In this document: positions 1 to 64,000 of the stretch, one piece after another
How positions within the stretch are numbered: position 1 is the stretch's first letter
How the letters are laid out: each line of letters opens with the position of its first letter
Assembly (NCBI GenBank): GCA_964432565.1
Contig: CAYSOA010000004.1
Location: 38,839-102,838 of the forward strand
Length of the DNA stretch: 64,000 nt
Source: an uncultured Bacteriovorax sp.
GTDB taxonomy: Bacteria > Bdellovibrionota > UBA1018
Direction of reading: 5' to 3'
Notes under the pieces: generated by a model
What the model was told of the DNA's origin: nothing
The model's database searches: none
The model's input: only the letters and a program-made list of their open reading frames with translations
Program-made: the position numbers and the translations under genes

Positions 1-543
1 CCCAAGAAGCGCTCCAAGAAGGCCCCAGCCAGTGCACCAGACGCAGCAGCAGACCCCTCTGAAGCGGCGCCTACCGCTGAGCCGGAAAAGCCTCGTCGCG
101 CCTCGCTGCCCAAGGGAATCCACCCCAGGGACGTCACGCTCGAAATGGCCCTGAAGTGGCTCTCTCTGCCGCGAGTTCTGGGCAATCACCCTCAGACGGG
201 ACTTCCAGTCACGGCCAACAACGGCCGGTTTGGTCCGTATGTGGTGATGGACGGCAACTTTCGCTCGCTCAAAAAGACCGACGACGTCTACTCGGTCACC
301 CTCGATCGTGCCGTCGAACTTCTTGCTGAAGAAAAGCGGGCCCGAGCGGGAAGCACCATCCTGAAGGAACTCGGCCAGCACCCCAAGGACCGCAAGCCCG
401 TCCAGATGCTCGAGGGCAAGTATGGTGTCTACGTCAAGCACGGCAAGGTCAACGCCACCGTCCCTAAAGAGACGGCAAATGATTCGGTGACGCTCGAAAT
501 GGCCCTGCAGCTTCTGGAAGAGCGCGCCGGTCGAAAAAAGTGA
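1..543 (+). CDS. topA: DNA topoisomerase I, C-terminal fragment (5' end lies outside the window)
   Basis: The frame-1 ORF is open from base 1 and stops with TGA at 541-543. Its translation carries GRFGPYV- and GKYGVYV-type repeats typical of the TopA C-terminal domain. Confidence 0.75.
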   Translation, partial: PKKRSKKAPASAPDAAADPSEAAPTAEPEKPRRASLPKGIHPRDVTLEMALKWLSLPRVLGNHPQTGLPVTANNGRFGPYVVMDGNFRSLKKTDDVYSVTLDRAVELLAEEKRARAGSTILKELGQHPKDRKPVQMLEGKYGVYVKHGKVNATVPKETANDSVTLEMALQLLEERAGRKK

Positions 544-1067
544 GTTTCAGGGGCGCCCTTCCTCTGGCGTTTTTGATCTCCAGCCTGACGCTGGGGAGTT
601 CCGCGACGGCAGACCATTCGCCCCGAGCCCCTACATCCGCTGTCAACGCCTTGAGCCTCGAAGTTCTGGGGCGCAGCCTGGTACTGGGGGTTCAGTTTGA
701 TCGGCGACTCAATCCGGAGTGGGCACTGGCGGCGGGGTTCTCGAGAGTGGACGCCCAGGATGGCGACAGAAAGTCGGTGGCCTCTCCGTTTCTCCTACCG
801 ATTCATGTGCTGCATTACTTTTCAGCAGGCCGCTCCGCCTGGTTTGCCTCAGGAGGTCTGACTTTCTTCACGGATGCGCGGGCCGCTGCCGGACGAGCCC
901 CCGTGATCGGAACACTCCGATTTCCCGCGATCCCTCTCCTGCTGAACGCAGGACTGGGCTTTGAAATCCGTCAGGACCACGGCTTTCTGTTTCGAGTACA
1001 GGGACTGCTGACCCGAGGTGCCTCAGCGGCCATTTCGACAGGACTGCAGCTGGGCTACACCTTCTAA
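540..1067 (+). CDS. hypothetical outer-membrane beta-barrel protein (signal peptide, C-terminal aromatic)
   Basis: A GTG start overlaps the topA stop (GTGA). The N-terminus reads as a signal peptide (LAFLISSLTLGSSA), the body has alternating amphipathic beta-strand character, and the protein ends GYTF. Confidence 0.5.
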   Translation: MSFRGALPLAFLISSLTLGSSATADHSPRAPTSAVNALSLEVLGRSLVLGVQFDRRLNPEWALAAGFSRVDAQDGDRKSVASPFLLPIHVLHYFSAGRSAWFASGGLTFFTDARAAAGRAPVIGTLRFPAIPLLLNAGLGFEIRQDHGFLFRVQGLLTRGASAAISTGLQLGYTF

Positions 1068-2341
1068 AATCGCAGCAGAAACTGGCCATTTCCGCCTTCC
1101 CAGGCTCCGCGCTTCCCGAACTCGTCCAGATCGGCGTTAGCCTGAAGCCGAAGAACAGCGTCAGCACCAAAGACAAAGTCGTAAGTCACGCTGAGTCGAA
1201 ATTCGCTTTCTGAGGCTGCCGCGCCGCCCGAGAAGAGCGCGGGATCTCCCGAGCTCTGGTGCACTGTTTCGATCACTCCCACGCTCCAGCGGTCCCGCCT
1301 GCGAGCTGACTCGTATCCCGGAAGATGCAGGGCCACCAGCGGAAGGAGATCGCGCGACCGTGCGTCTCCCTCAGTCGTATTCCACGAGCGGAGCGCAGCC
1401 ATGAGCCCCAGGTCGAGCCCCCAATTCTGTCGAGGACCCAGCTCTGAAATCGTCGCACGCAGGTGGGAGATGAAGCGTCGAGTCCTCCAGCCGGAGGCCG
1501 TGACCGAACTTGTTCCGCCATCAGGGGTACGGGATTCGCTCTTTTCATCGTACTGAGCCCGACCGCTCCAGCGTAGAGTGGACGACTGCGCGGAGCTGAA
1601 AAACACCGAGCCGAGCGTCTTGCGGTAGCCGTAGATGAGTTCGTCCTGAGGAAAGAGCCACCGCGTCCGAGTGTCGAACCGCAGGGCATACTGAAAAAAA
1701 TCTCTCGAATTGCCCGCCGGCGACGACCACAGGCGACCGACCACTCCGCGGGAATACGGCAGATCGGGCTCCACGAAAGTGTCGGGCCGATCACTGCGCC
1801 TGAGCCGAGTGACGTCAACGAACGTATTGAAGAGCCGAATCTCATGCCTCTCCGAGGGATTCAGCACGAGGGCAACCCCCGTGTCATTGCGTCGCTTCGA
1901 GAAATCCGGGTCTCCATAAAGCGAAACACCCAGCCACGGCTTCGGTCTCAGGATGAACTCAAGAATATGATGGACCGACTGCTTTTCGAGATCGCGGTCA
2001 TCAAGAAAATGAAATCGAAACTCACTGTGTTCCCCCAGGGGTGCGCGAATCTTCAGTCGCGTATCCATCAGAAACTGCGTGGCGTTCAGGCTGCCGATAC
2101 TGAGATCCAGCAGTCGATCCCTCGTAATCCAGTCGTACTGCCAGGTCTCGGGCTTCATGTAGCTGAAGAGATCCGACTGATACTCGGAGCCCAATTGCCC
2201 CGGTCCCTCGAAAATTTCCGGCTCGCCTTCCGCGAGACTGATGAACTCCGGTGCATCCTCCCAGGCCCTGACCTGAACGGGATCCACCGCGATCAGTGTC
2301 AGAAGAACCCACGCCAGTGCGCGTATCTTCCAGCCATTCAT
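1064..2341 (-). CDS. hypothetical secreted/outer-membrane protein (425 aa, C-terminal ...LLRF)
   Basis: It is a long ORF with an N-terminal signal peptide (ALAWVLLTLIAVDPVQVRA) and a C-terminal Phe. No catalytic motif was recognised. Confidence 0.5.
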   Translation of the reverse strand: MNGWKIRALAWVLLTLIAVDPVQVRAWEDAPEFISLAEGEPEIFEGPGQLGSEYQSDLFSYMKPETWQYDWITRDRLLDLSIGSLNATQFLMDTRLKIRAPLGEHSEFRFHFLDDRDLEKQSVHHILEFILRPKPWLGVSLYGDPDFSKRRNDTGVALVLNPSERHEIRLFNTFVDVTRLRRSDRPDTFVEPDLPYSRGVVGRLWSSPAGNSRDFFQYALRFDTRTRWLFPQDELIYGYRKTLGSVFFSSAQSSTLRWSGRAQYDEKSESRTPDGGTSSVTASGWRTRRFISHLRATISELGPRQNWGLDLGLMAALRSWNTTEGDARSRDLLPLVALHLPGYESARRRDRWSVGVIETVHQSSGDPALFSGGAAASESEFRLSVTYDFVFGADAVLRLQANADLDEFGKRGAWEGGNGQFLLRF

Positions 2342-2353
2342 TCCCTGGCCTGC

Positions 2354-2761
2354 TCAGGAATCCCGCTCGAACGCGAAACGGCCGGCACCCGCGAAAAGAA
2401 TCGTCAGATAGCCACCGAGATAGAGGAAGGCCATCTCGCCGCTCCCGGGACCGGAAAGCTGCATCTCGTGCTGGATAAAAAAGGCCACCCCCATGGTGAC
2501 GGCCAGAACCAGGGCAGCGAACCGGGTCAAGAACCCCGCCATCAGCAGCACCGAACAGAAGACTTCGGCAAAGACGACCAGGGCCAGCGACGGTGTCGAT
2601 CCGATGCCGATCGGATCGGGAAATCGCCCCGCCTTGGCCGAGAATCCCTCGAGTTTACCCCAGCCATGCAGCACCAGCATCGATAACCCCAACCAGAATC
2701 GAAGCATCATCAGAGCGAAATCGGCGGAGACGGGAATGAACGACAGGCGAAGAATCTTCAT
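2354..2761 (-). CDS. DoxX-family membrane protein
   Basis: It is a small polytopic membrane protein with a DoxX-like pattern (MLRFWLG...VLHGWGK...). The start was taken at MKILRL, which is the internal Met of the ORF. Confidence 0.55.
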   Translation of the reverse strand: MKILRLSFIPVSADFALMMLRFWLGLSMLVLHGWGKLEGFSAKAGRFPDPIGIGSTPSLALVVFAEVFCSVLLMAGFLTRFAALVLAVTMGVAFFIQHEMQLSGPGSGEMAFLYLGGYLTILFAGAGRFAFERDS

Positions 2762-2818
2762 AGTCGCCAGTTCTGGCACCTCAGTCGCGCGAAGTCGAGA
2801 GGCAGACGAGAAGGTCCG

Positions 2819-3961
2819 TCAGCCCACCGGAGCGGAAAACTCCCGCAGCAGTGCCCGACGTCGGCGATGTCTTTCGAGACCGAGATCGATCAGTTCGGAC
2901 AATAGCTCGGAATAGCCCAGACCCGTGGCCTCCCACATCTTGGGATACATGCTGATCGAAGTGAACCCCGGAAGGGTATTGATCTCGTTGAAAAAGACCT
3001 CTTCGGTGACCTTGTCGACAAAGAAATCGACCCGAGCCAAGCCTTCAGCCTCAAGCGCGGCGAAGACGCGTGCGGCCAGCTCCTGAATACGACCCGCCTC
3101 CTCACCGGAAAGGCGGGCGGGAATCAGCAACGCGGCGCCATGGTCGTCCAGGTATTTGGCCTCGTAAGAATAAAACTCGTGAGTTGGGATGATCTCCCCA
3201 CAGACACTCACTCGCGCCGGCGCGCTGAGATCGCGGGACTCCAGCACGGCAACCTCGATTTCGCGGGCCGATACGGCCTTCTCAACCAGAATTTTGTGAT
3301 CGTACCGCAGGGCATCGTCCAGTGCGGCGTCGAGTGCGGATGCTTCACGCACCTTGTGGATTCCCACGCTCGATCCCATGTTGGCGGGCTTTACGAAACA
3401 CGGGTACCCCAGCCGTGTGGCGATTTCCTGCCGAATGAGCTCACGGTTTCGAGCCCAGGCCGTTGCACGGACCGTCACAAACGGAACGATGGGCACTCCC
3501 GCATCCCGGACAAGGCGCTTGCTCACCTCCTTGTCCATGCCAGCCGATGAGGCGAGCACGCCACAGCCGACATAGGCCACCTCAGACAGCTCGAAAAGAC
3601 CTTGAAGGGTTCCGTCCTCGCAAAGGGGCCCGTGAAGCACCGGAAAAACCACATCAGCGGTAGCCACCGGCTTTCCGTCCGTCCCGACGAAGACCGCCCT
3701 GCCCAGCCCGCGGGATGGATCGGCAGACAGGTGGACCGGCACTGCATTGGCCGGAATGGAGAGGGTCTCGCCCTGAGCCTCTTTCTCAACAAAATCAGGA
3801 CTGACGAGAGTCCATCGCCCCTGCTTGTCAATAGCCACCGGGAGGACTTCAAAACGGGTGCGATCGAGGTATCGGACGACCGAAGCCGCCGAACGCAGGG
3901 AGATCTCGTGCTCGCCCGACCTGCCCCCGTAGAGAACCGCCACCTGGGTCTTGTTTTTCAT
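2819..3961 (-). CDS. ddl: D-alanine--D-alanine ligase
   Basis: The N-terminus reads VAVLYGGRSGEHEISL, the ATP-grasp core is present (GYPCFVKPANMGSSVGI), and the C-terminus has NEINTLPGFT. The length (380 aa) also fits Ddl. Confidence 0.9.
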   Translation of the reverse strand: MKNKTQVAVLYGGRSGEHEISLRSAASVVRYLDRTRFEVLPVAIDKQGRWTLVSPDFVEKEAQGETLSIPANAVPVHLSADPSRGLGRAVFVGTDGKPVATADVVFPVLHGPLCEDGTLQGLFELSEVAYVGCGVLASSAGMDKEVSKRLVRDAGVPIVPFVTVRATAWARNRELIRQEIATRLGYPCFVKPANMGSSVGIHKVREASALDAALDDALRYDHKILVEKAVSAREIEVAVLESRDLSAPARVSVCGEIIPTHEFYSYEAKYLDDHGAALLIPARLSGEEAGRIQELAARVFAALEAEGLARVDFFVDKVTEEVFFNEINTLPGFTSISMYPKMWEATGLGYSELLSELIDLGLERHRRRRALLREFSAPVG

Positions 3962-4070
3962 GGAAAAAGGCTAACCGAGCAACATCCTTGATTCACTAAT
4001 AAAAGCGCAATAAGGTCCGCATTACGCGACAAAAAAGTGGGGTCCTTCGAACCCCAAGGAGACTGTCAAC

Positions 4071-5381
4071 ATGTCGATTCATCAGAATCATTCCGTCCCA
4101 GGTGCCGATCTCTGGTCTTCCAGCGATCTCTATCGCAACGCCGTCCAACAGCTGAACGAGGCCGCCTCGCTCATGAACCTTGATCCGAACGTGTCCACGC
4201 GCCTCAGCGTGCCCAAGCGCGCCCTGGTCGTGAGCGTTCCAATCCGTCTCGACAACGGCAACATCAAGGTCTTCGAGGGCTATCGCGTTCAACACAACAT
4301 GACCCTCGGCCCCGGCAAGGGCGGTATCCGTTTCCATCCGGAAGTCACGCTCTCGGAGACGGGAGCGCTCGCGATGCTGATGACCTTCAAGTGCTCGCTC
4401 GTCGGCCTGCCCCTCGGTGGCGCCAAGGGCGGCATTCGAGTCGACTCCACCCAGCTCTCGCGCCAGGAACACCAATCCCTGATGCGTCGCTACACGATGG
4501 AGATCAATACGATCATCGGTCCTGACAAGGACATTCCGGCTCCGGACGTCGGCACCGACGCCCAGCACATGGCCTGGATGATGGACACCTTTTCGCAGAC
4601 GCGGGGATTCGCCACGCCTGGCGTGGTCACCGGAAAGCCGGTCGAGATCGGCGGGTCGCTGGGCCGTGCAGAGTCCACGGGACGCGGCGTGGTCTACACG
4701 ACGGTTCATGCCAAGAAGTACCTCTCCGACAAGGGACGGGGATCGGCCCGAGTGGATTCTTCCACGACCGTGGCCGTCCATGGCTTCGGAAAGGTTGGAG
4801 CGGTGGCCGCTCTCGAGATCCACGCCATGGGCGCCAAAGTGGTGGCCATCGGCGACATCTCGAGTGGGGTGTACAATGCCAACGGACTCAATGTTCCCGA
4901 GGTGTACAACTACTTCCAGAAGCACCGCACGCTGGAAGGATATCCCGAGGCCGAAGCCATCAAGCCGCAGGACGTGCTGACCCTCGACGTTGAGGTACTC
5001 ATGCCGTGCGCGATCGACGGCGTGATCACGGAAAAGAATGCGAGTGACGTCAAGGCAAAGATCATTGCCGAAGGCGCCAACGGCCCGGTCACGACGGCCG
5101 CGATGAAGGTTCTCGAAGAGCGTGGCGCCTTCATCGTTCCCGACGTGCTCTGCAACGCAGGCGGCGTGATTGTCTCGTATTTCGAGTGGGTGCAGGGCAT
5201 CCAGAACTTCTTCTGGAGCGAGAGTCAGGTCAACTCGAAGCTCGCCGAAGTCATGGAAAATGCGTTCAACAAGGTCGTCCAGGTTCGGGACCAGTATGAC
5301 TGCGGCATGAAGACGGCCGCCCTCATTGCCGGCGTCGATCGCCTGAACCGAGCCATGCTGATGCGGGGACTTTTTCCGTAG
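4071..5381 (+). CDS. gdhA: NAD(P)-dependent glutamate dehydrogenase
   Basis: GDH signature motifs are present: KGGIRFHP, LPLGGAKGGI, and GFGKVG in the Rossmann fold. The length is 436 aa. Confidence 0.9.
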   Translation: MSIHQNHSVPGADLWSSSDLYRNAVQQLNEAASLMNLDPNVSTRLSVPKRALVVSVPIRLDNGNIKVFEGYRVQHNMTLGPGKGGIRFHPEVTLSETGALAMLMTFKCSLVGLPLGGAKGGIRVDSTQLSRQEHQSLMRRYTMEINTIIGPDKDIPAPDVGTDAQHMAWMMDTFSQTRGFATPGVVTGKPVEIGGSLGRAESTGRGVVYTTVHAKKYLSDKGRGSARVDSSTTVAVHGFGKVGAVAALEIHAMGAKVVAIGDISSGVYNANGLNVPEVYNYFQKHRTLEGYPEAEAIKPQDVLTLDVEVLMPCAIDGVITEKNASDVKAKIIAEGANGPVTTAAMKVLEERGAFIVPDVLCNAGGVIVSYFEWVQGIQNFFWSESQVNSKLAEVMENAFNKVVQVRDQYDCGMKTAALIAGVDRLNRAMLMRGLFP

Positions 5382-5409
5382 GACCCGGCTCGAGATAAAA
5401 GCTCCCAGG

Positions 5410-5442
5410 CGCCCCGGGCGTTTCCGTCCGGGGCGTTTTTTT
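5410..5442 (+). terminator. rho-independent terminator of gdhA
   Basis: A GC hairpin (CGCCCCGG gcgtttccgt CCGGGGCG) is followed by TTTTTTT. Confidence 0.8.
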
Positions 5443-5511
5443 ACGCCGATAAACCGCTCTTCCCGATCAGCACTTGTCGCTATCCGATGGAAAAGTTACG
5501 GTGGAGCATCC

Positions 5512-6561
5512 ATGTCCTCATTTCGCCAACGCTTCATCGATCTCACGCCCGCCATTCGGGCCCCGGGATCCGGGGTCGGCCAGACCGCCCAGCGATCCTT
5601 TGACGCCATCCGCTCGCTCGCACCCGAAATTCAAGCGGCCAGCAGAACGCGTACCCCCGGCGCCCACTGGATTCATCCGGTCGAACGCCTGATGGGACGC
5701 AAGGGAGTGCTTTATCACTCCTTCGAGCATCGCATGTCTCCCTTCATGAAGGGCACTCGCCTGCTCTCGATTCATGACCTCTGGACCCTCAAGCCCGGAA
5801 ACGCTTGGCAATCGGCCGAGTTCCAGGCCCGGCAGGCTCCTCTTCTGGCGCAAGCCATTCGCAGGGCGGATTGGATCACCACGCCGTCACGCGCCGTTCT
5901 TCGGCAACTGCACGAACGCTTTCCTTCCGTTCGCGGTCGATCCCAGTACATCCCCTGGGGTCCGACCATCGACCTGAACACTCCGATCCGGCACTCCCCC
6001 GGCTCCTCGGCCACGCTCCCTCTTCCACAAAGACCCTTCTTTCTGACCGTCGCCAATCTTGAGGTGCGAAAAAACCTGTCGATGATCATCGAGGCCACTC
6101 GTGGGCTCTCAGGTTTTGACTGGGTCTTCGCGGGACGCCCGGGCCACGGCTCCGAGCAGATCATCCGGATGATTCATGGCGCCGGGAATGAGGGTGGCAT
6201 CGGCATTCACCTGCATCAGAACCTGAGCACCAGTCAGCTGCACGAACTGTATCGGCGCTGCGAAGCGGTCGTGCTGCCTTCGCATGATGAGGGCTTTGGC
6301 CTGCCCGCCCTTGAGGCGGCCGTCTTTGGTCGACCATTGATTCTCTCGAACATCGAGCCCTTTCGAGAGATCGCCGTCGATGCGGCGCTTTACTTCGACC
6401 CGGTACATGGCTGCGACGCACTGAGAGCTCATTTGCTTCAGCTCCTCGAGGATTCTTCACTCTCGCGCCGCCTCTCGGTTCAGGCCACCGTGCGTGCGAG
6501 CCTCTTTTCGTGGGAGAAGACCGCCCGATCCTTCGTCGAAGTCTACGAAAAGCTGGCCTGA
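5512..6561 (+). CDS. glycosyltransferase, family 1 (GT4-like)
   Basis: The C-terminal GT-B motifs are present: EGFGLPALEA and the E-X7-E region. Confidence 0.7.
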   Translation: MSSFRQRFIDLTPAIRAPGSGVGQTAQRSFDAIRSLAPEIQAASRTRTPGAHWIHPVERLMGRKGVLYHSFEHRMSPFMKGTRLLSIHDLWTLKPGNAWQSAEFQARQAPLLAQAIRRADWITTPSRAVLRQLHERFPSVRGRSQYIPWGPTIDLNTPIRHSPGSSATLPLPQRPFFLTVANLEVRKNLSMIIEATRGLSGFDWVFAGRPGHGSEQIIRMIHGAGNEGGIGIHLHQNLSTSQLHELYRRCEAVVLPSHDEGFGLPALEAAVFGRPLILSNIEPFREIAVDAALYFDPVHGCDALRAHLLQLLEDSSLSRRLSVQATVRASLFSWEKTARSFVEVYEKLA

Positions 6562-6571
6562 CTTCCCGGCA

Positions 6572-7996
6572 CTATCCGTCGATGGGATCAGACGGATCCT
6601 CCCGCCGAAGACCCAGCTCCTTCATCTTCAGCTGCAGGCCCTTGCGGGAGAGGCCCAGCGCCTCGGCAGTACGGGTCACATTCCCGCCGTTGCGCTGCAG
6701 TTCATCCTCGATCAATGAACGCTCGAGCTCCTGCGTGCGCAGTCGCACCTTCTCCTTGAAGCTCAAGGACGCGGCCTCCTCCTGCTGAAAGCCGATGGCC
6801 CTGGCAATTTCCTCGGGCAGATCGGCCATTCCGAGGGCAGCCCCCTCGCACATGACGACCATTCGTTCGATGGTATTCTCGAGCTGGCGGATGTTTCCAG
6901 GCCAGGAATAGCACTTCAGCGTTTCGATCAGGTCATCATGGATCGTGGTCACGATGCGATTGACCCTGATGCAGGCCTGCTTGAGAAAGTACCGTGCCAG
7001 CGCCTCGAGATCGTTGAGCCGTTCGCGAAGAGCAGGAAGCTGGATCGGCACCACATTTAGGCGATAGAAGAGATCTTCGCGAAACCGTCCTGCCGCGATC
7101 TCGATTTCAAGTGAACGATGAGTCGCCGCGATCACACGAAAATCCGCGTGCAGGGTGCGCACTCCTCCGAGTCGCTCGAAGGTGCGTTCCTGCAGCACTC
7201 GAAGCAGCTTGGGCTGCATGTCCACCGGAATCTCGGCAATCTCATCCAGAAAAAGGGTTCCCCCATGGGCCAGCTCGAAACGGCCTGGCTTCGAGGTGAC
7301 GGCCCCAGTGAAAGCCCCGCGCTCATGGCCAAAAAGCTCGCTTTCCATCAGGTTTGCGGGAATGGCGGCACAGTTGAGCTTGATGAACGGCCCGTGGCTG
7401 CGCTCCGACTGCAGATGAATCCGTCGCGCCACCAGCTCTTTTCCGGTGCCGCTCTCACCAGTCAGAAGCACCGTCGAATCTCCAGAGGCCACTCGCGACA
7501 CCAAACGCAGGACCTCCTGCATCGCCTCGCTCGTCCCGAAGAGAGCACCCGCCGAATCCGCACTCTCCGCCCGGGGAGCACCGGCCGCGCGCTCCAGCAG
7601 GCGGGGCTCGCGGGCCTGTTCGACCGAAGAGGCCACCGCCTTTCGAATCGCGGCAAGAAGCTCCTCATGATCGAAGGGTTTGGTCACGAAATCCGCCGCG
7701 CCCCTGCGAAGAGCTGCCACTGCGGAGTCGACCGTTCCGTATGCAGTCAACAGGATAACCGGCAGCTCGGGACGAAATTTGCGGCAAAAATCGAGGACGG
7801 CGAGTCCGTCCATTCCGGGCATCGCGAGGTCGGTCAGAACGACATCGAGGGGCTCGGTTTCGAGCGACTCGATCGCGACTTCCGGCTCATTGAATGCAAG
7901 CACCTCGAACCCGGCACGTTCGAGCAGCGCCTTGAGCACCAGCGTGAGATTCCGCTCGTCATCAATGACCAGAATCCGGGCCCGGGTCTCGCTCAT
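6572..7996 (-). CDS. sigma54-dependent response regulator (NtrC family: REC + AAA+ sigma54-activator + HTH)
   Basis: The REC domain reads ILVIDDE, followed by Walker A (GESGTGKE), the GAFTGA motif and a C-terminal Fis-type HTH. The start was taken at MSETRAR and has a 4-nt ATGA overlap with the upstream kinase. Confidence 0.85.
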   Translation of the reverse strand: MSETRARILVIDDERNLTLVLKALLERAGFEVLAFNEPEVAIESLETEPLDVVLTDLAMPGMDGLAVLDFCRKFRPELPVILLTAYGTVDSAVAALRRGAADFVTKPFDHEELLAAIRKAVASSVEQAREPRLLERAAGAPRAESADSAGALFGTSEAMQEVLRLVSRVASGDSTVLLTGESGTGKELVARRIHLQSERSHGPFIKLNCAAIPANLMESELFGHERGAFTGAVTSKPGRFELAHGGTLFLDEIAEIPVDMQPKLLRVLQERTFERLGGVRTLHADFRVIAATHRSLEIEIAAGRFREDLFYRLNVVPIQLPALRERLNDLEALARYFLKQACIRVNRIVTTIHDDLIETLKCYSWPGNIRQLENTIERMVVMCEGAALGMADLPEEIARAIGFQQEEAASLSFKEKVRLRTQELERSLIEDELQRNGGNVTRTAEALGLSRKGLQLKMKELGLRREDPSDPIDG

Positions 7997-9990
7997 ACCC
8001 CTCTCCTTGTCGGAAAGCGCAGTCGGAAACAAGCCCCCGTCGCAAGGCCTTCCAACAGCTCGATTCTTCCGTGATGGGATTCAAGAATCCGCTGGCAGAT
8101 TGAAAGTCCGAGTCCGGTCCCGGAATGACTGGTGGTGAAGAACGGCACGAAAAGTTTTTTCCGGATCTCCTCCGACACGCCTCGACCATTGTCTCGAACA
8201 TCAATCAATGCCCATCTCCCGTCGCGCGAAAGGGTGGCGGAAAAAGAAACCTCTCTGGCGCCCGCATCCGCACTGTTTCTGACGAGGTTTTCCAGAACCT
8301 GGATGATCGCCTCAGGATCCATCTCCACCTTGATCGCAGGCGAATCGTTGCACCGAACGGCCAGGGACCGTTCGGGTTGTGACAGTGCAACCGACGACTC
8401 CAGGCGCGTCGCCGCGCGATGAAGCCATTCGTCCAGACGAACTGCTTCCAGTTCCGGACTGGACCTTCTCGAGTAAACAAGAAAGCGACTGACTACGTGA
8501 TTGAGACGAGCAACTTCCTCGCGGATGACTCGGGTCCACGGAGCCATCGCCGGCTCATCCGGCAGGAGCTCCGCCGCCCCCTGGATGGCTCCGAGAGGGT
8601 TTCGAATCTCGTGGGCGAGACCTGCGGCCATTTCACCGAGGGTCGCCAGACGTTCGCGCTCGGCCTCATCCCGAACCCGCAGCAGCAGCGCCAGGCTTCG
8701 TCCCGCCTCGTCGAGAAGCTCTTCGACCTCGCGAAGCTGCCGCCAAGACTGTAGTCCGGCGGCCCTGGGCCTGGGCACCTCGCTCAAGTCGACCAGTACC
8801 CAACCGAGCAACTGGCGTTCGAAGAGCGGAAGCACGCAGTTGGCTCCCGTTCGTCGAAGATCGTCCAGAACCGCCTGCAGACGCAGACGCACCCTCGCGC
8901 TCGAGGTACGCTCGATCTCGGCCTGAAGCAGGGGCTCGACAAGAACCGAGAGCCGCCCCGAATCCCGGCGATCTCGCATCTCTTCGGAGAGTGCCCCCAT
9001 GGCCTCGGCGGGATCCTGGTGCAGGAGCACCAGTCTCAGCGACGCAGGCAAAAGAGCCTGACTCACGCCCTCCCTCAGGCCCTCCTGCCAGGATTGCAGA
9101 TCGGCAGCCGATCGGAGCGACTGCATCGACTGCTCGAGCCGCCTTCTCCAGTCGGCGTCGCGATGCGCCAGAAGCCGATCCGTCAGGGCGGAGACCGTGC
9201 GCTGAAGCGGATTGAGCAGCATCACGATCAGAAACGATACGGCAAAGGAGTTGAGCAGAAAGAGCACCGGGTTCTGCTTGATCCAGGCGACGAGCAGCAG
9301 ATAGACACCTGTCAGCACGACAGCCAGTACCAAAAGTACGACAAATCGAGTGAACAGCAGCGGAAGATCGAGAAGTTTCTGCTGTCGAATCGCCTGTCCC
9401 AGCAGGATCAGATAAACACAAAGCAGCAAGTTTCCGAGCGAAGGAAGCAGGTGGCCCATCCAAGGGACGTGATCCATCGTGGAGAGGGCGAGGACCATCA
9501 GCGCTCCGCCAAAGATGACGCCGTCGCGAAGCGAGAGCGGCCGGCGCGTGGCAAGAATGACGAACACCTGCAGCACGACGGTAATGGGCGAGAAGAGCAT
9601 CACCGGCAGAATCGAGTCATGGGCCACCCCGCCACGTCCCCATGAAAGGCCCCAGACCACCGTCAAAACTACCGCCGACAGCAGGCTGACGGCCCAGAGG
9701 GCACGGGAGACGAGCGCTATCCAACCTTCGGGAAAACGCCCCACCCAGATGCGCAGGAAATGCAATGCGACAGGACCGAGCCAGACTCCTGCCAGGAGGT
9801 GCACGGCGTAGTACCCTCCTCCCGCAAAGACCTGCTCAAGGAAAAACGAAAGCGACCATACGAAGACCGCTCCGCACATTGCGGAGAAGCTGAAAAGCAG
9901 CCTGTTCTGAAGGCGCCGCGCCAGGACTGACATGGCCATGCCAAGACTGGTCAGGGACACCAGCAGAGCCGTTTGAGCCAGTAGGTTCAT
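7993..9990 (-). CDS. sensor histidine kinase with polytopic (about 9-10 TM) N-terminal membrane sensor domain
   Basis: About 290 aa of successive hydrophobic helices lead into a HisKA box (LAHEIRNPLGAI) and an HATPase_c domain (GTGLGLSICQRI). Confidence 0.8.
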   Translation of the reverse strand: MNLLAQTALLVSLTSLGMAMSVLARRLQNRLLFSFSAMCGAVFVWSLSFFLEQVFAGGGYYAVHLLAGVWLGPVALHFLRIWVGRFPEGWIALVSRALWAVSLLSAVVLTVVWGLSWGRGGVAHDSILPVMLFSPITVVLQVFVILATRRPLSLRDGVIFGGALMVLALSTMDHVPWMGHLLPSLGNLLLCVYLILLGQAIRQQKLLDLPLLFTRFVVLLVLAVVLTGVYLLLVAWIKQNPVLFLLNSFAVSFLIVMLLNPLQRTVSALTDRLLAHRDADWRRRLEQSMQSLRSAADLQSWQEGLREGVSQALLPASLRLVLLHQDPAEAMGALSEEMRDRRDSGRLSVLVEPLLQAEIERTSSARVRLRLQAVLDDLRRTGANCVLPLFERQLLGWVLVDLSEVPRPRAAGLQSWRQLREVEELLDEAGRSLALLLRVRDEAERERLATLGEMAAGLAHEIRNPLGAIQGAAELLPDEPAMAPWTRVIREEVARLNHVVSRFLVYSRRSSPELEAVRLDEWLHRAATRLESSVALSQPERSLAVRCNDSPAIKVEMDPEAIIQVLENLVRNSADAGAREVSFSATLSRDGRWALIDVRDNGRGVSEEIRKKLFVPFFTTSHSGTGLGLSICQRILESHHGRIELLEGLATGACFRLRFPTRRGV

Positions 9991-10055
9991 ATGCCGTGCT
10001 CTTACCAGAGAAATGGCCTCAAGGTCAGCCGCGACCGCGACGATAGGCCCATTGT

Positions 10056-10535
10056 ATGGGAAAGCGTCTGAATCCCGTTGAATTGGTCATTTTCGGTGTT
10101 GTCACCCTGGGCTTTGTCTTTTCGGCCTGGCGACTGACCCAGGAACGTCCGGATTTCGAAGGCGGAATGCTGGCCCCGATGGCCTCCAATCCCCTCTCCG
10201 AGACCGAACGCGACCCGGCGGCAACGGCTCCTCTCTTCGCCCATGTGTCGTTCGAGTGCGAATCGCTGCGCGAGACCACGGTGTCGGCCTCCAAGATTCG
10301 GATTTCGGGTCCGATTTGCGGAGTCCGCAAGGGAGCTGAAGATCCCGAGATCGTGACTGCAGCCGTAGTCAACTCCGCGAACCAGTTCCAGGCCACGGTC
10401 TTCACGGACCTTAGCGCCGGCAAGTTCTCAACCGACTACATCCCCTTGAATTCAGACAAGAATGCCATCCGGGTGGAGTTTCGCTACAAGAGTGGAAAGA
10501 GCACCACCCACGATCTGGTCATTCTCAAAAACTGA
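10056..10535 (+). CDS. hypothetical membrane-anchored protein
   Basis: It has an N-terminal TM helix (LVIFGVVTLGFVFSAW) and coding-like codon usage. No motif was recognised. Confidence 0.45.
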   Translation: MGKRLNPVELVIFGVVTLGFVFSAWRLTQERPDFEGGMLAPMASNPLSETERDPAATAPLFAHVSFECESLRETTVSASKIRISGPICGVRKGAEDPEIVTAAVVNSANQFQATVFTDLSAGKFSTDYIPLNSDKNAIRVEFRYKSGKSTTHDLVILKN

Positions 10536-10575
10536 GAAAATCGAAATCGGCGCGTTTCTTGATCTCTCGGCCTGC

Positions 10576-11268
10576 ATGAGACGCACCTCGATTCAGCCTA
10601 AATCCCCCTGGCGCGAACTCCTCGGTTCGCGATCCGCCCATCGCTTCTTTTCCAGCATTGCTCCGGGATTGAGCTCTGAATCCCAGCAGCATTCGCTCTT
10701 CGCGAATTATGCACTGAACCCGGAGCTGTTCGCGCGTCGGCTAGAGCACCTGGCTCCGGGCGAACGACGCCGCATTACTTCCGCGCTGGCCATCGCCCAT
10801 GACTATGCCGTCTTCCGCGAACGAGCCTTTCAGGAGCGCCCGAAGCAGCCTTTCGATCCTTCGGCCGCAAACGAGCTTCTCAAGACTCTGCCTGAAGAGG
10901 CCCGACTGGAGTCGCGTGAATGGATCGGCTTCTGGGCCCAGTTTCGCCAGGGTCACTGGAGTTCGCTGGAGTGGGTGGAACGCGGCGTACGAACCCACGT
11001 CAACTTCGACGCCGGCGAGTTCTTCGGCCGGCTCCTGTCACTCCACCCGCGAGCCTTTGTTCTGGTCCACAACCATCCCTCCGGCGTGACCACGCCCTCC
11101 TGGGTCGATTATCGGCTGACCGAGCGGATTCGAACGATCGCCCGGCAGTTTGGGATTGAACTTCGGGGACATTGGATTGTAGGCCCTCATTCCGAAGACT
11201 GGATTGCCCCCGGCCTCCATCGCATGGAGGCCGGATTCGACATTGAGGGTGAAGACCGTGAAGCCTGA
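10576..11268 (+). CDS. radC: RadC-like JAB/MPN domain protein
   Basis: A JAB metalloprotease motif is present (HNHPSG...PS..D), followed by the RadC-like C-terminus. The start was chosen at MRRTS to avoid overlapping the upstream ORF, but an earlier start is possible. Confidence 0.7.
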   Translation: MRRTSIQPKSPWRELLGSRSAHRFFSSIAPGLSSESQQHSLFANYALNPELFARRLEHLAPGERRRITSALAIAHDYAVFRERAFQERPKQPFDPSAANELLKTLPEEARLESREWIGFWAQFRQGHWSSLEWVERGVRTHVNFDAGEFFGRLLSLHPRAFVLVHNHPSGVTTPSWVDYRLTERIRTIARQFGIELRGHWIVGPHSEDWIAPGLHRMEAGFDIEGEDREA

Positions 11269-11923
11269 CTCCTGCACGACCTGCCACAAGCCAAGCGACC
11301 TCTGCGTCTGCTCGCTCGTTCAGCGATTTCCGAATCGCACTGCCATTCTCGTCCTGCAGCACCCGCAGGAGCCCGACCACGAGATCGGGTCGGCGTGGCT
11401 GGCCACCCAGTGCCTCGAAAACTCGCGACTCAAGGTGGGTCTGAGCTGGCCGAACCTCGCCAAGGCGTGGGGCGAGCCGGTGGATGCATCGCGATGGGGA
11501 GTGCTCTATCTCGGTAGCGGACCCAAGGGGGCAGCCCCGGCGGGTGACTCCCTGTTCTGCGTCGAAAAAAAGGGGACACCACTCGAAGCAACTTCAAATT
11601 CTGCCAAGCTCGCCAAGCTCGAGGGCGTGATTGTTCTCGATGGAACCTGGAGCCAGGCAAAGACCCTCTGGTGGAGAAATGCCTGGCTGCTGAAGCTTCA
11701 GCGACTGATGCTCTCGCCGAAAAATCCCTCACTGTACCGCGATCTACGCCGCGAGCCCCGTCGCGAATGCCTTTCGACGCTCGAAGCCATTGCCGAGATT
11801 CTCGAATCCCAGCGCCAGACGCCCGAAGGCGTGGCGCACCTGCGTGCCTCGTTCAGAGATCTGCTGTCGCGCTATCGCAGACGCCGACAGCAGGCTCGGG
11901 CGGCGAAAGCTCCCATCGATTAA
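11249..11923 (+). CDS. DTW-domain protein (tRNA-uridine aminocarboxypropyltransferase family)
   Basis: The N-terminus has a C-x2-C-x6-C-x-C cluster (CTTCHKPSDLCVC) and the DGTW motif is present (VLDGTWSQAK). The start is uncertain: it is either GTG near 11249 or the ORF start at 11204. Confidence 0.65.
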   Translation: MKTVKPDSCTTCHKPSDLCVCSLVQRFPNRTAILVLQHPQEPDHEIGSAWLATQCLENSRLKVGLSWPNLAKAWGEPVDASRWGVLYLGSGPKGAAPAGDSLFCVEKKGTPLEATSNSAKLAKLEGVIVLDGTWSQAKTLWWRNAWLLKLQRLMLSPKNPSLYRDLRREPRRECLSTLEAIAEILESQRQTPEGVAHLRASFRDLLSRYRRRRQQARAAKAPID

Positions 11924-11974
11924 TCCTCGACAGGGGCGACCATCGCGCAAGCCTTCGCACCGCTCAGAGGGCAC

Positions 11975-12241
11975 CTAGCGCTTGCGGTTCATGTTCTGAA
12001 GCATCTCCATCGCCTGACGGAGCTGGGCGTCCTTGCCGCCAGCGGCACCGGGACGACCGCCGCGCATGGCACCCATCTGTGCCTGCATGCGTGCCATCGC
12101 CTCCTGCATATTCTTTGCGCCCGGAAAGGCCACCTGCATCATCTGCTCGGCAGCCTGCTTGAGCTTCAAAAAGATGAACACGTTGACCGCGGTCAAGAGG
12201 GCCACACCTACCCAGCTGAGAATCGTCCAGATCGACATGCG
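11975..12241 (-). CDS. small Met-rich membrane protein (hypothetical)
   Basis: A single TM helix (ILSWVGVALLTAVNVFIF) is followed by a Met/Gln/Ala-rich tail (MQEAMARMQAQMGAM). The start was taken at MSIW. Confidence 0.45.
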   Translation of the reverse strand, partial: RMSIWTILSWVGVALLTAVNVFIFLKLKQAAEQMMQVAFPGAKNMQEAMARMQAQMGAMRGGRPGAAGGKDAQLRQAMEMLQNMNRKR

Positions 12242-12377
12242 CCGATGAATGTCACACCTGCCGACGGGATTCAAGGCGCGCAGCCGTGCAGAACGCCCGA
12301 GCACGCCGGTTGCTACGCCGAGCGCCTGAAGGGCTGCTCGCTGCAGCCCAATTTCTCAATCTGCGAAGGAGACTCTG

Positions 12378-13274
12378 ATGAAAGAACCGAAATTGACCCT
12401 GCTTGGAACCGGCACCCTGTTGCCCATCGCCATGGTGGCCCTTCTGGCCGCCTGCGCCGAACAACCGCGAGCGCCAGCCCCGTTCGCCCAACCGGCCCTT
12501 CCCCAGAAGGTACGTTTCGCCGTAAAGGGAGCTGCTGCATCGGAGAATCTCGAAGTCTTCGCGCGGCACGGCGTCGAATTCACACTCGATGGCGCAATCG
12601 AGGTCGGTCCGGCACCCGACGGCCAGACCCATCGCAAGATCCTGCCGGAATCCCAGCGCGTCCGATTGCAGGAGGCATGGTCGGCATTGCAGAACGGAGG
12701 ACTGACGGCCAGTGAAACCTGTGCCACGGCTCCCGACGAGTCGTCCTGGGCATCCAACGCCTGGCGTCTCTCGATTCTTTTCGGCGATCGCGAGACGGCA
12801 TTGTTTCGCATCGATGGCGGTCAGATCTGCGGTCCGGCAAAAGAAGAAAGCCTGGTCGACTTTTCGAAGGTCCTGTTCGAACTCGCTTCGATTCATTACC
12901 CCCGTCGCTTTCCGAGCGCCTGTCTCGCTGGGGCGGATGAGCTGACCGGACGTTTTCAGGAACTGCTCGCATGCGAGAGCGACGCCGACTGCGTGAACGT
13001 GGACCTCGACTTCGCTGGAATTCCTGCTGGTGAAGTGCATCACATTCCGCTGGCGGTCTGTTCGGCACTCCCCCATCTGGGGGCAGCGAATGCTGCGGCA
13101 CTCCAAAAAGAGCGGCGCAGCCTGCTTTCCTTGAAGGCCGAGTCACAGAGAGCCTGTGTAGCCGAGGAGCTCGCTCCCGTGTGCTCAACCGAGCAGGACC
13201 CGGGCTTCCAGAACCACCGTTATCCCGCGCGATGTCAGGCGCAGAAGTGTGTTCCTGGCAGAACTCGGGAATAA
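12378..13274 (+). CDS. hypothetical lipoprotein
   Basis: The lipobox reads LLAAC and several conserved Cys residues follow. The opposite-strand ORF 12252..13106 has poor coding character, so this strand was preferred. Confidence 0.5.
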   Translation: MKEPKLTLLGTGTLLPIAMVALLAACAEQPRAPAPFAQPALPQKVRFAVKGAAASENLEVFARHGVEFTLDGAIEVGPAPDGQTHRKILPESQRVRLQEAWSALQNGGLTASETCATAPDESSWASNAWRLSILFGDRETALFRIDGGQICGPAKEESLVDFSKVLFELASIHYPRRFPSACLAGADELTGRFQELLACESDADCVNVDLDFAGIPAGEVHHIPLAVCSALPHLGAANAAALQKERRSLLSLKAESQRACVAEELAPVCSTEQDPGFQNHRYPARCQAQKCVPGRTRE

Positions 13275-13292
13275 TCCTATTCCCAGCAGTAG

Positions 13293-13308
13293 TGGCATCG
13301 GGGTTGCT
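13293..13308 (+). promoter_or_regulatory. sigma54 (-24/-12) promoter candidate
   Basis: The element TGGCAT-cgggg-TTGCT matches the TGGCAC-N5-TTGCW consensus, with GG and GC exactly 10 nt apart, and lies 45 nt upstream of the 13353 start. Confidence 0.6.
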
Positions 13309-13352
13309 TCACTGGCTGGATCGAAATCGTCGATCCTCAGAGGAGCAACCCC

Positions 13353-14117
13353 GTGCGTCATTCACCATCCCCTCTTTTGATCCGTCTCATGGCCTGGCTT
13401 CCGGTTCTGCTCAGCACACTGACTGCCTGCTCGATGCAGTCGAGGCAGTCCTACTCCCCCTCATCTCCGCAGACCGAATTGGTGCGAGCGCGAGACTGGG
13501 ACTTCATGACCATGGTCATCAAGGGCGCTCGCACGCAGCTCGAAAATAATGGCCACTTCAGAACAGTTCCCAATGCGTGCTACCGGCGCGAAAACGGTGC
13601 CCTTGAGCTCGAGCTCTGGAACCGAGTCGCCACTGCCGTGAATCGACTGCTCGAACAGCAGTGGCTGGACGAACCCGTTTGCGAGGCGCGTCCGGCCGGC
13701 GCTGCCGACATCTACCAGCCGGTGGTCCTACATCTGCTCAACCAGGAACAAATCGAAATTCTCACTCCCAATGGCTCACGCTTTTGTACTCGTTCGGTCG
13801 ATGTCGAAACCGCATCGACGCTTCTGGTGGCTCTTGCCGAAGTCGGTAAGCGAGCTTCACTGGAGGGCTGCCCCCCTCGAAGTACGTCGCTCTGGCAGGG
13901 CGTGCGAAGCCCCTTGGATGCGGATCACGACTGGCCGGGTGATGGACGCGACGACAATGATGACGATGATCATGGGGATGATCACGACCATAGCCGAGAC
14001 GATGAGCGAAACGATGAGCGAAACGATGACGAGGATCGCGACCAGGACTGGCGAGAGGGGCGCCCCTCTACTCCCCACCAGAAGGGCCAGCAAAAAGGAC
14101 ATCAAAGAGACTGGTAG
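13353..14117 (+). CDS. hypothetical lipoprotein with Asp/His/Glu-rich C-terminal tail
   Basis: The lipobox reads LTAC. The C-terminus is DDNDDDDHGDDHDHSRDDERNDERNDDEDRDQD, and the DNA there contains a 12-nt tandem repeat. Confidence 0.55.
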   Translation: MRHSPSPLLIRLMAWLPVLLSTLTACSMQSRQSYSPSSPQTELVRARDWDFMTMVIKGARTQLENNGHFRTVPNACYRRENGALELELWNRVATAVNRLLEQQWLDEPVCEARPAGAADIYQPVVLHLLNQEQIEILTPNGSRFCTRSVDVETASTLLVALAEVGKRASLEGCPPRSTSLWQGVRSPLDADHDWPGDGRDDNDDDDHGDDHDHSRDDERNDERNDDEDRDQDWREGRPSTPHQKGQQKGHQRDW

Positions 14118-14839
14118 GCCTGCAGCATCTTCTCCCGACAAATCGAGGCCAGAGTCGCCACATCGCTTCGTCCCAGCCCCCGGGTGGGCACGGGTTCGAG
14201 TGCCTTGACCGTGATGGTTCCAGAAGTCAATCGGTGCCTGCCGTGGTCGAGTACCGCGCTGATCGGCGAGGCCACCAGCGGAACCAGCGGCAGACCCGTT
14301 TCGATTGCCATATGGAAGGCCCCCTTTTTGAACGGCAGGAGTCCGACACCCGAGCGATTTCGAGTCCCCTCGGGAAAAATCATCACGCTTACGCCACGCT
14401 CTCGAATCTGACGACTCGCCGACCCAATCCCAGCGATGGCCTGATGATGCCGCTTACGATCGAGAAAGATGTTTCCGGCTGCGTAATAAAAGAGATTGAA
14501 GAACGGAATCCACAGTAGCTCGCGCTTGCCGATCACGATCGTGTTCGAGGGAAAGAGCGAGCCGAAAATCAGGATGTCGAGGTTGTCCTGATGGTTGCAG
14601 ATGTAGATGCAGGGCTGAAACGGCTGGAGCGACTCGGCGCCCTCGAGCCGAATTTGAATGCGAGTGATTCTCGAAAGTCCCCAGACCCCGAGCCGCGCCA
14701 CGATTCGATTGAAGTGCGGACTGCCAAAAAGAAACGGAATCAACAGAACACCCACGACCGACATGAAAAGAAGCCAGACCAGCACCAGCAGATAGCGGAC
14801 GAAAAAATCGACGGTTTGCATCTGGCTCCACCACACCAC
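14102..14839 (-). CDS. plsC: 1-acyl-sn-glycerol-3-phosphate acyltransferase
   Basis: The acyltransferase motifs are present: NHQDNLD for HX4D, and FPEGTR. Confidence 0.85.
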   Translation of the reverse strand: MVWWSQMQTVDFFVRYLLVLVWLLFMSVVGVLLIPFLFGSPHFNRIVARLGVWGLSRITRIQIRLEGAESLQPFQPCIYICNHQDNLDILIFGSLFPSNTIVIGKRELLWIPFFNLFYYAAGNIFLDRKRHHQAIAGIGSASRQIRERGVSVMIFPEGTRNRSGVGLLPFKKGAFHMAIETGLPLVPLVASPISAVLDHGRHRLTSGTITVKALEPVPTRGLGRSDVATLASICREKMLQAYQSL

Positions 14840-14862
14840 GGCACGGTGCCTGGCTCAAGCCC

Positions 14863-15816
14863 TCACAGATTTTCCCTCAGCCAGTCGAGGTCGATCTCGG
14901 GGTTCCGACTCCCCAGCTGATCCTCCGCCGCATCGGTTGGAATCGTCACGAAGTCGGGATGGTTCCAGCGACTCGATCCGGTCCAGCGTGAACTCAGGAC
15001 AATGTGCCCGTCATTGCCCGGAGCCGTTTCGAAATCATAGGTGTACTCGAGAATCGTCGCCAGACGCTGGATCGAATCGGCGTCGTCATCGTAGGGAAAA
15101 GTGGCCTCGACCCAGGCACGAACATGAAACAGCGAACGCCTCTGAAGATCGCGCGCCACTTCCATCGTGGCGGCGTGCACCGGCGTATTCCAGACCGGAG
15201 GTCGTGGATCGCGATCCATGATAATGGGCTTTTTCTTCTCTCCAAGCATCACTTCGAGAACCCGATGAAACTCGGCCGGAGCCGGATCATCAAAATCCGA
15301 TCTTCCATCCCCGTCGTTACGGCTGCCAAAGATCACACGAGATCCCTCTGGTAACCTCTCGTGGGCGTGAACCCAGAGAGCCTTCTGTTCCGCGATACTG
15401 AAAACTGCCGTGAGCCCCTCCCTCTCGACCCGGCGTTCGAGCCGGGGCTCGGGATGAAGCACTGAGGCCAGCGCCCAGGCGTCGCAACGTCCCTCCCAGG
15501 GCAGGAAGGGCCTCGACTCGCCCCGGATCCTTTGCTCTTCAAATTCCAAAGCACGCCGCCCCGTCAAAAGATCATGTTTACGAAGCGCCGAACGGGCATC
15601 GAGACGGGACAAGGGGTACCAGTAACCGGACCAGGGAATCGTTGCCGCACGAAGAGAGAAAATCCCCTCTCGAACGATCACGGGTCCGTGCAGTCGCGTG
15701 ACGTCTCCCCACTCGACGACCTCGCCGGGTGGAGCAACCAGGGACGAAGAGGAGGGAGGAGCTCCGCACGCGGCCACTCCGATCAGGAGCATTCCGATCC
15801 ACAGTGACTGGCGCAA
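14863..15816 (-). CDS. hypothetical lipoprotein (317 aa)
   Basis: The lipobox reads VAAC. The ORF sits inside an operon between a hypothetical gene and plsC, and its function is not recognised. Confidence 0.5.
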   Translation of the reverse strand: MRQSLWIGMLLIGVAACGAPPSSSSLVAPPGEVVEWGDVTRLHGPVIVREGIFSLRAATIPWSGYWYPLSRLDARSALRKHDLLTGRRALEFEEQRIRGESRPFLPWEGRCDAWALASVLHPEPRLERRVEREGLTAVFSIAEQKALWVHAHERLPEGSRVIFGSRNDGDGRSDFDDPAPAEFHRVLEVMLGEKKKPIIMDRDPRPPVWNTPVHAATMEVARDLQRRSLFHVRAWVEATFPYDDDADSIQRLATILEYTYDFETAPGNDGHIVLSSRWTGSSRWNHPDFVTIPTDAAEDQLGSRNPEIDLDWLRENL

Positions 15817-15848
15817 GAGCCCCTCCCTTCTGATTGCCTGCGATGCGA

Positions 15849-16457
15849 CTATTCGGCCTGAACCGGAATTCCGGCGCAGGTATCCACCTCTCGACCGGTT
15901 GCGCGAACCTGAACGGCAGACTCGTTCTTGCCACGCGACTCATCGATTCGAGCGCGACAAAGCTCGGAGAATCCGATCTTCATGTCGAGAATCTCGGCGC
16001 AGCTGACCGGCACTTCAATCGAGAAGTCTTCAATCACTTCCTGGTACCGCTGACAGGCCCCCGAGCTTTGCACGGCTTCGACCTCGGATGAGGTTTCGGC
16101 CACCTTGAACTTGTCCGAGACCACGGTGATGCCGACACGGCGCTCGGACTTGAGGGGAATCCGGCCCGGAACGCCCGCGATCCATGTCTGCTCCTGGTTC
16201 CGGCAGACGACCCGAATATCCTGGGGAGCGCGTTGCACCTCGCTCTTTGAAGGATCGGCACACTGCTCGCGAAAGCGTTCGAAACTCACTTCCGTGGCAC
16301 TCTCCGCAGGAGAAACAGGCCCAGCGTCGCCTCCACCTTCGCCATCGCTGGCCATGGCGTAAAGCGACGTCATGGCCACAAGGCTGAAAATGGCGAGCGC
16401 CCAGTATCCGTTTCGTTCACGCAACTTTCCCTGACTGATTCCACTCTTTCTGTTCAT
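15849..16457 (-). CDS. hypothetical membrane-anchored protein
   Basis: The start was taken at MNRKSG, followed by a TM segment (YWALAIFSLVAMTSLYA). Confidence 0.45.
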   Translation of the reverse strand: MNRKSGISQGKLRERNGYWALAIFSLVAMTSLYAMASDGEGGGDAGPVSPAESATEVSFERFREQCADPSKSEVQRAPQDIRVVCRNQEQTWIAGVPGRIPLKSERRVGITVVSDKFKVAETSSEVEAVQSSGACQRYQEVIEDFSIEVPVSCAEILDMKIGFSELCRARIDESRGKNESAVQVRATGREVDTCAGIPVQAE

Positions 16458-16546
16458 GCTACCCCCTCGGTAATCAATTGAACCGGCACCAATTCCGGTC
16501 GGCTGCCGGAATTGCAACGCAGGTGCCACCGAGCGGCCTTGAGGCT

Positions 16547-17992
16547 TCAGTCCAAACCGTAGCGCCGACGCTTTCTCCAAAGCGTGCTGAGATTGATTCC
16601 CAGGATCGTGGCGGCCTCTTCGAGCGTCTGCGTCGTACCCAGAACGCTCAGGATATGGCGTCGTTCGAGTTCCTCGAGGCTCACTTCGGCGGCAGATAGC
16701 TGGTTCGGCGCACCGTCGATCATTGCAGATTGCGACACAAAGGAAGCCTGTTCGCCTGCTGAAGCGTGCAGTACGCCCGATGCTGCCGGCACGGCATCCG
16801 CCTTTGTCGGAGCTGACGAGAAGCCTTCGACGACGCGATCGGGCAGATCATCCAGCGTCACCTGGTCCGTCGAGCAAAGGATGGCGGCACGCTCGAGGGC
16901 GTTCTTGAGCTCGCGAATGTTTCCCGGCCACGGATAGGCCCGGATTGCTGCAGCTGCTTCGGCACTGAAGGGGCGTGCGGGCCGATTTGCGGCGACAAAG
17001 GACTTCTGCAGAAGTCCCTCGGCCAGGGCGGGAATGTCCTCGCTGCGGTTGCGAAGCGAGGGCATGTGCAGATCGATCACATTCAGCCGAAAGTACAAAT
17101 CCTCGCGAAAACGCCCCTGGCGAACCTCATGTTCGAGGTCCTTGTTCGTAGCCGCAATGATGCGAACGTCCACGCGGATGGTCTTGGTATCGCCGACCCG
17201 CTCGAACTCGCGTTCCTGCAGAAATCGAAGCAGCTTGGTCTGCAGCGACGGCGAGATCTCGCCGATCTCATCAAGAAATACGGTACCGCTCTCGGCGAGC
17301 TGCAGCCGTCCCACCTTGTCCTTCACGGCACCTGTAAACGATCCTCGGACGTGTCCGAAGAGCTCGGACTCGAGCAGATTTTCTGAAAGCGTCGCACAGT
17401 TGACCACGGCAAAAGGACCTTTCGAACGCTGGCTGGCATCGTGCGTAATCTTCGCAAGAAGCGTCTTTCCCGTACCGCTTTCACCGGTGATCAGAATGGT
17501 CGAGTCGGTTGCCGCCACCTTCCTCGCCATGTCGAGCACCTTCTGCATTCGAGCATTTTTCGTCGTAATACTCGACGGGTCAGAAAGGACTTCGACGGTG
17601 TCCCGAAGCTTCAGGTTCTCGTCGCTGAGCCGCCTGAACTCCTCGATTCGTGAAACCAGGTGCTCGAGCTGCTCGGGAGTGAAGGGTTTGACCAGATAAT
17701 CATAGGCTCCCCCCTTCATGGCACTGATGGCCGTATCAATGGTGGCATAGGCCGTCATGAGCACCGGCGTTACTCCGGGAAAATATTCCCGGGTCTTTCC
17801 CAGAAGATCGAGGCCGCTCATTCCATCCATCCTGAGATCGGTGATCAGGATATCGGGACTCGAACGACGCATCAGCGAAAGAGCCATCTCTCCACTGTCG
17901 GCCACCTGAACCTCGTGGCCCGCAGCGGTCAGTGCCGCCTCCATGGTGCTGCAGATTCCCTGTTCGTCATCAACCACCAGCAACTTCGACAT
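16547..17992 (-). CDS. sigma54-dependent response regulator (NtrC family)
   Basis: The REC domain reads LLVVDDE, followed by GESGTGKT, GSFTGA and a C-terminal HTH. The start was taken at MSKLL. Confidence 0.85.
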   Translation of the reverse strand: MSKLLVVDDEQGICSTMEAALTAAGHEVQVADSGEMALSLMRRSSPDILITDLRMDGMSGLDLLGKTREYFPGVTPVLMTAYATIDTAISAMKGGAYDYLVKPFTPEQLEHLVSRIEEFRRLSDENLKLRDTVEVLSDPSSITTKNARMQKVLDMARKVAATDSTILITGESGTGKTLLAKITHDASQRSKGPFAVVNCATLSENLLESELFGHVRGSFTGAVKDKVGRLQLAESGTVFLDEIGEISPSLQTKLLRFLQEREFERVGDTKTIRVDVRIIAATNKDLEHEVRQGRFREDLYFRLNVIDLHMPSLRNRSEDIPALAEGLLQKSFVAANRPARPFSAEAAAAIRAYPWPGNIRELKNALERAAILCSTDQVTLDDLPDRVVEGFSSAPTKADAVPAASGVLHASAGEQASFVSQSAMIDGAPNQLSAAEVSLEELERRHILSVLGTTQTLEEAATILGINLSTLWRKRRRYGLD

Positions 17993-19805
17993 AATTCCGG
18001 CCCCCTCCTCTGTTATTGAATTCATGCCCGGACTGCGGAACCACCAACACGAGTTCCGTTCCGGTCGATTGATCCGTCCTCATGGCCAGTGAGCCTCCAT
18101 GCGCAATGGCAACCTCGCGCGCAATCGCAAGACTCATGCCGGTTGCGTTGCTTCGTGCAACGCGAAGACTGTAATGTGCAAATCCACGTTCGAAGAGGCG
18201 CTCTTGAATCTCGCCGGGAAATTGGAGGGCAGCTCCACAGATCCGAATTTCGAAATCGCTGCCGCTCGATCCGCCGGATCGCACCATGCCGACCTGAAGC
18301 CGGGAGCCGCGACTCGAGTGACGAACCGCCTCGGTCAGCATGCTCGACAGCACCCAGGCCAGACGTGCCGGGTCGACTCGGACCGTGGAGTCCCCCAGCG
18401 TCTCGGAGAAGTGGAGCTCGAGTCGAATCTGCCGCTGCTCCGCTTCACTTCGAGCCGCCCTCACCGCCTGCGCCAGAAGCCGCCTCAGATCGGAGGCTCG
18501 CAGATTGAGGCTCTCGGAATTCAGATCGAAGCGGCTGGTCACCAGAAGCTCGTCGATCAGTTCACGCAGGCGATCCACGTCACGAACACTGGTGTCGACC
18601 AAACGCCGCTGCACGTCGGTCAGCGAACCAGCGGGCGAGCGCTGCAGCAGGCGTGTGGCCATCAATAGACTCGTGACCGGGGTTTTCACTTCGTGCGACA
18701 ACAAGGCCAGGAAGTGGGCCTTGGCCTCCTCGCCCTGGCGAATCCACGAGATGTCCTGGGCGACGACAATCGTATCTGCGGCATTCCGGCCATCCCCGGC
18801 CCGCGAAGATTCCGAAGACCGCGTCACCAGGTAGGAGGCGATCTGGACGCCATCCTCCGATCGAACAACGAGTTCAACCGGTGTCCAACGCGAGGCGGCC
18901 GTCAAAATCGCCGAGGCAGCACGCTGTCGGTTGTCCTTGTCGCTGAATCCGGAATCAGCAGCCTTCTCAAGATCGACCGGATGGAGACCGCGATGAAACT
19001 CCTCTTCAAGAATTCGGGCTCCAGTGGCGTTTCGCCACACGACCGTGCTGCCGCGAAGCACGAAGATGCCGTCTCGATTGATCCTCGAAAGGACCTGGTT
19101 TCGAGCCTTCTGCTCGAGAAGATCCCCCTTTGACTTCTTCTGATAGGCTCGAAGCTTTTCGATCAATGCGACGGTTCCCCGCTCGAACTGCAGAATCTCC
19201 TCGGGGGCCGATTCAAAGCCGTGTCGGCGGCGATCTGCCTCCTTCGAAAAAAGCGCCGGCAGGTCCTGCGACAGATCGAGCGTACCGAGGTACCGGGCCA
19301 GATAACTTGCCGGGCGGACCACGCTATTGAAGTGGCGCCGAAACAGAAACAGCACCACGAGAAAAATCACTCCCCAAAAAAGCAGTCCTCGCCCCAGAAT
19401 GCCCCGAAGGCGAATCTCGCGATCGTCCGAAAGACGTACGAGCTCGAGCGACTGGTGGAACTGCCAGCCCTCGGCAATCGCCTTCAGCAGTCTGATATCA
19501 GGGGCCGGCTGACTGAACTGGGCCATCAGGGCACTGACGTAGGTGTTTCCGATTACGTCACCGCGAGAGTCCGGATCAACCGAGCGCACTAGAGCGAGCG
19601 CCCGCCCGAACTCGTGAGCCACGATATGCATTCGAACTCGACTCGAGACATCCAGCAGCTCCTGGCGCAGCAGGTGAGTCTTGCGGCTGGCTTGAATCTC
19701 GTCGGCCACCTCGAGGCCGACCCAGGCCATTGTCGCACCGATCATGACCAGAAGCAGCAGGAGCCCCGACTGATAGATTTCAAAAAGCGAGCGGGACCTG
19801 CTCAC
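17970..19805 (-). CDS. sensor histidine kinase (2 TM, HAMP/PAS, HisKA, HATPase_c)
   Basis: The GTG start overlaps the upstream gene's stop (GTGA). The HisKA box reads LSHEVKTPV, the ATPase domain contains GTGMSLAIAREV, and its 3' end overlaps the response regulator by 23 nt. Confidence 0.8.
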   Translation of the reverse strand: MSRSRSLFEIYQSGLLLLLVMIGATMAWVGLEVADEIQASRKTHLLRQELLDVSSRVRMHIVAHEFGRALALVRSVDPDSRGDVIGNTYVSALMAQFSQPAPDIRLLKAIAEGWQFHQSLELVRLSDDREIRLRGILGRGLLFWGVIFLVVLFLFRRHFNSVVRPASYLARYLGTLDLSQDLPALFSKEADRRRHGFESAPEEILQFERGTVALIEKLRAYQKKSKGDLLEQKARNQVLSRINRDGIFVLRGSTVVWRNATGARILEEEFHRGLHPVDLEKAADSGFSDKDNRQRAASAILTAASRWTPVELVVRSEDGVQIASYLVTRSSESSRAGDGRNAADTIVVAQDISWIRQGEEAKAHFLALLSHEVKTPVTSLLMATRLLQRSPAGSLTDVQRRLVDTSVRDVDRLRELIDELLVTSRFDLNSESLNLRASDLRRLLAQAVRAARSEAEQRQIRLELHFSETLGDSTVRVDPARLAWVLSSMLTEAVRHSSRGSRLQVGMVRSGGSSGSDFEIRICGAALQFPGEIQERLFERGFAHYSLRVARSNATGMSLAIAREVAIAHGGSLAMRTDQSTGTELVLVVPQSGHEFNNRGGGRNYVEVAGG

Positions 19806-20365
19806 GTGTTCGGCTCCCGCCTGAGAACCTGCATCGCTCGCACAGCCCAGACACTTCGGCTTCCCATCTGCGAGATCGAATCGAGCACCGCCGGGCGCCG
19901 AAATACGAGATAAAGTGCCTTGCCCGAGAGGAAGACCAGCTCGGAACGGCGGTTTCGGCAGGGGCCTTCGTTCAGCGCCTGAAGGGCGAAATTCAGTGCC
20001 CGCAAGAGATGCTCGCGGCCCTCGCGAACCCTTCCCCCATGAACCAGCCCCTGCCCGACCGAACTGTGCCAGCGGGCGAGCTGGGTCGCGTCGCGCACCT
20101 CGGGGGCGATCAACCCGATGGTGACCGCTCCGGCCTTCGGAGCCAAACCCTCGGGCAGACCCGTGGGTAGCAGGGCAGCAGCCTCGAGTTCCTTCACCTC
20201 TTGCCGCAGCAGCGCCTCACTGGGCGAAATCGAGCTGCGGCCCCAGCTCAGATCGAGAGACCAGCTCGCCCCCCAGAGCACTCCTCCCGCGATGAGGACA
20301 ATCGCCACGCCCAGCTTGAAGGGTGCGAAAACGGGGCGATTCAGAATGGAGAGCCGTCGAGTCAT
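19802..20365 (-). CDS. hypothetical single-pass membrane protein, first gene of the kinase/regulator operon
   Basis: The start was taken at MTRRLS, just downstream of the sigma54 promoter candidate. A TM helix follows (VAIVLIAGGVLWGASW). Confidence 0.5.
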   Translation of the reverse strand: MTRRLSILNRPVFAPFKLGVAIVLIAGGVLWGASWSLDLSWGRSSISPSEALLRQEVKELEAAALLPTGLPEGLAPKAGAVTIGLIAPEVRDATQLARWHSSVGQGLVHGGRVREGREHLLRALNFALQALNEGPCRNRRSELVFLSGKALYLVFRRPAVLDSISQMGSRSVWAVRAMQVLRREPNT

Positions 20366-20398
20366 GATGCGGGGTGTCCTATAGCAGCGCACTGCATT

Positions 20399-20414
20399 GG
20401 CAAAGCGCGTGCCG
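20399..20414 (-). promoter_or_regulatory. sigma54 (-24/-12) promoter candidate for the membrane protein / HK / sigma54-RR operon
   Basis: On the minus strand the element reads cGGCAC-gcgct-TTGCc, with GG-N10-GC spacing. It lies about 35 nt upstream of the 20365 start codon. Confidence 0.55.
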
Positions 20415-20501
20415 CAGCCCAAGCCCCGGTTTTCAAGCACTTCAAACTGTCATGACATTTGCCTGAAGATTGCGTTTTGCACGAAGCCGACGAAAAGTCG
20501 G

Positions 20502-20876
20502 TTATCCTGCACTGCGAACCCGTGCAGATTCGCGTTCGCGAATGGCCTGGCAGCGCGCACAAAGCCGGGCCTCGGGTACGACCAGGAGCCGCTTTTCGGG
20601 AATCTCCTCATCGCAATCTTCACAGACGCCAAAGCCCACTGATGCGATTTTTGCGAGCGCGCGATCGATCGCCTGAATTTCGCGAAGCTCCTGCTCCTGT
20701 AACGAGGCGGTGCGACCGAGATGCTCGAGGCTCTGGGCAATATCCACCATCTCCGCCTGGGAATCGACGCGATCCATTTCGCTTTCGGTCAGGATGGAAG
20801 GGATCAGCCCTTCTCCCAACCTCGCCCGGCGCGCCTTCAGGATGTCGTGAATCTTGTCTCGAGTGCCTCGGTCCAT
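20502..20876 (-). CDS. DksA/TraR-family C4 zinc-finger transcription factor
   Basis: The C-terminus has C-x2-C-x17-C-x2-C (CEDCDEEIPEKRLLVVPEARLCARCQ) after a coiled-coil region. The start was taken at MDRGTRD, giving 124 aa. Confidence 0.75.
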   Translation of the reverse strand: MDRGTRDKIHDILKARRARLGEGLIPSILTESEMDRVDSQAEMVDIAQSLEHLGRTASLQEQELREIQAIDRALAKIASVGFGVCEDCDEEIPEKRLLVVPEARLCARCQAIRERESARVRSAG

Positions 20877-20919
20877 GAAGGGCTGCGATCTGCAAAAACC
20901 CTGCACGACGCGAGTCGGA

Positions 20920-21861
20920 CTAATTTTGGCAGCGTGCCGAATGGGCTGCCAGATAACGGCTCGAAATCGAGCGACCCATTGCACCGACCAGCCCAAGGCT
21001 CGCCTCACAAAGCCGCCCGAGATCGACTCCGCTGCGAATCTTCATGCCGTCCAGCATGTAAACGAGATCTTCGGTGGCCAGGTTTCCGGTCGCAGCGGGC
21101 GCGAACGGACAACCGCCCAGTCCTCCGGCCGAAGAGTCGATGCTCGTTACCCCGTATTCCATCGCCCGCAGCGTGTTGGCGAGCGCCGTTCCACGGGTGT
21201 CGTGAAAGTGCACGGCCACTTTCGCAACCGGGTTCTTCGAGAGGAGTTTCGGCACGATCGCGTCGACGCCCCGCGGGGTCGCTACCCCGATGGTGTCTCC
21301 CAGGGATACTTGCTGGGCTCCGAGATCCAAAAGCCTCTGAGCCGCATCGATGGAGCGCCTGGCCGCCACTTCGCCTTCAAACGGGCAGCCAAAGACAGTC
21401 GACAGATAAGCGCGAGTCTTCAGCTTCAGGCGCCGAGCCTCTCGAAGCACTTCACGTATCTCGGCAAGTGAGTCGGCGATCGACATGCCGATGTTGCGGC
21501 GATTGAACGTCTCGCTCGCGGCAGTAAAGACTCCGATGGCGCGTGCGCCAGCCGCCAAGGCCCGCTCCAGACCCCGTCGATTCGGAACCAGCGCCCAGTA
21601 GGTCGGTCCCTGCAGCGAACGATCGGCCAGGATGGCCTCGAAGACCTGGGCCGAGTCGGCCATCTGCGGGACGCGATCGGGGCGCACAAAGGCCCCTGCT
21701 TCGATCTGCGAAAGTCCGGCGTCCTTGAGTCCACGAATGTAGCGAAGCTTCCATTCGAGTGGGATCGTTCGGCTCTCGTTTTGAAGTCCGTCTCGAGGGC
21801 CCACGTCGAAGATCGTCACCTGACGCGGAAAGCCCGCCACCTTCTTCGTGCTAGCCGGCAT
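20920..21861 (-). CDS. hydroxymethylglutaryl-CoA lyase
   Basis: It is a TIM-barrel HMGL-like protein (FDVGPRDGLQNE ... HFHDTRG ... GGLGGCPFA). Confidence 0.85.
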   Translation of the reverse strand: MPASTKKVAGFPRQVTIFDVGPRDGLQNESRTIPLEWKLRYIRGLKDAGLSQIEAGAFVRPDRVPQMADSAQVFEAILADRSLQGPTYWALVPNRRGLERALAAGARAIGVFTAASETFNRRNIGMSIADSLAEIREVLREARRLKLKTRAYLSTVFGCPFEGEVAARRSIDAAQRLLDLGAQQVSLGDTIGVATPRGVDAIVPKLLSKNPVAKVAVHFHDTRGTALANTLRAMEYGVTSIDSSAGGLGGCPFAPAATGNLATEDLVYMLDGMKIRSGVDLGRLCEASLGLVGAMGRSISSRYLAAHSARCQN

Positions 21862-22378
21862 TCTGGCCTCCGCTCGGGGCAGCCTCGAAGTCGAGCATCA
21901 GGTCGCCAGGGGAAAGCTGCTGTCCTTCGATGACCCGAATCTTTTTCACCGTGCCGGCACAAGGCGCCTGAATCGCGAACTCCATCTTCATCGCTTCGAC
22001 CAGCACGAGCTTCTGATTCTCTGAAACCTCCGCCCCTTCCGCCACGAGCAGTTTGCGGACCTTGCCCGGAAACTGCGCTGTGAAATCGGCGGCACTGGCT
22101 CCCGATGCAGCCGCCCCGCGCGAGGCATCGAGGCGCGACCAGTCCCCAAAAAGTGGTCCGTGAAAACCCGACGGCTCGAGCCATTGCGCCGAGAACTTTC
22201 CCCTGCCCTGAATGGACACCCCGCGGACCCGTTCAACCGTCCCATCGAGCCGAGTGCGCTCGGCAATCACCCACCCGCCAGGGCGAAGCGATACGGTCCA
22301 CGATTGAGCGTCGCGGGCCTCGGCTGACTGGTCATCGGCGGTGAATTTTTTTCCCGAAACCTTCCACTGGTGTTTCAT
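21851..22378 (-). CDS. biotin carboxyl carrier (BT-BCCP) portion of an acyl-CoA carboxylase alpha subunit
   Basis: It carries a biotinyl-lysine motif (EAMKME) at its C-terminus and has a 4-nt ATGA overlap with the upstream biotin carboxylase ORF. Confidence 0.8.
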   Translation of the reverse strand: MKHQWKVSGKKFTADDQSAEARDAQSWTVSLRPGGWVIAERTRLDGTVERVRGVSIQGRGKFSAQWLEPSGFHGPLFGDWSRLDASRGAAASGASAADFTAQFPGKVRKLLVAEGAEVSENQKLVLVEAMKMEFAIQAPCAGTVKKIRVIEGQQLSPGDLMLDFEAAPSGGQNAG

Positions 22379-23847
22379 GACAGCCTCCAGGGTGACGGTG
22401 CACTCGTCCTCTGGTCCTCGGACGCGCCTGCCAGAGAAAAGGATCGCACCAGTCGTGTCGCCGTCGCCAGGTCGACAGCCGAGATTACGGGCTGAAACTC
22501 CGCGAAGGCCTCCCCGAGGTAGCCGGTGTGCATCCTGCCCTCGCGCACCTGAGCATCGTTGGCGATCGCGAGCAGGTAACGTTGATTCGTGCCCATTCCC
22601 GAAACCACTGTTTCTTCGAGGGCAAAACGCATGCGCTGCACCGCGATTTCACGCGTGGGGGCATGCACGATGATTTTGGCCAGCAACGAGTCGAACTGCG
22701 TGCCGATCGTCTGGCCCTGCTCAATTCCGGCTTCGATGCGAATGCCGGTGCCTGTGGGCCAGCGCAGGAACTCCACTTTTCCGGGTGTCGGCGCAAAGCC
22801 CATGGCCGGGTCTTCGGCGTAGAGGCGCACTTCGATCGCGTGTCCCCGCGGCTCACCCACTTTCGGTAGCTGAAACTCCTCGGGGTTCAGCGCCAACTGC
22901 AACTGCAGGTGGACGAGATCCTGTCCGGTGACCTGCTCCGTCACGGGATGTTCGACTTGAAGGCGCGTATTCATCTCGAGAAAGTAAAAGCCACCCTGAT
23001 CGTCGACCAGAAATTCGAGTGTGCCGGCACTTCGGTATTTCACTTCCGAGACCAGCCTCAGCGAAGCTTCAAAAAGACCCTGGCGTGTCTGCTGCGACAA
23101 GTGCGGCGCGGGAGCTTCCTCCCAAACTTTCTGGTGACGGCGCTGCAGGGAGCACTCACGCTCGTACAGATGGACGCCCCCACCCTTGCCGTCTCCGAAA
23201 ACCTGCACTTCGATGTGTCGCGGATTTTCGATCAGCCGTTCAAGAAACAGCGTGCCATCACCGAACGCGGCAACGGCTTCGGCCGAGGCACTTTCGGCGG
23301 CATCCTTCAATTCGGACGCCTCGTTGACCCGACGCATGCCCTTGCCTCCGCCTCCGGCTGACGCCTTGAGCAGAAGCGGATAACCCACCTTGGCGGCGGC
23401 GGAGGCAAGATCTTCGCCCGCCCTGACCTTCGCCCAAGGCAAGGTCGGTACCTTCGCCTTCTCGGCAAGTTCCTTGGCGGCAATCTTTTCGCCCAGCGCT
23501 CGCATGGTTTCGGCTCGCGGTCCGGCGAACGCGATTCCTGCCGCTTCGCAGGCGTCGGCAAATTCGGGGCGTTCACTCAAAAATCCGTAACCGGGATGAA
23601 TGACCGTCGCGCCGCTTTTTTTCGCGGCGGCGATCACCGACTCGATATCGAGGTAACGGGACACTTCCTGCACCTCGTCGGCATAAGTGAGGTGGCGGGC
23701 CTCTTCATCACCGGGGGCACAAATGGCGACGGTACGAAAGCCCAGCTCGCGGCAGGCCTGAAAAACCCGGCACGCAATCTCCGAGCGATTCGCAACAAGG
23801 ACCTTGAGGGGTTTCGAAGCCATCACGGCACTCATGACGAAATCCAC
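22375..23847 (-). CDS. biotin carboxylase subunit (methylcrotonyl-/acyl-CoA carboxylase alpha, BC domain)
   Basis: It has the ATP-grasp BC motifs GGGGKGMR and ...EMNTRLQVEHPVTE. The exact start is uncertain, with MSAVMA and MASKPLK as candidates. Confidence 0.85.
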   Translation of the reverse strand: MDFVMSAVMASKPLKVLVANRSEIACRVFQACRELGFRTVAICAPGDEEARHLTYADEVQEVSRYLDIESVIAAAKKSGATVIHPGYGFLSERPEFADACEAAGIAFAGPRAETMRALGEKIAAKELAEKAKVPTLPWAKVRAGEDLASAAAKVGYPLLLKASAGGGGKGMRRVNEASELKDAAESASAEAVAAFGDGTLFLERLIENPRHIEVQVFGDGKGGGVHLYERECSLQRRHQKVWEEAPAPHLSQQTRQGLFEASLRLVSEVKYRSAGTLEFLVDDQGGFYFLEMNTRLQVEHPVTEQVTGQDLVHLQLQLALNPEEFQLPKVGEPRGHAIEVRLYAEDPAMGFAPTPGKVEFLRWPTGTGIRIEAGIEQGQTIGTQFDSLLAKIIVHAPTREIAVQRMRFALEETVVSGMGTNQRYLLAIANDAQVREGRMHTGYLGEAFAEFQPVISAVDLATATRLVRSFSLAGASEDQRTSAPSPWRLS

Positions 23848-24635
23848 CCCGGTTTGCGCTTTTCGAGAAACGCCTTGAGGCCTTCCTGCCCTTCCGGAGT
23901 CACGCGCAACTCCGCCAAGGTCTTCGAAACGTACTCGAGGCAGTCTCCCATTTTCTCGCGTCGCTCAGGCCAGGTCAGGTCGAGCACGAGTTGCTTGGCC
24001 ACCGACATCGCCTGCGGCCCGCACTGAAGCATGTTACCCAAAATGCGCTCGCGAGACGCTTGAAGTGCCGCAGTATCCGTGACGACTTCGTGGATGAGAC
24101 CGATCTCGTGGGCGCGCTTCGCGCCAAACCTCTCGGCACTGATGAAGAGCGCCCGAGAATGCGTGGCGCCGATCTTGGCCGTCACGAACGGACCGATGCA
24201 GGCCGGAACAATCCCGAGGCGCACTTCGCTGAGGCTGAACTGCGTATCCTGCGTGGCGACGACCATATCGCAGACACTCGTCAGACCGACTCCGCCGCCG
24301 ATGGCCGCCCCGTGGATAAAACCGATCAGCGGCTTCGGGCACTCATTCATGAGGGCGAACATTCTCGAGAGCGTGCGCGTCTCGACGAGGTTCTGCTCGA
24401 CGTTGAGCTCGACCGAACGCTTCATCCAGTTCAAGTCTCCCCCCGCAGAGAAGACAGGACCTGCACCCTGCAACGTGACGATTTTTACGTCCGCCTTCTG
24501 CACCTCGACCGAGAAAACCTCGGTGAGCTCATCAATCATCGCTTCATTGAAGGCGTTTCGAATCTCGGGACGATTCAGGGTGACATCCAGGACGCCCGGA
24601 TGCCGGATAGAGCGTTCGACCTTGAGGGTTTTCAT
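23832..24635 (-). CDS. enoyl-CoA hydratase/isomerase family (methylglutaconyl-CoA hydratase-like)
   Basis: The crotonase fold motifs are present: FSAGGDL and GAAIGGG. The start was taken at MKTLKV. Confidence 0.8.
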   Translation of the reverse strand: MKTLKVERSIRHPGVLDVTLNRPEIRNAFNEAMIDELTEVFSVEVQKADVKIVTLQGAGPVFSAGGDLNWMKRSVELNVEQNLVETRTLSRMFALMNECPKPLIGFIHGAAIGGGVGLTSVCDMVVATQDTQFSLSEVRLGIVPACIGPFVTAKIGATHSRALFISAERFGAKRAHEIGLIHEVVTDTAALQASRERILGNMLQCGPQAMSVAKQLVLDLTWPERREKMGDCLEYVSKTLAELRVTPEGQEGLKAFLEKRKPGWISS

Positions 24636-24658
24636 GCCCCCGAAACTAACCCAAGCGC

Positions 24659-25444
24659 TTAAAGGCGGCAATCCTGCTTCAATCGATCGGCGAGTCCACG
24701 CGCAGCCGACACTTCGAGACGGGTGATTTCGAGCTGGGTCAGGGCATCGGCAGCAAGGCCCTCAACGTAGCGGCGATCATCGTGTCCAAAGGTGTACCAG
24801 CGACTTTGAATTTCGCCGGTCTCCGAGTCGCGTAGCGTCTCCAAAAAGCGCTCAAAGTCTCTTCCAGCGTGACGACGAACGTCGGTAAACTTCGATGCCA
24901 CCAGAACCGGAAGCTGCGCGGCATCGTCCATCAGATCTTGAAACTCCGCTTCGCTCTTCACTTCCCCGATGAGGTCTTCCAGGCTCAGCTTCAGGTGATT
25001 CACGCCCAGCTCGCGCCGATCCAAAGTTCGATAAAGGTAGCGAACGCCGTGATAGGCCGTCGGCACTGCCACGGCTGAGGTCAATAGTCCGGCCGTCGTC
25101 ACCTTGCCGAGTGGTAGCGTGTAGGCCGCCACTCCCGGAATCAACGACGCCGCCACCACGCCGACGGCCGCACAGGCACTCGAGGTGTAGGCCACGAAGC
25201 GGGCCTTGCCGAGAAGCTTCTTGAAGTCTTGAACCGCGTGCTCCTGGATCTGAGCAGAGGCTTCACGCCGTTCGGCGAGCTTCGTCAGTTTGTGAATCAC
25301 GTCATGTTGCTCGATCTGTGAGCAGTACTCGGCCAGTCTCGGTGAAAGTGCCTGAGGCGACGCCTCGGCAGCAGCGAAGGCCGAAGTCAGAGAAAGGCCG
25401 AACGAGGCCGGAACCACCAAAAAGGACGCGAGCAGCTTCTTCAT
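24659..25444 (-). CDS. hypothetical secreted/membrane protein
   Basis: A signal peptide (MKKLLASFLVVPASFGLSLTSAFAAAEA) and an internal hydrophobic hairpin are present. No motif was recognised. Confidence 0.45.
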   Translation of the reverse strand: MKKLLASFLVVPASFGLSLTSAFAAAEASPQALSPRLAEYCSQIEQHDVIHKLTKLAERREASAQIQEHAVQDFKKLLGKARFVAYTSSACAAVGVVAASLIPGVAAYTLPLGKVTTAGLLTSAVAVPTAYHGVRYLYRTLDRRELGVNHLKLSLEDLIGEVKSEAEFQDLMDDAAQLPVLVASKFTDVRRHAGRDFERFLETLRDSETGEIQSRWYTFGHDDRRYVEGLAADALTQLEITRLEVSAARGLADRLKQDCRL

Positions 25445-25505
25445 GCTGCACTGCACTACCTTAATTCCGAGTGAATTGCTCTTGTTTTTTAAGTCATTGA
25501 AATCA

Positions 25506-27347
25506 CTAAGGAGAACAAACTCCGCCGCAGGTCGTCGGTTGACACCCCGTTCCACTTCCGTAGCGATTCGAACAGGTCGGAAAACACCGGAAGGAGCTCT
25601 CGTCCACGCGCTGCACTCGAGGACCCCACTGCCAGACCCCCGAAATCACGTAGGGGTCGGCAACCAGGGTTTTTCCGGCCTCACACGACACCTGACAAGT
25701 GGCCCCTCCCCGCGTCGTGCATCGGACTTCTTCCACTTCAGGCGACGGAGCCGCACAAACCGCACCGCAAACCGTTGGAGTGCACCCGGTTCCGCCACCC
25801 CAGCGATTTGAACAACCAGGACCACAGGAGATCGTCGTCTCGGTTACCTTTGAAATGGCAGGAGACCACGCCAGAGTGCCGCTGATGTAGTAGGGATTGG
25901 TCACCAACTGCATTCCTGCAGAGCATGACGCCTGACAGGACTGGCTGCCGCCCGGCGTGCGACATGAAATGGCTTCTGTCGGTACACGCACTCCCGCAGA
26001 AGAGCATCCTGACGACTGCAGGACATAGCTGTTGCCGACGAGGTAGATCTTCCGCCCGACGCCACTGTTGTTGTGCTCGGTGCCAGTCAGCACTTCCTCG
26101 ATGTGGCCGTCCGCGAATTTGACCGTAAATGAATAGACGCGGCGGATCGCTCCGTGCGTGGCGCCCAGATAATCCTGGCTTCGCTTGAAGTGAACCCGCT
26201 CGACGTCAGCGGGCAGGGCCTTCGCGTCTCGAACCATGACCCAAACATCGTCGTCCGGAAAGGTGCTCGAATCCGAGCCGCTGTCGGTGGTTTGACTCAG
26301 GTTCAGCTCAGGGATGGGCATCTCATTCGAATCCAGATTCAATTGGCCGGGCTGGGTCAGGTAAGGCGCCATCCGCGACTCGACGTAGTCGAAGTTCGGA
26401 TGCAGCTCGGTGAGCTTCGCGCAGGCGCAGTATTTTCCGATCTCCTGGTATTCACGAACAAACGTGACTGCGGCATCGCTTCCGGTTGCCGTGACAAAAA
26501 ACGGCCCTTGAGCGGAACCAGAGGAGATCGCCCCGATCCATGCTCCCCCACTATTCGAATAGCAGTTGGTGTCGTTCGCACGATTCTTTGAGCACAGAAA
26601 CCGACGGGCAATGGCAGTAGAAGTCGACTGCTCGGCAAGGCCGTCCAGAAAAGACGTCTGGGTTGACGACGACTCGGTCAGGAGCTGCGCCACATTGAAG
26701 ACCAGCGTCTCGTTTTGTGCCTGCCCTCGCGGCAGATCCGGAGTCGAGTGGATTGTGCCGATCGGATCCGCATTGAAGGCCGAAAGTCCGCCCTTGAATA
26801 CTCGTTGGGCATCGAGCGTGTAGAGCTTGCGATCTCCCACCGACCATTCGACCGCCGGCCAGGGCGAGAGGTAGATGTAATGATCCTGCAGACCCCTGTA
26901 CGTGTAAGCCACCCAGTTCGCACCGGCAGCACCGCAGGCGCCCCATTCGGGAGCCGGCAACTGCACCGACACGACCTGATATCCCGGCTGTCCGGGTGTA
27001 CAGACCTTACAGGCCTGAAGGATCTTGTCGTCTCCCGCCTGGAAGCAGCGAGACTGCAGGCCGGAATCCGGCGAGCCCGACGGCTCGGGCGAAAAGGTCG
27101 CAGAAGCCGCCAGTCCCGAGCACGGCGAAGTGGTCATCGCCGCAGTGATCGCGGCCTTCTTCTTTGCGTAATTGACGAGCACCTGCTCGCCTTCACTGGA
27201 AGCGATCTTGCGAAGCGACAAGTTGACCGACTGCGAAAGCAGCGCTCCGGTGACGGCAAGGCCCACGCCGGCCGAAACCACCAACCCCACCGTCACGTTA
27301 CCCTGAACACTTTTCCCGGAAACCCCGATACTGCGTCGAATCCCCAT
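25506..27347 (-). CDS. Cys-rich membrane-anchored protein with tandem 8-Cys C-terminal repeats (613 aa)
   Basis: The start was taken at MGIRRS. There is an N-terminal TM anchor and two tandem ~65-aa repeats (CQxSCxAG...NPY.ISG...W.P...V.E...C.P.CSNR.G.GTGC.PT.CG.VC) plus a partial third. It is divergent from the pilin-like genes. Confidence 0.6.
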   Translation of the reverse strand: MGIRRSIGVSGKSVQGNVTVGLVVSAGVGLAVTGALLSQSVNLSLRKIASSEGEQVLVNYAKKKAAITAAMTTSPCSGLAASATFSPEPSGSPDSGLQSRCFQAGDDKILQACKVCTPGQPGYQVVSVQLPAPEWGACGAAGANWVAYTYRGLQDHYIYLSPWPAVEWSVGDRKLYTLDAQRVFKGGLSAFNADPIGTIHSTPDLPRGQAQNETLVFNVAQLLTESSSTQTSFLDGLAEQSTSTAIARRFLCSKNRANDTNCYSNSGGAWIGAISSGSAQGPFFVTATGSDAAVTFVREYQEIGKYCACAKLTELHPNFDYVESRMAPYLTQPGQLNLDSNEMPIPELNLSQTTDSGSDSSTFPDDDVWVMVRDAKALPADVERVHFKRSQDYLGATHGAIRRVYSFTVKFADGHIEEVLTGTEHNNSGVGRKIYLVGNSYVLQSSGCSSAGVRVPTEAISCRTPGGSQSCQASCSAGMQLVTNPYYISGTLAWSPAISKVTETTISCGPGCSNRWGGGTGCTPTVCGAVCAAPSPEVEEVRCTTRGGATCQVSCEAGKTLVADPYVISGVWQWGPRVQRVDESSFRCFPTCSNRYGSGTGCQPTTCGGVCSP

Positions 27348-27418
27348 CCCAAAAGTGTAGCACAACAAGTTCCGAAAGCGGCGTTGACCCCTGCTGCGAC
27401 GTAGGCAACACTTTACGC

Positions 27419-27937
27419 GTGTCCCTTTCATCGAAGAACCTTCACCAAAACCACACTGGAATCACGCTGTTGGGCGGGATGGTCACCCTCGGCACGATTG
27501 CCTTATCGGTGTCTTTTCTGACCCAGTCCGCGCTGCACTCGCGGCGCACGAGTCAGGCCATCGAAAATCGGATTGATGCCTCGCTCGTGGCGAGCAACAT
27601 CCTGAATGCGATTGCAACCACTTCGACCGAAGGCATTCGAATCATGGCCGCCAGCGCTCCTGCCGACAGCTGGATCGACAAAACGAACCCAACACTAGCC
27701 TGGCTTGGCACGTGGGAATCGGCAGGAGGCGTACGGAATATTCGAGTGCGGTTTTCGGCGTTTCAGGTGCTTTCCAGCCCCACCCCCATGCTGAGCCCTG
27801 TTCCTTATCCCACGGCCATGCCCTCTCCCGCCTCGACACCCGAACCCTCGCACCAGGTCGATCTGGAGCTCGAGTTCTCGCGCGACTCCGGAAAAAGCTG
27901 GCAAACGTTTTCGGCCTCGAAGTGGGTGGCAAGGTGA
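27419..27937 (+). CDS. minor pilin/pseudopilin-like protein lacking Glu5 (GspK/PilX-like N-terminus)
   Basis: A GTG start leads into ...NHTG-ITLLGGMVTLGTIALSVSFL, a hydrophobic prepilin-like helix without E at +5. Its stop overlaps the next start (GTGA). Confidence 0.4.
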   Translation: MSLSSKNLHQNHTGITLLGGMVTLGTIALSVSFLTQSALHSRRTSQAIENRIDASLVASNILNAIATTSTEGIRIMAASAPADSWIDKTNPTLAWLGTWESAGGVRNIRVRFSAFQVLSSPTPMLSPVPYPTAMPSPASTPEPSHQVDLELEFSRDSGKSWQTFSASKWVAR

Positions 27938-28575
27938 ACACGCGGCAGGGTTACAGCACGGTCGAGCTGATTCTGGCGTCAGCGGTCACGCTTCTCGCGA
28001 CGATGATTCTTGGGCTTTCGATCACCTATTTCATCGGACAGGCCTCGCGACAGAAAGTTCAGATCGAACAAACGGCGCAGGCTCAGGCGTTTTTGCAGCT
28101 TTTGCGCAAAGACCTGGCATCGGCTTCCGATATCGCCGTCGATCCTCCGAGCTCGCAAGCTCCCACCGGGTTCAAGCTCACCCAGAAGATCCTGAGTGCG
28201 GGCGCTGTCACGACACGTGACACGACCTACACGATCGGTGGAGCCACCACCTGCACGACCTCCACCAAGAAATCTTTTGCCTGCATCCGCGTGCAGCGAA
28301 AATCCGGAGAGAATGCTCCGGTCGAATTACCGAACGTCGTGGCGTTCCGATGGTGCTCCGAAAAGCTGCGAGCCGGAACACATTCGGTGCCCGCCGATTG
28401 CGCGGCACTCACCGCGCTCAACCAGCCCCTTCCAGCCACCCCCGCCCGCTTCATCGGCGAGATCACCGTTTTGGCCCACCCCGAGCGACCCGCCGGAGAG
28501 CAGACCAAGGTCGTCCCTTTCATCTATGAAGCTGGCAATCTCGGCGCGAAGATCCAGGTCCTGAAGACCGAATGA
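27934..28575 (+). CDS. type IV pilin-like / pseudopilin protein (class III signal peptide)
   Basis: After a GTG start the N-terminus reads MNTRQG-YSTVELILASAVTLLATMI, the canonical G|(F/Y)xxxE prepilin motif. Conserved Cys residues follow in the C-terminal half. Confidence 0.65.
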   Translation: MNTRQGYSTVELILASAVTLLATMILGLSITYFIGQASRQKVQIEQTAQAQAFLQLLRKDLASASDIAVDPPSSQAPTGFKLTQKILSAGAVTTRDTTYTIGGATTCTTSTKKSFACIRVQRKSGENAPVELPNVVAFRWCSEKLRAGTHSVPADCAALTALNQPLPATPARFIGEITVLAHPERPAGEQTKVVPFIYEAGNLGAKIQVLKTE

Positions 28576-28642
28576 CACCCGAGCTTCCGAAGGGCTGACC
28601 GAGGCTTGTAGCACGCGAACTTTGCGCGCCGAATCTATCCAC

Positions 28643-29950
28643 TCAGTAGCGGTTTCTTCGTTCGGTCTCGCTCTTCAACAAGAGCGGATTGGAAATGATG
28701 CGGTCCCGCGCCGTTTCGGCCTCAAGACGCGAGGAATAGGTTCCCCAATAAAGACGAGCCGTTTTCCCGGAACGCTCCCTTTTCGTGAGATAAAGCCGAA
28801 ATTGCGACGTCCAGAAGCCCGGTTTCTGAGACTTCACGATCACATCCTCCACCGTGTAGATCGACCGACTGACCGTTGCTGGCTCAAGCGAATCGTCTCC
28901 GGCGTCGACATGAACCTCCTCGGGAAGACCCTCGAGAAGCATCTCCTTCATCAGCCTCAGCAGTTTTTCGCCGCCGGGTGAGTCGACCTCCCCTAGACCG
29001 AACACTTCATCGTAATAGCGATTATTCTTCAGACCAATCGTCAACTCTGGCGCCCGATAGATCTTCTCATCCTGAATCTCAAACGCGCCCTGCGACAAGC
29101 TGATGCGCTCCCACTGATAGAGCTTGCGCTTTTTGAGCTCAAGATCTCCTGCACGACCACCAGCCTTAGAGACATAGTCCTCGCGCTCAGTCTCGTTGCA
29201 GGCCAGAAGGCGCAGCTCTTCTCGACCCTCTTTCTCCTCTACGCAGTACCCTGAACCTCCCTTTTGAATCCACCCCCAGCAGGATTTAGATTCGAATTCG
29301 CGGCACTTCGGAAACTCGAGACGGCCGGAGTCGTTGGCCTGGGAGTATTCGATCCAGAAGTTGTTCTTTCCGGGCAGATACGGATCCCACAATCCGCTCG
29401 AGATCTCCTGATTGACTCGAACCTCGAGGTTCGGCACCGGCATCTCCTTCAGAAGCTGCTGGGTTCCCTCGCGAAGACGCGTCGGATCGTTGCCTCCCGA
29501 ACAGGCCGTATTGTCGACGCGCAGATCGATCTCGTACTTGCTCGCCGCCGGAAGAATATCCGTTCTCAGCCACTCGACGGTCTGGTTGGCGCTCGCCCAG
29601 TGTCCGACATAGCCGACGACGACCTTCTTCTGCCGAAAGCTCTCGTCCAGAAGGTCGGACAGTTCCGGAAGCTTTCCGGACTCGATGCGAAGCGTTTTTG
29701 CGCAGGACTGATGAGTGAACCAGATGCTGCACCCCAGCTTGAAGAAACCCTGCTGGCTCTTCGGAAACGAGCCGATCTCGCACACACAAAGGTCATTCTC
29801 GCGCACTTCAGCCTTGCGCTTCCAAAAGGCCGGGTCGCGACTGCCGTCATCAACGAATGGCTGTGAGGACACGGTTCCGGAAGGCACCGTCGAACAGCCC
29901 GCAAGGATGATGGTCGCTCCCCAAAGGCTCCACGTTGAAAAGTTGTGCAT
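28643..29950 (-). CDS. hypothetical lipoprotein with possible C-terminal SPOR-like domain
   Basis: The start was taken at MHNFSTW and the lipobox reads ILAGC. The C-terminus (YTVEDVIVKSQ...TARLYWGTYSSRLEAETARDRI) resembles a SPOR peptidoglycan-binding domain. Confidence 0.5.
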   Translation of the reverse strand: MHNFSTWSLWGATIILAGCSTVPSGTVSSQPFVDDGSRDPAFWKRKAEVRENDLCVCEIGSFPKSQQGFFKLGCSIWFTHQSCAKTLRIESGKLPELSDLLDESFRQKKVVVGYVGHWASANQTVEWLRTDILPAASKYEIDLRVDNTACSGGNDPTRLREGTQQLLKEMPVPNLEVRVNQEISSGLWDPYLPGKNNFWIEYSQANDSGRLEFPKCREFESKSCWGWIQKGGSGYCVEEKEGREELRLLACNETEREDYVSKAGGRAGDLELKKRKLYQWERISLSQGAFEIQDEKIYRAPELTIGLKNNRYYDEVFGLGEVDSPGGEKLLRLMKEMLLEGLPEEVHVDAGDDSLEPATVSRSIYTVEDVIVKSQKPGFWTSQFRLYLTKRERSGKTARLYWGTYSSRLEAETARDRIISNPLLLKSETERRNRY

Positions 29951-30066
29951 GGCAGCTCTCCTCCAAGTCAATAGACTCCAGCAAACGGATCGGCACGAGA
30001 CAAAGGTGGCACAAATCTTTTCGTCGAAGTCGACTCGTCTCGACAGACCCACCCCAATGGCCCGCA

Positions 30067-30828
30067 CTAGGGCGCTTTTTCTGGTGCCGGGCGAATCAAG
30101 TCGCGAAAATAGCCGTTAAAAAGATCTCCCTTTTCGTCGCCGTACAGGTCGACCGGATTGTACTTTCCGGGAGCAGGGCCGAACCGCTCGGCCTCAGAAA
30201 CAAAGAAAACGAGAGGATTGGTGGAGCTCGCCTGCTGCGTCGTCAGCCACTCGATCCATTCCTCGGCGCTCACGACCCGGCTGAGCTCTGAGTCGATGAC
30301 CCACCAGCCCCCTTCCTTTGCTGCGACCAGGGCGGCCACATGATGCCCCCAACCGCCAAGCATCGGACCGACTCCCCAGATCTTGAGTATCCGAGACCGG
30401 GCAAGTCCTCGCCGAAGCGCCTCGAGATGAACGGCCGTCGCCCGACCGAAACAAAAGCCGAAGTTTCCCTTGGGGTCATATCATTTGAGATGCCTCATCC
30501 CGGCGACTGGATGGCAGTTCAGGTACTCGAAAAGGTCTTGTGCCTCACGAAGCGACATCCCTCCCTCGCGTCGGGCAGGGGGCGGTAACTGAGCCCGCAG
30601 TGCTCTCGATAGGTCGTTGTTCCACTGCTCGACAGCCAAAAGCCCCTCGTCCCTGCGAAGCAGGCTCGAGCGCACGCTAAAAAAATCCTTCCCACTGGTG
30701 CGACCGACGACAGAGTCCAGCCATTCCGCGTTCATCCTCTGTTCCAGCCTCTCGAACAGGTCACTGCAGTCACTGGCATGAACGGCGGATCCAGCGACGA
30801 TGGAAACGACCATCAGCGCAAGCCTCAT
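30067..30828 (-). pseudogene. secreted transglutaminase-like (TGc) cysteine peptidase interrupted by an in-frame TGA
   Basis: ORFs 30481..30828 and 30067..30363 are in the same frame and separated only by a TGA (the complement of 30481-30483). The joined protein has a signal peptide (MRLALMVVSIVAGSAVHA) and a TGc core: GFCFG..LRRGLARSRI ... GHHVA ... GGWWVIDS (Cys-His-Asp). Confidence 0.55.
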
Positions 30829-31015
30829 CCCCAGTCCGTTCTTCACCGTTCGAAAGTGTTTGATCAGCAATCGTTTCGTCACAGCGTTTTCCGTCAAATC
30901 CTCGTCGGCCTTCAGGGGGGTTGGCATGAGTTTTTCTCGCTACTCCACACCACGCCTTTCAGGTCAGTGAAGACACAACTGATGCGTCCCCGACCGAGGG
31001 CCTATTCTCGAGAGC

Positions 31016-31483
31016 ATGAACCCTGCATCCGACGAATGGCGCATCTTTCTTCGTCACGCCCATCGCGAGCTTTTCGATCGCTCGCAGGACAACGGCCTCT
31101 CCGAGAAGGGACACCGTCAGGGCCGCAAGATCCAGGAATGGCTGAAAGAGCATTCACCCAAGCCCGATCGCGTGTTCTCGAGCCCGAAGCTGCGGTGCCT
31201 CGAGACCGCGGAGTATGTTGCGAAACTCTACGGACTCGAAGTCGAGATCCTACACGAGCTGGACGAGCAGCGCCCCGAGGAGAGCGACCAGGGCTTCAAG
31301 AATCGCGTGGCGAACTTCCTCGGCTCGAAACAGTGCCCGCCGCGCTCGGTCTTTTGCACGCATGGAGACGTCCTGCCGGAGCTGGCTCGACTTCTGGGCC
31401 TGCCGGGAGTCGACATTCACAAGGGCGATCTGTTCATCGAACGCGACGGCAGGATCGTCAGCACCAACCCGGTTCGGGCGTAA
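31016..31483 (+). CDS. histidine phosphatase superfamily protein (SixA-like phosphohistidine phosphatase)
   Basis: The N-terminus reads FLRHAHRE (the RHG/RHA motif), a conserved His lies near the C-terminus (FCTHGDV), and the length is 155 aa. Confidence 0.6.
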   Translation: MNPASDEWRIFLRHAHRELFDRSQDNGLSEKGHRQGRKIQEWLKEHSPKPDRVFSSPKLRCLETAEYVAKLYGLEVEILHELDEQRPEESDQGFKNRVANFLGSKQCPPRSVFCTHGDVLPELARLLGLPGVDIHKGDLFIERDGRIVSTNPVRA

Positions 31484-31767
31484 ATGGTCGGGCCCACCTT
31501 TTGGTTTCGGAACTGCGTCAAAACACGCAGGAGTGACTCAGAAATTCACCGTTCGGGTACGGACAGTCCTCGCTCCGCTTTGCGGAGCTGCGGAACTACC
31601 GAACGGATGAATTTCCGGATCACCCCTGCGCGCCTGCACGCCGGGATCCGGAAGAGTCGCGCCCGCGAGTTCCCTGCGCAGCAGGGTTGTCTGAAGCGGG
31701 CGTGCTCTTTCGGTCCGGGCCTGGAAGGTGGAAGGTGGGTCCGACCCTTTTGTGGTAAGTTCGAGCC

Positions 31768-33387
31768 ATGCCTACCGAAAGCCCCGTCCTCAAGTCGCAA
31801 GTGCAGACCTCTTCTGACGAGTTTCGCGCCAATGCCGAGCACCATCGGCAGCTCGCCGCCGAGCTCGAGGCCCGAACCGAGGAGGCCCGTGGGGGGGGCG
31901 GCAGAGAAGCCCGAGAACGACATCAGAGTCGTGGAAAACTTCTGGTTCGCGATCGTATTGGCGCACTGGTCGATCCGGGCACCTCGTTCCACGAACTCTC
32001 GGCGCGGGCGGCGAATGGGATGTATGACGGAGCCGCTCCCTCCGCCGGCGTTGTCACGGGAAACGGCGTCGTACATGGACGCGAGGTGGCCATCGTGGCC
32101 AACGACGCCACCGTCAAGGGCGGCACCTATTTTCCGATGACCGTGAAGAAGCACCTCCGCCTTCAGGAGATCGCTCGCGAGAACAGGCTTCCCTGCGTCT
32201 ATCTCGTTGACTCGGGCGGGGCCTACCTGCCGCTGCAGTCTGAAGTTTTTCCAGACCGAGACCACTTCGGACGCATCTTCTACAACCAGGCCTCGATGTC
32301 GGCCGAAGGCATCCCGCAGGTCGCCGTCGTCATGGGTTCCTGCACTGCAGGAGGCGCCTATGTCCCGGCAATGTCGGATGAAACCATCATTGTCAAAAAC
32401 CAGGGCACGATTTTTCTGGGCGGCCCTCCGCTCGTCAAGGCTGCAACCGGAGAAGTGGTCACGGCCGAAGAACTTGGCGGTGGAGACGTCCACTCGCGCA
32501 CGTCGGGAGTTACCGACCATCTGGCCGAGAATGATGAGCACGCTCTCGAGATCGCTCGTTCGGTACTGGCCCACCTGAATCGCCCGGCGCCGACCTCCTG
32601 CGACCGCCAGGCGGTCGAAGAGCCGCTCTACGATCCCGCAGAAATCGCAGGAATCCTTCCGCAGGACCTGCGCCAGCCCTTCGACGTCCGTGAAGTCATC
32701 GCTCGACTCGTCGACGGCTCGCGTTTTCATGAGTTCAAGGCGCTCTATGGCACGACGCTCGTCTGCGGCTTTGCCAATCTCTGGGGATACCCCGTGGGCA
32801 TCATCGCCAATAACGGCATCTTGTTCAGCGAGTCGGCCCTCAAGGGCGCGCATTTCGTCGAGCTGTGCTGCAAGCGCAAGATTCCGCTGATCTTTCTGCA
32901 GAACATCACAGGCTTCATGGTCGGCAGAAAGTACGAAACCGGTGGCATCGCCAAGGACGGGGCCAAGCTCGTCACCGCCGTTTCGAACGCCAGGGTGCCC
33001 AAGTTCACCGTCCTGATGGGCGGCAGCTATGGAGCCGGAAACTACGGCATGTGCGGACGCGCCTTTCAGCCGCGCTTTTTGTGGAGCTGGCCTAACTCCC
33101 GAATTTCGGTCATGGGCGGAGAGCAGGCTGCCAACGTCCTGTCGCAGGTCAAGATCGACCAACTTCAGGCGAAGGGAATGAAGCTCTCGCCGGAAGAAAT
33201 TGCGGCCATTCAGGATCCGGTTCGCGAAGCCTACGAACGCGAGGGAAATCCCTACTTCGCCACCGCTCGTCTGTGGGATGATGGAATCGTGATGCCGTGG
33301 AAGACGCGAGAGGCACTCGCGCGGGCTCTGTCGACGGTCTACAATGCCCCCATTCCCGAAACGGACTTCGGGGTCTTTCGAATGTAA
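31768..33387 (+). CDS. methylcrotonyl-CoA carboxylase beta subunit (carboxyltransferase)
   Basis: Carboxyltransferase N- and C-domains are recognisable across the 539 aa (e.g. ...[13 protein letters not shown]...). The long antisense ORF 31546..33450 was rejected. Confidence 0.85.
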
Positions 33388-33397
33388 GGACTTTGCC

Positions 33398-34624
33398 ATG
33401 AAGGATTGCTCGCCACGCCGAAACAGCCTGTTGAAGACGGGACTTGTCACTGCGGCGACGATCCTTCTGGCCGGATGTTCGCACTCTCCAGAAAGACTTC
33501 CGTCGTCTGAACCGTCCTCACGGGACGAGGCACTTTCGCGGTCCGAGGTACGCGCGCTCTATCCCGAGCTCACTCCCGCTCAGTTTCGCTCGAAACTCGA
33601 CGGAGCTGACACGCCCTACCGTTTTCTTCGTTCGTTTGCTCGCGTCTACTACAGAATTTTTGGGCGGTTACGAGAACGCCTCCCCACGAGCTTCTCGGCG
33701 GCTCTCGAAACGACCGGATGGTGCGCGGGAGATGCCCATCCCGAAAACTTCGGCACCCTCGTGGATGATCGTGGCCGCGCCAGCTTCACGCTGATCGATC
33801 TCGACGACACGGGCCCCTGCACGGTAGTTTCCGATCTTCTTCGCTTTCTGATCGCCGCCCGCCTCGCTGACCCCGACATGAACTCGAGCGAAGGAATGGA
33901 CGATCTGCTTGATGCCTACTTCGATGGCACTGAGGGCCGAGTCAAGCTGTCGATACCGGTGCGGGAGCTGCTCGATTCAGCAGCAGGGGATACAGACTTT
34001 AAAAAAAGCCTGGAGGTCGAGGGAGATGACGGAGAACCGCTGACCCGGAAGGTGGACGGCCAAGAGCTGGCCCGCCTCCGGCGGACGGCCAGAAAAGCAT
34101 TCGGAAACGTGACCGTCCGAAAGGCCACTCGCTATGCCAAGACCCGCGGAGGATCGGCGGGAATCCCCCGTTACCGAGTGGAACTCGGCGACCGATCGGT
34201 GCTCGAGTTTCGAACCCTGGTGGCTCCCGCCGTCTTTTTTGAGTCCAAGGACGCAGGCCCTCCCGCTTCCCACCCAGCCAGCCGGGACCCCCTCTTCCGC
34301 ATGAACGAAACCCTGAAAGCCACCGCACCGGCAGGACGATCCCGCTGGTTCAGCGTTCAAAAGCTGGGAGACGATTGGGTTTTGATTTCTCCCCGCTATC
34401 GGGGAATCGACACGATCGAACTGAAACGTGATTCGGAGGGCTCCCACAAGAACAGAAGAAAAATCCTGCGGGACGAGGCAGCCGTACTGGGCGACCTGCA
34501 TGCCCGAACCACCCCTGCCTTTCAGCGCACCGTAGAGGTGCTGCGGTCAATCCGAGCCCGCGACTGGGAACGCGCCGAGCTCCTGCTCCTGCGAGCCCTC
34601 GGGGGCAGCCCAGCCGAAAACTGA
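33398..34624 (+). CDS. DUF2252-like lipoprotein
   Basis: The lipobox reads LLAGC and a GDAHPENFG motif characteristic of the DUF2252 family is present. The start was taken at MKDCSP. Confidence 0.55.
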   Translation: MKDCSPRRNSLLKTGLVTAATILLAGCSHSPERLPSSEPSSRDEALSRSEVRALYPELTPAQFRSKLDGADTPYRFLRSFARVYYRIFGRLRERLPTSFSAALETTGWCAGDAHPENFGTLVDDRGRASFTLIDLDDTGPCTVVSDLLRFLIAARLADPDMNSSEGMDDLLDAYFDGTEGRVKLSIPVRELLDSAAGDTDFKKSLEVEGDDGEPLTRKVDGQELARLRRTARKAFGNVTVRKATRYAKTRGGSAGIPRYRVELGDRSVLEFRTLVAPAVFFESKDAGPPASHPASRDPLFRMNETLKATAPAGRSRWFSVQKLGDDWVLISPRYRGIDTIELKRDSEGSHKNRRKILRDEAAVLGDLHARTTPAFQRTVEVLRSIRARDWERAELLLLRALGGSPAEN

Positions 34625-34630
34625 AGGCAT

Positions 34631-34659
34631 AAAAAAAGCCGCCCCGTCTCCGGGGCGGC
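34631..34659. terminator. bidirectional intrinsic terminator between the DUF2252 gene (+) and hup (-)
   Basis: The sequence is AAAAAAA-GCCGCCCCG-tctc-CGGGGCGGC. Read on the minus strand, the hairpin is followed by a T-run. Confidence 0.7.
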
Positions 34660-34681
34660 CTCGAACGAAATTACGACGTTC

Positions 34682-34954
34682 TTACTTGATGGCGTCCTTA
34701 AACTCACGGCCGGGGCGGAACTTCGGCACCACCATTGCGGGAATCTTGATTTCCTTGCCGGTCTGGGGATTGCGTCCTGCGCGGGCCTGGCGCTTGGTCT
34801 TGGTGAAGGTTCCGAAACCGATCAGGGTCACGTCGTCGCCCTTCTTCACTGCCTTTTTGATCGAATCAATCGTGGCATTCAGCACGTTTTCGGCGTCCAC
34901 CTTCGTGACGTTGGCTGCTTTGGCGACGACTTCGATCAACTGGGCCTTATTCAT
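34682..34954 (-). CDS. hup: HU-family DNA-binding protein
   Basis: The sequence reads MNKAQLIEVVA...GFGTF...RNPQTGKEI...PKFRPG. The start was taken at MNKAQ, giving 90 aa. Confidence 0.9.
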   Translation of the reverse strand: MNKAQLIEVVAKAANVTKVDAENVLNATIDSIKKAVKKGDDVTLIGFGTFTKTKRQARAGRNPQTGKEIKIPAMVVPKFRPGREFKDAIK

Positions 34955-35170
34955 CTGCAATTTCCTCTTCTGCAAAAATTTTGGGTTCAACAACACAGCG
35001 GTGAATTAACGAGGAGCAAGCTTATGTTCAAAAAGCTCACGCGTGTCAATTCTCACGACCTGAAAAACGACCGTCAAGTTTTTAAAGCTGTCCGAATCGA
35101 CACGCGAAGATTCCACTTGCGAACCCGCCATGGCGGCCGCTATACGACTGACTCTTCGAAAATCTGGAGC

Positions 35171-35246
35171 GCCGATGTAGCTCAGTTGGTAGAGCAACGC
35201 TTTCGTAAAGCGTAGGTCACCGGTTCAAGTCCGGTCATCGGCTCCA
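35171..35246 (+). tRNA. tRNA-Thr (anticodon CGU)
   Basis: A cloverleaf was folded by hand: acceptor GCCGATG/CATCGGC, D-arm GCTCAGTTGGTAGAGC, anticodon stem ACGCT/AGCGT with loop TTCGTAA, T-arm ACCGGTTCAAGTCCGGT, discriminator U and an encoded CCA. The total is 76 nt. Confidence 0.85.
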
Positions 35247-35343
35247 CTCCTCAACTTATCCCCATCATCTCCCCACCGTTTTCTTTGGGGTCCTCACAAA
35301 ATGCAGGCTAGAATTCTCCTCAGGACACCCAAGGAGACCTGAC

Positions 35344-36021
35344 ATGAGCCAATTTTCAGCCTGGTTCGCCCTTCCCGCTGCCGCTCTCTTCGTTTCGTGC
35401 GCCAACCCGTACAAAGTGCGTGAGCTCAAAGACTCGAACCTCGAAAAGAAGGGCGAGTACCAGGGCGCCACGATCGGGCTCAATGGCGACCGCGAAGTGG
35501 TCATCGAAAAGCGCACTGAGGCCGACAGCGAGCTGCGGAAACTTGCGGCCAGTGCGTATGACCTTGAAGTAAAGCTTCTTCATGCCCACGAAGAGCTGAC
35601 TCGATGCCGCGAAGAACTCTCGGATCCGCGACTGGGCGGAAGCGGAAAGATCATCGAGATCCCCGAGATTGACGATCTCAAGCCGACGACTGCCATACAG
35701 GAGGAGTTCGGAATCACCTCGGATGGCAACCTGCGGTTCGTGCGAACCGAGAAGTTTCTCGATCGACTGAACTCTCAGCGCAAGTACAACGATATTCTTC
35801 GCGAGCAGCTCAAGCTCACCGAAAAGCATGAACGCAATTGCCTGCGCGACATGCGAGCCGCCCGGGTAAAGGCGGGCCTGCCAGGAGAGCGCTACGCGGG
35901 ACAGGGCAAATATCTGAACGGAAAATATGTTCAGACTCGCCGGGCCGAGAAGAACCTCGACGACGCTTTCGCGATCGCCTCCGAAGAGGCCGCTAAGGCG
36001 TCACAGTCGACCAAGGACTGA
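35344..36021 (+). CDS. hypothetical lipoprotein (coiled-coil rich)
   Basis: The lipobox reads LFVSC, and the body is charged and coiled-coil-like. Confidence 0.5.
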   Translation: MSQFSAWFALPAAALFVSCANPYKVRELKDSNLEKKGEYQGATIGLNGDREVVIEKRTEADSELRKLAASAYDLEVKLLHAHEELTRCREELSDPRLGGSGKIIEIPEIDDLKPTTAIQEEFGITSDGNLRFVRTEKFLDRLNSQRKYNDILREQLKLTEKHERNCLRDMRAARVKAGLPGERYAGQGKYLNGKYVQTRRAEKNLDDAFAIASEEAAKASQSTKD

Positions 36022-36027
36022 ACAGCG

Positions 36028-37128
36028 TCACGATGCCTTCTGGGACTCTCCGGGTCTACGCCCCTGCCGGTGTATCCAGTCGAGGATCTTGGCAGAAATT
36101 CGCTCGAGCGCGACCACCTGATCGGCCGCACCGAGGTCAATGGCTGCCTTGGGCATTCCAAACACCACGGACGACCGTTCGTCCTGCACGAGAGTTGCAG
36201 CTCCTGCCTTCTTCATGTTCAGAAGTCCCTGGGCTCCGTCTCGACCCATTCCGGTCAATACGACTCCCAGTGCATCCCCGCCCATGACCTTTGCTACCGA
36301 CTCAAAGAGGTAATCGGCGGCAGGACGCACTCCGTGCATCATGGGAGCCTGATGTAGCCGAATCCTCAGTCCTCCGCGCCGCTGAACCTCCATGTGAAAG
36401 TCCCCGGGCGCCAAGAGAAGCTGTCCGGGAACAACCAGATCGCCGTCTCGAGCCTCGCGAACCTGAAAGGCGCAGATTTCCTGCAAATGCTGGGAATACT
36501 GGGTCGTGAACAATGCCGGCATGTGCTGCACCACCACGATCGGGGGAACTTCGGCGGGAAGCCCCTTCAGGGCGACCTTGAGCGCTTCGGTGCCCCCGGT
36601 GGAGCTCGCAATGGCAATCATTCTCCGAGCGAGAATGGCCTCGGAAACCGGCTCTGTTGCAGCGTTAGCCAGCGATGCTGAGCGCAGCTGCATGGACTTC
36701 TGAAACCGGGGGCGCGCCCTGGCCTGGCCCGCCTCAAGAACGGCCGCGCGAATATCCGCCGAGGCCTCCTGCAACGACCGACCACCCTGCACCTTCGGTT
36801 TTTCAATCGCCCGAATGGCCCCCGCCTCGAGTGCCCGGTGCTCGACCTCCGAGCCCTTGACGGCCCGGGCGCTCACCACGACCGTCGGCGTAGGAAAGTG
36901 CTTCATGACTTTCTCGAGAAACGCGATGCCGTCGAGCCGGGGCATGTCGATGTCGAGGGTCATCACATCGGGTTGAAGCTCGACCAGTTTTTCTCGCGCC
37001 TGAAAGGCATCTGCCGCCATGCCGATGACCTCCACCTCTGGCACTCCCGCCAGCATGCGGCTGATCAGCGCCTGCATCACGAGCGAATCATCCACCACCA
37101 GCACTCGAAGCTTTCGGGAGATCGTCAT
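36028..37128 (-). CDS. cheB: chemotaxis response regulator protein-glutamate methylesterase
   Basis: An N-terminal REC domain (VLVVDDS) is followed by a CheB methylesterase domain (GASTGG; HMPxxFT). Confidence 0.85.
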   Translation of the reverse strand: MTISRKLRVLVVDDSLVMQALISRMLAGVPEVEVIGMAADAFQAREKLVELQPDVMTLDIDMPRLDGIAFLEKVMKHFPTPTVVVSARAVKGSEVEHRALEAGAIRAIEKPKVQGGRSLQEASADIRAAVLEAGQARARPRFQKSMQLRSASLANAATEPVSEAILARRMIAIASSTGGTEALKVALKGLPAEVPPIVVVQHMPALFTTQYSQHLQEICAFQVREARDGDLVVPGQLLLAPGDFHMEVQRRGGLRIRLHQAPMMHGVRPAADYLFESVAKVMGGDALGVVLTGMGRDGAQGLLNMKKAGAATLVQDERSSVVFGMPKAAIDLGAADQVVALERISAKILDWIHRQGRRPGESQKAS

Positions 37129-38066
37129 TTCGAGACCCCCCTCTTGCGATAGGCGGCGTGCGAAATCGTCTCGAACTCGGGATGACGCATCGATCCTGAC
37201 TCGGAATGTCCGAGAAAAAGATAGCCCCCCGGTCTCAGGACCCGCCCGAGGTTGGCAACAACCTGGTGCGCCGTTTCGCGATCAAAATAGATCAGGACGT
37301 TTCGGCAGAAGACCACGTCGAAAAGCCTCTGCATCGGATACGGCTGCGAGGTTAGGTTGATCTCTGCAAAGGTCATCATCTTCGCCAATGCGGGATGAAC
37401 CACAAACTTTTTTCCGACAGTCGGATCCAACCGCTCGACGAAGTACTTCTTGCGAAGCTCGGGAGGCACCCCCTCCATTTCCTGCTGAATGTAGGCGCCC
37501 GATGCCGCCTTCTTCAAGGAGGGGCGGTCGATGTCGCTGGCCAGCAGCTTCAGTCGAACCGGACGGCTGGGAGAAAGACGGGTCAGCTCTTCGTGCAGGA
37601 CCATGGCGAGCGTGTAAGGCTCCTGCCCGGTGCTCGCAGCAGCGCACCACACTCGAAGCTCGGCGGCATCGACACCGTGCATGCGCGACTTCTGCTCGAG
37701 AATCGTTGGCAAAATTCCCTGAAGCTGCCTGAAATGTGCCGACTCCCGAAAAAACCGGGTCGTGTTGGTCGTCATTTTCGAAACGAACTCGAGCACCTCG
37801 GCCGAATCCGTTCCCCGCGTCCTCAGAAAGTTGAAATACTCTCCAAGCGACGACAGTTGTCGCGCCCGCAGGGTTTGCGCCACGCGACTGACCAGAAGCG
37901 AGCGATTCTTGGGCGTGTCGTCGAGATAAATTCCGGTCAGCTCCTTGAGCAGAACCGAGAGCCGGTGGAAGCCGACACTATCCCGTGCAAAAGCGTCGAG
38001 CTCCCGATGCTGGTCGACGATCGTCGGGCTCTGGTGAGGAGGAGCGAATTTCGGCTGGGCACTCAT
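37125..38066 (-). CDS. cheR: chemotaxis protein methyltransferase
   Basis: It has CheR N-terminal and SAM-methyltransferase domains (VWCAAASTGQEPY...) and a 4-nt overlap with cheB. Confidence 0.85.
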   Translation of the reverse strand: MSAQPKFAPPHQSPTIVDQHRELDAFARDSVGFHRLSVLLKELTGIYLDDTPKNRSLLVSRVAQTLRARQLSSLGEYFNFLRTRGTDSAEVLEFVSKMTTNTTRFFRESAHFRQLQGILPTILEQKSRMHGVDAAELRVWCAAASTGQEPYTLAMVLHEELTRLSPSRPVRLKLLASDIDRPSLKKAASGAYIQQEMEGVPPELRKKYFVERLDPTVGKKFVVHPALAKMMTFAEINLTSQPYPMQRLFDVVFCRNVLIYFDRETAHQVVANLGRVLRPGGYLFLGHSESGSMRHPEFETISHAAYRKRGVSK

Positions 38067-39934
38067 GCGGCCACCCCCTCTCGGCCCACTGTCGTCGTAC
38101 AGACGTTGCCGTCGGCCGCTTCGCCCGTCATGCTGGCCTGAACGATTCCGACCGTATCCAGCACGAGCGCCACCTTTCCATCGCCGAGAATGGCGGCCCC
38201 GGACACTCCCCGGCAGGCCCTGAGACGATCATCCAGACTTTTCAAAACCACCTGGCTCTGGCCCGCCACGCCCGACAGCAGCAGGGCGACCTCCCGCCCT
38301 CCACTGTCGACGATGGCCATCAGCTTCGGACGACCGTTTCTGCCGGAACGAAAGCCGTCCTGCATGTCCACCACCGGATAAAGCTTGTCGCGATGGCGCC
38401 AGGCACTGCGCCCGCTCATGACCTCAACGAGCTGGGACTCATCAAGATCGACCAGCTCACGAATGCTTTCCATGGGAAGAATGAAGGGCTCGTCACCCAG
38501 TCGCACCAGCATTCCGTCGAGAATGGAGGTGGTCATGGGCAGCGAAAGACGCACCACGGTGCCCACTCCGGGCACCGACTCCAGCTCGATGTTGCCCTTG
38601 AGCTTCTCGACCTGCGTCTTCACGACGTCCATGCCCACGCCACGTCCCGAAACGTCGGTGACCTGTTCGGCGGTAGAAAATCCCGGCGCAAAGATCAGTG
38701 AAAAAACCTGGCGGTCGGTCATCTCTCGAGCGGCATCCTCCGATACAATTCCCTTCTCAACCGCTTTGGCCACGATGCGCTCACGCTGCAGCCCCTTGCC
38801 GTCGTCCGAGAGCTCAATCAGAATCCGGCCGCCGCGCTGCCCGGCACGAAGGTAGATCATTCCCTTGGCCGACTTTCCGGCCGCCGCGCGCCCCTGCGCC
38901 GACTCGACCCCATGATCGAGCGAGTTTCGCGCCAGATGCATCAGGGGATCGGCGAGTGCATCCACCATCCCCCGGTCAATCTCGGTTTCTTCTCCCTCCA
39001 TCACGAATTCGATGGGCTTCTCGAGCTTCACGGAAAGATCACGAACCACGCGCTGGGTTTTGAGAAACAGACTTTTCAATGGCGTCACTCGCATGCTGAG
39101 GGTCTTGTCCTGCAGCTCGCGTACGGTCTTGTCGATCAGCGAGACCAACTGGCCCAGTCCCGTCTCGGCGCCGGCGCACCGATTGATCAGCTGGCTTTTC
39201 AAGACGACGAGCTCACCCACCAGGTTCAGCACCGACTCGACACGCTCGGAGTCGATCTTCAGGACTTCGCGTTTGCTCGAGGCGGCGGCACGAGCATCGG
39301 TTGTTGACGGAGCCTGAACAGAACCAGAAGGCCCGACCGGTCCCTGTGACGAGCTGGTCGCCACTGAAGCCTGATGCTCGACGCTGGCCTGTGCCGACGC
39401 GGCGAGAGCCTCCCAGGCCGCGTCATTGAGAACCGATTCGGGATGAATCTCGGGATCGGGTGCCGCCACTGCCAGGGCCTGAGCCTCTGTGACGATCGAA
39501 GGCGCTACCGGCCCCGACTCAGGCGACTGCAGTTTTGCCAGCATCGCTTGAACTTCGGCCTCGAGCGCACCGATGTCCCAGGGCGCTGCATCCTTCCGCT
39601 TCAACTGTTCGATTCGGGTTCGAAAGGCGTCACCGCAGCGCAGAAGAAGCGTGACCACCTCGGTTGTGACAAGCGAGGGATCGTTTCTAAGAACGGTCAG
39701 GCAGTCTTCCACCTGATGAGCGAATTGGGCAAGATCAGTGAAGCCGACGGCGGCCCCGGTTCCCTTCATCGAGTGCGCCATGCGAAAGATCTTTCCGAGC
39801 TCCTCGCCCCTCACCTCGGGATTTTCGAGCTGAAGATACGACTCTTCGCACTGCTCGAGCAGGAAAGTTACCTCGGCAAGAAAATCACCTTGCAGCTCAG
39901 CCATGAAGTCCAGGTCACTTTGAGATTCGCTCAT
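38063..39934 (-). CDS. cheA: chemotaxis histidine kinase CheA
   Basis: The domain order is Hpt (start at MSESQSDLDF), dimerisation, HATPase_c (GRGVGMDVV) and a C-terminal CheW-like domain. Confidence 0.85.
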   Translation of the reverse strand: MSESQSDLDFMAELQGDFLAEVTFLLEQCEESYLQLENPEVRGEELGKIFRMAHSMKGTGAAVGFTDLAQFAHQVEDCLTVLRNDPSLVTTEVVTLLLRCGDAFRTRIEQLKRKDAAPWDIGALEAEVQAMLAKLQSPESGPVAPSIVTEAQALAVAAPDPEIHPESVLNDAAWEALAASAQASVEHQASVATSSSQGPVGPSGSVQAPSTTDARAAASSKREVLKIDSERVESVLNLVGELVVLKSQLINRCAGAETGLGQLVSLIDKTVRELQDKTLSMRVTPLKSLFLKTQRVVRDLSVKLEKPIEFVMEGEETEIDRGMVDALADPLMHLARNSLDHGVESAQGRAAAGKSAKGMIYLRAGQRGGRILIELSDDGKGLQRERIVAKAVEKGIVSEDAAREMTDRQVFSLIFAPGFSTAEQVTDVSGRGVGMDVVKTQVEKLKGNIELESVPGVGTVVRLSLPMTTSILDGMLVRLGDEPFILPMESIRELVDLDESQLVEVMSGRSAWRHRDKLYPVVDMQDGFRSGRNGRPKLMAIVDSGGREVALLLSGVAGQSQVVLKSLDDRLRACRGVSGAAILGDGKVALVLDTVGIVQASMTGEAADGNVCTTTVGREGVAA

Positions 39935-40112
39935 ACCAACTTCAGATCGGTGAATTCTGCGACGGGCTTGATGAAATCCTTTTGACGCTCGGACCTTAAG
40001 AGCGCGCAATCGCAGAAAATTCTCCACAAATTCTTGGCAACTCAGGGCGGCAACGAAACTCAAGTCCAGGGAAGACACTTCCGAAAGGCACTCAGACAGA
40101 AGGAAACTGCAA

Positions 40113-40643
40113 ATGACCCCCTTGAATACCACTGACCAAGCCAACTCGAACTCTGACGCTTCCTCAGCGCTGGCCCGTCCCGGCCAGTACCTGACTTTCC
40201 AGCTGGGAAGCCGCACCTACGGCGTGGCCGTTAGGTCGATACGAGAGATCAATCCGATGACCGACATCACGCCGGTTCCCAAAACGGCTCACTTCGTTGC
40301 GGGCGTCATGAACCTCAGGGGCAAGATCATTCCGGTGATCGACCTCAGGGCAAAGCTCAGCCTGGAAAGGGCCGAGCACACGCGCTCGACCTGTATCGTC
40401 GTGGTGGAGAGCGAAGAGGACTCACAGGGCAACCACTACATGGGAGTGATCGTGGATGCCGTCAACAGTGTCATCGAGCTCGCTGCCGCGCAGATCGAAC
40501 CCCCGCCGGTTTTAGGTGAAACCGCGAAACTGAAGTTTGTGGTGGGGATGGGCAAGATCGAGTCACAGGTCGTGATCCTGCTGGACGTCGCTGCCACGCT
40601 TTCGTCTGCAGAGCTCGAAGCAACCCAGTCCCTGGCTGCCTAG
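40113..40643 (+). CDS. cheW: chemotaxis coupling protein CheW
   Basis: It is a 176-aa CheW-like domain (YLTFQLGSRTYGVAV...IIPVIDLR) and is divergent from cheA. Confidence 0.8.
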   Translation: MTPLNTTDQANSNSDASSALARPGQYLTFQLGSRTYGVAVRSIREINPMTDITPVPKTAHFVAGVMNLRGKIIPVIDLRAKLSLERAEHTRSTCIVVVESEEDSQGNHYMGVIVDAVNSVIELAAAQIEPPPVLGETAKLKFVVGMGKIESQVVILLDVAATLSSAELEATQSLAA

Positions 40644-40718
40644 TCGGGGCAACCCGGGGCCGCCGACCCACCAGCTACCCCCTTGCCATTGGCGGGCTGC
40701 TTTGATTGAAAAGGGGGC

Positions 40719-43058
40719 ATGAAGAACCGATCAGCCCTCACTGTTGCCGTGCTCTTTGTTCTCGTTGCGTCCGCACCTTCGTCGTGGAGCGCATCCCCCC
40801 TTCAAGCCCCGCGCGCGGGCATGCTTCCGGAACGCTGGGCCAGCGGCATCAAGCAGGCGTTCGGCACGGCGTACGAAACCTACGATTCTTCAGGTCAGTT
40901 CTCGGCGGCATCATCGACCGCTCCCATCTCCAAGCTTTGGTTTACGGTCGCCCAGGGAATCCTCACCGAAGTGTACTGGCCCCAGCTCGATCAGCCCCAA
41001 ATTCGGGACCTGCAGTTTCTGGTGACCGACGGCCGCAGCTTTCTCTGGGAAGAGCGCCAGGACGGCATCTCCGACGTGCAGTGGATCGAGGCGGGCGTTC
41101 CGGCCTTTCGCATAACCACCCGCGACCTCGCCGGTCGCTTCTTCTTTGAAAAGGTCGTCTATGCCGATCCCGACCGCAACGCCCTGCGCCTGAAGGTACG
41201 TTTCGTTTCAAAGACGCCAGGACTTCAACTCTACCTGCTGAACAATCCCACCGTGGGCGGAACCCCCATGAGCAATCATGCCGTGACTTCGCGCTCGGCG
41301 ATCGCTCCGGGAAAGGGCCTTTACGCGTGGGATGGCAACCAGGCCCAGGCGCTGCTGGCGTCGGTGCCTTTTTCGGCTGCCAGTGCCGCGTTTTCGGGGA
41401 GCCATGACCCGTTTCAGGATCTCCAGCGCGACTTCCGCATGGACCACCAGTACGGAGAAGCGCATGACGGCAATGTCGTCGTCGGCGCCAGGCTGGAACT
41501 GGGGACTGCAGACGAGTTTGAAGTTGCCCTGGGTTTTGGCGGCAGCCTCCTCGACGCAAATCAGGTTGCCGAGGGAAGCCTGTCAGAATCCTTTGAGGCC
41601 GGACTCGACCGCTACCGAAAGCAGTGGCGGGAGTATCAGGGCGGACTCATCGACCTCTCGGCACAATCTCTCGATGGCGGCGATCGTTTTCGTGCCTCGA
41701 CGGCCATGATCAAGTCGATGGAGGACAAGACCTACGCAGGAGCCGTGATCGCCTCACCCTCGATTCCGTGGGGTCTGCACCAGGTGGACTGGAGTCGAAA
41801 CGGTGATCCTCTCTGGAAGCGAGTGGGCGGGTATCACCTGATCTGGCCGCGGGACCTGTACCAGATGGCCACCACTTGGATTGCCGTGGGGGATCTCGCC
41901 TCCGCCAAGGCCTCGTTTGCCCGGCTGAGAACCGCCCAGCTCAGTGATCAGGATGGATTCTGGGAGTACGGATTTCGTCGACGCTCGCGGGACGGCTCTT
42001 TTCTTCAAAACTTCTGGCTGAACGGCTCCGCCTATTGGCAGGGCCTTCAGATGGACGAGACGGCCTTTCCGGTGATCCTCACCTATCGTCTGTGGAAGCT
42101 GGGGGCCGTGACTCTGGCGGACACCTGGGACATGGTTCGTCGGGCCTCCGACTTCATCGTGGATTTCGGCCCCTGGACCGGACAGGAGCGCTGGGAGGAG
42201 AACTTCGGAGCCTCGCCTTCGACCATCGCCTCAGAGATCGCCGCTCTTTATTGCGCGGCCGAAATCGCGCACTCACACGGAGACGACCAAAGGGCCCAGC
42301 GCTATCTGCGCACGGCCGACTCCTGGAGCGCAAAACCAGGAGACAATCTGGAAACCTGGACCTTCACGCGAACCGGTCGCTACGGCGACGGACGCTATTT
42401 CATCCGCTCGGAAGCCGCACAGCGGTTTGACCAGTTCTGGAACCCCGACGACGAGGGCCTGATTCACATTGCCAACGGCGGCCCGACGCTCCGCGAAAAG
42501 GACGTCCTCGACGGGGGTTTCCTCGAACTCGTGCGCCTCGGGGTGCGTGATGCGCTCGACCCCGCCATTCTCGAAACGCTTCCGGAATACGATGCCCACC
42601 TGAGAGTGCGAATTCCCGGAAAGGGCGATGGGTATTATCGCTACACGGCCGACCGCTACAATTATGACGACACGTCAGGGCGCCAGACCCACGGAATGCT
42701 TTGGCCCCTGCTGACCGGCGAGCGCGGGCACTATGCCCTAGCCGCGTCGGTCGCCCGCGGAGAGTCGCGCCCGAAGCGGGACCAGGCCATCGTTCCGTAC
42801 ATTGCCGCCATGGAGGCCTTTGCTTCGTCATCCCTGATGATGCCCGAGCAGGTCTGGGACGGCGGACCCGCAGCCGGCCTCTCGACCGGCTCGGCCACCC
42901 CGTTGGGCTGGAGCCATGCCGAGTACCTCAAGCTGCTGCGCTCCCGGCGCGAAGGCCAGGTCTTCGACCTATTGCCGGACGTCCTGCAGCGATCCCAGGA
43001 ACTGGCAGTGACGCGACGCATCGACGAACTGGGAAGTCCCCAGGGCATCCGCCACTGA
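40719..43058 (+). CDS. secreted glycoside hydrolase family 15 (glucoamylase/glucodextranase-like)
   Basis: A signal peptide precedes an N-terminal beta-sandwich domain and an (alpha/alpha)6 catalytic domain, with IWPRD and ERWEENFG motifs consistent with the GH15 catalytic Glu. Confidence 0.7.
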   Translation: MKNRSALTVAVLFVLVASAPSSWSASPLQAPRAGMLPERWASGIKQAFGTAYETYDSSGQFSAASSTAPISKLWFTVAQGILTEVYWPQLDQPQIRDLQFLVTDGRSFLWEERQDGISDVQWIEAGVPAFRITTRDLAGRFFFEKVVYADPDRNALRLKVRFVSKTPGLQLYLLNNPTVGGTPMSNHAVTSRSAIAPGKGLYAWDGNQAQALLASVPFSAASAAFSGSHDPFQDLQRDFRMDHQYGEAHDGNVVVGARLELGTADEFEVALGFGGSLLDANQVAEGSLSESFEAGLDRYRKQWREYQGGLIDLSAQSLDGGDRFRASTAMIKSMEDKTYAGAVIASPSIPWGLHQVDWSRNGDPLWKRVGGYHLIWPRDLYQMATTWIAVGDLASAKASFARLRTAQLSDQDGFWEYGFRRRSRDGSFLQNFWLNGSAYWQGLQMDETAFPVILTYRLWKLGAVTLADTWDMVRRASDFIVDFGPWTGQERWEENFGASPSTIASEIAALYCAAEIAHSHGDDQRAQRYLRTADSWSAKPGDNLETWTFTRTGRYGDGRYFIRSEAAQRFDQFWNPDDEGLIHIANGGPTLREKDVLDGGFLELVRLGVRDALDPAILETLPEYDAHLRVRIPGKGDGYYRYTADRYNYDDTSGRQTHGMLWPLLTGERGHYALAASVARGESRPKRDQAIVPYIAAMEAFASSSLMMPEQVWDGGPAAGLSTGSATPLGWSHAEYLKLLRSRREGQVFDLLPDVLQRSQELAVTRRIDELGSPQGIRH

Positions 43059-43066
43059 ATTTCGAG

Positions 43067-43098
43067 GTTTGCCCAGCGGTGATCCCCGCTGGGCAAAC
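43067..43098 (+). terminator. hairpin terminator after the GH15 gene, followed by a sucA promoter region
   Basis: A perfect 13-bp stem (GTTTGCCCAGCGG tgatcc CCGCTGGGCAAAC) is followed by a pyrimidine-rich tract. A TTGACC-17-TAAAAG sigma70-like element lies just downstream. Confidence 0.6.
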
Positions 43099-43194
43099 TC
43101 TTCCCGTTGCGCTTGACCCGCCCGCGGCTCCATCCTAAAAGGGTAGCAATTTCCCTGAATCTCAACGGTTTTTCTCATCCCGGGAGAAGCACCC

Positions 43195-45957
43195 TTGCTG
43201 TCCAACAGCTTCAAATTTTCGTATTTCGCTGCACAGAACGCCGACTACATTGAGGAACAGTTTCAGAGCTACCTCAAGAATCCCGAGTCGGCAGAGCCCT
43301 CCTTTCGCGCCCTCTTCGAAGGAATGGAACTAGGAGAAGAGCTGGCCCGCCGCGAAGCGGAGGCGTCCGTCGATTGGGATGCCGAACTTCGCGTCGTCCA
43401 GCTCATCGACGCCTACCGCGACCACGGGCGCTTCATCTCGGCCATTGACCCGCTGCACCCCCCCCCTGCGACTCATCCCCGACTCGAGCTTTCCGAGTTC
43501 GGAATGTCGACTGCTGAACTGGACCGCACTTTTCGTGCTGCCGGGCTGATCGGCCTTCCCAGTCCCTCCACCCTGGCAGAGATCATCGCAAAGCTTCGCG
43601 AGATCTACTGCGGCACCATTGCCTGGGAAATCTCGCACATCGGCGACCGCCTGGCTCGCGAGTGGCTTCAACAGCGCATTGAATCGGGGGCGGCCGCCCG
43701 CGCCTCGCTCTCGGAGGCGGATTCTCGCCGCGTCTTTCAACGGCTGCTTGAGAGCGAATCGCTGGAGCGATTCATTGGGCTGAAGTTCGTGGCCGCCAAG
43801 CGCTTTTCGATCGAAGGCGCCGAGGCCCTCGTTCCTGCCATGGACGAACTGATCGAATCCGGCGCAAAGGGTGGGATTCGTGAAATCGTGATGGGAATGG
43901 CCCATCGCGGCCGCCTCAATCTTCTCGTCAATCTGTTTGGGAAAAAGCCAGAACACCTTTTCACGGAGTTCGAGGGCAACTACAACGCCCACCCCTCCGA
44001 AGGCGAAGGCGACGTGAAGTACCACAAGGGCTACTCATGCGACTGGACGACGAGAGCAGGTCAGGAAGTCCACCTGTCGCTGGCCAACAACCCCAGCCAT
44101 CTCGAGTTCGTCGGTCCGGTCGTGACGGGCATGGCCCGCGCCAAGCAGGAACTGCGGGGCCCGAAGGGCCGTGAAGAAGTCCTGCCCATCATCATTCATG
44201 GGGATGCCGCCATGGCCGGCCAGGGCGTCGTCTACGAAACGATGAACTTCGTGAACCTCGAGGGCTACGCCACCGGCGGAACGCTTCACATCGCCATCAA
44301 CAATCAGGTGGGCTTTACGACCGACCCCCGTGATTCGCGCTCAACCCCGTACTGCACGGATATCGGCAAGATGCTGGATGCGCCGATCTTTCACGTCAAT
44401 GGCGACGACGTCGAAGCGCTGATTGCGATCATGCGGCTTGCCGTCGAATACCGACAGAAGTTTCAGGCGGACGTCTTCATCGATCTGGTCTGTTATCGAA
44501 AGCACGGCCACAACGAAGGCGACGAGCCCCAGTTCACGCAGCCGATTCTGTACAAGACCATTAAGGGCCACCCTTCTCCCCGTGAAGTCTACGGGGCAAA
44601 ACTGACGGTAGCGGGCAAGCTCTCCGAAAGCGAGCAGTCCGCGATGCAGCAGGCTCGCATGGACGAACTGAACGAAGCGCTGGTGATTGCCCGCCGGGAT
44701 GCCCCACATCCCGAGCCGGACACGCTCCATCGACGCTGGCAGGGGCTGAAGATCGGAACGGAAGAGGACATCCTGACCGCCCGCCCCGACACTTCGGTCG
44801 ATGAGGCCACGCTCCGTTTCATCGCCGAAAGGATCACGACCGTTCCGCAGGGATTCAAGCCCCACTCAAAACTCGTGCGCTTTCTCGAAGAACGGCAAAA
44901 ATCGGTCATCGAAGGCGCGGGCATCAACTGGGGCACCGGAGAATCCCTGGCCTTCGGATCTCTGCTGCTCGAGGGGCACGCCGTTCGACTATCGGGGCAG
45001 GATGCCGAACGCGGCACCTTCACGCACCGCCATGCCGTCCTGAGCGACTTCGAAACCGGACAAAAGCTCTGCCTTCTCAACGACATGAAACCGGGGCAGG
45101 GGAAATTAAGCGTACACAACAGTCACCTCTCGGAAACGGGCGTGCTGGGCTTTGAATACGGCTATTCGACCGTCAACCCCAAGACTCTGACGATCTGGGA
45201 AGCGCAGTTCGGTGACTTCGCCAACGGCGCCCAGGTGATCATCGACCAGTTCATTGCGACAGGCGAGTCGAAGTGGGTTCGCATGAGCGAACTCGTGCTG
45301 CTACTCCCCCATGGTTACGAAGGGCAGGGGCCCGAACACTCCAGTGCACGACTCGAACGCTTTCTTCAGCTTTCGGGCCGAGGAAACTGGACTGTCTGCA
45401 ACCTCACGACTCCGGCACAGATCTTTCACGCTCTCAGACGACAGCTGAAGTGGAACTTCCGCAAACCTCTCGTCGTCATGAGCCCCAAGAGCCTGCTGCG
45501 ACACCCCATGGCCATCTCGGACCTCGACGAGTTCACGAAACGGGGATTTCAGGAAGTCATCGATGATCCATCCACCGCATCGAACCCGGATCGCGTGCGT
45601 CGCGTCGTGTTGTGCTCGGGCAAGATTTATTACGATCTGTTGGCCGAAAAGCTGTCGTCTGAACGCGAGGACATTGCCCTGATTCGGATCGAACAGCTCT
45701 ACCCCTGGCCGCAGGCGCGACTGACTGAAGCGCTCTCGCGCTACAAGAATGCCACTGAGTTCGTTTGGACTCAGGAGGAGCCCAAGAATATGGGCGCCTT
45801 CTGGTACGTCTGCCAGCAGGACACGGAAATCTTCGGGGGTAGGCTTCCCCGGTACGCGGGACGCGCGTGGGCGGCATCGCCTGCAGCCGGGTCCTCCAAG
45901 GTTCATGAGGCCGAACAGAAGGCCCTGGTTGCAGCAACATTCGCGAGGAATTCATGA
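43195..45957 (+). CDS. sucA: 2-oxoglutarate dehydrogenase E1 component
   Basis: It is a 920-aa protein with the ThDP-dependent E1o N-terminus ([19 protein letters not shown]) and conserved core motifs. Confidence 0.9.
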
Positions 45958-47168
45958 AACACAACGTCGTTGCCCCGAGCGTCGGGGAGTCCATCACCGA
46001 AGTCAGCATCCTGAAGTGGCTGAAGTCCGACGGCCAGCAGGTCAACAATGGCGAGGTCCTGCTCGAGATTGAATCGGACAAGGCCACCGTCGAAGTGGCC
46101 GCCGAAGCAACGGGAGCACTCACCATCACCAAGCAGGCTGGAGAGCGCATTCCGGTCGGTGAGGTCATCGGTCTGATCGACGATGCCGTGAAGGGAACCG
46201 CCGGAGCCGAACCCTCGAAGTCCCCTGCTCCCGCCGCTCGAGCCCCGACAGAGACCCAGGCAGCACCCGCGGCCGCCAGCGGCTCGGCACGCCCGGTGGG
46301 CAATACCCCCTCAGGACCGGCCTTGAACCAGATGGCCGCCGGCCCCGGAGCGAGCCCCGTTCGTGGGCATGCCGCAGCGGGAGCAACCGTCGCCGGTATC
46401 GCGACCACTACGACCCAGGCGACTCGCCCGGCTCCTGCCCAGGCCGTAGGCCCCCAGTACAAGGACCAACCCGGAGATCGCCGAGTTCCGATGTCAATGC
46501 TCCGCCAACGCATCGCCGAGCGGCTGAAGTTCGCGCAGAACACAGCCGCGATCCTGACGACCTTCAATGAAGTCGACATGTCTGCGGTCATGGCCCTTCG
46601 CAACAAGTACAAGGACGAATTCAAGGCGAAGCACGGGGTGCCGCTGTCGTTCATGTCGTTTTTCACGCGCGCATCCGTTGAGGCCCTCAAGATGATTCCG
46701 GACGTGAATGCCTCGATCGATGGAAGGGACGTGATCTACCACGACTACGTGGACATCGGCATCGCCGTCGGGACCGATCGTGGCCTGGTGGTACCCGTCA
46801 TTCGGGGCGCCGAGAAGATGGGCTTTCTCGACATCGAGAAGAAGATGGCCGAGCTCGCCGGAAAGGCGCGTGACGGCAAGCTCTCGCTGGCAGATCTCGC
46901 CGGTGGCACGTTCACGATCTCGAACGGCGGCACCTACGGGTCACTGCTCTCGACGCCGATTCTTAATCCTCCGCAGAGCGGCATCCTCGGAATGCATAAG
47001 ATTCAGGAGCGCCCCGTCGCAGTAAATGGAAAGGTCGAGATTCGCCCGATGATGTACTTGGCGCTGTCGTACGACCACCGCATCATCGACGGCAAGGGAG
47101 CCGTCACATTTCTCGTTCAGCTTCGCGATCTGCTCGAAAATCCTGAAAAGCTCTCGTTCAGCATCTGA
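45954..47168 (+). CDS. sucB: dihydrolipoyllysine-residue succinyltransferase (E2o)
   Basis: A lipoyl domain ([11 protein letters not shown]) is joined by an Ala/Pro linker to the catalytic domain (DHRIIDG). Confidence 0.9.
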
Positions 47169-47180
47169 TAGGAATCCGAC

Positions 47181-48596
47181 ATGGAAACTCAATTCGATCT
47201 CGTGGTGATTGGCGGCGGACCTGCCGGATACGTAGCAGCGATTCGCGCGGCACAGCTGGGCCTCAAGACTGCCTGCGTGGAGATGCGAAAAACCCTGGGC
47301 GGCACCTGCCTGAACGTGGGCTGCATTCCCTCAAAGGCTCTTCTCGAATCGAGCGAACACTTCTATCAGGCAAAGAACAAGTTTCAAAAGCACGGCATCG
47401 TGGTTGGAGACCTGAAGCTCGACCTCGAACAGATGATGAAGCGCAAGGACGCCGTCGTTCGCCAGCTCACCACGGGCATCGCCGGACTGTTCAAGAAGAA
47501 CGGGATTACCTTCATCAACGGCAAGGGCCGACTCGACGGCGTCGACGGCGCCCTGAAGACAATCGTCGTGAAGACGGCTGACGGAGAGCAAAAGCTTACC
47601 GCGAAGAAGGTGCTTCTCGCGACGGGGAGCGAGCCGATCGAACTTCCGTTTTTGAAGTTCGACGGACAGAATATCGTGAGTTCCACCGAGGCACTCGAAT
47701 TCCCGGAGGTACCCAAACATCTCGTCGTCGTCGGTGGCGGCGTGATCGGGCTCGAGATGGGTTCCGTCTGGGCACGCCTCGGATCGAAGGTTACGGTCGT
47801 GGAGTTCAACGAATGGATTGCGGGCGGATCCGATCGCCAGATCTCGAATGAGCTCATGAAGTCCCTCATCAAACAGGGCATCGAATTCAAGCTTGGCCAC
47901 AAATGCCTGGGCGCTTCTAAAAAGGGCGACTGGCTCATGGTCGAGGTCGAGGAACGCAAGACCGGGCAGAAGGTCCAGCTCGAAGCCGACAAGGTTCTCG
48001 TCTCGACCGGCCGCAGGCCCTACTCCGAGGGGCTCGGCCTCGAGACTCTGGGCATCGAGCGCGACCCGCAGGGGCGGGTGCCCGTGAACGACCACTATGA
48101 AACTTCCGCCGAGGGCGTGTACGCCGTGGGCGACCTGATCGTGGGCGCCATGCTTGCGCACAAGGCCGAAGAAGAAGGCATTGCCGCAGTAGAATACCTT
48201 GCCGGCAAGCAGGGCCATGTGAACTACCAGGCCATTCCGAACGTCATCTACACGCATCCCGAGCTCGCTTCGGTCGGATGGACTGAAGAGGAAGTGAAGG
48301 AGCGCGGCGTTCCGTACAAGGTGGGCACCTTCCCCTACATGGCCAACGGGCGCGCCAAGGCGATGGAAGAAGCCGAAGGCATGGTGAAGATCGTGTCGCA
48401 CGCCCAGACGGACCGCGTGCTCGGCATTCACATCGTCGGCGCCCGCGCTGGAGATTTGATTGCCGAAGGCGTGGCGATGATGGAATTCGGAGCCACTTCC
48501 GAGGACATCGCGCAGAGCTCGCATGCCCATCCGTCGCTTGCAGAAGTGATGAAGGAAGCCGCGCTTGCCGTAAACAAGCGCCAGATTCACCTTTAA
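47181..48596 (+). CDS. lpdA: dihydrolipoyl dehydrogenase (E3)
   Basis: It has the FAD motif GGGPAGY, the redox-active GGTCLNVGCIPSK sequence, and a C-terminal HAHPSL. Confidence 0.9.
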   Translation: METQFDLVVIGGGPAGYVAAIRAAQLGLKTACVEMRKTLGGTCLNVGCIPSKALLESSEHFYQAKNKFQKHGIVVGDLKLDLEQMMKRKDAVVRQLTTGIAGLFKKNGITFINGKGRLDGVDGALKTIVVKTADGEQKLTAKKVLLATGSEPIELPFLKFDGQNIVSSTEALEFPEVPKHLVVVGGGVIGLEMGSVWARLGSKVTVVEFNEWIAGGSDRQISNELMKSLIKQGIEFKLGHKCLGASKKGDWLMVEVEERKTGQKVQLEADKVLVSTGRRPYSEGLGLETLGIERDPQGRVPVNDHYETSAEGVYAVGDLIVGAMLAHKAEEEGIAAVEYLAGKQGHVNYQAIPNVIYTHPELASVGWTEEEVKERGVPYKVGTFPYMANGRAKAMEEAEGMVKIVSHAQTDRVLGIHIVGARAGDLIAEGVAMMEFGATSEDIAQSSHAHPSLAEVMKEAALAVNKRQIHL

Positions 48597-48669
48597 CTTT
48601 TTTGCTGGTTTTTTTACCTGTTTGCACCATTCCCGGTTTGCGGAATCGCCGTACTCATGGTCACTTGAG

Positions 48670-50046
48670 CGGATGATTCAGCAAATCGAACAGTGGACGG
48701 GTGATTTTGTCGGCCTCGTTTGGGGCATTCCCTTGGTCGTGCTTCTAGTGGGCTCAGGAATTCTCTTCACCCTCTATTTCGGCTTTCCGCAGCTTCGCTT
48801 CTTCAAGCACGCCTGGGAGGTGGCCTTCGGCAAGTTCGACAAGCCCGAAGACCAGGGAGAAATCTCGCACTTCCAGGCTCTGACCGCCGCACTTTCAGCA
48901 ACTGTCGGTCTCGGTAACATTGCGGGCGTCGCAGTTGCCATTTCGCTGGGTGGTCCCGGTGCCATCTTCTGGCTCTGGGTGGCCGGGTTCATCGGCATGT
49001 GCACGAAGTTCACCGAAGTGACGCTCTCGCTGAACTATCGCGACATTTCCGAAAACGGAACCGTTCACGGCGGCCCCATGTTCGTGATCAAAAATGCGTT
49101 GTCGAAGAACTTCTATCCGGTCGCCTGGTTCTACGCCTTTTTCGTAGTGCTTTCGTCGTTTGGTGCAGGAAACATGTTTCAGGCCAACCAGATGGCGGCA
49201 GTCATGCGGACGTCTGCAGGAATTCCGGAATGGGCATCGGGCCTGACTTTTTGTGTCGGGGCCTACCTCATTCTGATCGGAGGCATCAAGCGAATCGGCA
49301 AGGTCACCGAAAAGCTCGTCCCCACCATGGTGGGACTCTATCTCTTCGGCGCTCTGTGGATCATTCTCTCCCATCTCTCCCTGGTTCCTTCCATGTTCGT
49401 CCAGATCTTCTCGAGTGCATTCGCCGGAACGGCAGCAGTGGGAGGCTTTGCCGGAGCGGCCTTCAAGGACGTGATCGTCATGGGCATTCGCCGCGCGACA
49501 TTTTCGAACGAAGCAGGAATGGGCTCCTCGGCGATGGCCCACTCCGCCGCCAAGTCGACCCCTGTGCAAGAGGGAATCGTGGCACTTCTCGAGCCCTTCA
49601 TTGATACCATCGTCGTCTGCACGATCACTGCGGTCGCCCTTCTGCTGACCGGAGCATGGAGCGCGGATGGTGTGCAGGCTGGTTCCGAAATGACAGCTTA
49701 CGCCTTCGAGTCGGTCATGGGACCTGCGGGCCGATGGATCGTTACGGCGACCGTCACGCTTTTTGCGTTCTCGACGCTCATTTCGTGGAGCTATTACGGC
49801 GAACAGGGGGTCACCTTTCTCTTCGGGGAAAAGTGGCTGAAGGCGTATCGCTACGTTTTTATCGCCTTCATTTTCGTGGGTGCGATCGCGAAGCTGACGA
49901 TCGTCCTGAATTTGTCTGACGCCGTTTATGGCCTTCTGGCGCTGCCAAACATGCTGGCCTGCTACCTGCTTCTGCCGAAGGTCAGGCAGCAACTGAGGGA
50001 GTATGCTCAGAAGCTGCAAAGCGGTGAGATCCGCCGAACGGCTTGA
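48670..50046 (+). CDS. alanine/glycine:cation symporter (AGCS family)
   Basis: The AGCS signature is present (ALSATVGLGNIAGVAVAI...GGPGAIFWLW). The start was taken at MIQQIEQW. Confidence 0.8.
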   Translation, partial: RMIQQIEQWTGDFVGLVWGIPLVVLLVGSGILFTLYFGFPQLRFFKHAWEVAFGKFDKPEDQGEISHFQALTAALSATVGLGNIAGVAVAISLGGPGAIFWLWVAGFIGMCTKFTEVTLSLNYRDISENGTVHGGPMFVIKNALSKNFYPVAWFYAFFVVLSSFGAGNMFQANQMAAVMRTSAGIPEWASGLTFCVGAYLILIGGIKRIGKVTEKLVPTMVGLYLFGALWIILSHLSLVPSMFVQIFSSAFAGTAAVGGFAGAAFKDVIVMGIRRATFSNEAGMGSSAMAHSAAKSTPVQEGIVALLEPFIDTIVVCTITAVALLLTGAWSADGVQAGSEMTAYAFESVMGPAGRWIVTATVTLFAFSTLISWSYYGEQGVTFLFGEKWLKAYRYVFIAFIFVGAIAKLTIVLNLSDAVYGLLALPNMLACYLLLPKVRQQLREYAQKLQSGEIRRTA

Positions 50047-50067
50047 TGGACTGACGGTACCCCCCAG

Positions 50068-51396
50068 ATGAAGCCCCTGGAACTGAAACGCGCCCTTGGA
50101 AGCTTAGACGCCTCGGCCCTCGTGGTCGGGACCGTGATTGGTACCGGAGTGTTCCTCAAGACGACTCCCATGGCTCAGCTTCTGGGGTCCCCTCTTCTGG
50201 TACTTCTGGCCTGGACGGCGGCAGGTGCGCTTTCACTCATGGGGGCCCTCGTCTATTCGGAACTGGGAGCCATGCTGCCTGATGCAGGCGGCGAGTTCGT
50301 CTACCTCAAGAAAAGCTACGGAAAGGGCGTCGCATTCCTCTACGGCTGGCAGCGATTCTGGATCGGCGGACCGGGAACGATCGCAGCCTACGCCGTAGGG
50401 GCGGCCACCTTCGCTGTGGGGATCTGGCCGCTTTCGCTCGGCGCGCAGAAGGCACTGGCCGTTGGATTCATTCTTCTATTTTCCGGGCTCAACTGCCTGG
50501 CGGTGACCTTGGGTGGTCGAGTGCAGACGTCCCTGACCCTACTGAAGATGGGTCTCGTGGTGGGACTAGCCCTCGCGGCTCTCGCCTGGTCGGGAGGCGG
50601 CGACTGGAGTCGGTTGACCGCTCCAGTGGGTTCTCTCGGTCGCGATGCGACTTGGAGCAGCTTCGGCATGGCGATGATCGCGGCTCTGTGGGCATTCGAT
50701 GGCTGGAACAACCTACCGATGGCGGCAGGAGAAGTTCGGAGGCCAGAGCGCAGCCTGCCCATCGCACTAATCGGTGGGACGCTGGCCATTCTCGCCATCT
50801 ATGGCATCGCCAACATCGGCTACTTTTATGCTTTGCCGTTTGAAACCATCCTCGATCCCGGCGATCTCTCGGTTGCGGCGCGAGCTGCAGAGACCTTCAT
50901 GGGTCCGGCCGGAGTGATCTTTCTTTCCGTCGCTTTTGTCATCAGTGCAGTCGGTGCCATGAATGGTTCGGTGCTGACGGGTGCCCGCGTTCCCTACGCC
51001 ATGGCACGCGAGGGTCTGGCTCCCGCAGTCATCGGGAAAATCCACTCCGCATCCCAGGTTCCAGTGACTTCGGTGCTGATTCAGGGCGCCTGGGCGTGCC
51101 TGCTTGCCCTCTCGGGCACCTTCGAAATGCTCACCGACTGGGTCGTATTCTCCTCCTGGATCTTCTATGCTCTTTGCGGATTTGCAGTCATTCTGCTTCG
51201 TCGCAGGCTTCCGCAGCTCGCCCGCCCTTACCGCGTGCCCTTCTATCCGGTGCTCCCCGTTCTCTTTTGCATCCTCGCCACCGCGCTGCTCGTGAATTCG
51301 GTGATCGAACTTCCGAAGCAAAGCCTGTTTGGGCTGCTCTTCATCCTGACGGGATTGCCAGCGTACTGGCTTTTGCGAAGACTGCGTCCCAACTGA
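50068..51396 (+). CDS. amino acid permease (APC superfamily)
   Basis: It has 12 TM segments and APC-type motifs (VVGTVIGTGVF). Confidence 0.75.
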   Translation: MKPLELKRALGSLDASALVVGTVIGTGVFLKTTPMAQLLGSPLLVLLAWTAAGALSLMGALVYSELGAMLPDAGGEFVYLKKSYGKGVAFLYGWQRFWIGGPGTIAAYAVGAATFAVGIWPLSLGAQKALAVGFILLFSGLNCLAVTLGGRVQTSLTLLKMGLVVGLALAALAWSGGGDWSRLTAPVGSLGRDATWSSFGMAMIAALWAFDGWNNLPMAAGEVRRPERSLPIALIGGTLAILAIYGIANIGYFYALPFETILDPGDLSVAARAAETFMGPAGVIFLSVAFVISAVGAMNGSVLTGARVPYAMAREGLAPAVIGKIHSASQVPVTSVLIQGAWACLLALSGTFEMLTDWVVFSSWIFYALCGFAVILLRRRLPQLARPYRVPFYPVLPVLFCILATALLVNSVIELPKQSLFGLLFILTGLPAYWLLRRLRPN

Positions 51397-51481
51397 CCCT
51401 GCCTGAAAGTTACAGTCGGCAGCCTCCGGCGTCTCGGCTACCCTGAGAAAAATTACTCTCTCGTTTCGAAAGGAGTACGAA

Positions 51482-51796
51482 ATGATCCGAAATTTCGTCC
51501 TGACCGCTGTGACCCTGAGTGGCTGGCTGGTGGTCGCCCTCCTGCTGGTGCCCCAGGCGGAGGGCAGGAGAAAGGGGGGAAGCTGCGACAAGGAGCTCTC
51601 AGCACAATCCTCGAAGTGCGATGTCGAGATCAAGCGACTGACCGCCGACCTCCGAAGCCTCGATTCGAAAACGAGTGCCAGGATCGTAGAACTCGATCAG
51701 CGGGCCCGGGAGGCCGAAAAGAAAGCCAGCGTCGCCAACCAGCAGCTCAACGCCTGCCTGAACCACCTGCAGAAGGTCAGCAGCAGTCGAAGGTAG
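51482..51796 (+). CDS. small secreted coiled-coil protein (hypothetical)
   Basis: It has a signal peptide and a heptad-like charged region. Its 3' end overlaps the alternative upstream start of the next ORF. Confidence 0.4.
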   Translation: MIRNFVLTAVTLSGWLVVALLLVPQAEGRRKGGSCDKELSAQSSKCDVEIKRLTADLRSLDSKTSARIVELDQRAREAEKKASVANQQLNACLNHLQKVSSSRR

Positions 51797-51858
51797 CGGC
51801 TGCGCTGACTCGATCGGCCTCGATTCCTGTTTCGAGTTCTGCTACGCCGAACGCACGC

Positions 51859-52773
51859 ATGTATTTTCCCTTTGAAAAAGGCGCGTATGAGGTGGCCCCG
51901 GGCCTTCGACCCTTCGGCTCGGACTTGGGTGCCGGCAGGCTCGACCAGTGCGTGTTCCAATTCGATGAACACGCAGAGCTTTACCTTGCGAACAAGAAAG
52001 AGGGCCGATCCGAGCGGCTCTCGAAATACTTTCGTGCCGAGGGGCTGAATCCCGATCTCGAGGCCGCAGTCTGCAGCTGGATCGAGGGACGCCTCAAACA
52101 GGAGTGGCCCGAGCGATTCGCGGCGGACTTTCAGCCGAGACTTGCCGGGGTTGCCTCGCCCCTTGACGCCTGGGCTTCGCACGTCCCTGAAGACATTGCC
52201 GTCGTCCAGAAGACGAGCGGGTCGAATTTTCTGGTCGCCATCAGCCTGTTCAGCGCCAATCACTGGGGAGCTGAAGAGAAGATCGGTCGAGACTTCATTG
52301 CGATCCACAAGCCTGTCGCCGGCATCGAGAAGATCAACGCCAGCTCTCCGCAACTCATCGACGCCATGATCGCAAAAGGTCCCTACGTACGCTTCGCCTG
52401 GGGAATCGCCACCGACAGCCGCTTGAACCACCATCCCGAAACCCCCGAGGGAATCGACCCCGCCATCTGGGCCGGACGAAGTTTCGAGCCGACACTCGAC
52501 TCCCGTCCGAAGATTCGTTTTCCCGAAGTTCTTCCCGAATCGCAGGCACCGCTCTTCATTCGGGTCGAACGTCAGGTCCTTTGGGGCTTTCCTGAGTTCG
52601 ATGCCTTCGTCTTCACGATTCGCACCTATTTTCTCGACGGACTGGCGGTGAAGAACGACCCCGGGCGCAATGCGGCACTTCAGGCCGCCCTCGAGTCGAT
52701 GACACCACAAAGCCTCGCCTACAAGGGCCTGACCCAGACTCGGGGCCCCATTCTGAGCTGGCTTCGCTCGTAG
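51859..52773 (+). CDS. conserved hypothetical protein (304 aa from the MYFPF start)
   Basis: It shows good coding character, but its domain is unrecognised. The ORF extends upstream to a GTG at 51616, so the true start is uncertain. Confidence 0.5.
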   Translation: MYFPFEKGAYEVAPGLRPFGSDLGAGRLDQCVFQFDEHAELYLANKKEGRSERLSKYFRAEGLNPDLEAAVCSWIEGRLKQEWPERFAADFQPRLAGVASPLDAWASHVPEDIAVVQKTSGSNFLVAISLFSANHWGAEEKIGRDFIAIHKPVAGIEKINASSPQLIDAMIAKGPYVRFAWGIATDSRLNHHPETPEGIDPAIWAGRSFEPTLDSRPKIRFPEVLPESQAPLFIRVERQVLWGFPEFDAFVFTIRTYFLDGLAVKNDPGRNAALQAALESMTPQSLAYKGLTQTRGPILSWLRS

Positions 52774-52841
52774 CGAGCTGAGCTGAGCCGCTCCAGCCTC
52801 AAGACGAACTGAAAATAACACCATGAATTCAGCGGGTTCCC

Positions 52842-52863
52842 ATACCCGACTCTTTTTGTTTGC
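52842..52863 (+). promoter_or_regulatory. conserved 22-nt upstream element, copy 1 (ATACCCGACTCTTTTTGTTTGC)
   Basis: It is identical to the 22-mer at 61103..61124. Both copies lie 45-49 nt upstream of ATG starts and are followed by similar AT-rich leaders (TTAACwwTTAAGArGGTG). Confidence 0.55.
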
Positions 52864-52911
52864 TTTACTGCACTTTGTAAAGTTATCTTAACTTTAAGAA
52901 AGGTGCTCGCT

Positions 52912-53691
52912 ATGAAACGCTTCCTCCCCCTCGCTGCTGCTGTCATCGTCGTGGGCATCTTTCTCAAAAGCTCACAAAAGGAGCCTTCGGAACCCTCCAC
53001 CACCCCCACCGAGGCGGTTGATCTACCGGTTGCCGACCTCTCCGGCGAGGATCGGCCCTCTCAGACCCGCGAAGTCGGCGAGTCGGAGACCGTTCGACCT
53101 TCGTCGGTTGCTTCAAAAGAGCGCGGGACCGAACCGACCAAGCCTGCGACAAGCAGCATCCCTCCCCGGTCCTCCTGCTGGGCCGCGTCCTTTGAAATCA
53201 CCCGAAGCCTCAGCGCAGCGCAAAGGGAGTCCTTCGGCGAACGCGATCACCTTCTCGATCTCTCGGCCCTTCGCGAGCGGTTTCCCAAGTGGTCTTCGTC
53301 ACGGCTCTGCGTCCGTGCCGAAGGCCATGCTCTCTCCTTCGAGAAGGATTCGAAAAGAAGGGATCACGTCCGCATCCGCGGAGGCTCGGGCAGAATTCGT
53401 CCCGACAGCACCCTGAAGGCGAGCTACTGCTCCGAGAAGGCCATCGACTGCGCCCCCTGCGTCGTGGTCCAGGAGGATTTCGACTCTGCCCTCTTTGGAG
53501 AGTCGGCCGAGGACCAGGCCGAGAACGAAGAGTCGGACATTACCGCACAACTTTCTCCCGAGGTTCAGCGAGAGCTCGCCCGTCTCGAACGCGAAAGGGC
53601 TCCTGCGGCCATTGACCACTGGAAGACCCGTGAGGTCGGCTCGGATTGCACCCCCTCCCCGCGAGTCGCCCAACGTGGAGACCGTCACTGA
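52912..53691 (+). CDS. hypothetical secreted protein, first gene of the Agl/Glt-like cluster
   Basis: There is a signal or anchor helix (MKRFLPLAAAVIVVGIFL) and several Cys residues. Its stop overlaps the next start (TGATG). Confidence 0.5.
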   Translation: MKRFLPLAAAVIVVGIFLKSSQKEPSEPSTTPTEAVDLPVADLSGEDRPSQTREVGESETVRPSSVASKERGTEPTKPATSSIPPRSSCWAASFEITRSLSAAQRESFGERDHLLDLSALRERFPKWSSSRLCVRAEGHALSFEKDSKRRDHVRIRGGSGRIRPDSTLKASYCSEKAIDCAPCVVVQEDFDSALFGESAEDQAENEESDITAQLSPEVQRELARLERERAPAAIDHWKTREVGSDCTPSPRVAQRGDRH

Positions 53692-55391
53692 TGAAGCGCG
53701 CACGCCCACTACGAGTGCTCTCGGGTCTTACCGGAATTCGAAGCCTTGCGCTCGCCGGCAGCTTCGCGCTCCTCTCCCTCTCCGGCTGTACCGAGCAGCT
53801 TCCGGGAAGCTTTCGTTACAAACAGCAGCTCGAAGTCTTTTCGACCAGCCAGGAGGTCAACACCTCCATTGATCTGCTCTGGGTGGTCGACAACTCGGCC
53901 AGCATGGATGTCAGCCAGAAGAAGCTGCGCGATGGATTTTCTGCCTTCGCCCGCGCCTATCTCAAACCCACCTGGGACATCCGTCTGGCCGTGATCACGA
54001 CCGACACCTACCTCGCCCACGCCGCATTCGACGGCTACCTGAATACCGTGATCCCCGGAACCGTCGGCTGGAGGTCGAATCATATCGCCCAGCGTTCGGT
54101 GGATTTCGTCAATCCTGAGCGGATCCCGAACCTTTGGGACAACGCCACGAAGACCTTTCCCAACGGAGTTCGTTATGGCGATATCTCGCCCGTCTGGGGC
54201 TCGAACTGGGCACGACTCATCCCTGGAATTCATGATGGTCCGATGACCACGCTCTGCTCCGAGCTTCTGCCCTACTTTCTCAAGGGCACGTCTCTCTGCT
54301 CCTCGAGAGACCAAATTCTCCCCGCTACGGCCGAAGCAGATGGACTGCGCCCCTGCGTGAGCCCCGATTCCGGAGCTGGAGAATCGAGCGTCACTTCCTG
54401 CATCAATACGACCCAGGTCGACGTCCTGCACACTCAAAGTCCGATCCTCGAAACCCAGCCGCCAACAGGCGTGCCCGCAGATGAGGCGTGGGTGGATGCA
54501 TTGGTTGAAAGGTTTCTCGTCAATGCCAGCGTCGGCAGTTCGGGCCAGGGTTCTGAACGCGGCATCAGCTCGGTACTGCAGCTTCTGGCCGACAACGAGA
54601 GCACCGAAACCCGCTTCTTTCGTCCGGGATCCCTACGCGGCATCCTGTTCATGAGCGATGAGGACGATCAGTCGATGGATCTCTCGCTTGCCACTCCCGG
54701 AACCACCCCACAGACTCACTATCAGTGCGACCAGGAGCGCCTTGCCGAACTCAATCCCGGTGACTCACGGGTGACGACCAGCTGTCCGACCCTCTCCAGT
54801 CGCTGTCCCGAAAAGGTGATCGACGGGTTCAGCTACCGTGTTTCTTACTGTCCGGCAGAGTCCGCCCCCCTGCTGTCGGTCGCCTCTGCAAAACAGCAGC
54901 TCGACACGTTCTTCACCGAGCTGGACGAAGGCACCCAGCCCCAGCCCAATTACTTCGTTGCCGCCATCATCCCCACCTCGGCCGCGGCGATCCAGCAGCT
55001 TCAGGAGGGCCGAGTCAGCGAGGACTCGGCTGTCGGGGCGCTTAAAAACTGGGCCGTCGACCGGGGTGACCGCTACCTCGAACTGGTCGAACGCGTGAAC
55101 AACGGCTCGCTGGCCCTGAATATCGCCGAATCCGACTACACGCCCATTCTCGAAACCATCGGCCGCACGATCGTCTCCAAAAAGGCAACGTTCAAGCTGC
55201 AACGAGAACCCAGCTCACTCGAAGAATTGATGATCTGGGTTCGCCATAACGACGAAACCCGCACGCTGATTTCAGACGAGCAGTTTTCGATCGAAGGAAC
55301 CACGCTCCGGATCACGGACCTTGATCTGGTGCTTTCGCTCGTCTCCACGGATCGGATCGTCATCGACTACCAGCCCAAGAACCTCAAATAA
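53691..55391 (+). CDS. Cys-rich von Willebrand factor A domain lipoprotein (CglB-like candidate adhesin)
   Basis: The lipobox reads LSLSGC and a VWA MIDAS motif is present (LLWVVDNSASM). There are more than 14 Cys residues across the 567 aa. Confidence 0.6.
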   Translation: MKRARPLRVLSGLTGIRSLALAGSFALLSLSGCTEQLPGSFRYKQQLEVFSTSQEVNTSIDLLWVVDNSASMDVSQKKLRDGFSAFARAYLKPTWDIRLAVITTDTYLAHAAFDGYLNTVIPGTVGWRSNHIAQRSVDFVNPERIPNLWDNATKTFPNGVRYGDISPVWGSNWARLIPGIHDGPMTTLCSELLPYFLKGTSLCSSRDQILPATAEADGLRPCVSPDSGAGESSVTSCINTTQVDVLHTQSPILETQPPTGVPADEAWVDALVERFLVNASVGSSGQGSERGISSVLQLLADNESTETRFFRPGSLRGILFMSDEDDQSMDLSLATPGTTPQTHYQCDQERLAELNPGDSRVTTSCPTLSSRCPEKVIDGFSYRVSYCPAESAPLLSVASAKQQLDTFFTELDEGTQPQPNYFVAAIIPTSAAAIQQLQEGRVSEDSAVGALKNWAVDRGDRYLELVERVNNGSLALNIAESDYTPILETIGRTIVSKKATFKLQREPSSLEELMIWVRHNDETRTLISDEQFSIEGTTLRITDLDLVLSLVSTDRIVIDYQPKNLK

Positions 55392-55409
55392 CCAAAAAGG
55401 AGAATGAAC

Positions 55410-56066
55410 ATGGACTTCCTCACCTTCCTCAAAGACCACTGGATGCACGTCGCCCCCATCCTGCTCGCCGCCGCATTTGCCGTAGCCATCGTGATCGAAA
55501 GGTTCCAAACGCTGTACCGAAGCTATCCGATGAAGGACACACACGGCTTCTTCGATCAAATCGGTCGCCACGTCATTGATGGAAACGTCCAGGGGGCCTT
55601 GTCCCACTGCGAGCAACAGGGGCAGAAGCCCGTTGCCGTCGTCGTCAAACAGGCCCTTTTGAGGGCTCAGCAGCCCGAAGCCCTCATCGAGAGCGCTCTC
55701 GAGATCAGCATCCATGAGGCGCAGCAGTCGATTCAAAGGCGAACTGCCTTTCTCTCGACCATCGCCAATGTCGCAACGCTTCTCGGTCTTTTCGGAACGA
55801 TCGCCGGCTTGATCAGTTCGTTTGAGGCAGTCGGTGCTGCCGACCCACAGCAGAAGTCGGCACTCCTTGCTGCCGGCATCTCCACGGCAATGAATGCCAC
55901 GATGATGGGACTTGCCGTTGCGATTCCCTGCATGGTGGCCTTCAGTTTCCTCATGAGCCAGAGCAATCGGGTCATGGCCGAGGTCGAACAAGGCGCAGTT
56001 CGCATCCTCGATCTTCTCAAGCAGCGCTATTATCGGGTGCAGAGCGAAGTTCGGGAGGCCGCATGA
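55410..56066 (+). CDS. MotA/TolQ/ExbB-family proton channel (AglR-like)
   Basis: It has 3 TM segments and the ExbB/TolQ signature region (LSTIANVATLLGLFGTIAGLISSF...AMNATMMGLAVAIP). Confidence 0.8.
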   Translation: MDFLTFLKDHWMHVAPILLAAAFAVAIVIERFQTLYRSYPMKDTHGFFDQIGRHVIDGNVQGALSHCEQQGQKPVAVVVKQALLRAQQPEALIESALEISIHEAQQSIQRRTAFLSTIANVATLLGLFGTIAGLISSFEAVGAADPQQKSALLAAGISTAMNATMMGLAVAIPCMVAFSFLMSQSNRVMAEVEQGAVRILDLLKQRYYRVQSEVREAA

Positions 56067-56515
56067 TGTCGCCCGGTTCAGGAAGCGATGGTCAGGACTT
56101 CGAACTGAACCTCGCAAGCATCATCGACTGTCTCACGGTCATCATCGCCTTCCTCCTGCTTTCATCCTCCTTCGTGTCCTATGGGGCACTCGACACGGCC
56201 GTCGCCGCACCACAGAGTTCCCAAACAGCGGACGGAAGCGAGGAACGACCCCAGAGCCTCACCTTGTCGGTGAAAATTCTGGAGGACGACCGGGTGGAGC
56301 TCGAGATCTCAGGAAAGCGAACTGAAAAGAGAAGGATCGCCCGGGACTCGCTTCGCACCGAACTACAGGCTCTGAAGGCGAAATATCCGGGTTTAGAGGG
56401 AATGGTTCTCTCAGCCGGCCCTCGCCTGCCTTACCGAGAGGTGATTCGAGGCATGGACGAGGCACGCACGATTTTTCCGGCAGTAGCGCTGGGCCTTTCG
56501 GGAGGTCGACAATGA
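56063..56515 (+). CDS. ExbD/TolR-family protein (AglQ/S-like), copy 1
   Basis: It has a single TM with the conserved Asp (LASIIDCLTVIIAFLL) and a 4-nt overlap with the upstream gene. Confidence 0.75.
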   Translation: MMSPGSGSDGQDFELNLASIIDCLTVIIAFLLLSSSFVSYGALDTAVAAPQSSQTADGSEERPQSLTLSVKILEDDRVELEISGKRTEKRRIARDSLRTELQALKAKYPGLEGMVLSAGPRLPYREVIRGMDEARTIFPAVALGLSGGRQ

Positions 56516-56973
56516 AGCGATTTCTGAAGAAGAAGAATAAGCCGCAGTCGACCGAAATGAGCCTGCAGATCACATCGATGGCCGATATCTTTACGATCCT
56601 GCTGGTCTTCCTCTTGAAATCGTATTCGGTCGGCGCCCTCGAAGTGCAACCGAGTCGTGGGCTCGAGCTGCCTGTCGCCCAGAGATCGGATACAGCCGAA
56701 TCCAGAATCGCGCTGGAAGTCTCCGAAAACTCGGTTCAGCTCGATGGCACTCCCGTTCTTCCCCTGAAACACTTCGAGCTTGAAGGTGCAACGCGCCTCG
56801 AGCCGTTGGGAAGGGCGCTTTCGGAGAAACTTGCCGCCCTCGGAGAGGCATCTCAGGGCAAGTTGATTCTGGTTGCGGATGCCCGAGTCCCCTTCGAGAC
56901 GCTCGAAACTCTGATGGCGACGGCCGCAGGTCAGGGCTTCTCAGACCTCAAGCTGGCGGTGGTGCAGCCATGA
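56512..56973 (+). CDS. ExbD/TolR-family protein (AglQ/S-like), copy 2
   Basis: It has a TM with the conserved Asp (MADIFTILLVFLL) and its start overlaps the upstream stop. Confidence 0.75.
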   Translation: MKRFLKKKNKPQSTEMSLQITSMADIFTILLVFLLKSYSVGALEVQPSRGLELPVAQRSDTAESRIALEVSENSVQLDGTPVLPLKHFELEGATRLEPLGRALSEKLAALGEASQGKLILVADARVPFETLETLMATAAGQGFSDLKLAVVQP

Positions 56974-59861
56974 CGCATCCCACGCTCCTGAGGCTGGTCC
57001 TCAGCCTGAGCCTCTGCCTGATTCTCTCGCCCATCAGTGTGTGCGCAGGCTCCAGCGACGAGATGACGCTTCGAAACGTTTCGAATGCGGAACGCGAAAA
57101 AATCGATCGGCTCGTCGATCGAGCCGCCCTCGAATCTCAGAGGCGAGCCATCGAGCAGATCGAAACACTCTTGACGCGCTACCGGAACACGGACCGTGAA
57201 GAGATGCTTCTCGCAAAACTGGGCGACCTGCGACAACAACGCGCCCAGATCGAGTTTCGCCTCGGCCAGCACAGCCGCGATGAGTCCTCCTATCGAAGGT
57301 CACTCTCCGAAGCGATTCGCACGTTCGACGAGGTGCTACGCCGTTTTCCAGAATCCGAACAGGTACCCCGGGTTCTTTCGTGGCGCGCCAGGGCCCATGC
57401 CGACCTCACGGCGCACGCCCTGGCCGAGAAGGATTTCGTCCGTCTGATCCAAAAATACCCCGAGTCTCCGGAGTCTGAATCCGCCCGAATGGCGCTTGCC
57501 GGCTATGCCGCCGAACGGGGCGATCACGCACGCGCCCTCGCCGTGCTCACGCCCCTGGCCTCACGGCCGGAATCCCCATTTCATCCTTTCGCCCTGCACC
57601 AAATGGCCTGGGCGGCGTTCAATCGCGAAGACATTCCCTCGGCGATCGATTATGCGCGCCGAAACGTCGAAGCCCTTCGCCACAGAAGGCAGGAGAGCCG
57701 ACTGAGCTCGAGTGATGAGGCCCTTCTTGAAAACACCCTGCTCGACGTTGCCACCTTCGAGGCGGATCGTGTCGAAAAGATGGCCAATCCGCCCTCGGCC
57801 CAGGAGATTTTCAAAACATTTCAGTCGCTATCCCCCGGTTCACGGATGCCCGCCATGGCGCTTCGCCTGGCCAAGCTGCTGCGCGCACATGATCAGTCGC
57901 GGCTTCTTGCCCAGTGGGGCGCGCTTGCCTGGCAGCACCTTCCCGAGTCCGGCGCCAGTGCAGAAATCGACCTCCTGCTTCGAGAATATGCCCATGGTCG
58001 CCGCGACTTCGTAACGCTTCTTGCGCCGCTTCCCGAGGTGGCTCGAACCGCGAAGAATTCCGCACTCGAGGGCCATCGCAGGCTATATTCGAAGGTCGCG
58101 ACCGAGCTTCACGAGCTTCTATCGAGGAATTCCGGCGCCTCGGTAGAAAAATCCAAACCATGGATTGAAAGGCTGGGGGCCGCCTATGAGCGTTTTCTCG
58201 AGATCACTCCGGCTTCGGATCCCAGAAACTTTCAGGCACGCCTGAATCTCGCCGAGGCATTCGTGGCCCTGAATGAGCTCGATCGTGCCATTCCGCTGTA
58301 TCGAGCCATCGTTGACTCTCAGGAATGGAGCAATGCCGCCGTGATCCGATCGAGCCTCGGATCGATTCGCTCTCGCCTCGAAAAGCTGAAGCAGGAAGGC
58401 GTCATGCCTGAGAAGATCACCCTGGCGGCCTTCGATCGGGAGCTCGACTCCGACCCGCGCATCCTCGAGCTTCTGGCATGGATCGACATGCATCTCTCAC
58501 ACGACAAGAACGGCGAATTCATCACGATGCTGCGCTTCGAGCGAGCCAAGATCCTCTATCGACTCGGACGACGATCAGAATCCCATCTCGCACTCGAGTC
58601 GGTCATCGACACCGCCCCAGACTCAACGGACGCCGGCGGGGCCCTCGCCCTGCTGCTGGACAGTGAGTTCTTTTCGGGTGACCTGCCGTCCCTGAAAAAA
58701 AGAATCGGGGAGCTCCAGAGAAGGCGCGCCCTCTCGTCAAACGCAAGCGCCACCCAGATAATCACTCAGGCAACCCTTCGCCTCGATGTTCTGCTCATGA
58801 ACCACACAGTCGATCCAGGAAACGCCCGCCTTGCGCGCGATCGCCTGCTGGCACGCGGGGACGCTCCGCAGGAGGTTCGAGACGCCGCACTCATCGATCG
58901 GGCACGAGAGCTGGACCTGAACGGAAATCCTGCCAATGCACTGGAGATGCTTCAAAAGGCCTCAAATCCGGAATCACGGGCGCCCGCCCTGCTTCTTCTT
59001 GCCTATGCCTCTGAGAACTGGACGGCCCTTTCTGAAATCTTGCGAACGCAGTGTGATCCGAAGGTGTCGATCTGCGCCCAGTTTTCGCAGTGGATGCGCT
59101 CACGCAATGCACCGAGGACCTCAAATCTCGTCGCTGAGCTGCGCAGGATTTCGAAATCTACCGGAACCGAACAATTGCTCTCCGTGCTGCCACTGCTGAC
59201 CCACCAGAAGAAGTTGGGCTATCGCGATCGCAACCTGTTGATTCGGCTGTCATCAAAGGGCTGGAACGACCTTCTTCCGATCATCCAGTGGGAAGCGCTT
59301 GCGCCGGCCATTGAGGGACTCGAAGCGGCACTCCAGAGCAGCCGTGAGCAGATCCGCCGTCAGTCGCCGCTGAGTGCCACCCAGAAAAGCGAGGCCCACC
59401 TCGTTCATCGAATGGATGTGATTCGGGAATTCGAAAACACGATCAGAGCAGCCCTGCAGATTCCGATTTTTGAGATTCAGGTTTCAGCGCTCCAGCAGCA
59501 CGCCGCCGCCATGCAGGACTTCAGCGAGGACATCGGCCGAATCGAAAACCTGCCCGCAGCAGTCCGATCGGAGATCGAAGCTCGTGCAAGCGAACTACGC
59601 CAGATTGCTGATCAACGCTCGTCCGCGCTGGCTCAGTCGGTCGCCGCGGGAGAGGCATTCATCGCCGGCAACCCGCAGCTCACCACGACGATGCCGATCA
59701 GCAGGGCCCGCAAACGGTGGTTCTTCGAAAACGCCGCAACGCTTTCTGAAACGCAGCAGGCGCTTTGGCTGGGTTGGATTCTCTGGAATTCGGGCGCGAA
59801 GCATGCCGCCTCCAGCGAGTGGGAGAAAGTGAAGCCGACGGTCACAGCGGCCAATCAGTGA
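56970..59861 (+). CDS. large secreted tetratricopeptide-repeat protein (963 aa; GltD/GltE-like candidate)
   Basis: A signal peptide is followed by degenerate 34-aa helical repeats (A..Y....G....A) throughout. Its start overlaps the ExbD stop (ATGA). Confidence 0.65.
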   Translation: MTHPTLLRLVLSLSLCLILSPISVCAGSSDEMTLRNVSNAEREKIDRLVDRAALESQRRAIEQIETLLTRYRNTDREEMLLAKLGDLRQQRAQIEFRLGQHSRDESSYRRSLSEAIRTFDEVLRRFPESEQVPRVLSWRARAHADLTAHALAEKDFVRLIQKYPESPESESARMALAGYAAERGDHARALAVLTPLASRPESPFHPFALHQMAWAAFNREDIPSAIDYARRNVEALRHRRQESRLSSSDEALLENTLLDVATFEADRVEKMANPPSAQEIFKTFQSLSPGSRMPAMALRLAKLLRAHDQSRLLAQWGALAWQHLPESGASAEIDLLLREYAHGRRDFVTLLAPLPEVARTAKNSALEGHRRLYSKVATELHELLSRNSGASVEKSKPWIERLGAAYERFLEITPASDPRNFQARLNLAEAFVALNELDRAIPLYRAIVDSQEWSNAAVIRSSLGSIRSRLEKLKQEGVMPEKITLAAFDRELDSDPRILELLAWIDMHLSHDKNGEFITMLRFERAKILYRLGRRSESHLALESVIDTAPDSTDAGGALALLLDSEFFSGDLPSLKKRIGELQRRRALSSNASATQIITQATLRLDVLLMNHTVDPGNARLARDRLLARGDAPQEVRDAALIDRARELDLNGNPANALEMLQKASNPESRAPALLLLAYASENWTALSEILRTQCDPKVSICAQFSQWMRSRNAPRTSNLVAELRRISKSTGTEQLLSVLPLLTHQKKLGYRDRNLLIRLSSKGWNDLLPIIQWEALAPAIEGLEAALQSSREQIRRQSPLSATQKSEAHLVHRMDVIREFENTIRAALQIPIFEIQVSALQQHAAAMQDFSEDIGRIENLPAAVRSEIEARASELRQIADQRSSALAQSVAAGEAFIAGNPQLTTTMPISRARKRWFFENAATLSETQQALWLGWILWNSGAKHAASSEWEKVKPTVTAANQ

Positions 59862-59928
59862 CAGAAGCGAAATCGCATCACTGCCGCGGCTCTTGATTTT
59901 CGGATGGGCAGTTGAGACGACAGACAGC

Positions 59929-61053
59929 ATGAAGCCCAGTCAGCTCTGGATCCTATTGGCCGTCGCCATCGTCAGTCCATCCGGCGACGCCGCGAATTCA
60001 GTCAGACCTCATCACGCTCAGGGCACACGCACCGCTCACTGGTCACCCGAGACTCGGGCACTTCACGAAAAGCTGAAATCCATTCAGGGAAAGGCGCTTC
60101 TCTTTGGCCACCAGAACGCCACCTGGGAAGGCAGCTTTGGCTGGCATGACAGTCAGCCCGAGGGCACCTACGCGTCGGATGTTCTGACTGTCAGCGGCGA
60201 CTACCCCGCTGTTTACGGCTGGGATCTACTGGACCTTTCAGATGACCTACGACGGCATATCGTCGCTGCACATGAACGGGGCGGCGTGAATACGATCAGC
60301 TGGCACATGCCCAACCCGGTTACCGGGGGATCCTACTCCGACACCACCCGCGCTCTGGGAACCATTCTGCCGGGTGGGCCACACCATCTCGCCTTCCGGT
60401 CGCTGCTGGATCGGGCGGGCGCCTTTCTGGATTCGCTTCGCGACTCGCGCGGCCGCAGAATTCCGATCATTTTTCGCCCCTTTCACGAGCACAATGGCTA
60501 TTGGTTCTGGTGGTGCCTGAAGCACGGAAGCGCGGACGACTTCGCCGCAGTGTTTCGGTACACCGTCGACTATCTCGTCAAAGAGTGGAACCTCGACTCC
60601 CTGTTGATCGCCTACTCACCCGACGCGACTCCGGTCTGGCAGTTTTTTCGCCCCTTCGAGGGATACCCGGGGGATGACCTGATCGATGTGGTGGGACTCG
60701 ACATGTACGGTGACGTGGGGCGTGACACGCTGGGATTCATCAACCGATCAGCGGTTCGCAGAAAAGTTCGCCAGATCACCTCGTTCGCCAACGCCCGAAA
60801 CAAGCTCGCCGCGATCACCGAGACAGGACTTGAAGGAATCACCGACAAGAACTGGTGGACCCGGCTGGTCCTCGACACGCTCGACACATCCTCGCTCAGC
60901 TACCTCATGGTCTGGCGAAATGCTCACGAGAGATCGTCGCATTTCTATGCGCCGAAGCCCGGTCACCCCTCGACACCCGACTTTCTCAAAATGAAGGCGA
61001 GCGGAAAGGTGTGGTTTAATCGAGACTTGGCCTCTTCGGTGAGCCCCCCTTGA
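59929..61053 (+). CDS. secreted glycoside hydrolase family 26 (beta-mannanase-like)
   Basis: A signal peptide precedes the GH26 motifs WHMPNP, FRPFHEHNGYWFWW (acid/base Glu) and AITETG (nucleophile Glu). Confidence 0.75.
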   Translation: MKPSQLWILLAVAIVSPSGDAANSVRPHHAQGTRTAHWSPETRALHEKLKSIQGKALLFGHQNATWEGSFGWHDSQPEGTYASDVLTVSGDYPAVYGWDLLDLSDDLRRHIVAAHERGGVNTISWHMPNPVTGGSYSDTTRALGTILPGGPHHLAFRSLLDRAGAFLDSLRDSRGRRIPIIFRPFHEHNGYWFWWCLKHGSADDFAAVFRYTVDYLVKEWNLDSLLIAYSPDATPVWQFFRPFEGYPGDDLIDVVGLDMYGDVGRDTLGFINRSAVRRKVRQITSFANARNKLAAITETGLEGITDKNWWTRLVLDTLDTSSLSYLMVWRNAHERSSHFYAPKPGHPSTPDFLKMKASGKVWFNRDLASSVSPP

Positions 61054-61102
61054 ACTGGCCACCCGAGTTCTTCAATCTCATCAGGCAGTTAGCCTAACCC
61101 CA

Positions 61103-61124
61103 ATACCCGACTCTTTTTGTTTGC
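61103..61124 (+). promoter_or_regulatory. conserved 22-nt upstream element, copy 2
   Basis: It is identical to the 22-mer at 52842..52863 and lies 45 nt upstream of the ATG at 61169. Confidence 0.55.
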
Positions 61125-61168
61125 AAAGCCTCTTTTTGTTAGTTTTAATTAACAATTAAGAGGTGACC

Positions 61169-61438
61169 ATGCTTTCTTCTCTCACCCCGACGATTCTAGT
61201 TCTGGCACTGATCCTCTCCCCTCAGGCGGTTGCCGGCTCGCGAGAAAAGGTCATCGATTTCGAGGACGCAGTGGTCGAGGGCGTCAACCGAAAGCCCTAC
61301 GACTCCCTGCAGGCCCTGTCTGAAAAGGAGCGCCGCAGTCGCCGCGCGCACCTCTACCATCGACGACTCAGCTTTCAGTCCGAAATTGAAGAAACCCTTC
61401 GCGAACGTGCACTCGAGCACGAAGGAGGCGGATCATGA
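61169..61438 (+). CDS. small secreted protein (hypothetical)
   Basis: A signal peptide (LTPTILVLALILSPQAVAG) is followed by a charged region. Its stop overlaps the next start (ATGA). Confidence 0.45.
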   Translation: MLSSLTPTILVLALILSPQAVAGSREKVIDFEDAVVEGVNRKPYDSLQALSEKERRSRRAHLYHRRLSFQSEIEETLRERALEHEGGGS

Positions 61439-62502
61439 ACGCTTCGCCCGATCGCCCTCTGATCGTTCGCATCCACGCTGCCGGAGGAACCCTCAGTGAA
61501 CTGTGGGATACGAATACCCCCCTATCCGTCGGTCACCCCCTCCGATGGGTGCTCGAATTCCTCAAAACGCCGGAGCGGCTGCGACTCACGGACACGCGCT
61601 CGTCCCTGCGCGTCGAGCAGGCCGTCACCGGAAGTGCCTCCGCCGGAGACGGCCTGCTCGCCGAATTTCCGCTAGGAACATCAGGACGAATCGCGATCTA
61701 TCGCGAAAACGCGGCGGGCTTTTCGAGCGTCACGACCAATGAAGAGCTGGGCTCGAGCCTCCACGAAACCCAGTTTCGCAGATCGGCGATTCGCAGCGTC
61801 GCACTCCTGGGTGCGGCCCTCCTCATCCTTCCCCTGATTCGCCCGGGCAGTCGCGAGCTCATCACCCGCGCCCCCGTTCAGGTCGTCGACCTCTCGAAGT
61901 TGGCCCAGGCTGCGGCAAAACCCAAGGCAAGGGGCGGCTCCGGTGGCGTGGCATCCAGGCTGCGAGCACTCGTCTCCGGTTCGCGCTCCCGCTGGCTTTC
62001 TCGATCTCCCGCCAGCACCCTGTCAGGACGATTCAGTGAAAAATACGCGGCCAACTTCGGCAATATGGCGTCCGCCCCCTCGCTGGGCCTTTCTGCTCTC
62101 GGAAAGTCCGGCTACTCGGGCTCGCTCGGAAGCGCTGGCTCGAGCGGCGGCACGGCGGGACGCAACTGGGTCGACCTCGACTCTCTTGCCGCCACCGTCG
62201 AGGAGGGCCTGACCCGAGACGAGGTGGGTCAGGTGATCCATAAGCACATGAAGGAGATTCGCTACTGCTACGAAACAGCCATGATTCGCTCGCCGGATCT
62301 CGAAGGAAAGCTCGTCGTCGAGTTCACGATCGGCCGTCAGGGTGCCGTCCGAAGCTCGGGAGTACGCACCTCCAGTGTTCCGGACCAGCGACTCGACGAC
62401 TGCGTTCTTTCACGCCTCGTGGCCTGGAAGTTCCCGCAACCCAAGGGCGGAATTGAAGTCGCCGTCACCTACCCGTTCATCTTCAAATCACTCGGGAAAT
62501 GA
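61435..62502 (+). CDS. bitopic membrane protein with a TonB-C-terminal-like domain (GltG/GltJ- or AgmX-like)
   Basis: A cytoplasmic N-domain and a TM helix (AIRSVALLGAALLILPLI) are followed by a Gly/Ser linker. The C-terminal ~90 aa (YCYETAMIRSPDLEGKLVVEFTIGRQGAV...DDCVLSRLVAWKFPQP...YPFIF) is TonB_C-like. Confidence 0.6.
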   Translation: MNASPDRPLIVRIHAAGGTLSELWDTNTPLSVGHPLRWVLEFLKTPERLRLTDTRSSLRVEQAVTGSASAGDGLLAEFPLGTSGRIAIYRENAAGFSSVTTNEELGSSLHETQFRRSAIRSVALLGAALLILPLIRPGSRELITRAPVQVVDLSKLAQAAAKPKARGGSGGVASRLRALVSGSRSRWLSRSPASTLSGRFSEKYAANFGNMASAPSLGLSALGKSGYSGSLGSAGSSGGTAGRNWVDLDSLAATVEEGLTRDEVGQVIHKHMKEIRYCYETAMIRSPDLEGKLVVEFTIGRQGAVRSSGVRTSSVPDQRLDDCVLSRLVAWKFPQPKGGIEVAVTYPFIFKSLGK

Positions 62503-63275
62503 CCATGATGAATACCGCTCTCAGCATCAAAATGGCCCTACTGCTCACACTAGTGATACCCGCCGTTCCGGCCTTGGGCGACGAGCCCCCCCCCACGGGA
62601 ACGCCAGAAACAAGCCACGAAGACCTCTCACCCGAAGCAGAGGAGCTCGAACGCATCAAGCAGCGCTACTGGGCGCAGGGAAACGAAAAAGAAATGGGCG
62701 TCGTCCAGAATCGCCTCTTCACCAAGGAAGGGCGTTTCGAAACCACGCTTTTCGGTGGCCTCCTCATCTCCGATCCATTCGTCAATACGTTCACGCCGGG
62801 GCTCTCGTTCGGCTACAACTTCGATGAAACCTTCTCGCTGCATGCCTTCGGATGGAAGGCTCTCGCCACACCATCGGCCGCCCTCGTCACGCTTCGGCAG
62901 GGGGAAAAGGAAGCCAATACCAATCCCACGTCCGCACTTTTCGGGACCGAGGGCCGTGCCAGCCTGCTCTATGGCAAGCTCAGTCTGCTCGGCAGGAAGA
63001 TACTGTACTACGACATGCACGCAGGCCTGGGCGCTGCCATCGTTCGCGCCGAGAACGGACTCTACGGTGGCCCCCTGATATCGGTCGGACAAAGTTTCTT
63101 TTTTTCGAACTCCATGACCTTTCGCATCGATTACCGGCTGATCGTCTACCGGGAGAACATCACCCAGAAAGAAGGGACCGAGGAGCAGCTCGGAAGGATC
63201 ATCGACCAGAGAAACAATTTTTCGAATTCCCTGACCTTCGGGATCAGCATCCTTTTTGGAGGATCGAATCGATGA
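62499..63275 (+). CDS. outer-membrane beta-barrel protein (GltA/B/H-like candidate)
   Basis: A signal peptide is followed by alternating beta-strand pattern with aromatic girdle residues (FGYNF, LLYGKLSL, TFGISILFGG). The gene is coupled to its neighbours by ATGA overlaps. Confidence 0.55.
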   Translation: MTMMNTALSIKMALLLTLVIPAVPALGDEPPPTGTPETSHEDLSPEAEELERIKQRYWAQGNEKEMGVVQNRLFTKEGRFETTLFGGLLISDPFVNTFTPGLSFGYNFDETFSLHAFGWKALATPSAALVTLRQGEKEANTNPTSALFGTEGRASLLYGKLSLLGRKILYYDMHAGLGAAIVRAENGLYGGPLISVGQSFFFSNSMTFRIDYRLIVYRENITQKEGTEEQLGRIIDQRNNFSNSLTFGISILFGGSNR

Positions 63276-64000
63276 ACACCAAGAATGCACGAGCATCCCT
63301 GATCGTTCTCTCGCTGCTGCTCGCCCCCCGGTCCTTCGCCGGCATCGACTGCCGTCGAGACGTTCCCACTCGATCCCCGGCCATCGACCTCGCCCTGGGG
63401 CTACAGTCTCGCCTCAGGGCGACATCACCCTCGGACCGAAAGTCGGCTGAACTTCAGATCGCAAATGCCCTGCACCAGTCCGGAATCATACGCCCTGCTC
63501 ACGCAGCCTATCGAGCGATACTCCGCTCAAACGAAGCGGCACCCACCGACCGTCTCTCGGCCATGACCTGCCTGAACCGCATCGAGCGAGTCGAGCCTGC
63601 CCTGGCGATGGAACTCCCTTTGACGTTTCTCACGTCCGTCGCCTCGCTCTCATCGACCGATGGCGAGCATCAGAGTGAGGGCGCGGAGTTCGTTTTTCGC
63701 CGGTTTCTGATCGCCCTGCGCGATGACACCAGAAGGGCTACTGCAATCCAAGCCCTGCTTGCCGAACGATTCGCCGCTCGTGCAGAGACCCAGGCGGGCC
63801 GCGCCTTTCTTCTGGCCAACGAAAAGAAGCCCATCGAAGCGGCGAAACTGCTGGAAGAGCTGCTTTCGAAACCTCGGCTGCCGGAAGGAGCCGAACGCCA
63901 CCGAAACGCCCTGATGCTGCTGGCAGGACGAACCGCCTTCGCAGGCGGACGCCCGCTCGATGCGGCTCGCTGGTACCGTTCGATCGAAAAGTCCTCGAAC
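63272..64000 (+). CDS. secreted TPR-like helical repeat protein, 5' fragment (continues past the window end)
   Basis: I translated from the ATG at 63272 and the frame is open to base 64000. A signal peptide (LIVLSLLLAPRSFAG) is followed by an Ala/Leu-rich helical repeat region. Confidence 0.5.
   Translation, partial: MNTKNARASLIVLSLLLAPRSFAGIDCRRDVPTRSPAIDLALGLQSRLRATSPSDRKSAELQIANALHQSGIIRPAHAAYRAILRSNEAAPTDRLSAMTCLNRIERVEPALAMELPLTFLTSVASLSSTDGEHQSEGAEFVFRRFLIALRDDTRRATAIQALLAERFAARAETQAGRAFLLANEKKPIEAAKLLEELLSKPRLPEGAERHRNALMLLAGRTAFAGGRPLDAARWYRSIEKSSN

What the first reader, a model, noticed from the sequence alone, without database searches (positions are those of the whole stretch)
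13293..14117. Strong sigma54 promoter drives a lipoprotein with an Asp/His-rich tail encoded by tandem 12-nt repeats
The element TGGCAT-N5-TTGCT lies 45 nt upstream of a lipoprotein gene whose C-terminus is DDNDDDDHGDDHDHSRDDERNDERNDDEDRDQD, a sequence that may bind metal. The corresponding DNA carries ACGATGAGCGAA twice plus a degenerate third copy at 13999-14034. That is a potential slipped-strand length-variable site.

Two sigma54 enhancer-binding response regulators are encoded 3-6 kb away on either side. That makes this a plausible target, for example in a metal or envelope-stress response.
Basis: seen in the sequence. Interest (0 to 1): 0.5.

Follow-up and report, generated by a model that had tools for sequence, protein, structure and literature searches.

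The report
Sigma-54 promoter inside a ribosome-site-masking hairpin
A conserved sigma-54 promoter in front of an uncharacterised predatory-bacterium (Bdellovibrionota) lipoprotein gene is also one arm of a strong, conserved hairpin whose other arm covers the gene's ribosome-binding site, so probably only transcripts started at that promoter can be translated.

Summary
TGGCATCGGGGTTGCT (13293-13308) is one of only two full sigma-54 consensus matches in 64 kb (0.07 expected). The lipoprotein ORF (13353-14117), its acidic tail and the 12-nt x2.9 repeat (13995-14029) are real. Two sigma-54 activators flank the gene.

New evidence:
- **Promoter conservation.** The promoter is invariant in 12 related Bdellovibrionota loci whose proteins are only 37-62% identical.
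Promoter spacer plus -12 element (CGGGGTTGCTYC) pairs with the Shine-Dalgarno/start region (GGAGCAACCCCG-GTG). The stem is -31 to -43 kcal/mol, z -4.6 to -9.2, with two compensatory changes, strand-specific G.U pairs and varied inner stems.
- **Geometry.** A sigma-54 transcript should start inside the hairpin and lack the masking arm. Read-through from the co-directional upstream lipoprotein gene would be masked or stopped. This resembles IS10 "fold-back inhibition" but has not been tested experimentally.
- **The tail.** It is a disordered, lineage-specific appendage that changes by in-frame repeat slippage. Acidity is conserved; histidine is not.
- **Activator.** Which one acts on this promoter could not be determined.

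This is a new variant of known kinds, of moderate interest.

The parts
13293..13308 (+). P1: sigma-54 (-24/-12) promoter TGGCATCGGGGTTGCT. The predicted start is about 13319, 12 nt after the C of the GC element.
   Evidence: Two matches in the window against 0.07 expected. TGGCAY-N5-TTGCW is conserved in 12 related loci, including a 37%-identical relative. The start site is inferred from standard sigma-54 geometry and was not measured.
13295..13356 (+). Conserved hairpin. The 5' arm (13295-13325) is the promoter's GCA, spacer, -12 element and the following bases. The 3' arm (13331-13356) is the Shine-Dalgarno, the SD-start spacer and the GTG start codon.
   Evidence: MFE -41.4 kcal/mol, z -6.3, 0 of 200 shuffles. 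Inverted repeat 13299-13314 / 13338-13353. Ten further loci give z -4.6 to -9.2. Outer stem is 97% paired with 2 compensatory pairs and 12 G.U cells. The arms are unique in the window and loci. No Rfam match.
13340..13345 (+). Shine-Dalgarno GAGGAG of the lipoprotein gene, inside the 3' arm.
   Evidence: AGGAGCAAC is invariant in the 10 loci aligned from the promoter to the start codon. It is paired in every MFE structure.
13353..14117 (+). Lipoprotein gene, 254 aa. Signal peptide and lipobox Cys26 are at 13353-13430. The conserved 4-Cys domain is about residues 41-175.
13872..14114 (+). Disordered acidic tail (81 aa, net charge -14) ending in a conserved QKGxQ...W motif.
   Evidence: pLDDT 51-59. 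Net charge is -6 to -14 in relatives with a tail, and His count is 1-10. A tail of at least 40 aa occurs in only 11 of 138 family sequences. The C-terminal motif is conserved.
13995..14029 (+). In-frame tandem repeat, 12 nt x2.9 (CGAAACGATGAG), encoding (D)ERND-ERND.
   Evidence: TRF score 63. There is a 24-nt indel against L007, which carries a different 12-nt x2.5 repeat. L004 has a 6-nt x4.7 repeat and L010 a 6-nt x2.5 repeat.
12378..13274 (+). Co-directional upstream gene encoding a 298-aa lipoprotein (lipobox LAAC). It is the presumed source of read-through transcripts and ends 19 nt before P1.
   Evidence: ORF and translation. It sits in the same position in all related loci. No Pfam or NCBIfam match.
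16513..16528 (-). P2: second sigma-54 promoter TGGCACCTGCGTTGCA, 19 nt after the activator gene. It drives the convergent operon of a secreted protein (15849-16457), a TGase_elicitor-like lipoprotein (14863-15816) and an acyltransferase (14102-14839).
   Evidence: it is conserved in every locus that reaches this point. Its leader shows no significant structure (z -1.3 and -0.6).
16547..18025 (-). Sigma-54 activator response regulator (GSFTGA); its histidine kinase is at 17970-19805(-). The nearest candidate activator of P1.
   Evidence: Pfam. Synteny is conserved. A link to P1 is not shown.
6572..8032 (-). Second sigma-54 activator response regulator (GAFTGA); its histidine kinase is at 7993-9990(-). 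An alternative candidate activator.
   Evidence: Pfam. Synteny is conserved.

Best explanation
The gene at 13353-14117 encodes a periplasm-facing lipoprotein of an uncharacterised, apparently Bdellovibrionota-restricted family (every related contig that carries an organism name is from that phylum). It is transcribed from its own sigma-54 promoter (P1, 13293-13308) when an enhancer-binding activator fires.

The promoter also forms the 5' arm of a stem-loop of about 25 base pairs. The 3' arm of that stem-loop is the gene's Shine-Dalgarno sequence and GTG start codon.

Transcripts that enter from the co-directional upstream lipoprotein gene contain both arms. They fold at about -41 kcal/mol, so they are either stopped there or cannot load ribosomes.

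Transcripts initiated by sigma-54 begin about 12 nt after the -12 GC, at about 13319, which is inside the hairpin. They lack the anti-Shine-Dalgarno arm and should be translatable.

The net effect is that lipoprotein synthesis depends only on P1 and its activator, within an intergenic spacer of just 78 nt.

The C-terminal acidic tail is a disordered, fast-evolving appendage that grows and shrinks by slippage of in-frame 6- and 12-nt repeats.

Shown: the motif, its conservation, the hairpin and its covariation, the gene family, and the tail variation. Inferred: promoter activity, the start-site position, the existence of read-through, and the translational or termination effect.
For: **Promoter**
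- Two consensus matches in the window against 0.07 expected.
- It is invariant in 12 loci whose proteins are 37-62% identical, while the surrounding intergenic bases diverge.
- TGGCA stays conserved in L010 and L013, where its pairing partners are lost, and in L015, where the hairpin is absent. The promoter is therefore under selection of its own.
- Both neighbouring activators have intact sigma-54 contact motifs.

**Hairpin**
- z is -4.6 to -9.2 with 0 of 200 shuffles in 11 loci.
- The 15-pair outer stem is 97% paired, against 41-50% when the partner columns are slid.
- There are compensatory changes: C-G to U-A in L013 (also visible by eye in L018) and G-C to A-U in L010.
- Twelve cells are G.U on the + strand. 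These would be A.C mismatches on the other strand, which points to sense-strand RNA.
- Inner stems differ in sequence and length yet always pair.

**Specificity**
- The sigma-54-initiated leader alone has no significant structure (z +0.1).
- Neither the P2 nor the P0 leader shows a comparable structure.
- The arms are unique, so this is not a dispersed repeat.

**Natural comparison**
- The distant relative L015 has a canonical terminator (-26.5 kcal/mol, z -6.6, followed by U9) between the upstream gene and P1, and it lacks the promoter-SD hairpin.

**Precedent**
- IS10 sequesters its translation signals against external promoters (Davis, Simons and Kleckner 1985, as cited in PMC13181058).
Against: - There are no transcript data. 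The start site, read-through and sigma-54 dependence are all inferred.
- No enhancer (UAS) was found upstream of P1. No k-mer is shared with P2, there is no TGCA cluster like the one upstream of P3, and the upstream gene's 3' end shows no synonymous-site conservation.
- Only two outer-stem pairs show double changes. In the shuffle control, 5 of 500 shuffles reached the observed values, and related sequences can inflate that measure.
- The L015 comparison is a single case.
- The hairpin could act by termination rather than translation block, and the data cannot separate the two.
Confidence: 0.55

Rival explanations
1. The hairpin is mainly the transcription terminator, or the 3'-end stabiliser, of the upstream lipoprotein mRNA. 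Its overlap with the promoter and Shine-Dalgarno is a by-product of packing everything into 78 nt, with no role in translation control.
For: - It starts 21 nt after the upstream stop codon and is very stable.
- L015 has a canonical terminator in the equivalent place.
Against: - No U-tract follows the stem in any locus, and the terminator scan calls nothing there.
- The 3' arm always ends exactly at or over the start codon and always includes the SD.
- The compensated positions lie in the SD-start spacer.
- This reading is not exclusive of the main one.
Confidence: 0.25
2. The two lipoprotein genes form one operon transcribed from upstream. The hairpin is a regulated translational operator (thermometer, or target of an sRNA or protein) in the real mRNA, and the sigma-54 motif is not a working promoter.
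For: - The genes are co-directional and 78 nt apart in all loci.
- The hairpin is strand-specific RNA.
Against: - The full 16-nt sigma-54 consensus is conserved.
- It is conserved even where the TGGCA bases are unpaired (L010, L013) and where the hairpin is absent (L015).
- A second and a third sigma-54 promoter and two activators lie in the same conserved locus.
- A stem of about -40 kcal/mol is far too stable for a thermometer.
Confidence: 0.08
3. The inverted repeat works as DNA. It is either a palindromic operator for a repressor overlapping P1 or a cruciform that modulates sigma-54 promoter melting.
For: It is an inverted repeat centred just downstream of the -12 element, where sigma-54 melting begins.
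Against: - Twelve G.U cells would be A.C mismatches on the other strand.
- The inner parts vary freely in sequence and length while keeping pairing, which suits an RNA stem rather than a protein operator.
Confidence: 0.05
4. One reading: the Asp/His-rich tail is a metal-binding module, the 12-nt repeat is a slipped-strand switch, and the gene belongs to a metal or envelope-stress regulon of a neighbouring activator.
For: - The tail is strongly acidic in all relatives that have one (net -6 to -14) and changes length at short repeats.
- The locus encodes several envelope proteins under sigma-54 promoters.
Against: - His is not conserved (1 to 10 per tail).
- The tail is absent from P0008 and from most of the family.
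- The repeat is in frame with only 2.9 copies.
- The same protein sequence (P0001, 100% identical) was assembled in a second, independent sequencing run.
- No activator site was identified.
Confidence: 0.15

Closest known systems
IS10/Tn10 'fold-back inhibition' (also described for IS3 and other insertion sequences)
   Same: Transcripts entering from outside carry a 5' segment that pairs with the ribosome-binding site and start codon of the gene. Transcripts from the gene's own promoter start inside or after that segment and can be translated (Davis, Simons and Kleckner 1985, cited in PMC13181058; mechanism details are from my own knowledge).
   Different: - Here the gene is a chromosomal lipoprotein gene in stable synteny, not a transposase gene.
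- The own promoter is sigma-54-type.
- The masking arm is the promoter's spacer and -12 element itself.
- Nothing here has been tested experimentally.
Borrelia burgdorferi rpoS, which has a sigma-54 promoter plus an inhibitory 5'-UTR structure
   Same: It is a sigma-54-transcribed gene for which an inhibitory mRNA secondary structure around the translation start is described (relieved by DsrA; PMC3966842). From my own knowledge, the structure affects a longer transcript that starts upstream of the sigma-54 start.
   Different: - In Borrelia the structure is opened by a small RNA and is not built from the promoter sequence.
- Here no trans-acting factor is implied, and the stem is much stronger.
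NtrC-family two-component sigma-54 regulons (-24/-12 promoter, enhancer-binding response regulator, histidine kinase)
   Same: - A consensus -24 GG / -12 GC promoter.
- Adjacent histidine kinase and response regulator pairs with AAA+ sigma-54 interaction domains.
- A self-promoter (P3) with palindromic TGCA sites upstream.
   Different: - No enhancer was identifiable for P1.
- The target is an uncharacterised envelope lipoprotein, not a nitrogen, flagellar or phage-shock function.
5'-processing-activated type I toxin mRNAs (dinQ, tisB, hok)
   Same: The full-length RNA is translationally inert because a 5' segment masks the ribosome-binding site, and a 5'-shortened RNA is active (PMC5066626, listed).
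   Different: There the short form arises by RNA processing. Here it would arise from a second, internal transcription start.

Membership tests
Sigma-54 (-24/-12) promoter | GG and GC dinucleotides 10 nt apart within TGGCAC-N5-TTGCW | tested here: met
   TGGCATCGGGGTTGCT at 13293-13308. Two matches in the window against 0.07 expected.
Sigma-54 (-24/-12) promoter | Conservation of the element in orthologous loci beyond the flanking DNA | tested here: met
   Invariant TGGCA and GTTGC in 12 loci whose proteins are 37-62% identical.
Sigma-54 (-24/-12) promoter | An enhancer-binding AAA+ activator encoded in the genome | tested here: met
   Two response regulators with Sigma54_activat domains and GAFTGA/GSFTGA motifs. 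rpoN itself was not among the window ORFs scanned.
Sigma-54 (-24/-12) promoter | Upstream activator sequence about 80-200 bp upstream | tested here: inconclusive
   No k-mer shared with P2, no TGCA cluster, and no synonymous-site conservation in the upstream gene.
Sigma-54 (-24/-12) promoter | rpoN- and activator-dependent start about 12 nt after the GC | not testable with these tools
   Needs 5'-end mapping and mutants.
Bacterial lipoprotein (signal peptidase II substrate) | Positively charged n-region, hydrophobic h-region and lipobox [LVI][ASTVI][GAS]C | tested here: met
   MRHSPSPLLIRLMAWLPVLLSTLTAC. Cys26 is at least 90% conserved in the family. A lipobox-like motif occurs in 87 of 138 family sequences.
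Fold-back inhibition-type RBS sequestration (IS10-like) | The 3' arm covers the Shine-Dalgarno and start codon | tested here: met
   GGAGCAACCCCG-GTG is paired in all 11 loci.
Fold-back inhibition-type RBS sequestration (IS10-like) | The 5' arm lies upstream of the gene's own transcription start | tested here: inconclusive
   The anti-SD CUCC sits at about -10 to -7 of P1, so it is excluded from a sigma-54 transcript by standard geometry. The start site was not measured.
Fold-back inhibition-type RBS sequestration (IS10-like) | The structure is under selection (covariation) | tested here: met
   Two compensatory pairs, 12 G.U cells, 97% paired against 41-50% when slid, and divergent inner stems that all pair.
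Fold-back inhibition-type RBS sequestration (IS10-like) | Incoming co-directional transcription exists and is translationally silent | not testable with these tools
   A co-directional gene ends 19 nt upstream in all loci. Read-through and its translation were not measurable.
Fold-back inhibition-type RBS sequestration (IS10-like) | Located in a mobile element, protecting a transposase | tested here: not met
   It is a chromosomal gene in conserved synteny, and the arms are not repeated elsewhere. It works like this family but is not a member of the IS systems.
Intrinsic (Rho-independent) terminator | GC-rich stem followed directly by a U-tract | tested here: not met
   The stem is present but no T-run follows in any locus, and the scan calls no site there. 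L015 does have a canonical one.
Simple-sequence contingency (phase-variable) locus | A long tract of short repeats whose copy-number change switches expression on or off | tested here: not met
   The 12-nt unit is in frame with 2.9 copies. The variation seen is between lineages only.
His-rich metal-binding tail | Conserved histidine clusters | tested here: not met
   His count per tail is 1-10 and positions are not aligned. The tail is absent in P0008 and in most of the family.

The most novel reading that the evidence does not exclude
A chromosomal 'promoter-gated translation' module. The sigma-54 promoter's own spacer and -12 bases double as the anti-Shine-Dalgarno arm, so the choice of transcription start decides whether the mRNA can be translated. 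This would replace a terminator in a compact intergenic spacer and has been kept across a clade of Bdellovibrionota. I found no described sigma-54 example in the searchable literature.
Probability: 0.5. Interest if true: 0.6.

Novelty: new variant of a known kind. Interest (0 to 1): 0.5.

Why it matters
- **Insulation without a terminator.** It would show how a bacterium with tightly packed genes shields an activator-dependent gene from neighbouring transcription by re-using promoter bases as an RNA masking arm. This adds a sequence constraint on sigma-54 promoter spacers that motif scans ignore.
- **A testable design.** The arrangement is compact and could be used for synthetic circuits whose output depends on which promoter fired.
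- **An entry point to a regulon.** The locus defines a small, conserved envelope regulon in poorly studied predatory bacteria: three sigma-54 promoters, two activator/kinase pairs, three lipoproteins, a secreted protein and an acyltransferase.
- **A new lipoprotein family.** The family has 130 cluster representatives and no Pfam, NCBIfam or structural assignment.

Tried and rejected
- **Paralogy with the upstream lipoprotein.** Rejected: BLASTP E = 39.
- **Pfam, NCBIfam and PDB sequence searches for the lipoprotein and 46 relatives.** Nothing found.
- **Enhancer search for P1.** I tried shared 6-8-mers between P1 and P2 upstream regions, TGCA-motif mapping, and synonymous-site conservation in the upstream gene. 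None gave a signal.
- **Sigma-70 promoter and terminator scan of 11800-16700.** No promoter, and no terminator at the hairpin.
- **Rfam on 13150-13500.** No match.
- **Dispersed repeat (REP/MITE) reading.** Rejected: the arms are unique.
- **Metagenome scan.** It added only three short loci, and only one of them included the promoter.
- **Literature.** Searches for a sigma-54 promoter combined with an RBS-masking hairpin found no precedent. The library is incomplete.
- **rpoN.** Not among the ten large window ORFs scanned.

Full report
**1.

The sequence TGGCAT-CGGGG-TTGCT lies at 13293-13308 on the + strand. The pattern TGGCAY-N5-TTGCW occurs only twice in the 64-kb window. Dinucleotide shuffles predict 0.07 matches, and none of 100 shuffles gave two.

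A GAGGAG Shine-Dalgarno lies at 13340-13345. The ORF runs from the GTG at 13353 to 14117.

The product starts MRHSPSPLLIRLMAWLPVLLSTLTAC, a standard lipoprotein signal with lipobox L-T-A-C. It carries the quoted Asp/His/Arg-rich stretch. Tandem Repeats Finder reports a 12-nt unit x2.9 at 13995-14029.

The two neighbouring response regulators, 6572-8032(-) and 16547-18025(-), have Response_reg, Sigma54_activat and HTH_8 domains. Their contact motifs are GAFTGA and GSFTGA. Each follows a histidine kinase gene.

**2. Context and relatives**

The lipoprotein has no Pfam or NCBIfam match. A word-indexed search found ten relatives. A profile search over 1.84 billion representatives found 130 clusters, mostly 160-195 aa.

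Related genome contigs are titled Bacteriovorax stolpii MAG, Bdellovibrionia, Bdellovibrionales and Bdellovibrio sp.. The window therefore probably comes from a Bdellovibrionota genome.

The gene order is the same in all long related contigs:
- glutamate dehydrogenase and a glycosyltransferase;
- activator 1 and kinase 1, on the minus strand;
- a small protein, then RadC and DTW genes;
- a lipoprotein of about 300 aa, followed by this lipoprotein on the same strand;
- converging from the other side: a PlsC-type acyltransferase, a TGase_elicitor-like lipoprotein and a secreted protein of about 195 aa;
- activator 2, kinase 2 and a protein of about 235 aa.

The locus is stable and chromosomal.

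**3. The promoter is conserved**

I aligned the spacer between the upstream lipoprotein gene and this gene from seven loci. I then located the motif in every locus.

TGGCAY-N5-TTGCW is present in all 12 distinct loci that include the region. That includes L015, whose protein is only 37% identical. The intergenic bases around the motif diverge. This is good comparative evidence that P1 is functional.

**4.

The same alignment showed a second invariant block, AGGAGCAACCCCG, directly before the GTG. It is the reverse complement of the promoter's spacer plus -12 element, CGGGGTTGCTCC. The repeat finder reports arms at 13299-13314 and 13338-13353.

As RNA, 13293-13360 forms one long stem-loop of -41.4 kcal/mol. 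The z-score is -6.3 and 0 of 200 shuffles fold as well. Ten further loci give -31.5 to -42.3 kcal/mol with z from -4.6 to -9.2.

On the alignment the 15-pair outer stem behaves as follows:
- 97% of cells form a standard pair, against 41-50% when the partner columns are slid.
- Two positions carry compensatory changes: C-G to U-A in L013, and G-C to A-U in L010. Read by eye, L018 (which was not in that alignment) shows the same U-A change as L013.
- Twelve cells are G.U pairs on the + strand. They would be A.C mismatches on the other strand, so the structure is selected as sense-strand RNA, not as duplex DNA.

The inner part of the stem differs between lineages and varies in length, yet it always pairs. 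Examples are GAUCGA/UCGAUC here, CGGAA/UUCCG in L002 and its relatives, and GGAG/CCUC in L008.

The TGGCA bases stay conserved in L010 and L013, where their pairing partners are lost, and in L015, where the hairpin is absent. Promoter and hairpin are therefore two separate constraints on the same bases.

**5. Controls**

- The presumed sigma-54 transcript alone (13319-13400) has no unusual structure (z +0.1).
- The leaders of the second sigma-54 promoter P2 give z -1.3 and -0.6.
- The conserved promoter-like element upstream of the neighbouring gene, P0, gives z -0.14, +0.61, -1.82 and -2.37 in four loci. None of these approaches P1, and none forms a promoter-SD hairpin.
- The arms occur nowhere else in the window or the loci.
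- Rfam has no match.

**6. Mechanism**

By standard sigma-54 geometry, transcription starts about 12 nt after the C of the -12 GC, at about 13319. That is my own knowledge of the promoter class, not a measurement.

This point lies inside the hairpin. The anti-Shine-Dalgarno bases CUCC sit at about -10 to -7 and cannot be part of a P1 transcript.

An RNA containing both arms must therefore start further upstream. The obvious source is the co-directional lipoprotein gene that ends at 13274, 19 nt before P1, in every locus. Such RNA would have its SD and start codon locked in a stem of about -40 kcal/mol.

No U-tract follows the stem, so it is not a canonical terminator. A pausing or termination role cannot be excluded.

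Either way, the downstream gene is insulated from upstream transcription and left dependent on P1. This is the logic of IS10 fold-back inhibition (Davis, Simons and Kleckner 1985, cited in PMC13181058). It also recalls the inhibitory 5'-UTR structure of the sigma-54-transcribed rpoS of Borrelia (PMC3966842).

One natural comparison fits the model. In L015 a canonical terminator (-26.5 kcal/mol, z -6.6, followed by U9) sits between the upstream gene and P1, and the promoter-SD hairpin is missing. This is a single case.

**7. Which activator?**

This is unresolved.
- P2 (16528-16513, minus strand) lies 19 nt after activator 2. It is conserved in every locus that reaches it.
- A third sigma-54-type element, P3, is CGGCACGCGCTTTGCC at 20414-20399 (minus strand). 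It precedes the small-protein/kinase-2/activator-2 operon and is conserved as GGCAYGCGCTTTGCC. TGCA-rich palindromes such as TTGCACGTGCAA lie about 70-135 nt upstream of it. That looks like autoregulation by activator 2.
- Upstream of P1 I found no such cluster, no k-mer shared with P2, and no synonymous-site conservation in the 3' end of the upstream gene.

**8. The protein**

With 47 relatives aligned, the invariant residues are W49, H68, C76, N97, C110, C145 and C173.

AlphaFold gives pLDDT of about 97 for residues 41-175. The fold is two beta-sheet-plus-long-helix halves. The four invariant cysteines suggest two disulfides in the periplasm; this is inference.

**9. The tail**

- It is predicted to be disordered (pLDDT 51-59).
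- A tail of at least 40 aa occurs in only 11 of 138 family sequences.
- Where present it is acidic, with net charge -6 to -14. Histidine count ranges from 1 to 10, and the histidines do not align.
- A short C-terminal motif, QKGKQ(E/D)xS-xWW, is conserved.
- Against its closest relative (L007, protein 86% identical) the window has 24 extra bases at the repeat.
- L007 carries a different 12-nt duplication (GACGATAGCCGA x2.5). L004 has GACCAG x4.7 and L010 has ACCCCT x2.5.

The tail therefore evolves by in-frame slippage. With 2.9 copies of a 12-mer, it is not an on/off switch. The identical protein (P0001) was assembled in a second, independent sequencing run. General cation binding by the acidic tail is possible, but specific His-based metal binding is not supported.

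**10. Verdict**

The sigma-54 promoter and the lipoprotein are ordinary members of known kinds. The lipoprotein family itself is undescribed.

The promoter-embedded, conserved RBS-masking hairpin is a new variant of a known principle. I found no sigma-54 example in the searchable literature, though that library is incomplete. Everything about activity is inferred from sequence, and transcript 5'-end mapping plus reporter fusions would settle it.

Noticed in passing
window 16513-16528 (-): A second consensus sigma-54 promoter (TGGCACCTGCGTTGCA) lies 19 nt after the activator gene. It is conserved in every related locus that reaches it. It heads the operon of a secreted protein (15849-16457), a TGase_elicitor-like lipoprotein (14863-15816) and a PlsC-type acyltransferase (14102-14839). 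Its leader has a small conserved CCGG...CCGG hairpin but no promoter-SD pairing.
   Followed up: partly
window 20399-20414 (-), with sites at about 20480-20550: A third sigma-54-type element (CGGCACGCGCTTTGCC, conserved as GGCAYGCGCTTTGCC) lies upstream of the small-protein/kinase/activator operon. TGCA-rich palindromes (for example TTGCACGTGCAA in relatives) lie about 70-135 nt further upstream. This is a candidate enhancer for autoregulation of activator 2.
   Followed up: partly
window 12299-12315 (+): GAGCAC-GCCGG-TTGCTA lies 63 nt before the ATG of the upstream 298-aa lipoprotein gene (12378). It is conserved as GAGCAY-N5-TTGCT in all 10 loci examined. It has sigma-54 spacing and a -12 element, but AG where the near-invariant -24 GG should be. 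It is either a non-canonical sigma-54 promoter or a site for another factor.
   Followed up: partly
window 14102-14117: The lipoprotein gene and the convergent acyltransferase gene overlap by 16 nt at their 3' ends, with no terminator between them. Relatives overlap similarly. Transcription from P1 and P2 would collide.
   Followed up: no
L015 744-792: In the most distant relative, a canonical bidirectional-looking intrinsic terminator (A-tract, 18-bp stem, U9) separates the upstream lipoprotein gene from the sigma-54 promoter. That locus lacks the promoter-SD hairpin.
   Followed up: yes
window 12378-13274 (+): The upstream lipoprotein (lipobox LAAC) belongs to another family with no Pfam or NCBIfam match. 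It has conserved Cys residues and a C-terminal GFQNHR..ARC....C..G motif, and it always sits next to the studied gene.
   Followed up: partly
window 12248-12279: A conserved block, TGTCACA...TTCAAGG, lies next to the start of the small gene of about 87 aa on the minus strand. Read on that strand it looks like TTGAA-N-TGTGACA, a possible extended -10 promoter. The window lacks about 110 nt of intergenic DNA that L002, L004 and L005 have here.
   Followed up: no
L005 6199-7798 and L008 5759-6945: The otherwise fixed gene order has lineage-specific insertions between the DTW gene and the small minus-strand gene. L005 has an extra response regulator plus PAS histidine kinase. L008 has a metallophosphatase plus a cNMP-binding protein.
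   Followed up: no

What the first reader, a model, noticed from the sequence alone, without database searches (positions are those of the whole stretch)
19802..20414. Sigma54 promoter in front of its own HK / sigma54-activator operon (autoregulatory loop) with an upstream accessory membrane protein
The element cGGCAC-N5-TTGCc sits about 35 nt upstream of the first gene of a six-gene minus-strand run. That run is the single-pass membrane protein, histidine kinase, NtrC-family regulator, a hypothetical gene, a lipoprotein and plsC, read in that order on the minus strand.

A sigma54-dependent activator transcribed from a sigma54 promoter implies positive feedback. The accessory membrane protein ahead of the kinase may act as a co-sensor. 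Coupling plsC, a phospholipid-synthesis gene, into this operon suggests a link to membrane lipid homeostasis.
Basis: partly seen in the sequence, partly recalled or inferred. Interest (0 to 1): 0.5.

Follow-up and report, generated by a model that had tools for sequence, protein, structure and literature searches.

The report
Three-promoter sigma-54 two-component gene cluster
The flagged sigma-54 promoter-like site is real and partly conserved in front of a sensor-kinase/activator gene pair, but the genes downstream have their own, far better sigma-54 promoter, so this looks like an ordinary self-amplifying two-component switch with adjacent target operons, not one six-gene operon.

Summary
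The motif is there: cGGCAC-N5-TTGCc at 20399-20414 (-), 34 nt before the ATG of a 187-aa membrane protein. That gene overlaps the histidine kinase gene by 4 nt, and the kinase gene overlaps the NtrC-family activator gene.

On its own the match is weak: 3 relaxed matches in the window against 0.6 expected. However, a sense-oriented GGYAY-N5-TTGC sits in the same dksA-to-kinase gap in 5 of 11 related Bdellovibrionota/Oligoflexia lineages, against 0.055 expected. A conserved palindrome, CGTGCA-N3-TGCACG, lies 62-106 nt upstream of it.

- P2, a perfect TGGCAC-N5-TTGCA at 16513-16528 (-), in the 90-nt gap between the activator gene and the next gene. It is present in all 13 orthologous contigs that cover this junction.
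- P3, TGGCAT-N5-TTGCT at 13293-13308 (+), in front of a convergent lipoprotein gene.

The likely units are therefore:
- P1: accessory protein, kinase, activator. Feedback is plausible but unproven.
- P2: Cys-rich secreted protein, transglutaminase-like lipoprotein, PlsC.
- P3: a lipoprotein.

This architecture is known from ZraPSR, glnALG and Nla28S/Nla28. It is a new member of a known kind and of modest interest.

The parts
20399..20414 (-). P1: weak sigma-54 -24/-12 element CGGCACGCGCTTTGCC (the finding). The transcription start is predicted near 20388.
   Evidence: Equivalent sites occur in L083/84, L005, L006 and L008. Enrichment is quantified.
20469..20483 (-). Candidate enhancer (UAS) for P1: CGTGCAaaaCGCAAT. 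It is a degenerate copy of the clade-wide palindrome CGTGCA-N3-TGCACG. Its centre is about 62 nt upstream of the P1 16-mer, or about -88 from the predicted start.
   Evidence: the only matches with 0-1 mismatch in about 140 kb of orthologous loci all lie in the dksA-to-kinase gap (L006, L083, L087 twice, L089, L004).
20372..20404 (-). Conserved leader block TTTGCCAATGCAGTGCGCTGCTATAGG. It overlaps the -12 element and contains the palindrome GCAGTGCGCTGC and a Shine-Dalgarno-like TAGGA.
   Evidence: the block is conserved in L083, L087 and L089, including the two loci where the -24 GG is lost.
19802..20365 (-). Accessory protein gene, 187 aa. It has an N-terminal TM helix and a conserved C-terminal domain of about 90 aa. 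Its stop overlaps the kinase GTG start (GTGA).
   Evidence: No Pfam or NCBIfam hit. Only its own cluster was found by word-based search. Homologous to 235- and 237-aa ORFs at the same position in L083 and L087, with weak similarity to L005.
17970..19805 (-). Sensor histidine kinase, 611 aa. Two hydrophobic segments flank a loop of about 115 aa, followed by HisKA and HATPase_c domains.
16547..17992 (-). NtrC-family sigma-54 activator, 481 aa (REC, AAA+ with GSFTGA loop, HTH_8). Its start overlaps the kinase stop.
16722..16733 (-). GCAATCTGCAAT, a possible enhancer for P2 inside the activator coding region, about 200 nt upstream of P2. It is one of only two GCAA-N3-GCAAT copies in the window; the other lies upstream of P1.
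   Evidence: The pattern was derived after seeing the sites, so this is suggestive only.
16513..16528 (-). P2: perfect sigma-54 promoter consensus TGGCACCTGCGTTGCA, 18 nt after the activator stop and 55 nt before the ATG of the 202-aa gene. The transcription start is predicted near 16503.
   Evidence: the full 16-mer occurs twice against 0.07 expected. The 16-mer is identical in L083, L087, L088 and L089. It is present in all 13 orthologous contigs with this junction.
15849..16457 (-). First P2 gene: 202-aa secreted or membrane-anchored protein with six invariant cysteines. The family is restricted to this clade.
   Evidence: AlphaFold2 mean pLDDT 66, with no PDB fold match.
14863..15816 (-). 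Second P2 gene: 317-aa predicted lipoprotein with a transglutaminase-elicitor-like domain.
   Evidence: (PF16683, E 6.4e-13). Syntenic.
14102..14839 (-). Third P2 gene: PlsC-type 1-acylglycerol-3-phosphate acyltransferase, 24 nt after the lipoprotein gene.
   Evidence: TIGR00530 score 125.8, above the 102.95 cutoff. The linkage is variable across the clade.
13293..13308 (+). P3: sigma-54 promoter consensus TGGCATCGGGGTTGCT, 44 nt before the GTG of the convergent lipoprotein gene.
   Evidence: Conserved in L083 and L088. Related sites occur before the homologous gene in L007, L012 and L018.
13353..14117 (+). P3 gene: 254-aa predicted lipoprotein, convergent with plsC. It has an Asp/His-rich tail found only in this genome.

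Best explanation
The window carries a sigma-54 regulatory module that is conserved in a clade of uncultured Bdellovibrionota/Oligoflexia.

**Sensor side.** A membrane histidine kinase phosphorylates an NtrC-family activator. In some lineages the kinase is preceded by a translationally coupled single-TM accessory protein.

**Strong promoters.** The activated regulator, an AAA+ oligomer, remodels sigma-54 RNA polymerase at two promoters next to its own gene:
- P2 drives the Cys-rich secreted protein, the transglutaminase-like lipoprotein and PlsC.
- P3 probably drives a further lipoprotein, though P3 may instead belong to the neighbouring second activator.

**The flagged site.** P1 is a weaker, lineage-variable sigma-54 promoter in front of the accessory-kinase-activator genes. 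A conserved palindrome at about -90 to -130 provides the enhancer. Induction would therefore also raise the amount of sensor and regulator, giving positive feedback. Basal expression would come from read-through out of dksA.

**Shown versus inferred.**
- Shown: the motifs, their positions, their conservation, the domain content and the gene overlaps.
- Inferred: that sigma-54 uses these sites, that this activator rather than the neighbouring second one binds the palindrome, the sign of the feedback, and the envelope-related role of the targets.
For: **P2 and P3**
- They are the only two full TGGCAY-N5-TTGCW matches in 64 kb, against 0.07 expected and 0 of 100 shuffles.
- Both are intergenic and correctly oriented, 44-55 nt before start codons.
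- P2 is present in every orthologous contig covering the junction, and its spacer is identical in five lineages.
- P3 is conserved in L083 and L088, with related sites in L007, L012 and L018.

**P1**
- A correctly spaced -24/-12 site is present in 5 of 11 lineages at the same position, against 0.055 expected.
- The lineages with the site belong to two distant subgroups.

**Enhancer candidate**
- All matches to CGTGCA-N3-TGCACG with 0-1 mismatch lie in the dksA-to-kinase gap, 62-106 nt upstream of the P1 position.
- A matrix built from these sites scores in the top 10% of background in 7 of 12 P2 upstream windows.
- GCAA-N3-GCAAT occurs in the window only upstream of P1 and of P2.

**Activator and operon structure**
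- No sigma-70 consensus was found.
- I read terminator-like hairpins by eye between the activator gene and P2 in L003, L005 and L018.

**Precedents for sigma-54 self-activation of kinase-activator operons**
- nla28S-nla28 (PMC9765219).
- zraSR together with zraP, and glnALG (PMC4987338).
Against: **P1 is a poor match.** It has C instead of T at -26 and C after the GC.

**P1 is missing or broken in 6 of 11 lineages.**
- In the close relative L087 the GG is lost and 1 nt is deleted.
- In L089 the spacing is GG-N11-GC.
- In both of these loci the palindrome and the leader block remain conserved. Those elements may therefore serve another purpose, such as repression or a sigma-70 promoter not detected here.

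**The palindrome is not clearly shared with the strong promoters.**
- It is not found at high stringency upstream of P2 or P3.
- P3 windows show no enrichment, 0 of 8.

**Weak points in the statistics.**
- The GCAA-N3-GCAAT pattern was defined after seeing the sites.
- CGTGCAAAA is not enriched in the window as a whole.

**Other gaps.**
- A second kinase/activator pair lies nearby.
- rpoN is not in the window, so its presence in the genome is unverified.
- There are no expression data.
Confidence: 0.55

Rival explanations
1. One six-gene operon is transcribed from the flagged sigma-54 promoter, and plsC is part of the autoregulatory transcript.
For: All six genes are on one strand with short gaps. 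In the window subclade no terminator separates the activator gene from the next gene. Some read-through is therefore possible.
Against: A perfect and universally conserved sigma-54 promoter sits between genes 3 and 4. I read terminator-like hairpins by eye before it in L003, L005 and L018. Genes 4-6 are absent from L007 and L012, where the kinase-activator pair persists. plsC changes position between loci.
Confidence: 0.1
2. The flagged site is a non-functional or only occasionally functional look-alike. The accessory-kinase-activator genes are expressed by read-through from dksA or from an unrecognised sigma-70-type promoter. The conserved palindrome is an operator for a repressor, or for negative autoregulation by the activator.
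For: - The site is a weak consensus match, and relaxed matches also occur inside coding regions.
- The -24 GG is lost in L087 and displaced in L089, while the palindrome and leader stay conserved.
- L002 and L085 have only 60-135 nt between dksA and the kinase gene, with no sigma-54 site.
- No convincing terminator follows dksA.
- From my own knowledge: NtrC represses the sigma-70 glnL promoter in E. coli.
Against: Five of 11 lineages carry a correctly spaced site in the same place, against 0.055 expected, and they fall in two distant subgroups. No sigma-70 consensus was detected. The distance from palindrome to site is typical of an enhancer.
Confidence: 0.25
3. P1 is a genuine sigma-54 promoter but is fired by a different activator, for example the second NtrC-family protein at 6572-8032. 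That would make it a regulatory cascade rather than self-activation.
For: A second kinase/activator pair with a GAFTGA loop lies 6.5 kb away and is syntenic in L083 and L085. The P1 palindrome is not clearly shared with P2 or P3.
Against: The palindrome and the activator gene travel together in all loci examined. The helix-turn-helix region of the activator is almost invariant across the clade. Weaker palindrome-like sites do occur upstream of P2.
Confidence: 0.1

Closest known systems
ZraPSR envelope-stress system of E. coli and Salmonella
   Same: - A membrane kinase and an NtrC-family activator.
- The activator drives sigma-54 promoters both for its own kinase-activator operon and for an adjacent gene encoding an envelope protein.
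- A small accessory envelope protein is associated with the kinase (PMC4987338).
   Different: - There is no orthology: the ZraR model scores 357 against a cutoff of 760, and the ZraS model 63.5 against 479.
- Here the accessory gene is the first gene of the kinase operon and encodes a TM-anchored protein with no detectable relation to ZraP.
- Promoters are arranged in tandem and convergently, not divergently.
- The targets differ: a Cys-rich protein, a transglutaminase-like lipoprotein and PlsC.
- The signal is unknown.
Nla28S/Nla28 of Myxococcus xanthus
   Same: A membrane-bound kinase and a response-regulator-type activator form one operon. That operon is preceded by a sigma-54 promoter, and the activator regulates itself through upstream repeats (PMC9765219).
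   Different: - The Nla28 half-site CT(C/G)CG(C/G)AG is unrelated to CGTGCA-N3-TGCACG.
- The Nla28 promoters are mostly intragenic and distant.
- There is no accessory gene and no adjacent conserved target operon of this kind.
glnA-ntrB-ntrC (glnALG) with glnAp2
   Same: A sigma-54 promoter upstream of the kinase and activator genes gives positive autoregulation. Palindromic enhancer sites lie about 100-140 bp upstream. The NtrC site is TGCACC(A/T)4TGGTGCA (PMC4987338), which also contains GCAC/GTGC half-sites.
   Different: - The kinase here is membrane-bound with a periplasmic loop, not a cytoplasmic PII-controlled NtrB.
- There is no glnA.
- The NtrC equivalog model scores below its cutoff: 410.5 against 558.6.
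- The half-site orientation and spacing differ.
QseE-QseG-QseF (GlrK/GlrR) type systems with an accessory envelope protein (from my own knowledge)
   Same: A sigma-54 activator, its kinase and an extra envelope protein that assists sensing are all encoded in one operon.
   Different: - QseG is an outer-membrane lipoprotein encoded between the kinase and regulator genes.
- Here the accessory protein is TM-anchored, is encoded first, and is present in only some lineages.
- The GlrR model scores 337.8 against a cutoff of 763.

Membership tests
Sigma-54-dependent promoter (P1, the finding) | GG and GC dinucleotides separated by exactly 10 nt, within a TGGCAC-N5-TTGCW-like context | tested here: met
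   The site is CGGCAC-GCGCT-TTGCC, with 2 mismatches to the 16-mer and the spacing exact.
Sigma-54-dependent promoter (P1, the finding) | Non-coding position, sense orientation and a short distance to a start codon | tested here: met
   The site lies in a 136-nt gap after dksA, 34 nt before the ATG at 20365.
Sigma-54-dependent promoter (P1, the finding) | Conservation at the orthologous position | tested here: inconclusive
   Present in 5 of 11 lineages, against 0.055 expected. Lost in L087, L089, L002, L085, L004 and L007.
Sigma-54-dependent promoter (P1, the finding) | Upstream activator-binding sites, typically at -80 to -150 | tested here: inconclusive
   A conserved palindrome, CGTGCA-N3-TGCACG, is centred 62-106 nt upstream of the 16-mer. 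The protein that binds it is unknown. The window's copy is degenerate, with 3 mismatches.
Sigma-54-dependent promoter (P1, the finding) | rpoN present in the genome, and a transcription start that depends on rpoN and on an activator | not testable with these tools
   No RpoN-box protein is encoded in the window. The rest of the genome and expression data are not available.
Sigma-54-dependent promoter (P2 and P3) | Full consensus, intergenic position, correct orientation and conservation | tested here: met
NtrC-family response-regulator enhancer-binding protein | Receiver domain, sigma-54 interaction AAA+ domain with a GAFTGA-type loop, and a Fis-type HTH | tested here: met
   Pfam hits: Response_reg 1.9e-25, Sigma54_activat 2.6e-70, HTH_8 2.9e-07. 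The GSFTGA loop occurs in 50 of 87 related activators. Structural relatives are NtrC1, NtrC4, LuxO and ZraR.
Named orthologues (AtoC, NtrC, ZraR, GlrR, LuxO) | Score above the NCBIfam equivalog cutoff | tested here: not met
   All are below cutoff. Examples: AtoC 425 against 714, NtrC 410.5 against 558.6, ZraR 357 against 760.
Single six-gene operon | No internal promoter or terminator, and genes inherited together | tested here: not met
   - There is an internal perfect sigma-54 promoter.
- I read terminator-like hairpins by eye in L003, L005 and L018.
- Genes 4-5 are absent from L007 and L012.
- plsC is relocated or absent in L007, L006 and L018.
Positive autoregulatory loop | The activator binds upstream of, and activates, the promoter of its own operon | not testable with these tools
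   Only indirect support exists: shared motif hints between the P1 and P2 upstream regions.

The most novel reading that the evidence does not exclude
The third promoter, P3, is built into the 5' arm of a strong hairpin (13291-13360) whose 3' arm covers the Shine-Dalgarno sequence and GTG start of the lipoprotein gene.

- Transcripts reading through from the upstream gene would fold this hairpin and be translationally silent. Predicted energy is -41.8 kcal/mol (z -6.2), and the structure is conserved in L083 and L088 with two compensatory pairs.
- Transcripts started by sigma-54 about 10 nt inside the hairpin would lack the 5' arm and be translatable.

Promoter choice would then gate translation, so the protein would be made only when the activator fires.

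A second, separate reading also remains open. The whole module could be a clade-specific envelope-remodelling response that couples a transglutaminase-like lipoprotein and its Cys-rich partner to a dedicated PlsC.
Probability: 0.25. Interest if true: 0.55.

Novelty: new member of a known kind. Interest (0 to 1): 0.3.

Why it matters
If correct, the window gives a compact, experimentally tractable sigma-54 circuit for a poorly known group of uncultured Bdellovibrionota/Oligoflexia. It has one sensor pair, a candidate enhancer sequence and three promoters. The regulon consists entirely of predicted envelope proteins plus a phospholipid acyltransferase.

It also corrects the operon model. plsC is tied to the target operon, not to the feedback loop.

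Self-activation of kinase-activator operons from sigma-54 promoters is textbook behaviour, so the regulatory logic itself would not surprise a specialist. The unexplained parts are:
- the signal that is sensed
- the role of the fast-evolving accessory protein
- the function of the Cys-rich protein and transglutaminase-like lipoprotein pair
- the hairpin at P3

Tried and rejected
- **Homologue search for the accessory protein.** A word-based search returned only its own cluster. This first suggested an orphan or spurious ORF. I rejected that after pairwise and multiple alignment with ORFs at the same position in L083, L087 and L005.
- **Dyad enumeration.** Enumerating dyads over 17 upstream regions gave GTG-N11-ACT as the top hit. 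Inspection showed it came from conserved coding sequence and unrelated sites, so I rejected it.
- **k-mer enrichment.** CGTGCAAAA was enriched in 4 of 9 intergenic regions but was not enriched in the window as a whole. I keep it only as a hint.
- **Inverted-repeat scan.** A generic scan of the three upstream regions found nothing useful.
- **Promoter and terminator scan.** The sigma-70 and terminator consensus scan of 13000-21000 found no promoter, and terminators were at chance level.
- **Alignment of the dksA-to-kinase gaps.** MAFFT alignment of distant loci was uninformative. The 95%-identical contig L082 was too close to be informative.
- **Structure of the 202-aa protein.** The AlphaFold2 model had pLDDT 66 and Foldseek against the PDB gave no match with E <= 0.001. 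No function could be assigned.
- **Metagenome scan.** A scan with the 202-aa family added only two short new contigs.
- **Named orthologues.** Assignment of the activator or kinase to AtoSC, NtrBC, ZraSR or GlrKR was rejected because scores were below cutoff.
- **rpoN.** Searching the window for an RpoN box found none.
Full report
**1. The observation**

On the minus strand the window reads ...gggctgCGGCACgcgctTTGCCaatgcagtgcgctgctataggacaccccgcatcATG. The core GGCAC-N5-TTGC is at 20400-20413. It lies in the 136-nt gap between the stop of a DksA-like gene (20502) and the ATG at 20365.

- A 187-aa protein with one N-terminal hydrophobic helix (19802-20365).
- A 611-aa HisKA/HATPase_c kinase (17970-19805). 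Its GTG start overlaps the preceding stop as GTGA.
- A 481-aa REC/Sigma54_activat/HTH_8 activator (16547-17992). Its start overlaps the kinase stop.
- A 202-aa hypothetical protein (15849-16457).
- A 317-aa predicted lipoprotein with a TGase_elicitor domain (14863-15816).
- A PlsC-type acyltransferase (14102-14839).

Statistically the motif alone is weak. GGCAC-N5-TTGC occurs 3 times in the window against 0.62 expected. GGCAY-N5-TTGC occurs 5 times against 1.19 expected. Two of those five lie inside coding sequence.

**2.

One of the other matches is a perfect 16-mer, TGGCACCTGCGTTGCA, at 16513-16528 (-). It sits in the 90-nt gap between the activator stop and the ATG of the 202-aa gene.

A second full-consensus site, TGGCATCGGGGTTGCT, is at 13293-13308 (+). 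It lies 44 nt before the GTG of a 254-aa predicted lipoprotein gene that converges on plsC.

These are the only two TGGCAY-N5-TTGCW matches in 64 kb. The expected number is 0.07, and no shuffle out of 100 reached two. I call the three sites P1 (the finding), P2 and P3.

**3. Related loci**

The activator has 70-78% identical orthologues in MAGs labelled Oligoflexia, Bacteriovoracaceae or Bdellovibrionales. The next tier, from Binataceae and others, is at most 50% identical and not syntenic.

Further relatives came from homologues of the 202-aa protein. That protein forms a family of only seven clusters in the 5.8-billion-protein index.

The conserved gene order is: HMG-CoA-lyase-like, DksA-like, [accessory], kinase, activator, 202-aa protein, transglutaminase-like lipoprotein, [PlsC], then convergently the 254-aa-type lipoprotein and a ~300-aa predicted lipoprotein.

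Variations on that order:
- L007 and L012 lack the 202-aa and lipoprotein genes. There the activator gene faces the convergent lipoprotein gene directly.
- plsC follows the lipoprotein gene in the window, L002, L003, L083-L088.
- plsC is absent from that position in L006 and L018.
- In L007 plsC lies between the lyase gene and dksA.

**4. P2 and P3 are conserved**

P2 is present in every contig that covers the junction between the activator gene and the 202-aa gene. That is 13 contigs besides the window. In the window, L083, L087, L088 and L089 the 16-mer is identical, spacer included.

In the window's subclade P2 starts 12-30 nt after the activator stop, with no terminator in between. In L003, L005 and L018 the spacer is 150-330 nt. 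There I read a GC-rich hairpin followed by a T-run by eye before P2; no terminator scan was run on those loci.

P3 is conserved in L083 and L088. Related -24/-12 sites precede the homologous gene in L007, L012 and L018.

The genes after the activator gene therefore form their own sigma-54 units. The six-gene operon model does not hold, although read-through in the window subclade cannot be excluded.

**5. P1 across lineages**

A sense-strand, correctly spaced site lies 24-58 nt before the first gene after dksA in five lineages:

| Lineage | Site |
|---|---|
| Window | cGGCAC-N5-TTGCc |
| L083/L084 | gGGCAC-N5-TTGCc |
| L005 | cGGTAT-N5-TTGCg |
| L006 | cGGCAT-N5-TTGCg |
| L008 | cGGCAT-N5-TTGCg |

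From the frequency of GGYAY-N5-TTGC in 1.9 Mb of strand sequence, 0.055 of the 11 gaps would be expected to carry one. Allowing for shared ancestry, these five lineages probably represent two or three independent events. Even so, this is well beyond chance.

In the other six lineages P1 is absent or broken:
- In the close relative L087 the GG is gone and one base is deleted. The rest of the leader (TTTGCCAnnGCAGTGCnCTGCTATAGG) is nevertheless conserved.
- In L089 the spacing is GG-N11-GC.
- L002, L085, L004 and L007 have no site.

P1 is thus a plausible but dispensable and variable sigma-54 promoter. It always departs more from the consensus than P2 does.

**6. Candidate enhancer**

Just after the dksA stop there is a palindrome, CGTGCA-N3-TGCACG.
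- It is perfect in L006 and L083.
- It has one mismatch in L087 (two tandem copies), L089 and L004.
- It is weaker in L007, L008, L005 and the window. The window copy is CGTGCAaaaCGCAAT at 20469-20483.

No other match with 0-1 mismatch exists in about 140 kb of orthologous loci.

Its centre is 62-106 nt upstream of the P1 16-mer, which is about -88 to -132 from the predicted start. This is the classical position for an enhancer.

The stem sequence is conserved rather than covarying, and the three central bases vary freely. That pattern fits a protein-binding site better than an RNA hairpin; this is my inference.

Whether the adjacent activator binds it is not shown. The hints are these:
- A matrix built from these sites scores in the top 10% of background windows for 7 of 12 P2 upstream regions, but for 0 of 8 P3 regions.
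- CGTGCAAAA occurs upstream of P1 (window, L083) and of P2 (L003, L006).
- GCAA-N3-GCAAT occurs in the window only at 20469-20480 and 16722-16733, upstream of P1 and P2 respectively. This pattern was defined after seeing the sites.

The palindrome is retained where the P1 -24 element is lost. It may therefore have a role independent of sigma-54, such as repression of read-through or of a sigma-70 promoter.

**7. The accessory protein**

The word-based search returned only the protein's own cluster. Even so, the protein aligns with ORFs of 235 and 237 aa at the same position in L083 and L087. The pairwise E-value is 2e-18, with 40% identity over the last 89 residues. Similarity to a 356-aa ORF in L005 is weak.

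All of these have an N-terminal hydrophobic helix. The window, L083 and L087 genes overlap the kinase gene by 4 nt.

L002, L085, L089, L006, L007 and L008 have no such gene.

A co-sensor role is reasonable by analogy, but it is pure inference.

**8. The activator and its neighbours**

The activator scores below every NCBIfam equivalog cutoff, so it is not an orthologue of a named regulator. Its GSFTGA loop is shared by orthologues and by 50 of 87 related activators.

A second kinase/activator pair lies at 6572-9990 (-). That pair could serve any of the three promoters. rpoN is not in the window.

**9. The targets**

All P2 and P3 products apart from PlsC are predicted envelope proteins:
- The 202-aa protein has a hydrophobic N-terminus and six invariant cysteines. 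It has no fold match; the model's pLDDT is 66.
- The 317-aa and 254-aa proteins have lipobox-like N-termini.

An envelope-related response is therefore the most economical reading, but the function is not established.

**10. Comparison with known systems**

Sigma-54 self-activation of kinase-activator operons is established for three systems:
- nla28S-nla28 (PMC9765219)
- zraSR together with the adjacent zraP (PMC4987338)
- glnALG (PMC4987338)

The present module works like these but belongs to none of them.

**11. Verdict**

- The novelty class is a new member of a known kind.
- My probability estimates are: P2 is a real promoter, about 0.9; P1 is used by sigma-54 in this genome, about 0.6; the adjacent activator drives P1, about 0.45.

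Noticed in passing
window 13291-13360 (+); L083 8296-8370 (-); L088 3712-3765 (-): The spacer and -12 element of P3 (CGGGGTTGCT) are complementary to the Shine-Dalgarno and start region of the lipoprotein gene (GGAGCAACCCCGTG). Read-through RNA folds at -41.8 kcal/mol (z -6.2). L083 and L088 keep the pairing through two compensatory changes. RNA starting at the predicted P3 start lacks the 5' arm. L085 keeps a hairpin over the start region but has no -24/-12 site.
   Followed up: partly
window 6572-9990 (-): A second histidine kinase (665 aa) and NtrC-family activator (486 aa, GAFTGA loop) lie 6.5 kb from the first pair. A kinase at the corresponding position is also seen in L083 and L085. Its targets were not examined.
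   Followed up: no
window 16470-16510 (-): The leader downstream of P2 contains a CCGG...CCGG stem-loop (ATTCCGG-N7-CCGGAAT or CCGGCA...TGCCGG). Its position is retained in L083, L085, L087, L088 and L089, with different sequences.
   Followed up: no
window 20372-20404 (-): The block TTTGCCAATGCAGTGCGCTGCTATAGG between P1 and the start codon is conserved in L083, L087 and L089, even where the -24 GG is lost. It includes the palindrome GCAGTGCGCTGC, which in L087 is a perfect 12-mer, GCAGTGCACTGC.
   Followed up: partly
window 20448-20457 (-): A perfect 10-bp palindrome, TGTCATGACA, lies between the candidate enhancer and P1. Partial TGTCA motifs occur at a similar place in L083 and L006. It could be a site for a bending protein or a second regulator.
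   Followed up: no
window 13920-14117 (+): The 254-aa lipoprotein ends in an Asp/His-rich tail (DDNDDDDHGDDHDHSRDDERNDERNDDEDRD...). The tail overlaps the plsC 3' end on the other strand. Homologues are 170-183 aa long and lack it.
   Followed up: no
window 15849-16457 (-) and 14863-15816 (-): A Cys-rich protein and a transglutaminase-elicitor-like lipoprotein form a clade-restricted gene pair that is always adjacent. The 202-aa family has only 7 clusters in 5.8 billion proteins, six invariant Cys and no PDB fold match.
   Followed up: partly
window 20502-24671 (-): The DksA-like gene follows genes for an enoyl-CoA hydratase, a biotin carboxylase, a biotinyl-domain protein and an HMG-CoA-lyase-like enzyme. 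Together these look like leucine or isovalerate catabolism genes. The lyase-like gene immediately precedes dksA in every related contig that extends that far.
   Followed up: no
L034 7493-7508 (+): In an unrelated Aminicenantes contig, a full TGGCAY-N5-TTGCW site also lies about 220 nt downstream of the homologous activator gene. This suggests that placing a target promoter right after the activator gene is common.
   Followed up: no

What the first reader, a model, noticed from the sequence alone, without database searches (positions are those of the whole stretch)
25506..27347. Novel Cys-rich tandem-repeat protein divergent from a pseudopilin pair
This 613-aa N-terminally anchored protein ends in two near-identical ~65-aa modules, each with 8 Cys in a fixed spacing: C-x3-C ... 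SC-x-P-x-CSNR-x-G-x-GTGC-x-PT-x-CG-x-VC. A third partial module lies upstream (RCFQAG...ACKVCTPGQPGY). I do not recognise this disulfide-rich repeat as a known domain.

Its start is 72 bp from, and divergent to, two coupled type-IV-pilin-like genes. That suggests a secreted or surface adhesin, or a tip-associated factor, linked to a pseudopilus.
Basis: seen in the sequence. Interest (0 to 1): 0.7.

Follow-up and report, generated by a model that had tools for sequence, protein, structure and literature searches.

The report
Pilus-tip protein with swappable Cys-rich head
In an uncultured predatory-type bacterium (Bdellovibrionota), this gene most likely encodes the large subunit of a three-protein pilus-tip set whose outer "head" is exchanged between close relatives, the cysteine-rich double repeat being one of at least five alternative heads.

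Summary
The ORF and its C-terminal tandem are real. There are two ~73-81-aa modules with 8 invariant Cys each, 52% identical (not "near-identical"). The proposed third upstream module is not supported.

The repeat is not the conserved core. The protein is a mosaic: a pilin-like N-domain, MID, X, then a tail. Relatives carry a different 4-Cys tail, a Gly-rich tail, no tail, or a BNR propeller directly after the N-domain. Similarity breaks sharply at the domain junctions.

The two divergent small genes are pilin-like (orthologues hit Pfam N_methyl). They stay adjacent even in a 40%-identical orthologue with unrelated flanks.

Best reading: an orphan minor-pilin tip trio, analogous to GspI-J-K or KilL-M-N, with a Glu5-less modular cap pilin displaying an exchangeable head.

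Verdict: new variant of a known kind; interest about 0.55.

The parts
25506..27347 (-). Large modular protein (613 aa plus stop), the proposed cap or tip minor pilin. Public gene calls use the upstream ATG at 27431 (641 aa).
   Evidence: ORF. Orthologue starts. dN/dS 0.07-0.16 in all domains against L006. The 641-aa version is in NCBI without a name.
27237..27347 (-). Class-III-like signal, aa 1-37. A 16-aa hydrophilic leader ends in invariant Gly16, followed by 21 mostly hydrophobic residues (NVTVGLVVSAGVGLAVTGALL). Position +5 is Gly, not Glu.
   Evidence: Alignment A7; hydrophobicity; definition of the motif from PMC8179133.
26913..27347 (-). N-domain, aa 1-145: signal, long helix to about aa 69, then a small Cys-containing beta-sheet. 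This is the constant part that co-occurs with the two small pilin-like genes.
26433..26912 (-). MID domain, aa 146-305. Also found in about 20 large secreted proteins of other lineages. No Pfam family.
   Evidence: pLDDT above 90. Precisely deleted in L004.
25983..26432 (-). X domain, aa 306-455, ending in the invariant GCSSAG junction. Also occurs as tandem copies in short secreted Bdellovibrionota proteins, and on a canonical pilin (P0039). No Pfam family.
   Evidence: pLDDT about 85-95.
25728..25970 (-). Cys-rich module 1, aa 460-540: 8 Cys and six predicted beta-strands.
25509..25727 (-). Cys-rich module 2, aa 541-613: 8 Cys and six predicted beta-strands. This is the C-terminus of the protein.
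27348..27418 (.). The 71-bp divergent intergenic region between the large gene and the pilin-like pair. No sigma-70 consensus match was found.
27419..27937 (+). Small pilin-like gene A (172 aa). Its N-terminus is ...NHTG|ITLLGG, with Gly at +5 in place of Glu.
   Evidence: A4. The L010 orthologue (MSFRSG|FTLMG) hits Pfam N_methyl at 16.9 bits, E 0.005, below the cut-off. Weak GspI hit, E 0.13.
27934..28575 (+). Pilin-like gene B (213 aa). It has a canonical prepilin leader, MNTRQG|YSTVEL, with Gly6 and Glu11 invariant. Its GTG start overlaps gene A's stop codon.
   Evidence: The L010 orthologue passes the Pfam N_methyl cut-off (21.8 against 21.2 bits) and the L003 orthologue scores 17.5 bits. 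JGI names the L001 orthologue 'pseudopilin PulG'.
24659..25444 (-). Downstream 261-aa secreted protein. It is possibly associated: present after the large gene in the window, L001, L004, L006/L014 and absent in L003, L010 and L015. Function unknown.
   Evidence: No family hit.

Best explanation
The gene encodes the largest subunit of an orphan three-gene minor-pilin set in a Bdellovibrionota bacterium.

Shown:
- The protein starts with a class-III-like signal: a leader ending in an invariant Gly, then 21 hydrophobic residues, with no Glu at +5.
- It is a chain of separable modules: N-domain, MID, X, and a C-terminal head.
- Two small genes with prepilin-type N-termini are always divergently adjacent to it.
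- The head, and in one relative everything after the N-domain, is replaced between close relatives exactly at the domain junctions.

Inferred:
- After cleavage by a prepilin peptidase encoded elsewhere, the three alpha1N helices bundle into a heterotrimeric priming or tip complex, as in GspI-J-K or KilL-M-N.
- The Glu5-less large subunit sits at the cap of a type IV filament and presents its C-terminal head outward.
- The Cys-rich tandem is one head variant. It is a pair of disulfide-stapled six-strand beta-sandwich modules of the resistin / PCSK9-V-domain / APCbeta type.
- The head probably binds a ligand on a target surface, plausibly a prey envelope. Head swapping would then change specificity.
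For: 1. Pilin-like signal. Gly16 is invariant across seven orthologues down to 31% identity. It is followed by exactly 21 hydrophobic residues, and a helix is predicted to about aa 69. This fits the published class III definition (PMC8179133).
2. Neighbours are pilins. PilB has invariant Gly and Glu5. Its orthologues reach Pfam N_methyl at 21.8 bits (above the cut-off) and 17.5 bits, and a pilA orthologue reaches 16.9 bits. JGI labels one orthologue PulG.
3. The trio is a unit. It is kept in eight loci, including L010 (40% identity, 53% GC, unrelated flanks).
4. Independent parallel. L017 has three overlapping pilin-like genes (one with Glu5, one with Gly5, one large), and the large one carries domain X plus a Cys-rich tail.
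6. Exchangeable head.
   - L020 and P0004 are 95-100% identical over aa ~120-452, then unrelated after GCSS(A/K)G.
   - L003 and L015 are 88% identical in DNA up to about codon 156, then unrelated until the next gene.
   - The observed payloads are the Cys tandem, a 4-Cys tail, a Gly-rich tail, no tail, and a BNR propeller.
7. Fold of the Cys tandem.
   - Foldseek: APCbeta E 1.5e-4 and PCSK9 E 7e-4.
   - Six strands are predicted per module.
   - Module size and strand count match the published CHRD description (PMC9113161).
8. The tail is under purifying selection, dN/dS about 0.08.
9. Precedent. Predatory Myxococcus uses KilLMN minor-pilin tips with variable, disulfide-rich distal domains. 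Bdellovibrio tad genes are dispersed, and PilD processes several pilin types (PMC12075869; bioRxiv 10.64898/2026.07.08.737194).
Against: - The target's own N-terminus matches no pilin HMM (N_methyl, T2SSK, TadE, Tad) even at E <= 10.
- hhalign of its N-domain against the two small proteins is not significant.
- It lacks Glu5.
- Tail pLDDT is only 50-84, and residues 1-50 are below 50.
- The ORFs scanned across most of the 64-kb window include no pilus machinery, so the partner filament is unknown.
- One N-domain relative (P0021, L012) has no pilin genes on its short contig.
- All the synteny evidence comes from one phylum-level lineage.
- PCSK9 and APCbeta prisms use three repeats. Here there are only two.
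Confidence: 0.6

Rival explanations
1. The trio is a GspI-J-K-type pseudopilus tip of a type II secretion system. It would be a periplasmic piston tip, not a surface pilus. The large protein would be a GspK analogue whose extra domains contact the secretin or cargo.
For: - The three-gene pattern of small, medium and large (Glu5-less) proteins mirrors GspI/J/K.
- There is a weak NCBIfam GspI hit for pilA, E 0.13.
- JGI labels a pilB orthologue 'PulG'.
Against: - No T2SSK, GspI or GspJ HMM is matched at threshold.
- There is no gspH/G or gspD/E/F nearby.
- Strain-to-strain swapping of bulky distal heads (beta-propeller, Gly-rich, Cys tandem) fits an exposed, ligand-binding tip better than a conserved periplasmic piston.
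- PilA, the smallest subunit, also lacks Glu5, unlike GspI.
Confidence: 0.12
2. The large protein is an uncleaved, N-terminally anchored envelope protein or a secreted adhesin that is not part of a filament. Its adjacency to the two pilin-like genes would reflect co-regulation, or a dedicated pseudopilus that exports it.
For: - No pilin HMM is matched and Glu5 is absent.
- hhalign against the neighbours is not significant.
- The MID and X domains occur in many ordinary signal-peptide proteins that have no pilin genes nearby.
- The N-domain relative P0021 has no adjacent pilins.
Against: - An invariant Gly followed by exactly 21 hydrophobic residues is conserved down to 31% identity.
- The N-domain is the one part always kept next to the pilin pair, even when the whole payload is replaced.
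- Pseudopilin fold hits.
- The L017 parallel, where domain X sits on a canonical Glu5 pilin.
Confidence: 0.15
3. The trio is a Tad-type Tip (TadE/TadF/TadG, that is KilM/KilL/KilN) that caps a Tad/Kil pilus, as proposed for Bd0114-Bd0115-Bd0148 in Bdellovibrio bacteriovorus. This is the same mechanism as the best explanation but assigns a specific machine.
For: - In Myxococcus, three-gene clusters lie away from the main locus, with a large subunit carrying a variable, disulfide-rich distal domain (PMC12075869).
- Bdellovibrio tad genes are dispersed, with a lone tadG.
- The N-terminus RGNVAVGLAV... resembles the TadG-type N-terminus (from memory, not tested beyond Pfam).
Against: - Pfam TadE (PF07811) and Tad (PF13400) are not matched by any of the three proteins.
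- The pilB and pilA orthologues instead match the T4P/T2SS N_methyl motif.
- I could not retrieve the Bd0114/115/148 sequences for a direct comparison.
Confidence: 0.2
4. It is a polymorphic secreted toxin or effector, with a conserved delivery region and a variable C-terminal 'warhead'.
For: - The C-terminus is replaced by recombination between near-identical cores. This pattern is typical of polymorphic toxins.
- A small gene of unknown function lies downstream in several loci.
Against: - The alternative tails look like binding or structural modules (beta-sandwich tandem, Gly_rich-like, BNR propeller). None resembles an enzyme.
- One orthologue has no tail at all (P0003).
- The downstream gene does not change with the tail and is absent in three loci.
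- PADLOC and toxin libraries were not searched.
Confidence: 0.04

Closest known systems
KilL-KilM-KilN 'Tip' complexes of the Myxococcus xanthus Kil/Tad pilus, and TadE/F/G elsewhere (Herrou et al. 2025, PMC12075869)
   Same: - A three-gene minor-pilin cluster that can lie away from the machinery genes.
- One large subunit whose variable C-terminal domain forms the distal end.
- Many predicted disulfides.
- Occurs in predatory bacteria.
- Several alternative tips give different specificities.
   Different: - No sequence similarity, and no TadE or Tad Pfam match.
- The small subunits here carry the T4P/T2SS-type N-methylation motif.
- Here the diversity arises by swapping heads on one locus between strains, not by paralogous clusters within one genome.
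- The heterotrimer was not modelled here.
GspI-GspJ-GspK pseudopilus tip of type II secretion (PDB 3CI0)
   Same: - A small, medium and large trio.
- The large subunit lacks Glu5 and carries an extra domain.
   Different: - No HMM-level membership.
- GspK's extra domain is an alpha-domain inserted in the pilin fold. Here three or four domains are appended C-terminally.
- There is no gsp operon context.
- The smallest subunit here also lacks Glu5.
Modular type IV pilins: Streptococcus sanguinis PilB/PilC, ETEC CofB, V. cholerae TcpB (Raynaud et al. 2021, PMC8179133)
   Same: - A pilin module with functional modules grafted C-terminally for display by the filament.
- Likely tip location.
- The modules are often not recognisable by domain databases.
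   Different: - Those pilins have a canonical class III signal with Glu5 and an IPR012902 match. This protein has neither.
- The payload domains here (MID, X, Cys tandem) are undescribed.
Resistin / PCSK9 C-terminal Cys-His-rich (V) domain / apicomplexan APCbeta modules
   Same: - Tandem modules of about 75 aa, six strands each, disulfide-stapled beta-sandwiches.
   Different: - 8 Cys per module with a different spacing, against 6 in the CHRD.
- Two repeats, not three, so a closed three-fold prism cannot form from one chain.
- No Pfam or PDB sequence match.
- The known members cited here are eukaryotic.
- The prediction for this region has only moderate confidence.
PilY1 / PilC tip adhesins of type IVa pili
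   Same: - A large tip-associated protein encoded with minor pilins.
- It has variable regions.
- One relative here (L015) carries a beta-propeller-type payload.
   Different: - PilY1 is a non-pilin with a Sec signal and a conserved C-terminal propeller (PF05567).
- This protein has a pilin-like N-terminus and matched no Pfam family in a full Pfam-A scan. The L015 propeller is of the BNR/Sortilin type.

Membership tests
Type IV pilin superfamily (class III signal peptide proteins) | Hydrophilic leader ending in Gly or Ala, followed by about 21 mostly hydrophobic residues | tested here: met
   The 16-aa leader ends in invariant Gly16, followed by 21 hydrophobic residues. This is conserved in seven orthologues down to 31% identity. 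Definition taken from PMC8179133.
Type IV pilin superfamily (class III signal peptide proteins) | Glu at position +5 of the mature protein | tested here: not met
   Position +5 is Gly, Leu or Ala in all orthologues. The absence of Glu5 is known for cap subunits such as GspK, so this lowers membership but not the tip model.
Type IV pilin superfamily (class III signal peptide proteins) | Match to the N-terminal methylation motif HMM (Pfam PF07963 / IPR012902) | tested here: not met
   No hit for the target or its orthologues even at E <= 10. The neighbouring pilB and pilA orthologues do hit it: 21.8 bits (above the cut-off), 17.5 and 16.9 bits.
Type IV pilin superfamily (class III signal peptide proteins) | Pilin fold: an alpha1 helix of about 50 residues packed on a beta-sheet | tested here: inconclusive
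Type IV pilin superfamily (class III signal peptide proteins) | Cleavage by a prepilin peptidase and incorporation into a filament | not testable with these tools
   Needs a PilD co-expression assay and pilus purification.
T2SS GspK | Match to T2SSK HMMs (PF03934 / PF21687) and an alpha-domain inserted in the pilin fold | tested here: not met
   No Pfam or NCBIfam hit. The extra domains are appended C-terminally.
TadG / KilN large Tad minor pilin | Tad N-terminal HMM (PF13400), with TadE-like partners (PF07811) | tested here: not met
   No such hits for any of the three proteins or their orthologues.
TadG / KilN large Tad minor pilin | Encoded with two smaller minor pilins, with a variable distal C-terminal domain rich in disulfides | tested here: met
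   Conserved trio. Head swapping. The protein has 26 Cys.
TadG / KilN large Tad minor pilin | Confident heterotrimer with an alpha1N bundle; structural similarity to KilN or Bd0148 | not tested
   No multimer prediction is available, the AFDB library was unavailable, and the Bd0148 sequence could not be retrieved.
Resistin / PCSK9 CHRD / APCbeta beta-sandwich modules | Six-strand disulfide-linked beta-sandwich module of about 75 aa, in tandem | tested here: inconclusive
Resistin / PCSK9 CHRD / APCbeta beta-sandwich modules | Family Cys signature or HMM (6 Cys paired 1-6, 2-5, 3-4 in the CHRD; Pfam Resistin) | tested here: not met
   There are 8 Cys with a different spacing (against PMC9113161). 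No Pfam or PDB sequence hit at E <= 10.

The most novel reading that the evidence does not exclude
The Cys tandem is a bacterial member of the rare double-layer beta-prism module class, so far described by the papers read here only for PCSK9, resistin and apicomplexan perforin APCbeta. It would be displayed at the tip of a predatory bacterium's type IV filament as a membrane- or envelope-binding head. The locus would then be a natural cassette system in which strains swap heads (Cys tandem, 4-Cys domain, Gly-rich domain, BNR propeller) on a constant pilin stalk to retarget prey recognition.
Probability: 0.25. Interest if true: 0.75.

Novelty: new variant of a known kind. Interest (0 to 1): 0.55.

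Why it matters
How predatory bacteria recognise and attach to prey is largely unknown. Minor-pilin tips with variable heads were only recently proposed for Myxococcus, and predicted structurally for Bdellovibrio.

This locus offers a sequence-novel, compact example in uncultured Bdellovibrionota. Natural head swaps between near-identical stalks can be read directly from metagenomes. That gives defined chimeras to test for specificity.

It also defines four undescribed domains (N, MID, X and the Cys tandem) that could be added to domain databases. The MID and X domains would annotate dozens of unannotated surface proteins in other lineages.

If the predicted fold of the tandem holds, it would extend a fold class cited here only from eukaryotes to bacteria.

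Tried and rejected
- **First AF2 run.** The 7-sequence alignment gave mean pLDDT 33, which is unusable, so no fold search was run on it.
- **AFDB50 fold library.** It was unavailable, so I could not compare with predicted TadG, KilN or Bd0148 models.
- **BFVD viral fold search.** Nothing significant, so I dropped the phage tail-fibre idea.
- **PDB sequence profile searches.** Nothing meaningful for the whole protein, N-domain, Cys module, pilA or pilB.
- **hhalign.** The N-domain against pilA and pilB, and pilA against pilB, are all non-significant.
- **Third upstream module.** Rejected by the shuffle test.
- **Tat signal.** The RR in MGIRRS is not conserved in orthologues.
- **Sec signal peptide.** Unlikely: the hydrophobic stretch is 21 residues with no AxA-type site (sequence inspection).
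- **P0005 Gly-rich tail against Pfam Gly_rich_2.** Only E 0.45, so it is described as 'Gly-rich' and not assigned.
- **Promoter and terminator scan.** The junction shows nothing above shuffle expectation.
- **Weak representative-search hits.** P0037 (SpaA repeats) and P0043 (PPR) matched only short stretches and were treated as spurious.
- **Bd0114/115/148 sequences.** Extracting them from the paper's supplementary PDB file was judged infeasible within the look-up caps.
- **Not searched.** PADLOC and PHROGs libraries.
Full report
**1. Observation**

The minus-strand ORF 25506..27431 is present. Orthologues begin at the equivalent of 27347. Public gene calls use the upstream ATG and give 641 aa.

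The C-terminus holds two tandem modules, aa 460-540 and 541-613. Each has 8 Cys with identical spacing except for one residue. They are 52% identical (38/73), and 62% at the DNA level, with an alignment score 28 SD above shuffles. The duplication is therefore real but old, not 'near-identical'.

The proposed third partial module upstream scores below the shuffle mean (z about -1). It lies in a separately conserved N-terminal domain.

In six module copies from three orthologues all 8 Cys are invariant, as are PY.ISG, W.P and CS(N/G)R.G.GTGC. dN/dS for the tandem is about 0.08-0.16. Synonymous sites are near saturation, so these values are approximate.

The gap to the divergent gene pair is 71 bp. 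The second small gene starts at a GTG that overlaps the first gene's stop codon.

**2. How rare is the repeat?**

- Pfam and NCBIfam find nothing for the protein or for single modules, even at E <= 10.
- A module profile matches no PDB sequence at E <= 10.
- A search of 5.8 billion protein clusters with the 155-aa tandem returned one protein.
- A full-HMMER profile search of 1.84 billion representatives found the tandem only in the window protein and its close orthologues.
- A pattern scan of 241 million metagenome records added one locus, and viral contigs added none.
- In total the tandem is seen in five closely related loci: the window, P0001, P0002/L006, P0007/L004 and L020.

**3. Architecture**

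The representative search and a domain-wise phmmer map show four separable parts:

- N, aa 1-145.
- MID, aa 146-305.
- X, aa 306-455.
- The tail, aa 456-613.

MID occurs in about 20 large secreted proteins of other lineages. One of these also has a Pfam Gly_rich_2 domain. X occurs as tandem copies in short secreted Bdellovibrionota proteins and in other proteins. None of N, MID or X has a Pfam model.

The tail is variable. Five payload states were seen:

- The Cys tandem.
- A different tail of about 105 aa with 4 Cys (P0004, P0009, P0012).
- A Gly-rich tail of about 280 aa (P0005).
- No tail (P0003).
- In L015, the N-domain followed directly by six Asp-box/BNR repeats with Sortilin-Vps10 hits.

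Natural rearrangements fall on the domain junctions:

- L020 and P0004 are 95-100% identical over aa ~120-452, and unrelated after the GCSS(A/K)G junction.
- L003 and L015 share 88% DNA identity through the carboxyltransferase gene, both small genes and the first ~156 codons. They share nothing further until the next gene.
- L004 lacks exactly codons 146-305.

**4. The neighbours and the trio**

PilB-like orthologues have a canonical prepilin leader (M..R.G|FSTvEL), with the Gly and the +5 Glu invariant. One orthologue passes Pfam's N_methyl cut-off (21.8 against 21.2 bits) and another scores 17.5 bits. JGI calls one 'pseudopilin PulG'.

PilA-like orthologues read SG|(I/F/M)TL(L/M)GG, with Gly in place of Glu5. 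One reaches 16.9 bits on N_methyl.

The trio is kept in the window, L001/L002, L003, L004, L006/L014, L015 and L020, all within the leucine-catabolism (MCCase) gene neighbourhood. It is also kept in L010. There the large protein is only 40% identical, the GC content is 53%, and the flanks are LolA, YajQ, MiaB and QueG.

An independent parallel is L017 (41% GC). It has three overlapping pilin-like genes: one with Glu5, one with Gly5, and a 627-aa pilin (KTG|LGTSE) carrying domain X and a Cys-rich tail.

The family occurs only in Bdellovibrionia/Bdellovibrionota MAGs among the GTDB representatives. The ORFs scanned across most of the 64-kb window include no pilus or secretion machinery.

**5. 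Is the large protein itself pilin-like?**

Its N-terminus has a 16-aa hydrophilic leader ending in a Gly that is invariant down to 31% identity. Exactly 21 mostly hydrophobic residues follow, then a polar helical stretch. This fits the published description of a class III signal peptide, apart from the +5 Glu that the same paper notes in PilB (PMC8179133).

It matches no pilin HMM. Profile-profile comparison with the two small proteins is not significant.

- **Disulfide-rich beta-sandwich modules.** See section 6.

The tool does not report which residues aligned. Mapping the first group to the N-domain is therefore my inference, and cystatin-like folds score nearly as well.

**6. Predicted fold of the Cys tandem**

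- Foldseek's only hits at E <= 1e-3 are APCbeta (1.5e-4) and PCSK9 (7e-4, 8e-4), with low TM-scores.
- The PCSK9 CHRD is built from tandem six-strand modules of about 74-77 aa (M3 is 89 aa), with three disulfides each, and is structurally homologous to resistin (PMC9113161). Two such modules total 151 aa.
- The model predicts six strands in each of the two all-beta modules here. This is why I assign these hits to aa 456-613.

Differences from that class: 8 Cys with another spacing, two repeats instead of three, no sequence-level match, and only moderate model confidence.

**7. Interpretation**

The simplest account of all this is an orphan minor-pilin tip module. Two small pilins and one large, Glu5-less, modular pilin-like subunit would assemble through their N-terminal helices, as GspI-J-K do.

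The same arrangement was proposed for the KilL-M-N Tips of the Myxococcus Kil/Tad pilus. There the large subunit's variable, disulfide-rich domain forms the distal end and different tips serve different prey (PMC12075869). That paper predicts Tip-like complexes in Bdellovibrio (Bd0114-115-148). A 2026 preprint shows that Bdellovibrio tad genes are dispersed, include a lone tadG, and that PilD processes both T4aP and Tad pilins.

Which filament this trio serves is open. The N_methyl hits of the small subunits point to T4aP/T2SS-type pilins rather than TadE-type.

Steps that are shown:
- The domain mosaic.
- Head swapping.
- The conserved trio.
- Pilin motifs of the neighbours.

Steps that are inferred:
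- Cleavage at Gly16.
- Heterotrimer formation.
- Tip location.
- Ligand binding by the head.

**8. Novelty and score**

The concept is known: modular or tip minor pilins with variable heads. All four domains are undescribed at the sequence level. The head-swap evidence between near-identical stalks is unusually direct. A resistin/PCSK9/APCbeta-like module in a bacterium would be new if confirmed.

I rate it a new variant of a known kind, with interest 0.55.

Noticed in passing
L004 9363-10738 and L005 (NCBI MAG GCA_945860415.1; Logan ERR5863100): In this orthologue the MID domain (codons 146-305) is precisely deleted. The gene is also broken into two ORFs of 190 and 245 aa within domain X. It may be a decaying copy or a shortened variant. 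The same structure is seen in two records.
   Followed up: partly
window 24659-25444 (-): A 261-aa protein with a Sec-type signal peptide and a long central hydrophobic Ala/Gly/Val-rich segment lies directly downstream of the large gene. It is conserved in the window, L001, L004, L006/L014 and absent in L003, L010 and L015. It has no family match.
   Followed up: partly
window 28643-30067 (-): A 474-aa ORF with a lipobox-like LAGC motif near its N-terminus has no Pfam or NCBIfam match. It occupies the position where L001 and L004 carry a PLDc_2 protein and other genes.
   Followed up: no
window ~22375-33400; L001, L003, L004, L015: The pilin trio sits inside the leucine-catabolism (methylcrotonyl-CoA carboxylase) gene set, between the carboxyltransferase gene and the enoyl-CoA hydratase / biotin carboxylase genes. 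The amount of extra DNA at this spot varies between relatives: nothing more than the trio in L003 and L015; four extra genes (His_Phos_1, two unknown, PLDc_2) in L001 and L004 (three of them visible on the 95-kb JGI contig, the same genome as L006/L014); other ORFs in the window. It looks like an insertion hot spot.
   Followed up: partly
P0014, P0016, P0017, P0024, P0026, P0029 (L019 for P0016): The MID domain occurs in large secreted proteins of other lineages. Some of these (P0016, P0017, P0024, P0026, P0029) also carry repeated G(Y/F)AWS.N(I/V)GWI.F motifs; P0014 does not. P0016 also has a Pfam Gly_rich_2 domain, echoing the Gly-rich tail of P0005. Several relatives (P0019, P0027, P0031, P0036, P0040) share a Cys-rich linker TCNNN.(T/V)C(E/D).(G/N)E.C.C.DC.
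   Followed up: no
L007 6-659, L009 7007-7813 (continues in another frame), P0006, P0008: Short secreted Bdellovibrionota proteins (332 and 355 aa) consist of two tandem copies of domain X and are not next to pilin genes. The L009 copy appears frameshifted.
   Followed up: partly
L017 1343-5317: A 41%-GC organism has three overlapping co-directional pilin-like genes (358, 350 and 627 aa). The largest combines a canonical prepilin N-terminus, domain X and a different Cys-rich tail containing a W.W.C.G.NGG motif.
   Followed up: partly
window 27348-27431: Public gene calls (NCBI, Logan) start the large gene at ATG 27431 (641 aa). That start would overlap the start of the divergent pilA-like gene by 13 bp. 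The extension is not conserved in orthologues, although its upstream sequence has a better Shine-Dalgarno-like GAAGG than ATG 27347 does.
   Followed up: partly
window 36028-40216 (-): A chemotaxis gene set lies about 9 kb from the trio: CheB, CheR and a CheA-CheW fusion. The same genes flank the trio more closely in L003.
   Followed up: no
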